NCBI GenBank assembly: GCA_000503915.1 | Contig: CP006915.1 | Location: 150,001-182,000 of the forward strand | Direction of reading: 5' to 3' | DNA: 32,000 nucleotides | From: Candidatus Saccharimonadota bacterium | GTDB lineage: Bacteria > Patescibacteriota > Saccharimonadia > Saccharimonadales > Saccharimonadaceae | Shown here: positions 1 through 32,000 of the stretch, piece after piece | How the letters are laid out: every line of letters begins with the position of its first letter | Numbering within the stretch: the first letter of the stretch is position 1 | Position numbers and translations under genes: made by a program | The notes under the pieces: model-generated | Told to the model about the DNA's origin: nothing | The model's database searches: none | Seen by the model: only the letters and a program-made list of their open reading frames with translations

Positions 1-3
1 TCG

Positions 4-1236
4 ATGGCCTCATTTAGCTATGTTGCCTTAAACTCTGGCGGTGAACGAATACAAGGCACGCTTGAGGCGCCCGAGCGAGGTGCGGTTCTCAAAGGCTTGA
101 CCGACCAAGGGCTCAGACCACTTAGCATCAAAGAGGTAGCTACGAGAGGCCTCCCGACGATTAGCTTTGGCAAATTCTTAAGTAGCGGCAAAGTAAAAAA
201 TGATGTCATCGTGATCTTTACCCGCGAGCTGAGTGCCATGGTAGGCGCCGGCGTTCCCTTGCTACGCGCACTCAACTCTTTACGCGAACACACCGAGAGT
301 CAAAACCTGAAGCGCGTCCTGGAAGGCATCGTCAAAGACGTCGAAGCCGGTGCACCACTCGGTGAAGCGATGAGTAAGCACCCCAAGGTATTCAGTGACG
401 TCTACGTCAACATGGTGCGGGCCGGGGAAGCAGCTGGTATCCTGGATGATATCTTAAAACGTATCGCACTCCAGCAGGAAAAGAATGCCACCATCCGTAA
501 ACGTATCAAGAGCGCCATGGCCTACCCGACCGTGTTGATCGGCATCACTGTGCTAGCCTTTTTCGGCCTGATGCTTTTTGTCATCCCACAGATCGGCAAT
601 ATCATCACCGACCTCGGTGGTCCTGACGCTGAATTGCCACTTCTAACTCAGATCATGCTCGGTATCAGTCATGGCGTCATCAGTTTTTGGTATATCATCT
701 TTCCTACCTTGATCGGCGGTGTCATCTTTTTGATCCGCTACCTCCAAACGGAAAACGGTAAGGCGCAGCTGCACCACTTCTCACTACGTGTACCAGGTGT
801 CAAAACAATCATTACCAAAGTTGCCGTCGCCCGTTTTTCCCGTACTTTTTCGGCTCTTATCGGAGCTGGTGTGCCGGTACTTGAAGCGCTCGATGTGACT
901 GCCCATGCCGTGGGAAATGTTGTCTATCGTGATGCACTCATGGAGGCGGGTGAAGCAGTCAAAGAAGGCGCCGCACTTTCATCGGTCATTGAGAAAAATG
1001 ACCTGTTTCCGGCTATCGTGCCACAGATGCTTTCGGTGGGTGAGGAAACAGGGCAGACCGACACCGTGCTTATCAAAGTGGCCGAATTTTACGAAGAAGA
1101 AGTAGACGTGGCAATTGAAGGGCTGAGTTCGATCATCGAGCCGGTCATGATCGTCTTTATGGGATCGATGGTCGGTCTGATCGCCGCCAGTGTTATGCTG
1201 CCGATTGCCAGCCTGTCACAAAGCATTAAAGGCTAG
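4..1236 (+). CDS. pilC: Type IV pilus assembly platform protein PilC (GspF / T2SS-F family)
   Basis: 410-aa ORF with ATG at 4. Two GspF-type repeats (GAGVPLLRALN / GAGVPVLEALD) with TM helices. Followed by pilM/N/O-like genes. Confidence 0.92.
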   Translation: MASFSYVALNSGGERIQGTLEAPERGAVLKGLTDQGLRPLSIKEVATRGLPTISFGKFLSSGKVKNDVIVIFTRELSAMVGAGVPLLRALNSLREHTESQNLKRVLEGIVKDVEAGAPLGEAMSKHPKVFSDVYVNMVRAGEAAGILDDILKRIALQQEKNATIRKRIKSAMAYPTVLIGITVLAFFGLMLFVIPQIGNIITDLGGPDAELPLLTQIMLGISHGVISFWYIIFPTLIGGVIFLIRYLQTENGKAQLHHFSLRVPGVKTIITKVAVARFSRTFSALIGAGVPVLEALDVTAHAVGNVVYRDALMEAGEAVKEGAALSSVIEKNDLFPAIVPQMLSVGEETGQTDTVLIKVAEFYEEEVDVAIEGLSSIIEPVMIVFMGSMVGLIAASVMLPIASLSQSIKG

Positions 1237-1308
1237 GGCAATGCGGCGTGCATTTTCCAAACCGCTCATGTATACTGAGAAGTAAGAAATTAGTGGGCAA
1301 TACTACCG

Positions 1309-2361
1309 GTGGCAAAATTATTTTATAAAGACAAACCCATAATCGGACTCGACATCAGCCAAACCGGCATGAAGGTCATGTCGGTCGATGTAAAAAAGTG
1401 GCTGGTGACTGGCTATGGCTCGATCGATTTAGACCCCGTGAAAGTTCAACAGTCGCTCGATGGTGACGGTAATTATCTGATCAACAGCCTCCGGTCGTTA
1501 CTCCATGGGAATCTAGTCGGCACACTAGCCAGCCACCATGTTGTCCTCGGTATTCCAGCCGCCCGCACATTCACCCGCACATTCACTCTCCCACCAAGTT
1601 CAGAGAAAAACCTCAAAGATGCGGTGGAGCTGGAAGTTGACCAGTACATCCCAGTGCCCCTGGCAGCTCTCTATGTCGACTACGAAGTGATCGAGCGGAC
1701 AAAGGATCAGCTGACCGTACTGATGTGCGCCGTTCCGCAGACCGTTGTGGCGACATATACCGCTCTGGTTCATGAAGCAGGACTGCGTGTCTGTATGGTC
1801 GAGACCAGCGCCAGTGCGGTTGCACGGCTGCTTGAGGCGACCGAAGAAGGACACTTGCCAACCGTTATTGTTGATATTGGTCCCGCTACCACCGATATTG
1901 CAATCCTCGATGGCTCAATTCGTATCACTGGCTCGCTCAGTATTGGTGGCAATACTTTCACGCTTGATATCGCCAAAAAGCTTCATGTCCCACTAGAGAA
2001 CGCCCACCAGCTCAAGGTATTGAATGGACTCAATGCCGGTAGCCGACAGCTAAAGATTACCAATGCACTCAAACCAAGCCTTGACCGTATCATCTCAGAA
2101 ACCCGTAGGGTTATCCGTTATTACGACGAGCGTATCGACAACCACCGCAAGCTGGAACAGGTACTGGTGGTCGGTGGTGGTGCCAACGTACCTGGGATCG
2201 GTGATTACTTCACGAATGAGCTTGTAATGCCGGCTCGTGTCGCAAGTCCATGGCAGCAACTCAACTTTGGTAAACTACCTCAGCCTGCCAAACAATTCCG
2301 CCCACGATATATTACCGTTGCTGGTTTGGCGAGCGTTGACCCGAAAAGGATATGGAAATGA
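1309..2361 (+). CDS. pilM: Type IV pilus assembly ATPase-fold protein PilM
   Basis: 350 aa with a GTG start. Actin/FtsA-like N-terminus (IIGLDISQTGMKVMSVD) and VVGGGANVPGI near the C-terminus. Its stop overlaps the pilN start (ATGA). Confidence 0.85.
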   Translation: MAKLFYKDKPIIGLDISQTGMKVMSVDVKKWLVTGYGSIDLDPVKVQQSLDGDGNYLINSLRSLLHGNLVGTLASHHVVLGIPAARTFTRTFTLPPSSEKNLKDAVELEVDQYIPVPLAALYVDYEVIERTKDQLTVLMCAVPQTVVATYTALVHEAGLRVCMVETSASAVARLLEATEEGHLPTVIVDIGPATTDIAILDGSIRITGSLSIGGNTFTLDIAKKLHVPLENAHQLKVLNGLNAGSRQLKITNALKPSLDRIISETRRVIRYYDERIDNHRKLEQVLVVGGGANVPGIGDYFTNELVMPARVASPWQQLNFGKLPQPAKQFRPRYITVAGLASVDPKRIWK

Positions 2362-2912
2362 TCAATCTTCTGGCACCCGAAGAAAAACGCGAAATCCAAG
2401 CCGCCCGTACAAATATTTTATTGGTTCGCTATATTCTTCTCCTGGTCATCGCTGCTGCCTTCCTGGCAGCTTCGCTCGGTGTCGCCTTTTACTACCTGCA
2501 GACAATCCGGGCAAATGCCGAGACAACAATCAGCCAGAATACCGAGAAAGAGGGCACCTACAAAAACGTCAAGTCGAGAGCTGAATCATTCCAGAATACT
2601 ATTACTAACTCGAAGGCCGTCCTCGATGGACAAATTGACTACAGCAAGGTGATACTCAATATTTCTCGTCGCATGCCAAATGGAAGCGCGCTCGAGAGCC
2701 TAAAGCTTGATAAATCGAGCTTCTCTTCTCCGCTCAGTCTTTCCGTCAAGCTCAAAGGCGAAGAAGCCGCGCAACGATTGCTTTCCAATTTCAAATCCGC
2801 ACCATTTGTCACGAATGTAACCAAGGGGGCAATCAGCCTCAGTAGCGACAAGAGCTACCCGTACTCCATGCAGCTTAACATCACGCTCAACAAAGAGGCG
2901 GCACAACGATGA
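2358..2912 (+). CDS. pilN: PilN-like fimbrial assembly protein
   Basis: N-terminus MINLLAPEE... followed by a single TM helix. ATG 2358 overlaps the pilM stop as ATGA, with AGGA 7 nt upstream. The ORF track starts two codons earlier, at 2352. Confidence 0.7.
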   Translation: MINLLAPEEKREIQAARTNILLVRYILLLVIAAAFLAASLGVAFYYLQTIRANAETTISQNTEKEGTYKNVKSRAESFQNTITNSKAVLDGQIDYSKVILNISRRMPNGSALESLKLDKSSFSSPLSLSVKLKGEEAAQRLLSNFKSAPFVTNVTKGAISLSSDKSYPYSMQLNITLNKEAAQR

Positions 2913-3538
2913 TACGAGATAAAGTCCCTTCTCGGTTTACTGCAGCCACCTTCCGTATGGTACTTGCGACCGGTGTCGTCCTCTTAATCATCGGCATAGC
3001 TGCTGGCTACGGCTTCGGTATCAAACTGCTCCATGAATACGCCATAGAAGTCAGCCACAAAAAAGTCGACGCACTTGCCAGCAACAGTAATATACAAACA
3101 CTCCAAAAGCTCGACCAGCAGCTAACAAGCTATAAAGACGCTCTGCAAAAAGCCGAATCGCTCAAAATAAGCGGCGAGTTCCCTGAGTTTCGTATTGTCG
3201 AAGAAGTCCAATCAGTCGCAAAGCAGAACGGTATTGGCATCTCTAGCTATAATTATGGCGGTGCCGGTGACACTACGACTGCCGACACGGGCATCTCTAC
3301 CACCACTCCCGGTGCTGCTCCCGTCGCAGGTTCGACACAAAGCACGAGCGACAAGATCTCCCTTACTGTCAATCTAGTCAGTCCCGTCAGCTACAAGAAT
3401 CTGCTGCAATTCCTTTACGATGTTGAGCACCATATTCCAAAAATGGAGCTTGACGGTATCAGTATCTCGCCGGCAGGTGCAGGAAATGACATGGTTTCAG
3501 TTCAAGCGGTTTCAATTCAAATGTATGCAAGGAAATAG
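2909..3538 (+). CDS. pilO: PilO-like pilus assembly protein (N-terminal TM helix plus coiled coil)
   Basis: 209 aa with an ATGA overlap on pilN. One TM helix, a helical region (LQKLDQQLTSYKDALQKAESL) and a T/S/A-rich linker. The call rests mainly on gene position and architecture. Confidence 0.5.
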   Translation: MIRDKVPSRFTAATFRMVLATGVVLLIIGIAAGYGFGIKLLHEYAIEVSHKKVDALASNSNIQTLQKLDQQLTSYKDALQKAESLKISGEFPEFRIVEEVQSVAKQNGIGISSYNYGGAGDTTTADTGISTTTPGAAPVAGSTQSTSDKISLTVNLVSPVSYKNLLQFLYDVEHHIPKMELDGISISPAGAGNDMVSVQAVSIQMYARK

Positions 3539-3547
3539 GGTAGATCT

Positions 3548-3826
3548 ATGGAAATATCACTGCCGGTCATTAAAGAAGAAGTAGCGCGCTTTTTAGGCCG
3601 TTATCACTACCTGATTTTCTTCGTATTTATCGTCAGTGGTCTCAGCGTCGCAATATTCGTCCTCAACCAAACCATTATCGCATCCGACGACGCGGACGGA
3701 TACACATCTACTACCAATACTGTCCAGCTCGACACAGCAACAGTCAATAAACTGCGTGAGTTACGCAGCGATGATGAGACAAGCAGCCAACTAGATTTTG
3801 GTAGTGGTCGAATCAGTCCGTTTTAA
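3548..3826 (+). CDS. Small single-pass membrane protein of the pil operon
   Basis: 92-aa ORF with one hydrophobic helix (YLIFFVFIVSGLSVAIFVL), lying 9 nt after the pilO-like stop. No family recognised. Confidence 0.5.
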   Translation: MEISLPVIKEEVARFLGRYHYLIFFVFIVSGLSVAIFVLNQTIIASDDADGYTSTTNTVQLDTATVNKLRELRSDDETSSQLDFGSGRISPF

Positions 3827-3852
3827 GCATAGGCAGTACGACATTGACGGTT

Positions 3853-3858
3853 TATAAT
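3853..3858 (+). promoter_or_regulatory. -10 box TATAAT 6 nt upstream of ATG 3865 (leaderless-type)
   Basis: Sequence reads tttaTAATgaaactATG. No Shine-Dalgarno is possible in a 6-nt gap. Confidence 0.45.
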
Positions 3859-3864
3859 GAAACT

Positions 3865-4440
3865 ATGCTCCTCTCTTTTGATCGATTTTTAAAACAACCC
3901 GTCATGAGTCTGCAGACTGGCGCCGAACTGGCGCGTACAAAGGATATATTGGTCGATCCGCGGAATCTCACCGTCGTTGCCTACGAGCTCGATGGTACTA
4001 TGCTTGATGAGCGTCCCTCATTCCTACGTGTTACCGATGTCCGCGAAATCAGCAACCTCGGTATTATTGTCGACAGTAGCGAAGAATTCGTCGGCCTCGA
4101 CGATGTTATTAAGCTCAAGGAAGTTTACGATTTCGGCTTCAATCTGCTCGGTCTTGCTGTCGTTGACGACAAAGAGCACAAGCTCGGCAAGATCACTGGC
4201 TACAACCTCGATGGCGATAGTTTCACAGTTGCCCAGCTTGTGGTGCGTCGCCCCCTCCTCAAGAGCCTCAACGAAACCGACCTATTAATTCATCGTACCC
4301 AAATCGTCGAGGTCAATAATGAGCGTATCGTTGTGAAATCGGCGAGCGACAAGTCAGTCGTTAAAGAATCGATCCGTGAATACGCCAATCCTTTTCGTGC
4401 TTCGCAGCGTGCCCAGCCGGAAGCGATTGAGCAACGCTAG
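3865..4440 (+). CDS. PRC-barrel-like domain protein (two repeats)
   Basis: ORF track gives a TTG start at 3844. I prefer the in-frame ATG 3865, which lies directly behind TATAAT. The sequence MSLQTGAELARTKDILVDPRNLTVVAYELDG and a second similar half resemble PRC-barrel / YlmC-type domains. Confidence 0.55.
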   Translation: MLLSFDRFLKQPVMSLQTGAELARTKDILVDPRNLTVVAYELDGTMLDERPSFLRVTDVREISNLGIIVDSSEEFVGLDDVIKLKEVYDFGFNLLGLAVVDDKEHKLGKITGYNLDGDSFTVAQLVVRRPLLKSLNETDLLIHRTQIVEVNNERIVVKSASDKSVVKESIREYANPFRASQRAQPEAIEQR

Positions 4441-5078
4441 TATGTTAGCGCCTGTTTGATGTCATCGTAGCGGAAGCCTTGGCGCGCGAGATATTGCATC
4501 AATTTCTCATCATCGTACTTATTACGTTTTTTAGCGATAATTTTTTGCAGCTCTTCCTCATCAGAACGCTCTGAGTTTTCAAGCGCCGTGTCGATAATAT
4601 CCTGTGCTACTCCCTTAGCGCGTAGCTCAGCCGTCAGTTTACGTCGGCTTGTGCCTTTGGCCTGATTGCGGTTTTCCACCCAGAAGCGGGTAAATTTTTC
4701 ATCGTCGATGTAACCCTTTTCCAGTAGCCGTGCATAGACGCGATCAGTGATCGCTTGGCTAGCACCTTCTCTCACGACAATTTCACCGGTCTTTTGATTG
4801 CGGCGCTTCGTATCACGTGTTTTGCGCCACAAGTAGTCGCGAATTTCTTTGGCCGAATGCGGCCGCATCAGCGTATATTCAAGTGCTCGTCCGTAGAGTT
4901 TGCCGAATTGACTTTCAGTCTCAAATGTAGCCAACTCTTCGTCGGAATAATCATTGCCGACCTTGATGCCCAGCTCGCCCACCTGAAAAACATCAAGCGA
5001 AAAGCGATACTTGCCGTCGACCGAGATATTGACGCGGTCTTTGTTTTTTGCCTGAATTGATATATCAGTAATCTTCAT
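4437..5078 (-). CDS. recX: RecA regulator RecX
   Basis: 213 aa with a RecX-like N-terminal region (ALEYTLMRPHSAKEIRDYL), basic and helical throughout. Its start overlaps the upstream stop (TAATG). Last gene of the recA operon. Confidence 0.85.
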   Translation of the reverse strand: MKITDISIQAKNKDRVNISVDGKYRFSLDVFQVGELGIKVGNDYSDEELATFETESQFGKLYGRALEYTLMRPHSAKEIRDYLWRKTRDTKRRNQKTGEIVVREGASQAITDRVYARLLEKGYIDDEKFTRFWVENRNQAKGTSRRKLTAELRAKGVAQDIIDTALENSERSDEEELQKIIAKKRNKYDDEKLMQYLARQGFRYDDIKQALTY

Positions 5079-5551
5079 TAGCTCAAGACTTCAATGACCT
5101 TACCAAACTTACCGTTGTGGCACAGGTGAAGGCTAAACTCATATGCTCCATTGACAGCCGCAAGGTCTTTCAGCGGCGAGAAGCTAACACCTTCGAGAGA
5201 TTCTTTGGTGATGCACCCTAGTGTAAGATGTGGAAAATATAGTTTCCCAGACCTTACGGCATCATCACTTATATATTCAGCTCGTAATTTAACCAATTCA
5301 TCAGTTAATTCAACCCTTAGCCCTACCCAGACTCGGTCTTTCTGATCGACATCGCAGTAAAACCCTCTAATGTGAATTAGATACTTATTACCGCTGGGCG
5401 AAAACTGAATATCTTGAACATCATTTCCAGCCCAGCACAGAGTCACATGTGGTATATATTCCCCAAAATTCAGCCTTAAGTCTTCTGAAAGTGTTCGAGC
5501 CTTATTTGCAAGTACTTCCGGCGGGATAAGACTTAACGAGTAATCCTGCAC
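5078..5551 (-). CDS. 2H phosphoesterase superfamily protein (LigT/ThpR-like RNA 2',3'-cyclic phosphodiesterase)
   Basis: Two H-x-T-x motifs (IPHVTLCW and FPHLTLGC) about 70 aa apart in a roughly 160-aa protein. The ORF track start (TTG 5596) overlaps recA by 44 nt. GTG 5551 lies 1 nt after the recA stop and is preferred. Confidence 0.62.
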   Translation of the reverse strand: MQDYSLSLIPPEVLANKARTLSEDLRLNFGEYIPHVTLCWAGNDVQDIQFSPSGNKYLIHIRGFYCDVDQKDRVWVGLRVELTDELVKLRAEYISDDAVRSGKLYFPHLTLGCITKESLEGVSFSPLKDLAAVNGAYEFSLHLCHNGKFGKVIEVLS

Positions 5552-5552
5552 A

Positions 5553-6590
5553 TCATGCCTCGGCTTCGGCGACTTTTGTGCGAACGGTCTTTTCAATCTC
5601 GTCGAGCACTTTTGGATTTTCTTTTAGGTACTTCTTGACGGCTTCTCGGCCTTGCCCGATTTTTTCTTCTTTGTAGTCAAACCACGCGCCTGATTTACCT
5701 ACTATTTCGTGCTGGACGGCTAGGTCGAGGACGTCGCCGGTTTTAGAGATGCCCTCATTGTACATGATGTCAAATTCGGCGAGCCTAAATGGCGGCGCAA
5801 TCTTATTCTTGACCACCTTCACTTTGGTGCGGTTGCCTATAATCTCCTCGCCAATCTTCAGCTGTCCGATACGGCGAATATCGAGACGAACCGAAGCGTA
5901 GAACTTCAGTGCGTTACCACCAGTCGTGGTCTCCGGGTTACCAAACATCACGCCGATTTTCATACGGATCTGGTTGATGAAGATAACGGTGGCCTTACTC
6001 TTGTTGATAATACCGGTCAACTTGCGCAGCGCCTGGCTCATTAAACGAGCTTGGAGCCCCATGTGACTGTCGCCCATATCACCATCAATTTCAGCCTGTG
6101 GCACGAGTGCTGCGACCGAGTCGATGACGATCAAATCAACCGCATTGGAGCGTACCAGCGTCTCAGCGATCTCGAGCGCCTGCTCACCGTTGTCTGGCTG
6201 CGAAACAAGCAGATTGTCCGTGTCGACCCCCAGCTTCTTCGCATAGTTCGGATCAAGCGCATGCTCGGCGTCGATAAAGGCCGCTGTGCCACCTTGCTTC
6301 TGGATCTCAGCGATAGCGTGTAGTGTCAGCGTTGTTTTACCGCTTGATTCGGGGCCATAGACCTCAATAATACGACCTTTCGGATAGCCGCCGCCAAGCG
6401 CGATATCGAGGCTGAGTGCGCCACTCGGGAGTAGTTCCACATTCGCCCGCTTTTGGTCGCCGAGTTTCATAATCGAGCCATCGCCAAACTGCTTGGTGAT
6501 CTGATCCATCGCCAGGCCAAGTGCTTTCATCTTGCCTTCATTGTCTGGTTTTTCAGTTGAAACAGCCGGTTTCTCTGCCTTTTTCGCCAT
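5553..6590 (-). CDS. recA: Recombinase RecA
   Basis: 345 aa with Walker [11 protein letters not shown] and canonical RecA sequence throughout. GAGGG Shine-Dalgarno-like element upstream. Confidence 0.98.
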
Positions 6591-6726
6591 TACTAATTCC
6601 CTCTCTTTCTCTTCACGTCTTATTGTACAATCTATCGGTAAAATATACCAATATCACCTCTTTGGTCGATTCTCGGCACTCCGTCATTCAGAAAAAGTAT
6701 ACAGGCTCATTTTTCTTGTCTCCTCA

Positions 6727-6735
6727 TGCTATACT
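6727..6735 (+). promoter_or_regulatory. Extended -10 TGcTATACT, 7 nt upstream of ATG 6743
   Basis: Sequence reads caTGcTATACTaaaagtaATG. It shares the TATACTAAAG motif with the promoters at 13055, 19153 and 26948. Confidence 0.5.
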
Positions 6736-6742
6736 AAAAGTA

Positions 6743-7132
6743 ATGAAACGACGTGGGTTTACCGTTATCGAGCTGCTAGTTGCGATCGTTCTGCTGACCA
6801 TTATCGGCACGGTTTTTTGGTACCAGAAGAACAATATCGAGGTAGCTGGTCGTGACGATAAGCGGAAAATTGCCGTCAATGCTATGTACTACGGTCTTGA
6901 GGAAGTTTACTACAAGCAGCACGGCTACTACCCACAGAAAGTCGAGAAGAATACGCTTGCTTCTGTCGATAATTCCCTTTTAAAAGATCCTCGTGGCACC
7001 ACGATCGGTTCAGCGGATTCAGACTATCGCTACGAGGCGAAAAACTGTACCGATACAAAATGTAAAAGCTATACGCTCCGTACAATCCTCGAAAACGAAG
7101 CGGACTACGTCAAAAATAGCCGCCACCAATAA
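6743..7132 (+). CDS. Prepilin-type N-terminal cleavage/methylation domain protein (minor pilin-like)
   Basis: MKRRG|FTVIELLVAIVLL... gives a class III signal with Glu5 in a 129-aa protein. The longer ORF-track start (6521) lacks support. Confidence 0.8.
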   Translation: MKRRGFTVIELLVAIVLLTIIGTVFWYQKNNIEVAGRDDKRKIAVNAMYYGLEEVYYKQHGYYPQKVEKNTLASVDNSLLKDPRGTTIGSADSDYRYEAKNCTDTKCKSYTLRTILENEADYVKNSRHQ

Positions 7133-7140
7133 GACATTCT

Positions 7141-7893
7141 CTAGGTTTCGTACGGGTCAATCGGTCGGCCGTTTTTGAATGACTCAATCGCGTTATTGAT
7201 AACTGCAATTTGCTTGCTCGGGTCGGCAACAAACCGGAAACGATAGGTGGTCTCTTCGCCTTCCGTACTGAGCCTGACCAGTCCATAGTTGAACATCATT
7301 TGGATGATACCGTGCTGTTTGAAGCTGGCGTCTTCGATACTGCCGAGACTGACGGTTTGCTCGTGCTTTGAAAACAAGCTGTATTGGATCCGCTGAATAA
7401 CACTCTCGTTAGTCAGAATCAGGTGATTCTGCAAATATACCCAAACGGCTACCAAGCCACCAATCCCGACCAGTGCCATGACAAGCAGTACAGGTAAGAG
7501 AATAATACTATACGGCAAGACATTGAAGCCAAGCGCCGTCGTACCTTCGGCCGGATAATACAAAAGTAACCCGATCAGAAGTGCCAGCAAAAAGCCGGTT
7601 ACTGCTACCGGGATGAAAAGTCCGATCGGATGGCGCCTGATATCCAGGATGATAAATTCATTCTCGCTAAGGTTTAGCTCGGGATAATGACGCTTTGACT
7701 CTTCGTAGCGCCGCGCTACCTCGTCACTATGACCGCTGTCTTTACGCGTCGTGTGAACGACGTGGGGTTCATTCGCGAGTTCAACTCGGATACGTGGATC
7801 AAAGTTTTCGCCCGGGATTGACTCTGGTGCAGCCGTAACATGCGACTTCGTATCTTTCCAGCGTCCTGATTGGTTATTGGTATCATTTTCCAT
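7141..7893 (-). CDS. Membrane protein with bacterial PH (YdbS/YdbT-like, bPH_2) domain
   Basis: NEFIILDIRRHPIGLF is followed by two TM helices and then a C-terminal beta-rich domain, the typical bPH_2 layout. Confidence 0.6.
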   Translation of the reverse strand: MENDTNNQSGRWKDTKSHVTAAPESIPGENFDPRIRVELANEPHVVHTTRKDSGHSDEVARRYEESKRHYPELNLSENEFIILDIRRHPIGLFIPVAVTGFLLALLIGLLLYYPAEGTTALGFNVLPYSIILLPVLLVMALVGIGGLVAVWVYLQNHLILTNESVIQRIQYSLFSKHEQTVSLGSIEDASFKQHGIIQMMFNYGLVRLSTEGEETTYRFRFVADPSKQIAVINNAIESFKNGRPIDPYET

Positions 7894-7906
7894 AGCTTCT
7901 AGTATA

Positions 7907-8911
7907 TCAAGCCTTCCCGCCGACGTGCTTGTGTGCTTTATCAGTCACCTTACGGCCGCGCGGTGTGCGCTCGATGAAACCGATTTGCATTAGATACGGC
8001 TCGTAAAAATCTTCGATTGTTGAAGCCTCGTCACCAGTAAGGGCGGCGATGGTGTTTAACCCGACCGGGTTAGAGCCATAGTTGTCGATGATACTACGCA
8101 GCATTTGCCGGTCGGCCGGATCAAGGCCAAGCTCATCGATTTCCATCATCTCCAGCGCCTGGTGGGTGATCTTCGTATCAATAATTCCATCACCATTGAC
8201 ATCGGCGTAGTCACGTACGCGTTTTAAGAGTCGGTTGGCAATACGTGGCGTCAGCCGCGCTCGTGTCGATAGCAGTGTCGCCGATTCTGGATGGATTTTC
8301 GTGCTTAGGATAGTGGCGGCTCGTCGGATGATTTGGGCGATTTCTTCCGGTGTATAAAACTCCAACCGATACAGGTGACCGAAACGATCGCGTAGTGGTG
8401 CCGCCAGACTGCCGGTTCGTGTGGTCGCGCCGATAACGGTAAACTTTGGCAAATCCAGCCGCACACTGCGAGCTGCCGGACCTTTGCCAATGACAATGTC
8501 GAGCTTAAAGTCTTCCATCGCGCTATAGAGCACCTCTTCAACGGCTCGACTGAGGCGATGAATTTCGTCGATAAACAGAATGTCGCCGTCGGCCAGGTTG
8601 GTAAGAATACTCGCTAGGTCGCCGGCGCGTTCAATCGCCGGCCCACTCGTGACCCGGAAACTGACACCCATCTCATTAGCGATCACATTAGCCATCGTCG
8701 TCTTGCCAAGTCCCGGTGGACCGTATAGTAATACATGGTCGATCGGTTCGCCGCGCTTTTTGGCCGCTTCGATCGCGAGCTTCAGGTTTTTTTTCAGTCG
8801 TTCCTGCCCAACATATTCATCAAAGCGTTGCGGCCTAAGTGTTACTTCGATAATCTGCTCGTCAACATCACCGTCGCGTAGACTTGTGTCAATAATTCTA
8901 TCGATCGCCAT
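7907..8911 (-). CDS. ruvB: Holliday junction branch migration helicase RuvB
   Basis: 334 aa with Walker [10 protein letters not shown], the motif DEIHRL and full-length RuvB similarity. Starts 1 nt after the ruvA stop. Confidence 0.97.
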
Positions 8912-8912
8912 T

Positions 8913-9485
8913 TTAGCCTCTCAACGCCTTTGCCACACGCTGGCTCGTCGACAAGCTGCTATCGATTCCTTCGAGCGCCTTCGTTGCGTCACCTAGCGTG
9001 TATCCCAATGCCATCAACGCTTCGAGCGCTTCATCGCTAGTGTTCAGCTCAGTCTGGATAGGTACGCCCGTGTCGTAGTGTGTCGGCAAACCGACCTTAT
9101 CAGCGAGATCAACGACGACTCGTTCAGCCGTCTTTTTACCAACACCACTTGCCCCTGCCACAAAAGCGCTATCACTATGAGCAATGGCGTTTCGCACTTG
9201 CTCGGCTGTGCCGAGACTGAGAATTGCCAGCGCAGCCTTCGGCCCAATGCCCTGCACGGTGATTAGCATTTCAAACAGCTTCTTAGCGGCGAGTGAAGAA
9301 AAACCAAACAGCTCCTGCGACTGTTCGCGTACATGATGATAGGTATATAGTTTTACCGTCTCACTTAGTAGTGCCGCCTCATAGTCTCCAAGCGGCACTT
9401 GTACTTCATAGCCAACTCCCCCAACATCAACGATGATGGAGTTTGCAAATTTTTCGGCAACGATTCCAGAAACATGGGCAATCAT
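8913..9485 (-). CDS. ruvA: Holliday junction DNA-binding protein RuvA
   Basis: 190 aa with MIAHVSGIV... and GVGYEV, plus the HhH region [13 protein letters not shown]. Confidence 0.93.
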
Positions 9486-9504
9486 TTACGTCTATTATCT
9501 CATA

Positions 9505-11835
9505 CTATGGTGATGAGGTGTTAGGCTGGTTTACAACCAGACAACCTTTATCATCAACAAGTGTGCCCTCTGGAGTATTCGGACACTGATCGGTATCATT
9601 CATCACGCCGTCACCATCATCATCAGCCGTCGCCGGATCAATGCAATTCGGATCATTCTGAGCGATGTCCCCGAGGCCATCATACGGACACATATCTACC
9701 TTACAGTCTGGATCACTGGCATCAAGGTTTTCCTTGCCCGTGACCGTACATTTCTCAGTGTTTTGCTTGTTTGTTTTGGTGGGGTCTTTTTTTTCATTCT
9801 CCACAGGCTTCTTTTTCTCACACTCTTTCGGAACATTACTACTCAAGAAAACATCGGTCAACACACCAATATCAGTACAGACCGTAGCCTTCGTAATACC
9901 GCTTGGCTGAACAAAAGATGGATTTTTGTTACCGATACTGTACCGCATTAGCTGACGCCAGATTGGTCCGGCCATGTCCGAGCCACCACTATACATTGCT
10001 GTATTGTCGTTGTTGCCTACCCATACGCCGACGCTGATTTCTGGCGTATAACCGATCGTCCAAGCATCTTTGCTGTCATCGGTTGTGCCGGTCTTGACCG
10101 CTGCCGTCTTTATCTGGCCGTCGGTGCCGTACACCGTTAAAGAATTACCAAAGATCCGGGCACGCGTTGTGTTGTCGGACAAGATATTGGAAATGAGATA
10201 GGCGCCTTGGACACTAATCGCCTTATGGCTTGTACGATCACTCGCAAAAATAACCTTACTATACTTATCCTGGATCGATTTGATGATGTGATGGTCGTAC
10301 TGTTGACCCTGGTTGGCAAAGGCAGCATAGGCATTGGTCATTTCCATGAGCGGCACTTCAGCCGAGCCAAGCGCCAACGACAGGCCATAATCACCCGAGT
10401 CTTTCAACGTCGTGATGCCGAGATCTTTTGCCGCCTCAACGGCATTGGCGACGCCTTCTTTCTGCATAACTTTGATAGCCGGAATATTGAGCGACCAGTC
10501 AAGTGCCTGGCGCACGGTTACTTTGCCATGAAATGTTCGATCAGCATTTTGCGGCCGGTAACCACCGCCAAAATCAGTCGCTTTGTCGTCCAGCACCGTT
10601 ACGGGAGTAACCGTACCATTTTCGAGCGCATCACTATAGTAAATCGGCTTAAAGCTCGAACCAGGTTGCCGCGGCGTCGTCGCCATATTTACCTTACCAA
10701 ATTTTGTATTGTCATAGTCGGCGCTCCCCACGAGTGCCCGCACCTCGCCTGTCTTTGGGTCAATCGCTACCACGCTCGCGTTACTGCCGCCATAGGCCTG
10801 GATGTGCGCCATACCATCGCTGACTGCCTGGTTGGCTGCTTTTTGCATGCCAAGATCAAGCGTCGTCTTTACCTGATAGCCGGAACGAAGTACCTTCTCC
10901 TGGCCATACTTGTCGTAGAGTTCTTTAAGCACCATTTCGGCAAAATGGGGTGCCACACCCTTGTCTTGTTCGTCCGGTTTTTGATAATGGAGTGTCTCAG
11001 CTAAAGCTTTTTGCTTCTCTGCCTGGGTAATGTAGCCCTCCGCTACCATACGGTTGAGCACCGTCGTCTGGCGCTCACGGGCATACGTCGGGTTACCGAG
11101 GGTCGGCGAGTAGGCGTTTGGCGCCGGTAGGATACCGACGAGCATGGCACTCTCTGCCAAGCTTAGTTGACTCGGTTCTTTGCCGAAATAGAAGTCCGCC
11201 GCTTCATCAATACCAAAAGCCGTTCCGCCGAAGAAGACCGAATTAAGATACATATCGAGGATTTCGTCTTTACTATAGCGTTGCTCAATGGCGATCGAAA
11301 TAGTCAATTCCTGATATTTGCGCAGAATAGTTTGCTGCTCAGTGAGAAGCGTATTTTTTGCCAGCTGCTGCGTAAGCGTCGAACCGCCGCCGGCTATTTT
11401 GCCCGATGACACGTTTTTGAAAAGCGAGCGGAAAATACCCGCAACCGAAAATCCCTCGTGGCGATAGAAATCCTTATCCTCTGACGCGATAAGTGCGTGT
11501 TCAAGATTGTCTGAAATCTTATCGAGTGGTACGAGCGTACGATGTACGGCTCGACCCGAGCTAAAAAACGCCTTACCATTTCTGTCTTCGAGGACGATTC
11601 CGGTATTATTCCGGTTCATCAGCCGCTCAGTGTTGCCGATATCGTTATAATAGGAGATGTAGGTCACCAGCGGTGTAATGATAAGAAATGCTAAGATCGG
11701 TGCACCGATCACCAGCGCTTTCTTTGGCCGACTCAGTTTCTTAAACCATTTCCAACGGCGATCTAGAAACTGTTTCGACGCTGCAAGCGGTCCGACTTTC
11801 TTCGTGTATTTGCCTTGGCGATACATAGTTTGCAA
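9505..11835 (-). CDS. Class A penicillin-binding protein (PBP1A family; glycosyltransferase + transpeptidase) with a Cys/Asp-rich C-terminal tail
   Basis: GT51 motifs (EDKDFYRHEGF, GGSTLTQQL) and transpeptidase motifs SSFK and KTGT. TTG start at 11835; the in-frame ATG 11826 is an alternative. Confidence 0.93.
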   Translation of the reverse strand: MQTMYRQGKYTKKVGPLAASKQFLDRRWKWFKKLSRPKKALVIGAPILAFLIITPLVTYISYYNDIGNTERLMNRNNTGIVLEDRNGKAFFSSGRAVHRTLVPLDKISDNLEHALIASEDKDFYRHEGFSVAGIFRSLFKNVSSGKIAGGGSTLTQQLAKNTLLTEQQTILRKYQELTISIAIEQRYSKDEILDMYLNSVFFGGTAFGIDEAADFYFGKEPSQLSLAESAMLVGILPAPNAYSPTLGNPTYARERQTTVLNRMVAEGYITQAEKQKALAETLHYQKPDEQDKGVAPHFAEMVLKELYDKYGQEKVLRSGYQVKTTLDLGMQKAANQAVSDGMAHIQAYGGSNASVVAIDPKTGEVRALVGSADYDNTKFGKVNMATTPRQPGSSFKPIYYSDALENGTVTPVTVLDDKATDFGGGYRPQNADRTFHGKVTVRQALDWSLNIPAIKVMQKEGVANAVEAAKDLGITTLKDSGDYGLSLALGSAEVPLMEMTNAYAAFANQGQQYDHHIIKSIQDKYSKVIFASDRTSHKAISVQGAYLISNILSDNTTRARIFGNSLTVYGTDGQIKTAAVKTGTTDDSKDAWTIGYTPEISVGVWVGNNDNTAMYSGGSDMAGPIWRQLMRYSIGNKNPSFVQPSGITKATVCTDIGVLTDVFLSSNVPKECEKKKPVENEKKDPTKTNKQNTEKCTVTGKENLDASDPDCKVDMCPYDGLGDIAQNDPNCIDPATADDDGDGVMNDTDQCPNTPEGTLVDDKGCLVVNQPNTSSP

Positions 11836-11867
11836 TGTTTATTATATCATGCGCACTAAAAAGCGCT

Positions 11868-11900
11868 GCCCACCGGGTGGGTGGGCAGCGGGGTAAGGGG
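11868..11900 (-). terminator. Rho-independent terminator after the 11925-12461 gene
   Basis: Minus strand reads CGCTGCCCACC-CACCC-GGTGGGCAGCG, an 11-bp GC-rich stem followed by CTTTTT. Confidence 0.7.
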
Positions 11901-11924
11901 TAGGGTCACATCACTAAGGTGCGA

Positions 11925-12461
11925 CTAACGCCCCCAGTGATGTTCCATATTAGCGGAGCCATGGTAGTAATAATTCTCCATCATATAGCCGCCTAGAAGG
12001 CTCATAGAAATATCCTGCTCCTCTAACCACGTCCGGAGATCGGTCGTTTTTGTCTTGAGTTCCGCCTTTATATCAGCACGCTGCTGATCGGTTGTCGCTT
12101 GGCGATAGTCGTCACGCAAACTGTCAATTTCCTTGACCGCCGCGACAACGTAATCGTATTGATCCTGGGTAATCTTGCCGTCACTAAGCGCTTGTTGTAG
12201 TGTAGCAAAATGCTTTTCATCGATTATCTGGGCGCGAACTTCATCGATTACACCCTTCACTTCATCAGTGTTCAGATCATACTTGGCCGCCAACGCACTG
12301 GCCAGTTTCGTATCAAACTCATCTTTCCAGCTGGCATGAACCGAGGTACTGGCCGAGGTACTTCCGCTCATTGCCGACGAGGTGGCAGCGAGGCTTCCGC
12401 CTCCGACTCCCACTGTCGCAACACCGGCTCCGATAATGAGAGCTGATTTTAGTTTATTCAT
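11925..12461 (-). CDS. Secreted hypothetical protein (signal peptide, helical, His/Tyr-rich C-terminus)
   Basis: ATG 12461 is preceded by GGAGG. The N-terminus MNKLKSALIIGAGVATVGV looks like a signal peptide. No family recognised. The ORF-track start (12527) is not supported by an RBS. Confidence 0.6.
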   Translation of the reverse strand: MNKLKSALIIGAGVATVGVGGGSLAATSSAMSGSTSASTSVHASWKDEFDTKLASALAAKYDLNTDEVKGVIDEVRAQIIDEKHFATLQQALSDGKITQDQYDYVVAAVKEIDSLRDDYRQATTDQQRADIKAELKTKTTDLRTWLEEQDISMSLLGGYMMENYYYHGSANMEHHWGR

Positions 12462-12571
12462 ACTAACCTCCTTCTTTTGGTTGGTTATTTGTGTGATGGT
12501 GCAGCTTGAATTTTTGCACGCACCCAAGTAACAACTATACGGCAGCTGACTGATAGGAAGCTGAGGATGAC

Positions 12572-13048
12572 TTAGCGGGTGCGTGTCATCATTTGGTAGG
12601 TAATCGCTGCCGCCAATGCATCGGCGGCGTCATCGGGCTTTGGCACCTCTCTTAGCCCCAGTTGCAAGCGTACCATTTCCTGTACTTGCTTTTTATCTGC
12701 TTTGCCATAGCCGGTCAACGTCTGCTTAATTTGGAGGGGTGTATATTCGGCCAGTTCGAGCCGCGCCTTCTTCCCCGCCAGCATTGCGACGCCCCGGGCA
12801 TGTGACACGCCGATCGCCGTCGTGACATTGCGAGCAAAATACAGTTTTTCGATCGACATAACTGTCGGTTTCGTTTCCCCTATGATTTCCTGCAAGCCGT
12901 CATAGATCTCTTCGAGGCGAACATCAAGTGGCGTGTGTGCAGGTGTGCGAATAACGCCGGCCGTCACCAGTACGCTCTTGCCTTTTATGACGTCGATAAC
13001 GCCGAAGCCCAAGATGCCTGTGCCTGGATCAATACCGATAATTCTCAT
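12572..13048 (-). CDS. ruvC: Crossover junction endodeoxyribonuclease RuvC
   Basis: Sequence MRIIGIDPGTG...DDAADALA is typical RuvC. The start at ATG 13048 lies directly behind TATACTAAAGAC. The ORF-track start at 13141 is an unsupported extension. Confidence 0.9.
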   Translation of the reverse strand: MRIIGIDPGTGILGFGVIDVIKGKSVLVTAGVIRTPAHTPLDVRLEEIYDGLQEIIGETKPTVMSIEKLYFARNVTTAIGVSHARGVAMLAGKKARLELAEYTPLQIKQTLTGYGKADKKQVQEMVRLQLGLREVPKPDDAADALAAAITYQMMTRTR

Positions 13049-13054
13049 GTCTTT

Positions 13055-13060
13055 AGTATA
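13055..13060 (-). promoter_or_regulatory. -10 box TATACT 6 nt upstream of the ruvC ATG (leaderless-type)
   Basis: Minus strand reads cgTATACTaaagacATG. Confidence 0.5.
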
Positions 13061-13134
13061 CGACATGCGTGCTGTCGGCACCTGAATCTTCGCGAAACAG
13101 ACTAAAAGCGAGACGCGAGGTGCGGTAAAATTAA

Positions 13135-13156
13135 GAACCACACCGAAAGTGGTCTG
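13135..13156 (-). terminator. Possible weak terminator hairpin after the LTD-protein gene
   Basis: Minus strand reads AGACCAC-TTTCGGT-GTGGT(T)CT followed by TAATTTTA. The stem is imperfect. Confidence 0.3.
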
Positions 13157-13181
13157 TTGAATGAAGACTCAGATGCCAGCA

Positions 13182-14687
13182 CTAACGTCGAAAAAGTGAG
13201 CTAGCCATTCTCATCATTGAGGCCAGTTCCTTGCGCCACTCCCAGCCAGCATAGCCGACCGCCAGACTGCCAACGCTAGCAAACGCCCACCAGCCGATCG
13301 TGTTTTCTGCCGCATCGGGAATCTTTTCGAGTGGAAAATCGGCGGCGGCGAGCACGGCTGCTACGGTACGGCAACGGTTAGTCTCTGGATTACGTACTTG
13401 GTTCGATGCGCACGGTTTCAGATCGCTAGTAGCGCTCGTCAGGGACTTGCAGCGATTGGTTTCCGGGTTGCGGAACTGATCTGGCTCACAGGCGGCCAGA
13501 CTTGATGAGGTTGAAGAAAGCGACTTGCAACGGTTGGTCAGTGGATTGCGATATTGGTCACTACGACAAGGTTGAAGCGTCGATATTACTGCTTTCGCGC
13601 TTGGTCGTTCAAGCGGCTGAGTAAAGATACTAGGCTGGTCTGAAGGCGTCGGTGTCGATGTCCACTGCCATTGGCCAGTAGTATCGTTGTATGCCCACGC
13701 CCAGCCGATCTTCGTCACCGAACCAGCGCTCGGATACGCCACGACAGTCGTGTCGTACATCATAATTCCATAGCTATCTTCGAGCCAGAGCCAGCCGCCG
13801 TCTTTTGCAATCGAAAGCGGCGAGCCGTCTGATCGCGTAGCAAAAGTAGCGTAATGTCCAGCCGGAAGCGTCCCGCCTATGACAAGAGTATTACTGGTGG
13901 TACTAGCTTGGCCTTGATAGCCAACTCGTAGGCGCAGCCCATCGAGTATGGCACTACCGCCCGTCGGATTAAACAGCTTGATATAGTCCGCACAGTCCAC
14001 CGCCGTTTCCAGCGGCGAACAATTACGAGCCCGCGGCAGCAGTTCGCTAATCCGTACCGCTGGCTCGACAAGCGGTATATACCAGCGACCGGCGTAAAAT
14101 GACGTTCGTGAGTCTTCATCCATTGCCTCGAAATCTTTACTGAACTCACCACTGCGGTAGGTCTTGGTCGTATTTTTTCGTACCCACGCTCCAGCCTGAC
14201 TTGGCGCGAGCTGCTCCTCTACTTCCCCGTTATGGAAGAGTGCTATGGCGCGAATCGTCCGCCCTTCCTGAACGCAGGGATCGAATAGACGTACATTCCC
14301 CGTACTGTCCGCCAGGCCGGCAGTACTACTTGCCATGACAACATAGTCATCGGGTAGTAACCAACCAGAGAGCGAGATCGTACAAATTAGTCCGTATTCG
14401 TCGCTCACCTCCACCGACCAATCATTCAGATTGATCGGATCAGAGATGTCACTGTGCAGCTCCACAACAGCGAGTAAATCAGTCGGCACATCGACGATAA
14501 GCGTCGGGTCATCAAGTGACGAAATAGGCATAACACTGCGAGAGGTTTGAAAGGCTGTAATGAACAGCGGTGGATAGTACTCAACCGGTGGCGGGCTAAC
14601 ACTTAGCGCGGCCGCAAAGGAAGACGATGACAGGCTGGCTGCCAGTAGCGCTGCAATGATCCCACGCACCCACCGCCCCACTCGCAT
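13182..14687 (-). CDS. Surface protein: signal peptide, two lamin-tail-domain (LTD)-like regions, three Cys-bracketed repeats, C-terminal TM anchor
   Basis: Signal peptide MRVGRWVRGIIAALLAASLSSSSFAAA. LTD-like segment RISELLP...ADYIKLFNPTGGSAILDGLRL. Three copies of C-x3-Q-x-RNP-x-TNRC. TM anchor IGWWAFASVGSLAVGYAGW near the C-terminus. Confidence 0.55.
   Translation of the reverse strand: MRVGRWVRGIIAALLAASLSSSSFAAALSVSPPPVEYYPPLFITAFQTSRSVMPISSLDDPTLIVDVPTDLLAVVELHSDISDPINLNDWSVEVSDEYGLICTISLSGWLLPDDYVVMASSTAGLADSTGNVRLFDPCVQEGRTIRAIALFHNGEVEEQLAPSQAGAWVRKNTTKTYRSGEFSKDFEAMDEDSRTSFYAGRWYIPLVEPAVRISELLPRARNCSPLETAVDCADYIKLFNPTGGSAILDGLRLRVGYQGQASTTSNTLVIGGTLPAGHYATFATRSDGSPLSIAKDGGWLWLEDSYGIMMYDTTVVAYPSAGSVTKIGWAWAYNDTTGQWQWTSTPTPSDQPSIFTQPLERPSAKAVISTLQPCRSDQYRNPLTNRCKSLSSTSSSLAACEPDQFRNPETNRCKSLTSATSDLKPCASNQVRNPETNRCRTVAAVLAAADFPLEKIPDAAENTIGWWAFASVGSLAVGYAGWEWRKELASMMRMASSLFRR
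13371..13568 (-). repeat. Three in-frame 78-nt (26-aa) tandem repeats encoding C-x3-Q-x-RNP-x-TNRC plus a Ser/Thr linker
   Basis: The units are CRSDQYRNPLTNRC / CEPDQFRNPETNRC / CASNQVRNPETNRC, each separated by 12 aa. Confidence 0.85.
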
Positions 14688-14722
14688 AGTGTCTTCATTG
14701 TAGCGCGTGGCACTAGGAAATA

Positions 14723-15436
14723 CTAGACAGTAATATCAGCGTTGGTGTGAACATTGACGACGTCATCTAGGTCGTCGATTGCGTCGAGGACTTTCATCAC
14801 CTTATCGGCCGTCTCTTGGTCGTTGATTTCAACCGGTGCATTCGCAATGTACTGCAGCTCGGCATCTTCTACCTTGAGACCAGCGTCAGTGATCGCCCCG
14901 CGTACTCTCATAAGATCTTTTTGTTCGGTATAAACGATGATTTCGCCGTCTTCCTCTAGCGCATCTTCGGCACCGGCGTCGAGAATCGTCAGCAACGCAT
15001 CTTCTCCGGTTGCTGCCACGCGGATGACACCTTTACGTGTAAATTGGAACATCACACTGCCAGCGTCAGCCAGACGACCGCCATTTTTGGCAAGCGCAGT
15101 TTTGACTTCTGGTAGCGTCCGGTTTTTATTGTCGGTTGCCGCTTCGACAATAATACCAATACCGCCCGGTCCATACCCTTCGTACGTCACTTCCTCCAGC
15201 ACCGCGGCGTTTTTATCCGCCACGCGGTCGATGCTGCGCTGGATGTTCTCTTTTGGCATATTTGCCTGGCGAGCTTTTTCAATCGCCAGCGCCAACGCCG
15301 GGTTCATGCTTGGGTCAATTCCCTGCCTCGCCGCGATTGCGATCTGGTTGCCAATTTTGGTAAAGACAGCACCGCGCTTGGCATCGTTGGCACCTTTGTC
15401 ACGCTTAATTTTAGACCACTTGCTGTGTCCGGACAT
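14723..15436 (-). CDS. yebC: YebC/PmpR family DNA-binding transcriptional regulator
   Basis: 237 aa. MSGHSKWSKIKRDKG... is the canonical YebC N-terminus. Confidence 0.93.
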   Translation of the reverse strand: MSGHSKWSKIKRDKGANDAKRGAVFTKIGNQIAIAARQGIDPSMNPALALAIEKARQANMPKENIQRSIDRVADKNAAVLEEVTYEGYGPGGIGIIVEAATDNKNRTLPEVKTALAKNGGRLADAGSVMFQFTRKGVIRVAATGEDALLTILDAGAEDALEEDGEIIVYTEQKDLMRVRGAITDAGLKVEDAELQYIANAPVEINDQETADKVMKVLDAIDDLDDVVNVHTNADITV

Positions 15437-15519
15437 AATAGAAAACTCCGAATATTATACTAGCTCTCCCTATATTTTATCAGAAAAAACGCTAGTTGCC
15501 GACCCCTACCCCCCCTGGG

Positions 15520-16059
15520 CTAATTGATCCAAAGAAGCCAGTTGTTTTCCGTCAGATACCACCCAAATGAGTAGTAATACACCCCGCCATCAAAACCACT
15601 ACCACAGCTAGCTTGCGCTGTGCCAGAAGTCGTCGTTGAATTACCTGATTCGCTCCGATATATAAATACTGTCCCGGATTTACTTTTGGCCGCTACCGCA
15701 TACGCGGGAGATCCTGATTTGAGACCTTCGCAGTACCATAGATTATCCTGAGTGAGAAGATAGGCAGATTTTGTCGGCGAGAAAGTAACGCCTTGGAAAT
15801 ACCGGCCGCTTCCGTTGCTTCGCATTCCGGCCGGAGGCACACCGTCAATTTCAACTTCACGAAGCTTAATCTTCTTCACTAATGAATTCACATCAGACTG
15901 GATAGCTGCGTCATTGGTACGATTTTGAATGCCATTATACGCCACGATGGTGATGGCTGCCAAAATTGCAATGACAACGATTACAATCAGAAGCTCGACG
16001 ATAGTGAAACCCCGCGACTGGTGGCTATCTCTATAATCTAGAGTGCCCACGCAGCCCAT
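15520..16059 (-). CDS. Type IV pilin-like protein (prepilin N-terminal methylation domain)
   Basis: Sequence ...SRG|FTIVELLIVIVVIAILAAITIVAYNGIQNR. Overlaps the upstream pilin by 22 nt. GTG 16050 is an alternative start. Confidence 0.82.
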   Translation of the reverse strand: MGCVGTLDYRDSHQSRGFTIVELLIVIVVIAILAAITIVAYNGIQNRTNDAAIQSDVNSLVKKIKLREVEIDGVPPAGMRSNGSGRYFQGVTFSPTKSAYLLTQDNLWYCEGLKSGSPAYAVAAKSKSGTVFIYRSESGNSTTTSGTAQASCGSGFDGGVYYYSFGWYLTENNWLLWIN

Positions 16060-16526
16060 ACCCCTGTATTTGACAACCCCGTTTGCACGGTCGAATCAGT
16101 TCCGTAGGTGATTCCAACGACATTACAAATGGGCGTGGCACTCATTGAAATATTTCCGAGATTACCAATGCCTTTTGAAGAAGTGTAATATACTGTACCC
16201 GACTTGGAGCGACCGGCAAATACATACTTATCACTGGCACTGGTCTGGGTGCAGTAATAAAGATTGTAGTAACTTGTATTGTACGCTGATTGACTCGCCC
16301 GCACTCCAAGCGTAGATAGCTCTGAGACAGCTACTGGGTACCTTCCATTATCAACGTTGAACAGCTCGGTTTTCTTCGAATAATTTGCTAGGTCTGTCTG
16401 AACGGCGGTATCATTCGCTCGATTTTGAATGCCATTGTACGCCACGATGGTGATTGCTGCCAAAATCGCGATCACCACGATGACGATCAGCAGTTCGACG
16501 ATAGTGAAACCTTTTTGATACCGCAT
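16038..16526 (-). CDS. Type IV pilin
   Basis: MRYQKG|FTIVELLIVIVVIAILAAITIVAYNGIQNR, 162 aa, immediately downstream of comEC. Confidence 0.88.
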   Translation of the reverse strand: MRYQKGFTIVELLIVIVVIAILAAITIVAYNGIQNRANDTAVQTDLANYSKKTELFNVDNGRYPVAVSELSTLGVRASQSAYNTSYYNLYYCTQTSASDKYVFAGRSKSGTVYYTSSKGIGNLGNISMSATPICNVVGITYGTDSTVQTGLSNTGVWAAWAL

Positions 16527-16565
16527 GTGCTTATAGAATACCCTGTTCGCACACGGATGACAATC

Positions 16566-18020
16566 TTACTCCACAAGGTTAGTATCTCGTAGGCTCAGTC
16601 GCGTACGCCACCACATATACATTCCAAGGCATAGTATTCCCGCATACATCAGTAGCGCCTGCCAGCCAGAGATGCTTATTTCCGTCTTCGCCCATGGCAA
16701 GTCGGCCATATACGTCGCAACACTCGTCATGTAGTGAAGAAGGAGGGTAGCCGGCATGCCGACAATCACCGCGAACGCAGGAATTGTTATTACCCCAACG
16801 CCAGCAATAAATGTCAGTAACATAGCGAGCGGCACCAAAGGCAGCACCAGCAGGTTGGCGATAATCGCCACATTACTGACGTAGCCAAAAGTGATGATCA
16901 AGATAGGTAGTGTGCACAACCAGGCTGCCATTGTTTCGCCTAGAATTTGTCGGACAGTGCCTGGTTTTTCTGGGCCAAAGAAGTATGCCTGTAATAAAGG
17001 AGCGAGTAACATAACGCCACCAAATGCTGCAAAGCTGAGCTGCCAGCCGACGTCGCCCCATGCGTAGCTCGGGTTAAACAGAACAGTCGTAGCGACGGCG
17101 ATGCTCAGCAGGATCACCGGGTGGAATTTACGACCGTAGTACCATGCTAGTAGGCCAAGCCCCGCCACTAACCCAGCACGACTCATACTAGGGCTAAGGC
17201 CAGTAACAGCGACAAAGGCAGCTATGAGACTGCCCGACATCAGTGCAGCCAGATACTTAGACACGCGGGCAAACAACCGACGGGCAAGCCGTACCAAGAT
17301 CGTCAGGTTATAGCCACTAGCAACAACGATATGGGTCAATCCGGCTGCCTGCAGTGCGTTATCCAAATCCGAAGGCAAATTACGCCGCTGCCCCACCAAG
17401 TAGCCAACACCCAGACTAGCTTCTGGCTCTGGAATTGCTCTTCTGACTGCATCGCTGAACCAATTCCGCACGACAAGTGCCACATCGCCCGGTTCTGCTC
17501 GCTCGACTTTCTGTATATCTGTCCGGTACATTGCCCCAGCAAAAGTCCCGAAGCCCTTTTGCAATTTTCCTTCCGCTACTATGCGGTCACTACGCCAGAT
17601 TTCTCCCTCGTCACTCACCGTTACCCACAACGTTCCGGGCAGCAAGTGATCGCCAAAATGTATATCTCTTAACCGCAGCACCGCGTTACCCTGCTTGTCG
17701 ACATCCATATCTTCACTCACGGTCGCCGACAGTTGAATGGTCTTTTCGTATAGTCCGTCGTAAGCGTGCAACGAGACCTGCTCAATCTGCCCGCGCCATA
17801 ATCCGACAAGCAGACCTCCCACTATTGCTACCGGCAGCATAAAGACTTGCTGTTTATAGATGGCAACCAGACCCAGCATGACGCCAGTAAGCAACCACGA
17901 TACCGAGGTAAACCACCATGGCACCACGGGTGCAAGCACTACCCCGCCAAAGACACCGGCGCCCGCCAGACAGATGTGCCACGACGCATGAACCGAGCGG
18001 CGAAGGTAGTACCACTTCAT
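16566..18020 (-). CDS. comEC: ComEC/Rec2 DNA internalization channel, short form (no metallo-beta-lactamase domain)
   Basis: Polytopic membrane protein with an OB-like N-terminal insert and the competence-domain motif AGLTHIVVASGYNLTIL. Start ATG 18020 lies behind TATACT. The ORF-track extension to 18074 runs through a terminator hairpin. Confidence 0.85.
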   Translation of the reverse strand: MKWYYLRRSVHASWHICLAGAGVFGGVVLAPVVPWWFTSVSWLLTGVMLGLVAIYKQQVFMLPVAIVGGLLVGLWRGQIEQVSLHAYDGLYEKTIQLSATVSEDMDVDKQGNAVLRLRDIHFGDHLLPGTLWVTVSDEGEIWRSDRIVAEGKLQKGFGTFAGAMYRTDIQKVERAEPGDVALVVRNWFSDAVRRAIPEPEASLGVGYLVGQRRNLPSDLDNALQAAGLTHIVVASGYNLTILVRLARRLFARVSKYLAALMSGSLIAAFVAVTGLSPSMSRAGLVAGLGLLAWYYGRKFHPVILLSIAVATTVLFNPSYAWGDVGWQLSFAAFGGVMLLAPLLQAYFFGPEKPGTVRQILGETMAAWLCTLPILIITFGYVSNVAIIANLLVLPLVPLAMLLTFIAGVGVITIPAFAVIVGMPATLLLHYMTSVATYMADLPWAKTEISISGWQALLMYAGILCLGMYMWWRTRLSLRDTNLVE

Positions 18021-18026
18021 GAAGTT

Positions 18027-18032
18027 AGTATA
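18027..18032 (-). promoter_or_regulatory. -10 box TATACT 6 nt upstream of the comEC ATG (leaderless-type)
   Basis: Minus strand reads ggctgTATACTaacttcATG. Confidence 0.5.
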
Positions 18033-18046
18033 CAGCCACAATACAA

Positions 18047-18079
18047 GAAAAATGACCTGCGATCCGCAGGTCATTTTTC
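18047..18079 (-). terminator. Strong hairpin terminator closing the tRNA locus (bidirectional in form)
   Basis: GAAAAATGACCTGCG-GAT-CGCAGGTCATTTTTC forms a 15-bp perfect stem with U-runs on both strands. It starts 2 nt after the outer tRNA-like CCA. Confidence 0.85.
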
Positions 18080-18081
18080 TA

Positions 18082-18101
18082 TGGAGGGTTCAGTGGGGCT
18101 T
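18082..18101 (-). other. 3' piece of the outer tRNA-Lys-like gene (end of T-loop, T-stem, acceptor 3' strand, discriminator, CCA)
   Basis: Minus strand AAGCCCCACTGAACCCTCCA matches the last 20 nt of the intact tRNA-Lys at 19/20. The one difference (G to A) restores pairing with GGGTTCA at 18358-18364. Confidence 0.75.
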
Positions 18102-18107
18102 GGCTTT

Positions 18108-18127
18108 ATTCGATCCTAAACTTTGGA
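18108..18127. repeat. Inverted-repeat arm flanking tRNA-Lys (trailer; includes discriminator + CCA)
   Basis: Plus strand attcgatcctaaactttgga versus the reverse complement of 18202-18221, attcgataataaactttgga: 18/20 identical. Confidence 0.9.
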
Positions 18128-18200
18128 GGGTCCAGTGGGGCTTGAACCCACGACACCCTGCTTAAAAGGCAGGTGCTCTAACCAGCTGAGCTATGGACCC
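18124..18200 (-). tRNA. tRNA-Lys (anticodon UUU), CCA encoded
   Basis: Hand-folded cloverleaf GGGTCCA-TA-GCTC-AGCTGGTTA-GAGC-A-CCTGC-CTTTTAA-GCAGG-GTGTC-GTGGG-TTCAAGC-CCCAC-TGGACCC-T-CCA. All four stems are perfect. Confidence 0.93.
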
Positions 18201-18201
18201 G

Positions 18202-18221
18202 TCCAAAGTTTATTATCGAAT
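18202..18221. repeat. Inverted-repeat arm flanking tRNA-Lys (leader)
   Basis: Pairs with 18108-18127. Together with the acceptor stem it gives a quasi-continuous helix of about 27 bp with one bulged C (18201). Confidence 0.9.
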
Positions 18222-18227
18222 TTTTAA

Positions 18228-18364
18228 TGAACCTACGACTCTCAGAAGTCCACTGGACTTCTTCGCCCTGCTTAAAAGGCAGGTGCCCCCTATCTGTCTG
18301 ACAGGACGGGCAGGTCTAACCAGCTGCCTGCCCGCCTTGCACGGCAGGCGGGAGCTATGAACCC
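18228..18364 (-). pseudogene. 5' part of the outer tRNA-Lys-like gene (acceptor 5' strand through mid T-loop) with three hairpin insertions
   Basis: Minus strand reads GGGTTCATAGCTC-[26 nt]-CAGCTGGTTAGA-[28 nt]-GCACCTGCCTTTTAAGCAGGG-[26 nt]-GTCGTAGGTTCA. The conserved blocks are identical or nearly identical to tRNA-Lys 18124-18200 and collinear with it. Whether it is a dead gene or a functional RNA is unknown. Confidence 0.7.
18327..18352. repeat. 26-nt GC-rich hairpin element, copy 1 (inside the D-loop of the outer tRNA-like gene)
   Basis: Plus strand CCTGCCCGCC-TTGCAC-GGCAGGCGGG. Its inverted partner is 18635-18660 (23/26). A partial third copy, GGACGGGCAGG, lies at 18304-18314. Confidence 0.85.
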
Positions 18365-18603
18365 GTAATACGTTTCTGCAAAGCATCTCTTGCAGTGCCA
18401 CTGCGTTTTACAGTATGTTCACGTTTTATAGCAAGCTCTTTGGAATTATACGCTTCGTAGTAGATTAGTTCAAGAGGTCGCCTCTGTTTTGTAGCGGGAA
18501 CCTGTCCAGTGTTATGGAGCTCAAATCGCCTTCTAAGATCCGTCGTTTGTCCGTAATACAATTTACTATCTTTTTGTGAGCGTAAAACGTAAAAATAATA
18601 CAT
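18355..18603 (-). CDS. GIY-YIG nuclease family protein (small, UPF0213/YhbQ-like)
   Basis: 82 aa with YYFYVLRS...LYYGQTTDLRRRFELHN...YYEAY, which supply the GIY / YIG / Arg / Glu motifs. The last codons and the TAG stop lie inside the tRNA-like GGGTTCATAGCTC. Confidence 0.8.
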   Translation of the reverse strand: MYYFYVLRSQKDSKLYYGQTTDLRRRFELHNTGQVPATKQRRPLELIYYEAYNSKELAIKREHTVKRSGTARDALQKRITGS

Positions 18604-18634
18604 AACTTACACTATATTCTACACGAGAGGTAGG

Positions 18635-18660
18635 CCCGCCTGCCACGCATGGCGGGCAGG
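18635..18660. repeat. 26-nt GC-rich hairpin element, copy 2 (directly after the stop of the 18661-19146 gene)
   Basis: Plus strand CCCGCCTGCC-ACGCAT-GGCGGGCAGG. It folds as a 6+3 bp stem with one bulge, and no U-run follows it on the minus strand. Confidence 0.85.
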
Positions 18661-19146
18661 TCAATGTTTGCTGCTGCGCGGATAGCGTCGGCCGGTGTGC
18701 GTCGCCACGAGATCGAGCACCGCCAGGATAAGACCAATGGTCACGATATAGACCTGGTTTTCAGCAAAGAAATCATAGATAACTTTACCTTGCCCCTGTA
18801 ACACAAGTGCCGAACCAAGTGGCTCGATCAAAAGTGCGAAGGCAAGCGCTGCAAATAGGGTTGCTCCTACTAGACGTAGTGGTGCTTCTCGGTAACTTGG
18901 CCCGCTAAATAACAGAACTATTGCCGGCAGCAACACTAATGCCACTGATACGATAGTGATTAGCGGAGGACGGGCGACAGAAAGCCCAGCTTCTGCAACA
19001 AGCGGTGTCAACTTGTCCGCCCAAAGTTCACTGAGCATCGAGCCGGCCGCAAGAGCGAGGCCAAGCGCCCCGAATTTCCGCTTAGTGAAATACGCGAGTC
19101 CAAAAAGTAGTGCCAAGACGACAACGAAGACGATTGCAACGTTCAT
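18661..19146 (-). CDS. Integral membrane protein, four predicted TM helices, unknown function
   Basis: 161 aa and highly hydrophobic. ATG 19146 lies directly behind TGcTATACTaaaggc. Confidence 0.6.
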   Translation of the reverse strand: MNVAIVFVVVLALLFGLAYFTKRKFGALGLALAAGSMLSELWADKLTPLVAEAGLSVARPPLITIVSVALVLLPAIVLLFSGPSYREAPLRLVGATLFAALAFALLIEPLGSALVLQGQGKVIYDFFAENQVYIVTIGLILAVLDLVATHTGRRYPRSSKH

Positions 19147-19152
19147 GCCTTT

Positions 19153-19161
19153 AGTATAGCA
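19153..19161 (-). promoter_or_regulatory. Extended -10 TGcTATACT 6 nt upstream of ATG 19146 (leaderless-type)
   Basis: Minus strand reads acTGcTATACTaaaggcATG. Confidence 0.5.
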
Positions 19162-19185
19162 GTATGGCCGATAAAACGCGGTAGC

Positions 19186-20091
19186 CTATGCGCCGATTTT
19201 GTCTTTTTTCGGACGGCGTTTGGCATTTTGCTCGATATACTCGATGATCTTCTCGGCTACATTGCGCTTAGTAATAAGCTCGGGGGTCTTAATGCTTGCA
19301 CTCGAGTTTACTTCGAGCACCAGCGGACCACGTTCCGAGCGCATCATGTCGACGCCACAGATAGGCAGACCCATGGCCTTCGCAGCCTTCAGAGCTGTCT
19401 TTCGCTCTTCTTCGGTCAGCTTCACCGGCACGCCTTCACCACCTTGGTGAGTGTTGCTACGAAAATCGCCGTCCAGGCTTTGGCGCTTGACGCTCGCGAC
19501 CACGCGGCCACCAACGACTAATGCACGGATATCGGTACCGGCTGATTCTTTGATAAATTCTTGCACCAAAAAATTCACGCCTTCGACATAGAAAGCCTGC
19601 ATTACGGCCTTGGCTGCCTTCGGGGTTTCAGCTAGTACTACACCGTTACCGTGAGTACCGCGTGCTACCTTAATAATCAGCGGTGTACCGCCGGCAAGCT
19701 CGATAATGTCATCGAAACTAGCTGACTCACGGGCAAAAACGGTCTTTGGAATGCCGACTCCCGCTTTTGCCAGCACCTGATAAGCACGGAGTTTATCGCG
19801 TGAACGATTAATCGCCAGTGATGTCGCCGTCGTGAACGACCCTTGCGCCTCAAATTGGCGCACAATCGCGGTACCGTATTTGGTGTAGCTCTGAGCAATC
19901 CGTGGTATTATTGCATCAAAATGGCCGAGGCTCTCACCTTTGTAGCGCACTACTGAGTTATTTTTTTCAATTGCCGTATAGGCATCCTTATACTTGATGA
20001 TCTTGACTTCGTGGCCTCGCTTCACCACCTCCTCTTTGAGACGCTTGGTGGTGTAGTTTCCTGGTCCATTGCTTAAAATCGCGATTTTCAT
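19186..20091 (-). CDS. rimK: Ribosomal protein S6--L-glutamate ligase RimK (ATP-grasp)
   Basis: 301 aa, collinear with E. coli RimK from memory (MKIAILS...HFDAIIPRI...GTHGNGVVLAE...DIRALVVGG...GDFRSNTHQGG...GVDMMRSERGPLVLEVN). Confidence 0.92.
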   Translation of the reverse strand: MKIAILSNGPGNYTTKRLKEEVVKRGHEVKIIKYKDAYTAIEKNNSVVRYKGESLGHFDAIIPRIAQSYTKYGTAIVRQFEAQGSFTTATSLAINRSRDKLRAYQVLAKAGVGIPKTVFARESASFDDIIELAGGTPLIIKVARGTHGNGVVLAETPKAAKAVMQAFYVEGVNFLVQEFIKESAGTDIRALVVGGRVVASVKRQSLDGDFRSNTHQGGEGVPVKLTEEERKTALKAAKAMGLPICGVDMMRSERGPLVLEVNSSASIKTPELITKRNVAEKIIEYIEQNAKRRPKKDKIGA

Positions 20092-20568
20092 TTATTCGTT
20101 CTCCAGTTCAGATTGTAATTCTTCAAACCGCACTTGATCATTCACCGATAATTTCTTCGAGCCATGCTGCACATCAACAATGAACTTACCAGCTAATGTA
20201 TTACGTCCAATTAAAATCGGAAACGCTTGGGTTTGACGATTCGCTAACGTACATTTTGTACGAACTCTTCTTCCCTTTAATTGTAACGTAATAGGAATCA
20301 AATAACGAACTTCTTTGTGTCCAGTTGAGTTTGCAACAACACGTTTTTTATAGCTTTTACTATGAAATAATTGTCCTGTGTAGAATGGCGAGTCTTTACC
20401 AAAAAACGACCATGATAAAATGCCATCTTCTTCAGATAGACTGCTCGCCCATATAGCTGTAGTTCGTGCACCGGTGTCAATGCGTGCTGGCACCTTCTTT
20501 TGATTTGTTGGCACAATCCAAACGTATTCTAGGCGACCAATGATTAATTTAGATTTTTGCTTGCTCAC
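20092..20568 (-). CDS. Retropepsin-like aspartic peptidase, DUF785 / RimB-like (historically annotated 'putative ATP-dependent zinc protease')
   Basis: 158 aa with GTG start. The DTGA motif (ARIDTGARTT) lies at aa 31-34. The stop abuts the rimK start with 0 nt gap. Confidence 0.65.
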   Translation of the reverse strand: MSKQKSKLIIGRLEYVWIVPTNQKKVPARIDTGARTTAIWASSLSEEDGILSWSFFGKDSPFYTGQLFHSKSYKKRVVANSTGHKEVRYLIPITLQLKGRRVRTKCTLANRQTQAFPILIGRNTLAGKFIVDVQHGSKKLSVNDQVRFEELQSELENE

Positions 20569-21454
20569 CGATCAATTCCTTCAGCATTTCCGCATACTTT
20601 TCTAGCTTCTCTTCCATAAATGAACCTGATGAAACTTGTGGAGCTTGATTTACCTCTAAAATATACGGTGTCTGCGTCTTTGCATCCAAAATAATGTCAA
20701 CGCCAGCCACTTCCAGCTTTTCTATTCTACTTGCCTCTACACACATATTGAGGAGCTTCTGGTCAAATGATGATAAGTCAATCAGCTCCGCCGTGCCGCC
20801 TTTTGAGGTATTGTTTAGATATTCACCCTGTCCGGCGGTTCGCTTAATCACTAATACGGGTCTAAAATTAAATACGAGCACTCGATAATCGCCTTTATTC
20901 GGGATGAGTTCTTGCAACACAAACTTCGTGTTGTCATGCTTTGCCAGAATATCCTGTAGCTCTGCCCGCGAGCTTACGGCATAGTTCTTCTCACCCTTAA
21001 ATCCATGGTTGTCTTTGACAACTGCCTTTGGTGCAAATTCATCAAAACGCCGAATCATCTCATCGTGATTACCAAATAACGTGTGAGGCACAGGAAGGTT
21101 AACCGACCAGTGAAGGAAAGATGCACTCATCTTATCAAGTGTTGGGCGATTTAAGTACGAGTCTATATACTTTACCCCCTTCTTTTCGCAATATATCGTA
21201 ATTGCTCGGGCTTCTTCGATGAAAGTACTGACATGGCGAAATACGACCAAGTCAAAATCTGCTACATCAAAAAGTTTAGTAGGGTGATAAATTCGTGCAC
21301 TATCAGTAGACACATCAAAAAAAAGCTCGTCAATATCGCTGCATTCCACCTCTATAGCATCATGCAGTTGCTCCGCCAGACGTTTGGCAAATGTAAATGA
21401 CTTTGCGTCATTACTCCTGTCTCTGTTGTGATGGAGCAATAGGGTTTTCTTCAT
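20549..21454 (-). CDS. Second ATP-grasp ligase, RimK-related
   Basis: 301 aa. The C-terminal half has ATP-grasp motifs (KGDYRVLVF, SKGGTAELIDL, AGVDIILD...YILEVNQAPQ). Its end overlaps the next gene by 20 nt. Confidence 0.68.
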   Translation of the reverse strand: MKKTLLLHHNRDRSNDAKSFTFAKRLAEQLHDAIEVECSDIDELFFDVSTDSARIYHPTKLFDVADFDLVVFRHVSTFIEEARAITIYCEKKGVKYIDSYLNRPTLDKMSASFLHWSVNLPVPHTLFGNHDEMIRRFDEFAPKAVVKDNHGFKGEKNYAVSSRAELQDILAKHDNTKFVLQELIPNKGDYRVLVFNFRPVLVIKRTAGQGEYLNNTSKGGTAELIDLSSFDQKLLNMCVEASRIEKLEVAGVDIILDAKTQTPYILEVNQAPQVSSGSFMEEKLEKYAEMLKELIGEQAKI

Positions 21455-21460
21455 ACGTTT

Positions 21461-21469
21461 ATTATAACA
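21461..21469 (-). promoter_or_regulatory. Extended -10 TGtTATAAT 6 nt upstream of ATG 21454 (leaderless-type)
   Basis: Minus strand reads aaaaaTGtTATAATaaacgtATG. Confidence 0.55.
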
Positions 21470-21499
21470 TTTTTTGCATTAATATTCAATGGTCTACCT

Positions 21500-22879
21500 T
21501 TATACACGTAGTGATATGTCTTTGAAAAGCTCTGCAGCTTCAGGATCCATCGGGTTAAACTGCGCGGAAAGAACCCAGCGCAGCTTTTCTCGCCGTTGCT
21601 CTTCCGGTAAGGCCTTTATGCTATTAAGCCAGCTTTTCGACAGCTGATCGCCATCACTATATGACTTGTCGCGGGCATCGACTGCATTCCCTCGAGTTGT
21701 TCGCAACATCGTCTGATATGCTGAGACTTTTGCCTCTCGTATGTCTTTGGCTGTTTCTGCTCCCGATATCATAGCTTGTCGGGGCCACATTATCTCAAAC
21801 GTTTCTCTGAAATCACGCCGTTCACCTCCTATGTCGAGCCCAAGTTGAAGACCAAGTGATACATAGTAGGCAGATCCGGCTTGAGTATCTTTCCCAGTAA
21901 TAATTGACTCGATAGCCTTACATAGCCCCTCTTCGAAAGCAAGATTTGTTTTAGATGGTAAGCGATGGGCAGCATTTGGCTGCTCATCGGCGTTATTTGC
22001 TCTCAGGCAGTGTGTTGCTTCATGCAACGGGAGTGGTTTTAGTCGTGCCCCTGTAAACGGTGGTCTATTTCGACCTACATCTATTGTACGATGTGCATGG
22101 TTCTCCTCGGCTTGTTTGCCTTCTGTAAATCGGGAGCGCCATCCTTTTCCACTGAGAGAAACTGCATCCAGAGCATTGTCAAAGTATGGTAGTACCCTAT
22201 CTACGGGTACAGACGCGGGGATTTCTTGCGCCAAGAATTTTTCTAAACCAGGAAGTATAACGGTCAGATCACCCTTGAACATTTCCATAGTTTCTGGGTC
22301 TAGCGTCTCGAATTCAAAGTCCACGGGGACTTTAACGTCTTGTGTACGCTGAAGAAATTGCGTTGCGACTGCTCGTTTTCTTCCGGTAATTGCAGAGTTC
22401 CGAGTCCATGTACGTGCCCGCGTATAGTCTTGGGAAAAGTAGTAGGCGAACCTGTCAGGATCTAGCTGACCAAATATCTCAAAGGTTACGTCCCCTGCCT
22501 CCTGTCTCAATACTTCAGCTGAATCAATCGCCGTTTCAGCCATCATCCTACGGATCTTCTGATGACGATTGAGCTCCATGAGTTTAGATTCTATGACCTC
22601 AAAAATATGGTCTTTCTCTTCTTCAGATCCCTCCACATACTCAACATCTTCAAGGAGGTTAACAAGCGAATATATATACTGGTGCAGCGTCTCCGATTCA
22701 AGCTGAGGAAACTCCAGCCGAGGCCACCGCTGGGATGAATACATAAAATCTTCGAGTGCTTCTCGACGTAATTTAGCATCTGATACAGAGTGCTTACGTA
22801 CAGCATACGGCACATTCGATGGTATTTTTGTTATCGGAAATGTTTGATATTTATCAACAATCCCTGCGATTGTGACCAT
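21500..22879 (-). CDS. HExxH zinc metallopeptidase, DUF1704 / QEGLA-motif / MATCAP-like putative carboxypeptidase
   Basis: 459 aa. HEATH lies at aa 286-290 (codon for H286 at 22022-22024), with FEEGLC about 30 aa downstream as the gluzincin-type third ligand. The family assignment is from memory, not from a search. Confidence 0.55.
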   Translation of the reverse strand: MVTIAGIVDKYQTFPITKIPSNVPYAVRKHSVSDAKLRREALEDFMYSSQRWPRLEFPQLESETLHQYIYSLVNLLEDVEYVEGSEEEKDHIFEVIESKLMELNRHQKIRRMMAETAIDSAEVLRQEAGDVTFEIFGQLDPDRFAYYFSQDYTRARTWTRNSAITGRKRAVATQFLQRTQDVKVPVDFEFETLDPETMEMFKGDLTVILPGLEKFLAQEIPASVPVDRVLPYFDNALDAVSLSGKGWRSRFTEGKQAEENHAHRTIDVGRNRPPFTGARLKPLPLHEATHCLRANNADEQPNAAHRLPSKTNLAFEEGLCKAIESIITGKDTQAGSAYYVSLGLQLGLDIGGERRDFRETFEIMWPRQAMISGAETAKDIREAKVSAYQTMLRTTRGNAVDARDKSYSDGDQLSKSWLNSIKALPEEQRREKLRWVLSAQFNPMDPEAAELFKDISLRV

Positions 22880-22903
22880 GTACTTATACTACTACAAAGT
22901 ATT

Positions 22904-24004
22904 CTAGCCGAGGAAGCCTTTTTTTGCGCCGCCAAACTGTTTGAGTAAATCCTTCTGCTTTTTACTCAGCTTAGTCGGCGTATCAACGATAATCGAGACG
23001 ATATGGGCACCGCGGCGGTCACTACGGAGATGTGGCACACCGTGACCGGATAGCTTGAAGTCAGTTCCGCTCTGGGTACCGGCCGGGACTTTCATGCGAA
23101 CCTTGCCATCAACCGTCTCGACATCGATTTCCGTCCCGAGCGCTGCATCAATCATATCGACGTGCTCTTCACTGAGGATAAGGTCGCCTTCACGGGTGAA
23201 TTTCTTGTGTGCTTTGACGCGGAGGTGGATATACAGATCGCCGCGTGCACCGTTGGCGATCGCTTCACCGCGATCCTTCAGACGGATTGTGGCGCCGTCA
23301 TCGACTCCGGCCGGTACTTTCAGCGTAATCGTCTGCTTGCGACGCTCGGTACCCTTGCCCTGACAGACTGTACAGACCTTTTCCGGTACTTTGCCGCGGC
23401 CTTTACACGTCTCACAGGTGACGGCCTGCTGGATAGCGCCAAACATCGTGTTCATAACGCGCGTTTGCTGGCCGGCGCCGTGACAGGTCGGACAGGTTCT
23501 TAATTCATGGCCAGGCTCAACGGTTGTACCGTGACAGTGTGAGCATTCGTCGTCCATGTCAAGTGCTAGGTCGCGCTCAATGCCAAAAACCGCTTCCTCA
23601 AATGTCAGCTGAATACTAGTCTCGACGTCACGACCGCGACGCGGTCCTTGCTGTGCGTTGCCCCCACCGCCAAAGAACTGACTAAAGATATCACCGAGCC
23701 CGCCGTCACCGAAATTGAACTCGAAGCCTTGACCGCCATTGAAGCCCTCAAACGGGTTGCCACCACTGTAGCCACCGCCGCTCGCACCGCCGACACCAGC
23801 ATGGCCAAACTGATCATAGCGCTGACGCTTCTGGGCGTCTTTAAGCACCTCGTAAGCTTCGTTGATTTCTTTAAACTTTGCCTCATCACCACCTTCTTTG
23901 TCCGGGTGGTGCTTGACGGCAGCCTTTCGGAAAGCCTTTTTAATCTCATCAGCTGAGGCATCTTTAGCTACGCCAAGTACCTCATAATAATCTCTTTTAG
24001 CCAT
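22904..24004 (-). CDS. dnaJ: Molecular chaperone DnaJ (type I: J domain, G/F region, four CxxCxGxG zinc fingers)
   Basis: Sequence MAKRDYYEVLGV...HPDK, with CSHCHGTT, CPTCHGAG, CETCKGRG and CTVCQGKG. Confidence 0.97.
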   Translation of the reverse strand: MAKRDYYEVLGVAKDASADEIKKAFRKAAVKHHPDKEGGDEAKFKEINEAYEVLKDAQKRQRYDQFGHAGVGGASGGGYSGGNPFEGFNGGQGFEFNFGDGGLGDIFSQFFGGGGNAQQGPRRGRDVETSIQLTFEEAVFGIERDLALDMDDECSHCHGTTVEPGHELRTCPTCHGAGQQTRVMNTMFGAIQQAVTCETCKGRGKVPEKVCTVCQGKGTERRKQTITLKVPAGVDDGATIRLKDRGEAIANGARGDLYIHLRVKAHKKFTREGDLILSEEHVDMIDAALGTEIDVETVDGKVRMKVPAGTQSGTDFKLSGHGVPHLRSDRRGAHIVSIIVDTPTKLSKKQKDLLKQFGGAKKGFLG

Positions 24005-24116
24005 GCTGTGCCCCTAAACTCCTGCCCCTCATCAAAACCTGAGCGAAGCAGTCTGCAATCAGATTGTGAAGCATCAAGTTTTTGATGCGTGGGTCGTAGT
24101 AATCGCGTTTTGTCAT
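23997..24116 (-). CDS. Candidate leaderless upstream ORF (39 codons) overlapping the dnaJ start
   Basis: Encodes MTKRDYYDPRIKNLMLHNLIADCFAQVLMRGRSLGAQHG. The ATG lies 8 nt after the TACAAT -10 of the CIRCE promoter. The TAA stop lies 5 nt inside dnaJ. Too short for the ORF track. Confidence 0.4.
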   Translation of the reverse strand: MTKRDYYDPRIKNLMLHNLIADCFAQVLMRGRSLGAQHG

Positions 24117-24135
24117 CTGTTACTATTGTAAAAAA

Positions 24136-24162
24136 TTAGCACTCGAATTACAAGAGTGCTAA
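24136..24162 (-). promoter_or_regulatory. CIRCE (HrcA operator) upstream of dnaJ, with an embedded -35
   Basis: TTAGCACTC-N9-GAGTGCTAA is a perfect match. On the minus strand the spacer reads TTGTAATTC, giving -35 TTGTAA, then 17 nt, then -10 TACAAT (24125-24130). Confidence 0.9.
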
Positions 24163-24668
24163 TTTACTTTCACAACGTAATTCACACCATAGCCGGTATC
24201 CATAGTCGCCGCACAAGTTCCATCAGTTTCATTGGTTGCGGCCGGCAACGTCTCCAGGGTTACATACAAGTAAGTTCCTAAGCCGCACGATTCCTTATAA
24301 TATGCGAAGCATCTTGTACTGCCTGAAGCGCACGCGACTGCGCCTGATGGATCCTTCAAATCACTGGAGATATAGCCGGCATCCTTCAAACAATCGTTCA
24401 TTGATTTGGGGGTATACAAGTAGTTAAACCACCACTTACCATCTCCGTTAGCCCCACAACCACTGCCCGTTTCCATATAATCTCCGTGGTCTACGTACCA
24501 AAGTTTCAGACCCTTTGCGATGGCTGCCAGATCTGATCGTCTATCAGCATCACGGGCCCGTGCTTGCATACCGTTATACGCCACTACCGTAATGGCAGCC
24601 AAAATAGCAATCACGACAATTACAATCAAGAGTTCGACAATCGTAAAACCGCTTGTGGTTTTTCTCAT
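24159..24668 (-). CDS. Type IV pilin (Cys-rich C-terminal subfamily)
   Basis: MRKTTSG|FTIVELLIVIVVIAILAAITVVAYNGMQ. The C-terminus ...LYVTLETLPAATNETDGTC... is paralogous to 30926-31447 and 31549-32000. ATG 24668 lies behind TGcTACACT. Confidence 0.88.
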   Translation of the reverse strand: MRKTTSGFTIVELLIVIVVIAILAAITVVAYNGMQARARDADRRSDLAAIAKGLKLWYVDHGDYMETGSGCGANGDGKWWFNYLYTPKSMNDCLKDAGYISSDLKDPSGAVACASGSTRCFAYYKESCGLGTYLYVTLETLPAATNETDGTCAATMDTGYGVNYVVKVN

Positions 24669-24694
24669 AGTATTTAGTGTAGCACGACGCCAGG

Positions 24695-25198
24695 TTAGTA
24701 CTGCCAAGCCTGCCAAACGCCGTGGGTTGCATCAGATATCCAGCCGGCAGAGGGGCAAATGAAAGATTTCGAAGTACTCGGGACATTCGCAGCCTGCTCA
24801 TATCCGATGAACCAAAGTACATAAAAGTTTCCCCTTGAGCCATCACTACAACCATACGACGTACCCGCCGGTCTAATATATCTATAGTAATGATTCGCAT
24901 CGTTCAATGGATCAACCGGTAGATTACTCATATACGGTTTTAGCGCAGTTGCAAAGGTGGTCCAGTTGGTATTCGTACTCTCATAATATCCACCACCGCT
25001 GGTTGGGTAATCATTGTTGTCAATCTTATACAGTTCAAGAGCCTTTTGAATCTCTGTGCTATCATTGCTTCTTCGATTGTCCCTAGCCCGAGCCTGAATA
25101 CCGTTATACGCCACAGCAGTAATAGCGGCCAGGATAGCGATCACAACGATGACGATCAGGAGTTCAACGATCGTGAAGCCGCTTACGGTTTTTCTCAT
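24695..25198 (-). CDS. Type IV pilin (VDP subfamily)
   Basis: MRKTVSG|FTIVELLIVIVVIAILAAITAVAYNGIQ. Paralogous to the frameshifted gene 30413-30926 (...LPVDPLN...). ATG 25198 lies behind TGgTATACT. Confidence 0.88.
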   Translation of the reverse strand: MRKTVSGFTIVELLIVIVVIAILAAITAVAYNGIQARARDNRRSNDSTEIQKALELYKIDNNDYPTSGGGYYESTNTNWTTFATALKPYMSNLPVDPLNDANHYYRYIRPAGTSYGCSDGSRGNFYVLWFIGYEQAANVPSTSKSFICPSAGWISDATHGVWQAWQY

Positions 25199-25220
25199 AA
25201 ACTTCAGTATACCACCTCGT

Positions 25221-26870
25221 CTAAAAGTTTTTGCGGATGTGCGAAAAGCTATAATCCCAGGTGGCATCAGTCTTTTTGTGCGGGTTGAAAATATTATCTG
25301 GGTCGTAGAGTTTTTTGATATCTTTCATGACACCAAGGATTTTTTTACCATACATTGCCTCAAGCCACGGACCGCGCACCAGGCCATCGTTGTGTTCACC
25401 GGAGATTGAACCTTTGTATTTGAGAACCAGCTCATTGACTTCCTTTTGAGCTGGCTTTAGCTTGGCTCGCTCTTTCGGGTCTTCGATTTTCATCAGCGGA
25501 ATCACATGGAAGTTACCATCGCCAAGGTGCCCGGCAATCGTCGCGAGTAATTTGTACTTGCGGATAATCCTCCGCAGTTTTGGTAAAAATTCGCTGAGGT
25601 ATTCCGGGTTGACCACGAAGTCATCAATAAATGGCGCGGTGTGCTTGTCTTTCACTTTGCTCCGAAGGAGATTGAAACTTTCCCGCCGCATGAGCCAAAA
25701 CTTTCGCGACTTGGCTTCGGTGTCGTCTTCTTCGAGATAGGTAAATGTCTTAAACTTTTGCAAACTCAGTTTTGTATTATGAATCTTCGCGTTGATTTCG
25801 GCCTGAGTATCACCGGTAAATTCAATAAGGAGAATCAGCTTTGGCACGCCAAGTCCGAGTGCAAGGCCGTCGGGGATAAGCGCGATAACCATCTTTAGCC
25901 ATTCCCACAGTCCAAGTCGTGGCAAGAAAGCAAAGACGAATTTAAAGCTCAGCCACAGCGTAGCGTCATCAAAACATTCAAACGTGGCCGGTTTTTTCGC
26001 GAGGATCGCCGGGATGATATCTCCCAGCTTGTCGATATCGCGCATATAGCAAACCAGTGTACCTTCGTATTTTGGCTTTGGCACGAGTTTCACTGTGCCT
26101 TCGGTAATAATACCAAGCGTTCCCTGCGCACCCACAAACAGTTTCGTCAGGTCAAAGATACCAGTTTCGCGGTTCCAGACATTCCATAAATGATACCCCG
26201 TCGAATCTTTCGTTACATTCGGCTTGGCCGCTTGGACTTCATCATAATATTCTTCGAGGAGTTCAAACGTTTTCTTATATAAATCACCCTCGAAATCACC
26301 CTGCGCCATCTTACGTATCAGGCCGGCTTTATCGAGCGGCTTTATCGTATATTCATTTCCATCGGCAAATACCATTTTTAGTTCGGTCACAAAATTATCC
26401 GTCTTGCCATACTCAAGTGATTTTTCACCACCGGAATTATTACTCATAATGCCGCCCATGCCCGCAAGATCGCGGCTGGCCGGGTAACTCGGTAGCAGCG
26501 AGCCGTGCTTGAGCGTCTCGACTTCGAAGTCCTTATACATCATGCCTGGCTGAACTGTCGCCTGCTTCGCCGACACTTTTTCAAGTTTTGTCATGTGCCT
26601 TGAAACGTCGAGGATAATCGACTCACCTATCGCGGCTCCCGACATATCGGTTCCACGCGAACGCATGGTGATACTGAGCTCGGGATGAGATTTTTTATGT
26701 TTGCTCACGAACTTTACTGCCGCTTTTATATCACCAGCATCCTTTGGAAAACCAACGACCTGAGGTTTCAGTTCAAACAAGCTCGCGTCGTGACTGTAAA
26801 ACTCACGCGTCTCCTCGCTGGTATCGAGCTCGCCTTTGAAGATTCTTGAAAGTTCTTTTTGTAAATCCAT
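25221..26870 (-). CDS. FAD-linked oxidase (GlcD / D-lactate dehydrogenase family)
   Basis: 549 aa. FAD_binding_4-like N-terminal half (GTDMSGAAIG, SNNSGGEKSLEYGKT). C-terminal motifs GHLGDGNFH and GSISGEHNDGL. Confidence 0.8.
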   Translation of the reverse strand: MDLQKELSRIFKGELDTSEETREFYSHDASLFELKPQVVGFPKDAGDIKAAVKFVSKHKKSHPELSITMRSRGTDMSGAAIGESIILDVSRHMTKLEKVSAKQATVQPGMMYKDFEVETLKHGSLLPSYPASRDLAGMGGIMSNNSGGEKSLEYGKTDNFVTELKMVFADGNEYTIKPLDKAGLIRKMAQGDFEGDLYKKTFELLEEYYDEVQAAKPNVTKDSTGYHLWNVWNRETGIFDLTKLFVGAQGTLGIITEGTVKLVPKPKYEGTLVCYMRDIDKLGDIIPAILAKKPATFECFDDATLWLSFKFVFAFLPRLGLWEWLKMVIALIPDGLALGLGVPKLILLIEFTGDTQAEINAKIHNTKLSLQKFKTFTYLEEDDTEAKSRKFWLMRRESFNLLRSKVKDKHTAPFIDDFVVNPEYLSEFLPKLRRIIRKYKLLATIAGHLGDGNFHVIPLMKIEDPKERAKLKPAQKEVNELVLKYKGSISGEHNDGLVRGPWLEAMYGKKILGVMKDIKKLYDPDNIFNPHKKTDATWDYSFSHIRKNF

Positions 26871-26947
26871 CTACTATTAACTTTACCTTTCGCTCATGAA
26901 AACCACAAGCGACATACTATGTTGTTCCGGTTTCGTCCGCTACAGGC

Positions 26948-26953
26948 TATACT
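26948..26953 (+). promoter_or_regulatory. -10 box TATACT 8 nt upstream of ATG 26962 (leaderless-type)
   Basis: Sequence reads ggcTATACTaaagactaATG. Confidence 0.5.
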
Positions 26954-26961
26954 AAAGACTA

Positions 26962-28068
26962 ATGAAACCCGTCACCTTCGTACTTGGCCGCTTATTCGGA
27001 ACGCTTCGCGCAGAATGGCAACAACTATACAACCGCTATTTCGGTAAAATCGAGCGTTTTGAGGGAGACGCAGAAGCCATCTGTCGGCAGATTGTCGACC
27101 GACTCTGGAAAGGTGATTTCTACCGCACGTCGCTCGGCCATTTCGATTTTTTCTGGATGCGCGATTTTGGTACCGTCGCTGAGTCACTCTCTAAAATCGG
27201 CTACCGGAAACATGTCCTCTGTACGCTACGCTGGGCACTGCTACACTACCGCCGCTCCGAGACGATCACCACCTGCATCGATAAGTCCGGCAACTGCTTC
27301 AATGCACCGAGTCATGCTATCGACACTTTGCCCTGGCTCCTTCATAGCCTATACGTCAGCCGTTACGATCTCAATAAAGCCGAGCGGGCGTTTTTGATCC
27401 GCCGCCTAAAAAAATATTGCAAAAAATATCTCGATACTACTGGCCATACCCGGCCAAAATTTGCCGCTGAAATGCGCGACGCCGTAATCTACGACCGCAG
27501 CGCCTACGCGGTCAGTTTGATCGGCCGCATGGCCTACTGCGTCCACAAGCTCGGTCTCGAAGACGGCTTTCCGTTTAAGCCTCAGCTCTACCAGGACGAA
27601 CTCATCACCCGCTACTGGAACGGGCAGTATTTCAATGCCGACCGCCTGACTGACGCCTTTAGCGCCGAGTGCGCGCTCATGCCGTTTTTCCTCGGCGTGA
27701 TCAAAGATGAGAAAATGCTCGAGGCAACGCTTGACTATATACAGGACAAAAAGCTCAACAAGCCGTTTCCGCTCATTTATACCAACAAGCCGAGAACCTT
27801 TACCTATCACTGGTGGATGACCAAACCCTTTATGCCAAACTACGAGGAGCGTTCGCTCTGGAGCTGGCACGGCCTATTCTACCTACACCTACTAAAACGT
27901 CACAAGCGCGAGGAGTACAAAGCCGAAAAAGGCGCCTTTGCTAAAGGTATGATTGAGCAGCATCGCACCTTTCCAGAGATGCTTAATCCCGACGGCTCAT
28001 GGTACTACGCCCCCATCTACCGCGGTGATCCAGGCATGGTGTGGGCTGCGCTGTATGTCGAGCTTTAA
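26962..28068 (+). CDS. Hypothetical protein; possibly an (alpha/alpha)6-barrel glycoside-hydrolase-like fold
   Basis: 368 aa, Trp/Tyr-rich. FFWMRDFG is reminiscent of the xWxRD motif of GH15/GDE-type enzymes. This is a weak assignment from pattern memory only. Confidence 0.55.
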   Translation: MKPVTFVLGRLFGTLRAEWQQLYNRYFGKIERFEGDAEAICRQIVDRLWKGDFYRTSLGHFDFFWMRDFGTVAESLSKIGYRKHVLCTLRWALLHYRRSETITTCIDKSGNCFNAPSHAIDTLPWLLHSLYVSRYDLNKAERAFLIRRLKKYCKKYLDTTGHTRPKFAAEMRDAVIYDRSAYAVSLIGRMAYCVHKLGLEDGFPFKPQLYQDELITRYWNGQYFNADRLTDAFSAECALMPFFLGVIKDEKMLEATLDYIQDKKLNKPFPLIYTNKPRTFTYHWWMTKPFMPNYEERSLWSWHGLFYLHLLKRHKREEYKAEKGAFAKGMIEQHRTFPEMLNPDGSWYYAPIYRGDPGMVWAALYVEL

Positions 28069-28293
28069 TTATTTCTTCTTTTTCGTATCGGCAACGAGTG
28101 CGTTCAGCTTGTAACCGACGAGTAGACCGGCGACAACTGAGCCAGTGGTATTGATCCACATCCAATCAGACTGACCAATAGTCCCTAGGTTGCCTACAAT
28201 AAATAGTAGAACCCCTTCAATGACGGCCGCCAGCAAGAGGGCAATGATTACGGTTACTATAAGATCTGTGATGAACTTTGATGAATTTTTCAT
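28069..28293 (-). CDS. Small two-TM membrane protein with a poly-Lys C-terminus
   Basis: 74 aa with two hydrophobic helices, ending DTKKKK. Its stop abuts the convergent gene's stop. Confidence 0.45.
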   Translation of the reverse strand: MKNSSKFITDLIVTVIIALLLAAVIEGVLLFIVGNLGTIGQSDWMWINTTGSVVAGLLVGYKLNALVADTKKKK

Positions 28294-28325
28294 ACACTAA
28301 CAATATCACTAACGAACCAAAGAAT

Positions 28326-28351
28326 AAAAGCCCCCGTATGCTAGGGCTTTT
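28326..28351 (-). terminator. Rho-independent terminator after dnaK
   Basis: Minus strand AAAAGCCC-TAGCATACGG-GGGCTTTT followed by ATTCTTT. A T-run also follows it on the plus strand. Confidence 0.7.
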
Positions 28352-28378
28352 ATTTTTGTAGCTTGGCTTTAACTGTGT

Positions 28379-30277
28379 CTACTTTTTATCGTCGATGACT
28401 TCGCCCTCGACCGGTTCGTCTTTATCCGACTTTTTGTCGCCGTCTTCTGAGGCAGGTGCTTCCTCTTTTGATGCGGCTTCGTACAGCTTGGCGCCGATCG
28501 GCATCAGGATGTCATTCAGAGCCTTGACAGCTGCTTCGAGTGCATCTTTATCGGCCGTATCGTCGTTTTTCACTTTCTTAGCGTCTTCGACGGCTTTTTC
28601 GATTGCCTTCTTGTCGTCATCCGAGATCTTATCTTTATGCTCATCTGGCAGCTTTTCAGCTTGGTAAATAGCGTTTTCCAGCTGGTTACGTGTTTCCACC
28701 GCTTCACGCTTTTTCTTGTCTTCATCAGCGTGGGCTTCGGCTTCTTTTTGTGCTTTTTCGATATCGTCTTTAGACATATTGCCAGAATCCTGGATGGTAA
28801 TTGACTGCTCTTTACCAGTGCCTTTGTCTTTGGCGGTTACGTTCAAGATACCATTAGCATCAAGGTTGAAGGTGACTTCAACCTGTGGCACGCCGCGTGG
28901 TGCCGGGGCAATGCCATCGAGGATAAAACGGCCAAGTGACTTATTGTCAGCAGCCATTTCACGCTCACCTTGCAGCACGTGGATTTCCACCTGCGGCTGG
29001 TTGTCGGCAGCAGTCGAGAAGGTTTCAGACTTGCTGGTAGGAATTGTTGTATTGCGCTCGATCAACTTGGTCGTCACACCACCCATGGTTTCGATACCGA
29101 GTGATAGTGGCGTTACATCAAGAAGGAGTACGTCTTTGACGTCACCTTGCAGTACGCCACCCTGGATAGCCGCACCGACAGCCACGACTTCGTCAGGGTT
29201 CACACCCTTGAGCGGATCTTTACCAAAGATTGTTTTGACCTTTTCAACAACCGCTGGCATACGGGTCATCCCACCAACCAGCACGATCTCGTTGATTTCA
29301 CTTGCCTTGACGTCGGCGTCTTTGAGGGCCTTTTCGACCGGACCGACCAGGCGGTCGATCAGATCTTTGACGAGATCTTCGAGCTTACTGCGGGTCAGCT
29401 TGTACTCAAAGTGCTTCGGGCCATCGGCATCAGCCGTGATGAACGGCAAGTTGATTTCGTATTCTGTCGTCGTAGAAAGTTCTTTCTTCGCCTTCTCGGC
29501 CTCATCTTTGAGGCGCTGCATGGCGGCTTTGTCGCTCTTTAGATCGACACCTTCCTCGTTTTTAAAGACATCGAGGAAGTGGTTGACGATGCGGTTGTCG
29601 AAGTCTTCACCACCAAGGTGCGTATCACCATTGGTTGAGCGTACTTCGAACACACCGTCGCCAAGTTCGAGAATGGAAACGTCAAAGGTACCACCACCGA
29701 GGTCAAAGACCGCAATTTTTTCTTCCTTCTTGCCTTCGAGTCCATAGGCCAATGCGGCCGCAGTCGGCTCGTTGATAATTCGCTTAACTTCAAGGCCAGC
29801 AATCTTGCCGGCGTCTTTGGTTGCCTGACGCTGTGAATCGTCAAAGTAGGCTGGGACAGTGATGACGGCCTCGGTGACTTTTTCACCTAGGAAGCTTTCG
29901 GCATCTGCCTTGATTTTTGAGAGAATCATTGCCGAGACTTCTTCTGGCGTGTAGTCTTTGTCACCCATTTTTACTGCGACACCGTCGCCTTTTTTGACAA
30001 TCTCATAAGGCATAATATCGTGGTCTTTTTGCACTTCATGGTCTGAGAATTTACGACCGATCAAGCGTTTTACCCCGTAAATTGTATTTTCAGCGTTTGT
30101 CACGCGCTGGCGCTGCGCTACTTGACCGACCAGGCGCTCACCTTTCTTATTTATAGCAACGACACTTGGCGTCGTGCGGTTACCTTCAGCATTAGCAATA
30201 ACCTCCGGCTTGCCAGCCACCATATAGGCAAATGCCGAGTTGGTTGTACCGAGGTCGATTCCGATAATTTTACCCAT
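28379..30277 (-). CDS. dnaK: Molecular chaperone DnaK (Hsp70)
   Basis: 632 aa starting [14 protein letters not shown]..., with full-length Hsp70 similarity. AGGAGG (30285-30290) lies 7 nt upstream. Confidence 0.98.
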
Positions 30278-30325
30278 GTTGAGTCCTCCTTGCTACTTAC
30301 TATCTACCATATTCTATATACTACT

Positions 30326-30352
30326 TTAGCACTCCTCGCTGGACAGTGCCAA
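30326..30352 (-). promoter_or_regulatory. Second, degenerate CIRCE-like element in the dnaK 5' leader
   Basis: TTAGCACTC-N9-CAGTGCCAA. The left arm is perfect and the right arm matches 7/9. Confidence 0.5.
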
Positions 30353-30373
30353 AACTATTACTAGTGTAAAAAA

Positions 30374-30400
30374 TTAGCACTCTCATGTCAAGAGTGCTAA
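30374..30400 (-). promoter_or_regulatory. CIRCE (HrcA operator) upstream of dnaK, with an embedded consensus -35
   Basis: TTAGCACTC-N9-GAGTGCTAA is a perfect match. The minus-strand spacer TTGACATGA contains TTGACA (30386-30391), followed by 17 nt and then -10 TACACT (30363-30368). Confidence 0.92.
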
Positions 30401-30412
30401 TTAAAAAATTTA

Positions 30413-30926
30413 CTATAAGTCCTGAGCTAACTTAGCCCACCAGTTGCCAACGGTATAAGTACCACATGTTCCCCCGGGGGAAGATCCTGAGCTGCTACTT
30501 ACTTCTCCTGTACGAACACCGAGCACATAGAATGCCGTCGGACATCCATTTGACCCTGCACTATAGCGATAGTAATAATATATCTTTGCTCCTGTCGTGT
30601 TCATATCCCCTGTATTTATAGGATCCACCGGAACGCTATAGAGTACCCCTGCCGTCACCAGTTGCTGCAAAAACGGATGATTGCCATTTGGGATTCGAGC
30701 TAATCTCCCATCCACCTACAGAGTTGCCGACTGCATTTGGATACGAGCTATTTTGTATCTTATAAAGCTCCAGTGCTTTTGCGATTGAAGTAATATCCTG
30801 AAGACGCTGCGCATCACGGGCGCGCTGCTGAATGCCGTTATATGCCACTACTGTGATCGCCGCCAGGATTGCAATCACCACGATGACAATAAGAAGCTCG
30901 ACTATAGTGAATCCTCTATGCTTCAT
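30413..30926 (-). pseudogene. Type IV pilin (VDP subfamily) interrupted by a frameshift
   Basis: MKHRG|FTIVELL... runs in one frame (30636-30926). The conserved C-terminal part ...FLQQLVTAGVLYSVPVDPIN... is in the +1 frame (30413-30715). Removing one T of the T5 run (plus-strand A5 at 30669-30673) restores a single ORF. Confidence 0.75.
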
Positions 30927-31447
30927 CAATTCACCCTCAATGCATAGTTCATGCCATAGGCTGTATCCCAACCGCTTTGGCAGGTACCATCAAGATCGGT
31001 TGCTGCTTGAGGAAGTGTTTCAAGATGAGCATAAAGATAAGTCCCGCTTGCGCAGCTTGCTTTCATATAAGCAAAACAAGTCAGACCCGTGCATGCTCCT
31101 AGCCCACCTGGGTCAACTAGTGCTTTTGATAAATAGCCCCCCTCTGTCAAGCAGGCGTTGATTGACTTTAATGAGCCAGCTCCATCATAATCGGATGGTA
31201 GCCATCCGTAACTATTAGTACCTCCACTTCCACACTGCAAAGAAGCATAATCGCCATCATTGTCTACTGCGTAGAGTTTTAACGCCTTAGAGATTTGAGC
31301 GAGATCTTGCTTACGAACGTTATCTCGTGCACGAGCTTGGATACTGTTATACGCAACGATAGTAATTGCCGCGAGGATAGCTATCACCACAATGACAATG
31401 AGGAGTTCGACGATAGTGAAGCCTGTTTGTCTTGCCCACAATTTCAT
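30926..31447 (-). CDS. Type IV pilin (Cys-rich subfamily)
   Basis: MKLWARQTG|FTIVELLIVIVVIAILAAITIVAYNSIQ. The stop overlaps the next pilin start (TGATG). ATG 31447 lies behind TGcTATAAT. Confidence 0.88.
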   Translation of the reverse strand: MKLWARQTGFTIVELLIVIVVIAILAAITIVAYNSIQARARDNVRKQDLAQISKALKLYAVDNDGDYASLQCGSGGTNSYGWLPSDYDGAGSLKSINACLTEGGYLSKALVDPGGLGACTGLTCFAYMKASCASGTYLYAHLETLPQAATDLDGTCQSGWDTAYGMNYALRVN

Positions 31448-31453
31448 GTGCAC

Positions 31454-31462
31454 ATTATAGCA
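31454..31462 (-). promoter_or_regulatory. Extended -10 TGcTATAAT 6 nt upstream of ATG 31447 (leaderless-type)
   Basis: Minus strand reads ttaTGcTATAATgtgcacATG. Confidence 0.55.
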
Positions 31463-31548
31463 TAAGGGGCATTTGCGAGAGACTCTGATGATCGTCGCAC
31501 CGAATGGCAAATCGGCTGGACATCAGCAAAGGATAATACTCATAACTC

Positions 31549-32000
31549 CTAAAACTTTATGTAGTAGTTTACGTTTTCAGTTGTGTCAATACCTGACGCA
31601 CAGGTTCCATCTGTGGCAGTGTCTGAGAGCGGTATCCCTTCCATATGTGCATACAGAAATGTTCCCATACCACAGGTGTATTTCAGGTAAGTAAATTTCG
31701 TTTGCCCTGAGCATGTTTTGTTGAAACAAGGATCTTCGACATTTTTAGTAATGTACCCCCCGTTCTTGAAGCAATCCATAATAGGTATCCGCACGCCAGT
31801 TCCATCATAGTCAAAGTGGGTATATCCATCGCCATTACCATTACCGCAGTTACTCGCAGCATTCATATAGTTGCCGTTATCTGCGTAATAAAGTTTTAGC
31901 GATTTCTCTAAAAATGCGAGATCAGCAGTACGAATACTGTCGCGTGCACGCTGCTGAATTCCGTTATATGCTACGACCGTAATAGCAGCCATAATCGCAA
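31549..32000 (-). CDS. Type IV pilin (Cys-rich subfamily), 5' end beyond the window
   Basis: The frame is open to position 32000 (...IAIMAAITVVAYNGIQQRARD...). The true start with its GFTxxE signal lies outside the window. Confidence 0.85.
   Translation of the reverse strand, partial: AIMAAITVVAYNGIQQRARDSIRTADLAFLEKSLKLYYADNGNYMNAASNCGNGNGDGYTHFDYDGTGVRIPIMDCFKNGGYITKNVEDPCFNKTCSGQTKFTYLKYTCGMGTFLYAHMEGIPLSDTATDGTCASGIDTTENVNYYIKF

Follow-up and report, generated by a model that had tools for sequence, protein, structure and literature searches.

Small single-domain GIY-YIG proteins of the Ssn type are flanked by their own hairpin repeats and were shown experimentally to be hairpin-guided nucleases of single-strand DNA (Chenal et al. 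2025, PMC11893778). In the CPR, insertions in rRNA genes encode GIY-YIG proteins, which are sparse and stand outside a homing context (PMC11270868), and the tRNA gene cluster of phage T4 carries SegB, a free-standing GIY-YIG homing endonuclease (PMC2330249). Split tRNAs have been described in archaea (PMC2237900). Our literature search found no earlier account of a bacterial tRNA nested in another tRNA, in agreement with the earlier note on this DNA, whose author knew of none. Two further systems serve for comparison: integrase-borne islands and prophages, which enter tRNA genes and bring a replacement tRNA end, and the split, permuted and multi-intron tRNA genes of archaea, from which a dedicated endonuclease and a ligase yield working tRNAs.

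The single tRNA found by ARAGORN and Rfam in the window (the whole 32-kb stretch of DNA analysed here) is tRNA-Lys(UUU) at 18200-18124 (-), which has a complete cloverleaf and anticodon and scores 71.5 bits against RF00005 (gathering threshold: 29 bits). As the earlier note had proposed, this intact gene is nested in the T loop of an outer tRNA-Lys, of which five colinear blocks, interrupted by four insertions, extend over 18364-18082 of the minus strand. The agent that the earlier note had missed is a hairpin-flanked GIY-YIG gene that overlaps nt 1-10 of the outer tRNA. The features, 5' to 3' on the minus strand, are:

18635-18660 (-), hairpin A (CCTGCCCGCCATGCGTGGCAGGCGGG), 26 nt, upstream of the ORF; left boundary of the cassette
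18611-18621 (-), -10-like hexamers TAGAAT/TATAGT, read from the sequence, 8-13 nt 5' of the GIY-YIG ATG
18355-18603 (-), GIY-YIG nuclease ORF, 82 aa (Pfam PF01541, E = 8e-16)
18352-18364 (-), outer block 1, nt 1-13, GGGTTCATAGCTC
18326-18351 (-), insertion 1, hairpin B, hairpin A copied in inverted orientation (23/26 nt identical to its opposite strand)
18315-18325 (-), outer block 2, nt 14-23, AGCTGGTTAGA
18287-18314 (-), insertion 2, hairpin C, a degenerate member of the hairpin A family
18266-18286 (-), outer block 3, nt 24-44, anticodon arm, with the same sequence as in the inner tRNA
18240-18265 (-), insertion 3 (variable loop), hairpin D (AGAAGTCC-AGT-GGACTTCT)
18228-18239 (-), outer block 4, nt 46-57, GTCGTAGGTTCA; 5' strand of the T stem, mismatched at an A.C pair, and the T loop up to its middle
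18201-18227 (-), TTAAAA, then ATTCGATAATAAACTTTGGA (left arm of the stalk) and a single C; the 5' leader native to the resident tRNA-Lys gene
18124-18200 (-), inner tRNA-Lys(UUU), intact (ARAGORN and Rfam); presumed working gene
18102-18127 (-), right stalk arm TCCAAAGTTTAGGATCGAAT and AAAGCC; trailer of the resident tRNA
18082-18101 (-), outer block 5, nt 57/58 to CCA, AAGCCCCACTGAACCCTCCA; rest of the T loop, 3' T stem, 3' acceptor strand, discriminator and CCA
18046-18080 (-), intrinsic terminator, a 16-bp stem followed by a T run, 1 nt after the outer CCA

The outer blocks were found in the order and at the positions previously read from the sequence. Joined, they form 77 nt that ARAGORN called as tRNA-Lys(UUU) and that differ from the inner tRNA at three positions (C5U, G51A and G68A); this call was obtained only after manual removal of the four insertions. 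The gene as it stands gave no second RF00005 match in 17950-18750 by cmscan, even at E <= 10; the covariance-model check proposed earlier thus recognised the inner tRNA and failed to recognise the outer gene. The claims that the outer acceptor strands are fully complementary (7/7 pairs, with pair 5-68 compensated), that the outer anticodon arm is identical to the inner one and that the outer T stem has an A.C mismatch all held. The placement of all four insertions in loops did not hold for insertion 2, which lies between nt 23 and 24 and splits the 3' strand of the D stem. The T-loop insert measures 126 nt and contains the inner tRNA-Lys on its stalk. Folded in silico, the 283 nt adopted a minimum-free-energy structure (z = -7.1) in which the outer acceptor strands were paired and the hairpins, the stalk and the inner cloverleaf were present; each insertion can fold on itself, as the earlier note had stated. 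No Rfam match was obtained at permissive thresholds for the inserts in the window, L217, L018, L003, L047, L087 and L026.

The two stalk arms, 18221-18202 and 18127-18108 (-), are indeed complementary at 18 of 20 positions (chance expectation in shuffles: 0.00-0.03), and the first 4 nt of the right arm are the discriminator and CCA of the inner tRNA. The same 27 nt (TTAAAA, left arm and C) precede tRNA-Lys in L217, in L093 and in L182, where the cassette is absent; the trailer also follows a 3' remnant of tRNA-Lys in L218 and is present in L217 with one change. Judged by these alleles, the stalk is not an end of the cassette: its left arm is a native leader (L182) and its right arm trails a tRNA-Lys 3' remnant (L218). 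A metagenome scan with the stalk arm (CCAAAGTTTANNATCGAA) was too loose, returning 120 matches, mostly due to chance, with L182 as the only true relative. The terminator, previously described as a 15-bp stem 2 nt downstream, proved to have a 16-bp stem and to start 1 nt after the CCA; it closes the transcription unit before the comEC promoter is reached. In L003, the intact GIY-YIG-fused tRNA has a homologous terminator (AGAAAAAT...ATTTTTCTT) directly 3' of it.

In the GIY-YIG protein, PF01541 spans residues 1-68 and no other domain was detected. The protein is 100% identical to a protein of RAAC3_TM7_1, and its nearest solved structures are UPF0213 proteins (E = 7e-7); no informative name for its family came from NCBIfam, PHROGs or a plasmid search. 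All columns of the catalytic motif are invariant, and dN/dS against L217 is 0.155, showing that the gene is under purifying selection. Its last three codons and stop coincide with nt 1-10 of the outer tRNA, the stop being U8-A9-G10.

The ORF is bracketed by hairpin A (18660-18635) and its inverted copy (18352-18327), an arrangement with an expectation of 0 by chance. The 32-kb window has only three copies of this hairpin, all of them at the GIY-YIG/tRNA-Lys locus; that insertions 1 and 2 are copies of the hairpin upstream of the ORF had also escaped the earlier note. Hairpin A lies immediately 3' of the TGA that ends the upstream gene, which encodes a membrane protein; it occupies the matching place in L002, L003, L093, L096 and L217, and it is missing after the same TTGAC in L182 and L222. 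In a small sample of ten hairpin copies, the 5' flank was TTGA, CTGA, TAGA, TGTA or CTG, with no target duplication. We regard the hexamers TAGAAT/TATAGT as the putative promoter of the cassette, although a consensus promoter scan made no call at 18611-18621, since a -35 element is absent; TGTAAAAT is found at the matching place in L217 and also upstream of the tRNA in L182. GIY-YIG is the only ORF between the paired hairpins, where no HUH/Y1 transposase was found. No tyrosine or serine recombinase was detected in 15500-21000; for this reason, and because the T-loop insert is 126 nt long, we rejected an integrase island as the origin of the structure.

Relatives carry several alleles of the locus. 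In L003 and L095, with the same neighbours and a GIY-YIG protein 80% identical to that of the window, the ORF is fused to an intact tRNA-Lys(UUU), followed by the homologous terminator and then by a displaced 3' fragment (nt 59-77). In L005 and L007 (69% identity), where the neighbours are different, the ORF is joined to an intact tRNA-Lys(CUU), after which come copies made up of nt 8-24, a hairpin and nt 25-77; this hairpin is of the family of insertion 2 and interrupts tRNA-Lys at exactly the position of that insertion. L217, the closest relative, which comes from another sample (ComEC 95.5% identical), spans the whole nested structure with the junctions of the window and an inner tRNA identical at 77 of 77 positions; its outer tRNA has lost the D arm (nt 11-25) together with hairpins B and C and has gained an extra 80-nt insertion, and hairpin D is 100% conserved. 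The comparison with relatives that the earlier note had called for thus gave three outcomes: a plain intact tRNA-Lys in some of them (L003, L005), nesting in L217 and no cassette in L182. The same design recurs at a tRNA-Trp gene in L018, where ORF and tRNA are fused, the D-region site of insertion 1 is occupied by an inverted hairpin of matching family and orientation, and the T loop holds an insertion that can be aligned with hairpin D, its stem changes being compensatory; a near-identical variant of the insertion 2 hairpin is present as well. Compared with those of L003, the host proteins that flank the cassette in the window show 33% and 52% identity. Judged by these identities, the cassette is far better conserved than the host genes, which shows that it spreads horizontally, and its presence at the locus, or that of its hairpin, is polymorphic (L182 and L222 are without it).

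The association with tRNA genes extends beyond tRNA-Lys. A same-strand tRNA starts between -15 and +150 nt from the ORF end in 24-27 of 80 homologous loci, compared to ~0.4 expected, i.e. about 60-fold above expectation, and in seven of the 80 loci the stop codon coincides with nt 8-10 of the tRNA. In at least 14 loci, a second copy of the 5' part of the adjoining tRNA lies upstream of the ORF, and its D or anticodon loop usually holds a G+C-rich hairpin. These data are best read as identifying tRNA genes as the dwelling of the GIY-YIG/hairpin cassette in Saccharibacteria and other ultra-small bacteria.

The locus probably houses a small, mobile and selfish cassette of GIY-YIG gene and hairpins, Ssn-like and directed at tRNA genes, the outer tRNA being its scar and the inner tRNA the copy that works. 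The analysis shows the anatomy, the homology of the hairpins, the cassette-free and un-nested alleles and the recurrence of the same design at many other tRNA genes. The cassette would have three parts: a hairpin repeat rich in G+C (CCTGCCCG...CAGGCGGG), a short region with the promoter, and the gene for the 82-aa single-domain protein, whose frame enters the tRNA-Lys gene and ends at U8-A9-G10. In this lineage the nuclease-fused tRNA copy would be dead, with two cassette hairpins in its D region, a third, cassette-associated one in its variable loop, and its T loop split by 126 nt that we take for the resident tRNA-Lys(UUU) between its own native leader and trailer, which are complementary to each other; the inner gene would then be the source of the cell's tRNA-Lys(UUU). 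By analogy with the Ssn family, the nuclease may bind its own hairpins in single-stranded DNA and cut beside them. Such cuts in the folded DNA of tRNA genes, followed by recombination repair, could give rise to partial duplications, hairpin insertions and nesting. The locus is probably read as one transcript from the cassette promoter to the terminator at 18080-18046, from which RNase P and 3' processing would free the inner tRNA. As to recombination repair, these bacteria carry competence genes. The order of events can be read in two ways, with the resident unit entering the fused copy or the reverse: L003 favours the former, whereas L182 and L222, closer relatives that have no cassette, favour a late arrival of the cassette. 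The earlier proposal that a tRNA-Lys gene was invaded by hairpin elements and that an intact copy came to lie in its T loop is essentially borne out by the comparisons, except that the stalk is not an end of a cassette. Some points count against the cassette explanation. Precise insertion is not accounted for by a nuclease alone, without ligase or integrase activity; and some stretches of the 'dead' copy have changed less than synonymous sites nearby, with compensatory changes in the acceptor stem, which is unlike what simple decay predicts.

Ordinary decay of a tandem or segmental duplicate of tRNA-Lys, with hairpins inserted for unrelated reasons and the GIY-YIG gene as a mere neighbour, seems to us decidedly unlikely. 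The near identity of the two copies, the outer-copy indels that differ among close relatives and the invisibility of the outer copy to cmscan would all fit such a pseudogene, but the inserted hairpins are copies of the one that flanks the nuclease gene, and the ORF-tRNA fusion, the hairpin family and the insertion positions recur at tRNA-Lys and tRNA-Trp genes elsewhere. Nor does tandem duplication yield a nested topology, and chance vicinity does not agree with the ~60-fold excess of tRNA adjacency. Splicing of the archaeal type, by which the four insertions would be removed and the outer gene would give a second functional tRNA-Lys, is highly improbable. The insertion sites (13/14, 23/24, variable loop and T loop) are reminiscent of the non-canonical positions at which Thermoproteales tRNA genes carry introns, and each insertion can fold on itself; yet we know of no bacterial splicing endonuclease of the kind that such introns require, insertion 2 lies within a stem, the outer T stem is mismatched, and the inner gene already provides the same anticodon. 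We rejected this reading on the evidence of L217, whose exons cannot be joined into a complete tRNA because nt 11-25 are missing. An assembly artefact caused by repeated tRNA sequence deserves practically no credence: many metagenome contigs do end ~25 nt after the GIY-YIG stop or within the inner tRNA, but a second, independent assembly of the same reads (L221) is base-for-base identical over 600 nt, and L217 spans the structure with the same junctions in a different sample. The agreement of L221 and L217 led us to reject this candidate.

The second reading of the earlier note, a composite RNA, fared differently in its two parts. A functional composite RNA acting as a tRNA is not supported, given the lost D arm and the 80-nt insertion in L217 and the plain intact tRNAs elsewhere; the acceptor/T helix is compensated in both nested lineages, i.e. 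the window and L217. In a narrowed form, which we consider unlikely, the outer acceptor/T helix would be kept by selection and would enclose the real tRNA in a tRNA-like domain; cutting by RNase P at the outer +1 might strip the last three codons and the stop from the nuclease mRNA and so limit synthesis, or the same fold in single-stranded DNA might be a substrate of the nuclease. The outer acceptor strands pair at 7/7 positions in the window and at 6/7 in L217, the compensated pair differs by lineage (5-68 in the window, 3-70 in L217), and five of the six outer-versus-inner substitutions fall in the 14 acceptor positions of the 89 comparable nt (P ~5e-4). The outer anticodon arm with hairpin D (47 nt) and the stalk region are unchanged at a neighbouring-gene dS of 0.15-0.23, the outer stem is present in the minimum-free-energy folds, and the ORF stops within the tRNA in many relatives. 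Against this, the best fold of L217 is in a shifted register, the outer D arm is dispensable there, the interrupted copies of L005 and L007 have no 5' acceptor strand at all, and the low divergence could reflect recent recombination in a mosaic region (dS of RimK: 1.0). Cluster look-ups found no further members of the nested lineage, so the covariation test asked for in the earlier note revealed compensatory acceptor changes but rests on two lineages; these changes remain unexplained. A bolder version, which is likewise unlikely, makes the interrupted copy a working part of an unrecognised class of tRNA-gene-specific selfish elements. Its outer acceptor/T helix, kept by compensation, would be a tRNA mimic, either on the transcript, where RNase P at the outer +1 would remove the nuclease stop and throttle synthesis, or on single-stranded DNA, where the nuclease would recognise the fold during movement. 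Such an element would persist in a gene that is essential and present only once, since a complete tRNA is always either brought along or retained.

To return to the cassette and its scar, the nested tRNA would be a by-product of a nuclease/hairpin cassette, and the odd locus would be explained without a new RNA species. Small Ssn-like GIY-YIG genes in or against tRNA genes across the CPR and other phyla form a pattern that is undescribed in the literature searched. If confirmed, tRNA genes would be a main habitat of a recently discovered single-strand nuclease family, which would gain a testable biological role beyond Neisseria. The GIY-YIG/tRNA loci also break metagenome assemblies, create tRNA pseudogenes that annotation overlooks, and can mislead tRNA counts in reduced genomes.

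Among the known systems, archaeal interrupted tRNA genes share with the present locus short structured inserts at several loop positions, but here a complete duplicate works and the interrupted copy is variably deleted. Integrase islands likewise leave the target tRNA intact and supply a copy of the displaced part; in L003, L026, L028 and L045, a displaced piece beginning in the T loop is left behind as a direct repeat. In contrast to them, our loci have no integrase and inserts of 40-800 nt, mostly duplicate the 5' part and also have breakpoints in the D and anticodon loops. With IS200/IS605 and REP/RAYT elements, the cassette has in common (sub)terminal hairpins and, as far as ten hairpin copies can tell, a short 5' flank that may be conserved and the absence of target duplication, as well as small palindromic repeats tied to one nuclease gene (PMC11893778), whereas its enzyme is a GIY-YIG protein instead of an HUH/Y1 transposase and has no obvious strand-joining chemistry.

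SegB resembles it as a GIY-YIG gene among tRNA genes that spreads with flanking tRNA sequence and is polymorphic in presence. As for a homing gene, presence varies (L182 and L222) and conservation exceeds that of host genes (80% versus 33-52%). SegB, however, is larger, has a DNA-binding part, cuts double-stranded DNA and sits between genes, whereas here the ORF overlaps the tRNA, hairpin repeats are present, no second, DNA-binding domain was found, and an intact tRNA stands beside the gene in place of a destroyed target. Homing would also meet an immunity problem, since the intact inner tRNA retains any tRNA-borne target. The insertions in CPR rRNA genes occur in the same radiation, place GIY-YIG ORFs in non-intron insertions of structural RNA genes and use sites at the tips or bases of stem-loops (PMC11270868). 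They differ in that the target here is a tRNA gene, with a duplicate of the tRNA or of part of it to preserve function, and in that the ORF stop is U8-A9-G10 of the tRNA.

The cassette further resembles the Ssn systems. The 82-aa protein has a single domain and is shorter than the ~150 aa below which Ssn nucleases fall, compared to 94 aa for N. meningitidis SsnA (PMC11893778). Its gene is bracketed by copies of its own 26-nt hairpin in an insertion-sequence-like arrangement comparable to NTS-ssnA-NTS; the hairpins fall within the 20-50 nt of Ssn repeats on both sides, in L018 as well as in the window, and have what may be a constant 5' flank (TTGA/CTGA/TAGA). A 54%-identical homologue in L040 lies on a contig with canonical NTS repeats, and L040 is the only one of 97 related loci with a match to the published SRM motif (HGTCWY..., PMC11893778), which has none in the window. 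Neisseria has hundreds of NTS copies, whereas the hairpins here are not dispersed through the window. Finally, tRNA is nowhere mentioned in the Ssn paper (PMC11893778), whereas the present GIY-YIG gene adjoins a tRNA gene by fusion or lies embedded within one, and copies of tRNAs are interrupted by hairpins.

The DNA comes from Candidatus Saccharibacteria bacterium RAAC3_TM7_1. The only tRNA recognized by ARAGORN and Rfam in its 32 kb is an intact tRNA-Lys(UUU) (the inner tRNA), which lies between the pieces of a second tRNA-Lys copy (the outer tRNA) fused to a small nuclease gene:

18660-18635, minus strand: hairpin A, 26 nt, CCTGCCCGCCATGCGTGGCAGGCGGG, directly 3' of the upstream membrane-protein gene's stop codon
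18603-18355, minus strand: ORF of 82 aa with a GIY-YIG nuclease domain (domain E = 8e-16)
18364-18352, minus strand: outer tRNA, nt 1-13
18325-18315, minus strand: outer tRNA, nt 14-23
18286-18266, minus strand: outer tRNA, nt 24-44
18239-18228, minus strand: outer tRNA, nt 46-57
18200-18124, minus strand: inner tRNA-Lys(UUU), 71.5 bits
18101-18082, minus strand: outer tRNA, remainder through CCA

All outer blocks named in an earlier note were found, colinear and at the places it gave, and the 20-nt arms flanking the inner gene are complementary at 18 of 20 positions, as it had stated. Joined by hand, the outer blocks form 77 nt that ARAGORN calls as tRNA-Lys(UUU), with C5U, G51A and G68A as the three differences from the inner gene; with its insertions in place, the outer gene gave no match to the covariance model. 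The insertions had been placed in loops throughout, which does not apply to insertion 2, since it splits the 3' strand of the D stem; the terminator reported just after CCA is present, with a stem of 16 bp (not 15) beginning 1 nt (not 2) past CCA. Neither the outer-block repeats nor the stalk arms are expected by chance, and the predicted fold of the 283-nt stretch has the nested shape (z = -7.1). Since a second assembly from the same reads is identical across 600 nt and a relative from a different sample has the same nesting junctions, we conclude that the nested structure is real, which confirms the observation as a whole.

The earlier note had recognized the insertions as hairpins but overlooked the GIY-YIG ORF and the kinship with hairpin A. 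The ORF extends into the outer tRNA, its final codons being outer nt 1-7 and its stop U8-A9-G10. Insertion 1 is an inverted hairpin A (23/26 identical) and insertion 2 a degenerate copy of it. Copies of its own hairpin repeat thus flank the nuclease gene on both sides, hairpin A upstream and these two downstream, and the repeat has struck the outer tRNA twice. The CCTGCCCG hairpin occurs in ten copies, each with TTGA, CTGA, TAGA, TGTA or CTG as 5' flank. Hairpin D, the variable-loop insertion, and its adjoining CCGGAG...GGCGCG... module (window 18240-18265) recur in two homologous loci (L217, 2203-2282; L018, 2818-2902); the sites are the variable loop of fused tRNA-Lys and the T loop of fused tRNA-Trp, with compensatory stem changes. 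Although it has no Rfam match, this is another conserved, structured part of the cassettes.

Comparison with relatives at the same locus gives opposing hints on the order of events. L003/L095 share the synteny and carry hairpin A, the ORF fused to an intact tRNA-Lys(UUU), and a homologous terminator, with a displaced 3' fragment (nt 59-77) ~130 nt past it. The outer 3' end and terminator of the window are orthologous to the end of the intact fused gene of L003, which suggests that the resident unit was inserted into a fused gene. In L182 the cassette of hairpin and nuclease gene is absent: 45 nt separate the membrane gene from TTAAAA, the left arm and C, an exact match to the 5' side of the window inner tRNA, after which comes the same tRNA. 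This identifies the left stalk arm as the resident tRNA gene's native leader. In L218 the right stalk arm follows a tRNA-Lys 3' remnant, and L222 has the same TTGAC with no hairpin A after it. The cassette-free state of these closer relatives, L182 and L222, suggests that the cassette arrived late. The 161-aa membrane protein encoded at 18661-19146 of the window and 1501-1986 of L222 is 100% identical in amino acids and only 85% in nucleotides, reflecting purifying selection unusually strong for a small protein without known domain. Contigs of L001, L002, L006, L008, L011, L093, L094, L096, L182 and L222 end ~25 nt past the GIY-YIG stop or within the tRNA; short-read assemblies break at the repeated tRNA parts, and MAGs therefore probably under-represent loci of this kind.

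The nuclease gene is under purifying selection, with a dN/dS of 0.155 in the comparison of the window with L217. The GIY-YIG protein is 80% identical to that of L003/L095, whereas the flanking membrane protein and ComEC of L003 reach 33% and 52%, and a 69%-identical copy lies at tRNA-Lys(CUU) beside mscL in another genome (L005). Judged by these sequence comparisons, the cassette is mobile and alive. The dS between window and L217 is ~1.0 for RimK, far above the 0.15 of the adjacent membrane gene and 0.23 of comEC. The region is a recombination mosaic; the RimK/RimB-like/RimK triple occupies 19186-21454 (minus strand) in the window and corresponds to 403-1308 in L217. Two tandem type-IV-pilin-like ORFs with a common N-terminal motif GFTIVELLIVIVVIAILAAI (15520-16526 and 16566-18020, minus strand) lie directly downstream of comEC, and this competence/pilus cluster adjoins the nuclease cassette. 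In Neisseria, Ssn nucleases modulate transformation; here the adjacency is probably coincidence, because the related cassette in L005 is beside mscL.

More interesting than the window locus itself is the tRNA association across the family. A scan of species-representative genomes yielded 80 loci with GIY-YIG homologues (48-61% identity), mostly in CPR/Patescibacteria. A same-strand tRNA starts -15 to +150 nt from the ORF end in 24-27 of the 80, against ~0.4 expected, and these tRNAs are Lys, Trp, Val, His, Gln, Ser, Ile, Gly, Pro, Thr, Met and Leu. Seven loci have the ORF stop codon at tRNA nt 8-10. Another 15 have only an upstream same-strand tRNA ending <=300 nt from the ORF, so that 39/80 have a tRNA on either side. 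At least 14 loci carry, just 5' of the ORF, a second copy of the downstream tRNA's 5' part that extends to the D or anticodon loop, and the break usually holds a G+C-rich hairpin insertion; in further loci, T-loop-to-CCA fragments lie downstream or hairpin-interrupted tRNA copies form arrays. Tandem short units of tRNA fragment, G+C-rich hairpin and tRNA 3' end follow the intact tRNA in L026 (2826-3030) and L007 (1877-2013), the hairpin replacing nt 38-56 in tRNA-Trp and lying between nt 24 and 25 in tRNA-Lys(CUU). In L087 a split tRNA-Met copy runs nt 1-32, hairpin, intact tRNA, hairpin, nt 36-76, the same topology as in the window. At tRNA-Trp, L018, from another Saccharibacterium, mirrors the window arrangement: ORF and tRNA are fused, the D region holds an inverted hairpin of the window's family, and the T loop contains an insertion that can be aligned to both hairpin D and the L217 insertion, the stems differing by compensatory changes. 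Perfect 17-22-nt inverted repeats abut the GIY-YIG start and stop codons in L013, L015, L016, L020, L024 and L063; they look like terminal repeats of miniature insertion sequences or an mRNA-enclosing helix.

The proposal that a tRNA-Lys gene was invaded by hairpins, with an intact tRNA cassette in its T loop, is largely right but incomplete. A functional composite RNA is unsupported in the form stated. L217 (with L093/L094), whose ComEC and membrane protein are 95.5% and 99.4% identical to those of the window, shares the nesting junctions, and the inner tRNAs are identical; in its outer copy, nt 11-25 and hairpins B and C (insertions 1 and 2) are gone, and an 80-nt insertion has been gained after hairpin D, so the outer gene is not conserved as a tRNA. 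Simple decay does not fit the acceptor pattern either. Outer acceptor pairing is 7/7 in the window (C5U with G68A) and 6/7 in L217 (G3A with C70U; U4G uncompensated), and the acceptor positions, 14 of the 89 comparable nt, hold five of the six outer-versus-inner substitutions (P ~5e-4). No change is seen in the outer anticodon arm, hairpin D or the stalk, against a dS of 0.15-0.23 in neighbouring genes. The outer helix may have been kept by selection, on RNA or single-stranded DNA, or templated mutation and recent recombination may have produced the pattern; both readings draw on two lineages.

We propose that the nuclease would recognize its own hairpins in single strands, and perhaps also the hairpin-like arms of single-stranded tRNA-gene DNA. 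Nicks or breaks at tRNA loops would be repaired by recombination with other alleles or incoming DNA (comEC and pilin genes adjoin the locus), giving partial duplications, hairpin insertions and, here, a whole resident tRNA unit in the T loop of the fused copy. The cell would tolerate the insertion because it would never lack a complete tRNA-Lys. Transcription of the unit probably runs from -10-like hexamers 5' of the ORF to the terminator (18080-18046), and normal processing would release the inner tRNA. In any ORF-tRNA fusion, an RNase P cut at the 5' end of the tRNA would strip the ORF of its stop codon.

GIY-YIG ORFs are known in non-intron insertions of CPR rRNA genes (PMC11270868), and a GIY-YIG homing endonuclease in the phage T4 tRNA cluster (PMC2330249). 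Provisionally, the literature covered so far, which is incomplete, describes neither small GIY-YIG genes lodged within bacterial tRNA genes nor one tRNA nested inside another. The Ssn family comprises small single-domain GIY-YIG proteins, typically with their own flanking hairpin repeats and insertion-sequence-like, which bind to single-stranded DNA at the hairpin and cleave a few nucleotides upstream of it (Chenal et al. 2025, PMC11893778). A Staskawiczbacteria contig (L040) carries two canonical Neisseria-type NTS repeats TGTCATTCCCGCGAAAGCGGGAATCTAG, at 116 (minus) and 1846 (plus), and a GIY-YIG homologue (2501-2743) with its own, different flanking hairpins (CCTTCA...TGAAGG). The window gene resembles the Ssn family in size, single domain and flanking hairpins; however, the window hairpins do not match the published motif, and the gene is fused to a tRNA, whereas the Ssn paper (PMC11893778) never mentions tRNA. 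By analogy, we regard the window locus as an Ssn-like hairpin/nuclease element specialised for tRNA genes.

Follow-up and report, generated by a model that had tools for sequence, protein, structure and literature searches.

What would a reduced-genome member of the Saccharibacteria keep RimK and RimB for, along with an additional ligase and a distant relative of the eukaryotic carboxypeptidase MATCAP, directly after dnaJ? The question is raised by a locus in a 32,000-nt stretch of contig CP006915.1, hereafter the window, which was compared with related loci.

Gene order and transcription units

The features of the locus are arranged as follows:

24136..24162, no strand assigned: CIRCE (HrcA operator) inverted repeat, TTAGCACTC-N9-GAGTGCTAA, upstream of dnaJ
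24125..24153, minus strand: promoter-like site TTGTAA-17-TACAAT, 9/12 consensus matches, overlapping CIRCE
22904..24004, minus strand: dnaJ, 366 aa; Pfam DnaJ, DnaJ_C and DnaJ_CXXCXGXG
21500..22879, minus strand: gene A, 459 aa; divergent gluzincin of the MATCAP/DUF1704/QEGLA family, predicted C-terminal exopeptidase
21461..21489, minus strand: internal promoter-like site TTGAAT-17-TG-TATAAT, 10/12 in a consensus scan plus the TG extension
20549..21454, minus strand: gene B, 301 aa; divergent RimK-family ATP-grasp ligase (K' type)
20092..20568, minus strand: gene C, 158 aa, GTG start; RimB-like retropepsin-type aspartic peptidase
19186..20091, minus strand: gene D, 301 aa; RimK, alpha-L-glutamate ligase

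The sequence-only reading had described four co-directional genes, and all four open reading frames were found on the minus strand from 22879 to 19186, at the positions and spacings it gave: genes A and B are separated by 45 nt containing TGTTATAAT, genes B and C overlap by 20 nt, and the gap between genes C and D is 0 nt, the TAA of C being read directly before the ATG of D. The intergenic gaps are too small to hold a precursor-peptide ORF, in agreement with the claim that there is none. Of the proposal that the genes form one operon, the tight packing stands, but a single self-contained operon does not. Gene A starts 24 nt past the end of dnaJ, with no predicted terminator in this gap, and a perfect match to CIRCE (chance expectation 0.02 per window) lies 5' of dnaJ; therefore, there are probably two transcription units, dnaJ-A and B-C-D, the first under a heat-shock operator.

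CIRCE is found directly 5' of dnaJ in every scanned dnaJ-holding related locus, a comparison that took in all those examined except L102. The dnaJ gene itself is 67–82% identical across related loci, lies upstream of the module in every related locus that extends far enough and, as a conserved upstream neighbor, probably supplies transcription of gene A. The promoter calls for dnaJ and gene B are consensus matches only; for the site at 24125..24153, the overlap with CIRCE makes a role as the start of the dnaJ-A transcript probable. The -10 box of the internal site stops 6 nt short of the start codon of gene B (ATG), and the B-C-D mRNA is possibly leaderless. Analogous sites precede an ATP-grasp gene in two related loci (L014 and L001).

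Two ligases and two peptidases

By sequence, gene D is an orthologue-grade RimK. It consists of Rimk_N and RimK domains, scores 240 bits against TIGR00768 (cut-off 143) and 316 bits against NF007764 (cut-off 331), and matches the solved RimK structures of Pseudomonas (7qys, 1e-87) and E. coli (4iwx, 2e-81) over its full length, which justifies the earlier label of a bona fide rimK. The window contains no S6 gene. [quoted passage not shown] It is Glu in 56/82, with at least two Glu in 44/82 and at least three in 30/82, and typically reads ...KEEE.

Judged from its residues, gene B is a divergent RimK-family ligase that is catalytically intact. It matches PF08443 (2.5e-15) and, with 79.6 bits, falls below the TIGR00768 cut-off of 143.4; its best PDB matches are RimK proteins at ~1e-7. 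Whether this second ATP-grasp protein retains its catalytic residues had been named as a check, and the alignment revealed all of them, the equivalents of K100, K141, D248, E260 and N262 being invariant. Gene B is not of the RloC type: the search with TIGR02291, also among the proposed checks, gives an E-value of 0.022. It is ~24% identical to gene D and most resembles the ATP-grasp portion of the fusions with RimB seen in relatives. Among published positions that contact poly-Glu, S7, R8 and S14 are not conserved between B and D, whereas R64, R189 and N262 are kept.

In characterised rim systems, RimB acts as an endopeptidase that cuts only poly-Glu tails, and its catalytic residue is D31 (PMC11957791). 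Published work states that it requires at least five glutamates to cut, and a tail of about four residues remains after its action (PMC10092738). Gene C, described earlier as a DTGA protein of the DUF785/RimB-like type, matches PF05618 above cut-off (2.2e-14), and the DUF785 structures 2pma and 9g59 align to it across the DTGA motif, which lies in ...ARIDTGARTT with the DTG aspartate at residue 31. It scores 35.9 bits against the RimB model NF052261, far below the equivalog cut-off of 200; NCBIfam RloA3 is its second-best match (8.6e-9). No signal peptide is found in gene C, and its sequence identifies it as a predicted cytosolic RimB-type retropepsin.

In gene A, the HEATH (HExxH) and downstream FEEGLC motifs reported for the 459-aa protein are both present, at residues 286–290 and 315–320 (EEG at 316–318), followed by a C-terminal block, R393/R396/G397...D404..Y407..G410; the family usually has HExxxH where gene A has HExxH. 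Direct scans against Pfam and NCBIfam found nothing above curated thresholds, so the proposed kinship with DUF1704 and MATCAP holds by remote homology and not by direct matching. Close homologues of gene A number only 6 among 5.8 billion proteins, and one of these six matches PF08014. An exhaustive search with a profile of this close family retrieved 1058 relatives; in a sample of 49, PF08014 was matched by 36 and TIGR02421 by 37. Alignment of gene A with bona fide PF08014 proteins by hhalign gave a probability of 100% (E 3.5e-40, 419 columns), and a wider family profile matches human MATCAP (7z5g, E 1.8e-6) across the HExxxH, EEGLA and RG..KD.Y.G blocks. The AF2 model of gene A (pLDDT 86) gave weak matches to gluzincin carboxypeptidases in Foldseek, and MATCAP was absent among the 50 matches listed. 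The model of a positional orthologue (P0211, pLDDT 91.6) has human MATCAP 7z5g as its sole significant PDB match (E 5e-5). On this homology, gene A is classified as a divergent MATCAP/DUF1704 gluzincin.

Function of the module

MATCAP-like, RimB-like and RimK genes occur together in 10 distinct Saccharibacteria loci, all but one of which have at least one accessory ATP-grasp gene (number 0 to 2, of varying type). The recurring block comprises dnaJ, the MATCAP-like gene, the accessory ATP-grasp gene or genes, the RimB-like gene and RimK, in varying order. The A proteins of these loci are 23–45% identical to that of the window, or too diverged for tblastn. Synteny in relatives, on which the sequence-only reading had made its proposal depend, is thus present, and its recurrence in 10 distinct loci with diverged A proteins argues against chance juxtaposition. 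With the homology of gene A and the residues of gene B, this makes three tests that the reading had set for its own refutation, and none went against it. Conservation also extends to the neighbors comEC, yebC and a 161-aa gene, and Saccharibacteria genomes are broadly syntenic, so that conserved order within this single phylum is weaker evidence of coupling than it appears.

We favor, at a probability of roughly 55%, an extended RimK/RimB (‘rim’) C-terminal polyglutamylation system, conserved in Saccharibacteria and located at the end of a CIRCE/HrcA-controlled dnaJ unit. RimK would add alpha-linked glutamates to the Glu-rich C-terminus of S6, a dimer of the RimB-like protein would cut long tails internally, and the MATCAP-like carboxypeptidase would take off the remaining glutamates singly, by analogy with its eukaryotic relatives on tubulin tails. 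As carboxypeptidases, MATCAP/TMCP enzymes take Tyr and Glu off C-termini and trim polyglutamate chains (PMC10499314). With gene A carried on the heat-shock transcript of dnaJ and B-C-D served by a separate promoter, stress may shift the balance between writing and erasing toward erasure. Gene B may physically partner the RimB-like protein, and could prime or elongate tails differently from RimK or serve a second acceptor. A point against this reading is that a RimBK hybrid of D. psychrophila failed to glutamylate heterologous S6 (PMC11957791), so that accessory ligases may have other targets. For the bacterial MATCAP family, which is uncharacterised, the module would provide a first function open to testing.

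A rather unlikely account is that the product is a free polymer and not a protein modification: poly-alpha-L-glutamate, or a mixed acidic peptide, that serves as osmolyte, charge buffer or glutamate store. RimK and the accessory ligases would make it, and the RimB-like endopeptidase and MATCAP-like exopeptidase would degrade it, comparable to cyanophycin synthetase and cyanophycinase. RimK does make free poly-alpha-Glu, stimulated by RimB (PMC11957791), and the K0 ligases of five related loci (L003, L009, L013, L014, L102) resemble the ATP-grasp of cyanophycin synthetase (TIGR02068, 2e-65 and 6e-50); the window, however, is without a K0-type ligase. Among the genes that low salinity induces most strongly in Photobacterium are rimK and the QEGLA gene with its GshB-type neighbor (PMC10308900), which points to an osmotic role. 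Against a free polymer, the S6 genes of relatives mostly finish with a run of Glu suited to RimK, and RimK is 65–93% identical across related loci, far above A, B or C, as fits a conserved macromolecular substrate. The two-component tail or second substrate put forward by the sequence-only reading is, in our view, improbable. Here B would attach an amino acid that is not Glu, or act on some protein besides S6, and A would specifically remove that residue in a cycle resembling tyrosination/detyrosination atop glutamylation. The low identity of B to D, its score below the RimK-family cut-off, its changed poly-Glu contacts and the founding MATCAP activity, removal of a non-Glu terminal residue, would all suit such a scheme, but the sequence points to no other amino acid or acceptor, TMCP/MATCAP enzymes remove Glu as well, which makes a second residue type needless for explaining A, and the varying number and type of accessory ligases argue against a fixed two-step tail chemistry.

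Gene A might also stand outside the rim system altogether, as a heat-shock-regulon peptidase co-transcribed with dnaJ for protein quality control or peptide recycling, its adjacency to B-C-D reflecting frozen gene order in small genomes. The CIRCE element, the short dnaJ-A gap, the separate promoter of B and the likewise syntenic flanks are compatible with this, as is one clade (L020, L103) in which the MATCAP-like gene lies elsewhere, unlinked to rimK. We consider this quite improbable: L003 and L009 have an ATP-grasp gene to either side of A, a K0-type ligase gene sits between A and the RimB-like gene in L013 and L014, and only 1 nt separates A from the next ligase gene in L021. The pairing recurs in a different phylum, in Vibrionaceae: a QEGLA/COG3930 gene adjoins a COG0189 (GshB/RimK-type) gene in Vibrio vulnificus (VV2_1203/1204; PMC3091676), and the corresponding pair of Photobacterium damselae (A0J47_RS17020/17025) is co-induced 27- to 38-fold (PMC10308900). 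Moreover, the sole characterised relatives of A trim acidic C-terminal tails (PMC10499314).

Comparison with known systems

The extended rim system proposed here resembles Pseudomonas RimABK (ligase, retropepsin-like endopeptidase and phosphodiesterase RimA) in its adjacent, co-directional rimB-like and rimK genes, the full-length RimK match, the Asp31 of gene C without a signal peptide and, as the likely substrate, a Glu-ended S6. It differs in lacking RimA and c-di-GMP input, in its position behind CIRCE-dnaJ, in the distance of gene C from the RimB equivalog and in two extras, the second ATP-grasp ligase and the MATCAP-like metallopeptidase.

RimBK hybrids such as Desulfotalea psychrophila DP2392 are known (PMC11957791), and among the related loci two independent kinds of fusion join the RimB-like domain to an ATP-grasp domain. 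In L003, L004, L006 and L009, proteins of 441–443 aa (C-K') have an N-terminal RimB-like and a C-terminal ATP-grasp domain, and are followed by a separate rimK where the contig extends, an arrangement that corresponds to the uncommon ‘rimBK plus rimK’ class (0.9% of accessions with rim genes; PMC11957791). The fusion in L102 (K0-C) instead places a cyanophycin-synthetase-like ATP-grasp N-terminally and the RimB-like domain C-terminally. In the window, the two domains are encoded apart and in reverse order, B before C. For RimBK, a MATCAP-like partner is without report so far.

Like the RloABC system of Pseudomonas aeruginosa (secreted retropepsins, a 7TM inactive transglutaminase and the ATP-grasp RloC), the window combines a peptidase of the retropepsin kind with an ATP-grasp protein related to RimK, but gene C is without a signal peptide, no membrane protein resembling RloB is present and gene B is not RloC-type. 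Gene A belongs to the same superfamily as the TIGR02421/QEGLA proteins, although it fails the model itself and has FEEGLC instead of QEGLA; for the Vibrionaceae pair, an adjoining RimB or canonical RimK is not reported.

The parallel with tubulin drawn by the sequence-only reading is apt, and stronger than first stated, since deglutamylation by enzymes of the MATCAP family has been published (PMC10499314). Gene A is a homologue of MATCAP/TMCP1-2 (KIAA0895L, KIAA0895) within the PF08014 superfamily; common to them are the zinc motif, EEG as the third ligand and the R..RG..D..Y..G block at the C-terminal side. Gene A differs in HExxH instead of HExxxH, in an identity so low that only profiles detect it, in the absence of a microtubule-binding region and in its predicted substrate, either a ribosomal protein or a free peptide; it would also act alongside an aspartic endopeptidase, for which the tubulin system has no counterpart. 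The logic common to both, as in TTL/TTLL versus MATCAP, is that acidic C-terminal tails are extended by ATP-grasp ligases and cut back by a MATCAP-type enzyme, including by deglutamylation.

Layout of the gene string and predicted roles of genes B, C and D

The four open reading frames claimed in the sequence-only reading are all found on the minus strand at the positions it had assigned to them, and the spacings it had described hold as well.

Genes of the four-gene string
22879..21500, minus strand: gene A, MATCAP-like protein, 459 aa
21454..20549, minus strand: gene B, divergent RimK-family ATP-grasp protein (predicted), 301 aa
20568..20092, minus strand: gene C, RimB-like protein (predicted), 158 aa, GTG start
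20091..19186, minus strand: gene D, RimK (predicted), 301 aa

The 45-nt gap between A and B holds the promoter-like sequence TGTTATAAT, the reading frames of B and C share 20 nt, and the TAA of C directly abuts the ATG of D (0-nt gap). The absence of a precursor-peptide ORF was likewise confirmed, as these intervals (45, -20 and 0 nt) are too small for one; a RiPP/graspetide cluster was rejected on the same grounds, with graspetide maturase models matching at 1e-3 or worse. In the related locus L014, a 37-aa ORF (MKKLMHNQDGLIPLLLVVLAVVVGIIVLVYMRVINAQ; 6634-6747) lies between the MATCAP-like and ATP-grasp genes; it was rejected as a precursor, being a hydrophobic peptide that resembles a single transmembrane segment and is not present in the window. 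Near the module lie three pilin-like genes (type IV pilin/pseudopilin, with N-terminal methylation motifs; 16038-16526, 24159-24716 and 24695-25267), comEC (16566-18074), tRNA-Lys(UUU) (18124-18200) and a small GIY-YIG nuclease gene (18355-18603), which is typical competence and pilus context for Saccharibacteria, with no evident link to the module.

Gene D had been called a bona fide rimK, a designation borne out by its full architecture (Rimk_N and RimK domains in Pfam and NCBIfam scans), a TIGR00768 score of 240 bits against a cut-off of 143.4, and end-to-end alignments with solved RimK structures: 7qys (Pseudomonas, E 1e-87), 5zct and 4iwx (E. coli, 2e-81). On the stricter S6-glutamate ligase equivalog NF007764 it scores slightly below the cut-off (316 versus 331 bits). 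The ATP/Mg and catalytic residues K100, K141, D248, E260 and N262 are present. Of the poly-Glu contact residues published for Pseudomonas RimK (PMC10092738), gene D keeps S7, R64, S68, R189 and N262, with Asn at position R8 and Thr at S14. From these features, gene D is assigned as RimK.

Gene B is classed, by its domain and alignment scores, as a divergent RimK-family ATP-grasp protein and is not to be filed as RimK. Its PF08443 RimK ATP-grasp domain is clear (2.5e-15, 57 bits versus a cut-off of 21) and its best PDB matches are RimK proteins, at around 1e-7, with a TIGR00768 score (79.6 bits) below the 143.4-bit cut-off. The suggested check against TIGR02291 gave no match (E 0.022, 13.8 bits versus a cut-off of 314), and gene B was rejected as an RloC-type ligase on this basis. 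When B and its orthologues were aligned with RimK (D) and with the fusion proteins found in relatives, K100, K141, Q177, D187, R189, R203, N213, D248, E260 and N262 (RimK numbering) proved invariant. Because all ATP/Mg and catalytic positions are invariant, gene B is not a dead paralogue; the refuting outcome that had been named, a second ATP-grasp protein lacking catalytic residues, did not occur. Of the poly-Glu contacts, B retains R64, R189 and N262, and the N-terminal contacts differ.

For gene C, the earlier 'DUF785/RimB-like' label survives at the family level: its PF05618 score of 54 bits is twice the cut-off (27), the DTGA motif is present and the gene adjoins rimK. On the narrower NCBIfam RimB equivalog NF052261 it is far below the cut-off (35.9 versus 200 bits), with RloA3 nearly equal at 35.3 bits. 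The Asp of the IDTGA motif is residue 31, the same position as D31 of RimB, which is experimentally essential and catalytic (PMC11957791). Since the motif begins 30 residues from the N-terminus, there is no space for a signal peptide. In this respect gene C is like RimB, which is cytosolic, and unlike the RloA proteases, which are secreted (PMC12239564); a secreted RloA-type protease was rejected for the same reason. Gene C is accordingly classified as a putative PF05618 RimB-like retropepsin of the cytosolic type.

Gene A and the MATCAP/DUF1704 superfamily

Assignment of gene A to DUF1704, proposed from its motifs, proved correct in terms of profile-level homology and failed at the curated thresholds. 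Direct Pfam and NCBIfam scans gave no match to PF08014 or TIGR02421 at E <= 0.1, the only return being a sub-threshold and irrelevant hit to Ppnp, and neither sequence nor small-profile searches matched the PDB. Homologues of A are scarce, with only six among 5.8 billion proteins, one of which (31% identical) reaches PF08014 at E 8.4e-6; a word-index search seeded with a 7-sequence alignment extended no further than the single-sequence search, and tblastn of a DUF1704 protein against plasmids gave no match. A profile search run exhaustively over 1.84 billion representatives retrieved 1058 relatives, of which 586 reach E <= 1e-10 and 72 reach E <= 1e-30. In a sample of 49 of these relatives, PF08014 is found in 36 and TIGR02421 (QEGLA) in 37. 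Alignment of the A family with 21 PF08014-positive proteins in hhalign returned a probability of 100% (E 3.5e-40, 419 columns), and a profile of 114 relatives of A matched human MATCAP (KIAA0895L, 7z5g) at E 1.8e-6, in blocks that correspond to the zinc motif, EEGLA and RG..KD.Y.G.

The active-site residues point the same way. The two motifs singled out in the sequence-only reading, like IDTGA in gene C, are present: HEATH, an HExxH zinc motif, lies at residues 286-290, and FEEGLC at 315-320 corresponds to the EEG(LA) motif, the source of the third metal ligand in the MATCAP family. The alignment of the 49 sampled sequences shows no variation at H286, E287, H290, E317, R396 and Y407; E317 is likewise invariant among the 114 relatives, where conservation of E316 is at least 90%. 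MATCAP carries an unusual HExxxH (PMC10499314), whereas gene A has HExxH; the longer form occurs in 86 of the 114 aligned relatives and the shorter in 19, which form the subclade of A, and both His and the catalytic Glu are invariant or near-invariant across alignments. The AlphaFold model of A (pLDDT 86, pTM 0.85) gave only weak Foldseek matches in the PDB, to DUF885 (3iuk, 2.3e-3) and M32 gluzincin carboxypeptidases, and MATCAP (7z5g, 7z5h, 7z6s) was not among the 50 matches listed. For this reason, we modeled P0211 in its place, a PF08014-positive protein from the same slot of the same four-gene arrangement in another Saccharibacterium (locus L021). The only significant PDB match of the P0211 model (pLDDT 91.6) is human apo MATCAP, with E 5e-5, probability 1.0 and a TM score of 0.37-0.44. 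We conclude from these profile and residue comparisons that gene A belongs, as a divergent member, to the MATCAP/DUF1704 superfamily, with a predicted carboxypeptidase activity.

Related loci and transcriptional organization

All seven genome matches (7/7) are Candidatus Saccharibacteria; the protein of the window itself is encoded on a contig of 845 kb. Synteny in relatives, on which the idea of a functional module depends, was confirmed: MATCAP-like, RimB-like and RimK genes occur together in 10 distinct loci, with at least one accessory ligase in all but one. Wherever the contig reaches upstream, the module is preceded by dnaJ, sometimes with one or two genes between dnaJ and A.

Gene order in related loci (square brackets and ~ mark fused genes; K', ATP-grasp type of gene B; K0, other accessory ATP-grasp type)
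L001, L021: as in the window
L003, L009: dnaJ, K0, A, [RimB-like~K'] fusion, RimK; L003 with an extra gene after dnaJ
L004, L006: dnaJ, A, [RimB-like~K'] fusion, ATP-grasp gene (RimK in L006; K'-type in L004, at the contig end)
L010: A, RimB-like, RimK
L013, L014: A, K0, RimB-like, RimK
L102: dnaJ, GNAT, A, [K0~RimB-like] fusion, RimK

Positions of K0 genes
L003: 6961-7908
L009: about 5001-5798
L013: 7659-8522
L014: 6784-7779
L102: 9443-10855

The gene between dnaJ and A encodes a GNAT acetyltransferase in L102 (7460-7966) and a sortase in L014; this slot takes insertions while A stays linked to the rim genes (the RimK/RimB glutamate-tail system). The K0 type is similar to the ATP-grasp domain of cyanophycin synthetase (TIGR02068, 2e-65) and to those of N-acetylglutaminylglutamine synthetase and GshAB, and the window has no K0 gene. 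The nearest kin of B and C are the ATP-grasp half and the N-terminal half of the fusions, respectively, and in L102 the K0 domain is fused N-terminally to the RimB-like domain. Independent fusion in two orders argues that the RimB-like protein and the accessory ligase would act as a complex, which echoes the published RimB-RimK interaction and RimBK hybrid proteins (PMC11957791).

Conservation is uneven along the string. Identity across loci is 65-93% for RimK and 67-82% for DnaJ, against 23-45% for A, 27-46% for B-type and 32-46% for C; L009 and the window, for example, share a RimK that is 93% identical, with A only 34% identical and a different architecture. GC3 in the window breaks at the same place, with 0.40, 0.43 and 0.31 in A, B and C versus 0.54 in D and 0.57 in both dnaJ and comEC. 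This suggests that A-B-C form a cassette within a stable frame, either exchanged or evolving much faster than that frame. Two caveats bear on the linkage: gene order is broadly shared among Saccharibacteria genomes, and in one clade the MATCAP-like (PF08014) gene is not beside rimK. It is found elsewhere (L020, 6001-7356; L103, 8001-9386), about 3.5 kb downstream of rpsF-ssb-rpsR-efp and after a convergent ychF, a placement that may be fortuitous or may point once more to S6. Outside this phylum, the COG3930 gene VV2_1203 of Vibrio vulnificus adjoins the COG0189 (GshB/RimK-type) gene VV2_1204 (PMC3091676), and in Photobacterium damselae low salinity induces the QEGLA gene A0J47_RS17025 27-fold together with its 'GshB' neighbour A0J47_RS17020 (38-fold) and rimK (52-fold) (PMC10308900). 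These Vibrionaceae pairs provide independent support, from another phylum, for a functional link between QEGLA and ATP-grasp proteins.

The string had been read as one operon; its genes are indeed tightly packed and co-directional, but their predicted control elements suggest a division in two.

CIRCE (HrcA operator) copies and dnaK
24136-24162: perfect CIRCE upstream of dnaJ, overlapping a promoter-like site
30326-30352: CIRCE upstream of dnaK
30374-30400: CIRCE upstream of dnaK
30277..28379, minus strand: dnaK, with its own CIRCE copies upstream

Two of the three CIRCE copies in the window are perfect (chance expectation, 0.02 per window), dnaJ and dnaK each have their own operator, and CIRCE lies immediately upstream of dnaJ in every scanned related locus that holds dnaJ. 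Between dnaK and dnaJ, over about 4 kb, lie two pilin-like genes, a gene for a FAD-linked oxidase and an unassigned 368-aa ORF on the plus strand. As the gap between dnaJ and A measures 24 nt and has no predicted terminator, gene A is probably heat-shock inducible via the dnaJ transcript. A separate promoter-like site, TTGAAT-17-TG-TATAAT, the best sigma-70-like site in the region, ends 6 nt upstream of the ATG of B. No Shine-Dalgarno sequence is visible ahead of B, suggesting that a B-C-D transcript would be leaderless; in L014 and L001, the ligase gene has a comparable promoter-like site in front of it. The string thus appears better described as two adjacent transcription units, dnaJ-A and B-C-D. 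Extended -10-like boxes at 19147-19185 (TGCTATACT) and 21455-21499 (TGTTATAAT) stop 6-8 nt short of the ATG start codons of a 161-aa membrane-protein gene and of gene B, respectively, both without a Shine-Dalgarno sequence, which suggests that this genome may commonly use leaderless mRNAs.

A proposed model for tail editing and its significance

RimK/RimB-controlled glutamylation of ribosomal protein S6 is a known bacterial means of retuning translation, and E. coli RimK extends the Glu-Glu C-terminus of S6. No rpsF was found in the window or in the module loci when S6 and S18 of E. coli were used as queries. The S6 of L020, which ends in ...DAKEEE, was used as a query and identified 80 related metagenome S6 genes, making 82 with L020 and L103, all from other genomes. 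Their C-termini end in Glu in 56 of 82 cases, in at least two Glu in 44 and in at least three in 30. As a proxy for the window genome, this set fits the E. coli RimK acceptor.

In the mechanism that we propose, RimK would write alpha-Glu tails on S6, and long tails would be cut by a dimer of the RimB-like protein. Published RimB requires a tail of about five glutamates and leaves one of about four (PMC11957791; PMC10092738); the remaining tail would be trimmed residue by residue by the MATCAP-like gluzincin, gene A. TMCP1 and TMCP2 act in this way on tubulin, where they take off Tyr and Glu at the C-terminus and make polyglutamate chains shorter (PMC10499314). The exo-eraser A would increase on heat shock, and gene B would be an active ligase bound to C. 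The broader reading, to which we give a probability of roughly 0.3, is that bacterial MATCAP/DUF1704 proteins are the ancestral exo-deglutamylase partners of RimK-type ligases in a stress-switched S6 'tail code', and that the tubulin pairing was inherited from it. Such a code, on S6 and perhaps on other proteins, would have RimK and the accessory ligase as its two writers; of its two erasers, the retropepsin would be endo-acting and the MATCAP-like enzyme exo-acting.

Three other explanations bear on the same genes. Metabolism of free poly-Glu would involve a chain not borne by a protein; the Glu-ended S6 set fits a protein acceptor, and we regard free poly-Glu metabolism as unlikely. Gene B might instead add a different residue, producing a two-residue tail, or serve a second substrate; its N-terminal contacts differ from those of RimK and its R64, R189 and N262 do not, and this explanation seems to us quite improbable. 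Lastly, A could be a heat-shock peptidase outside the rim system, kept in place by frozen synteny. Saccharibacteria genomes are generally syntenic, and the downstream 161-aa gene, comEC and yebC are likewise conserved. We consider this explanation quite improbable.

The significance of the S6 tail-editing reading lies in what it adds to known systems. To our knowledge, RimK/RimB glutamylation of S6 has been studied only in Proteobacteria, and we know of no function assigned to the bacterial relatives of MATCAP, a human detyrosinase/deglutamylase. A literature search found no paper joining RimK with MATCAP, or Saccharibacteria with RimK, and the survey of ATP-grasp amidoligase neighbourhoods by Iyer et al. 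(2009) may already mention peptidase partners of RimK; RimK, RimB and RimBK are already known, and the MATCAP-like partner, the second or third ligase and the CIRCE link are, among searchable papers, not described. The locus and its recurrence across Saccharibacteria place a MATCAP-like peptidase in a RimK/RimB cluster under a heat-shock operator, and offer a direct functional question for the bacterial MATCAP family, namely the trimming of alpha-Glu tails that RimB cannot finish. That four genes are spent on this module in genomes of <1 Mb suggests that tail editing matters for the physiology of these small-genome cells. If trimming occurs as proposed, a family of about a thousand sequence clusters would gain an annotation, and the rim pathway would gain both an exopeptidase step and a stress input. 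The ATP-grasp/MATCAP antagonism known from the tubulin code would also have a precedent in prokaryotes. Were the broader reading true, the eukaryotic code (TTL/TTLL versus MATCAP/TMCP) would have inherited a pre-existing bacterial ATP-grasp/MATCAP writer-eraser pairing. The module would be a prokaryotic parallel to the tubulin code, in which an ATP-grasp ligase is likewise set against a MATCAP-type enzyme.
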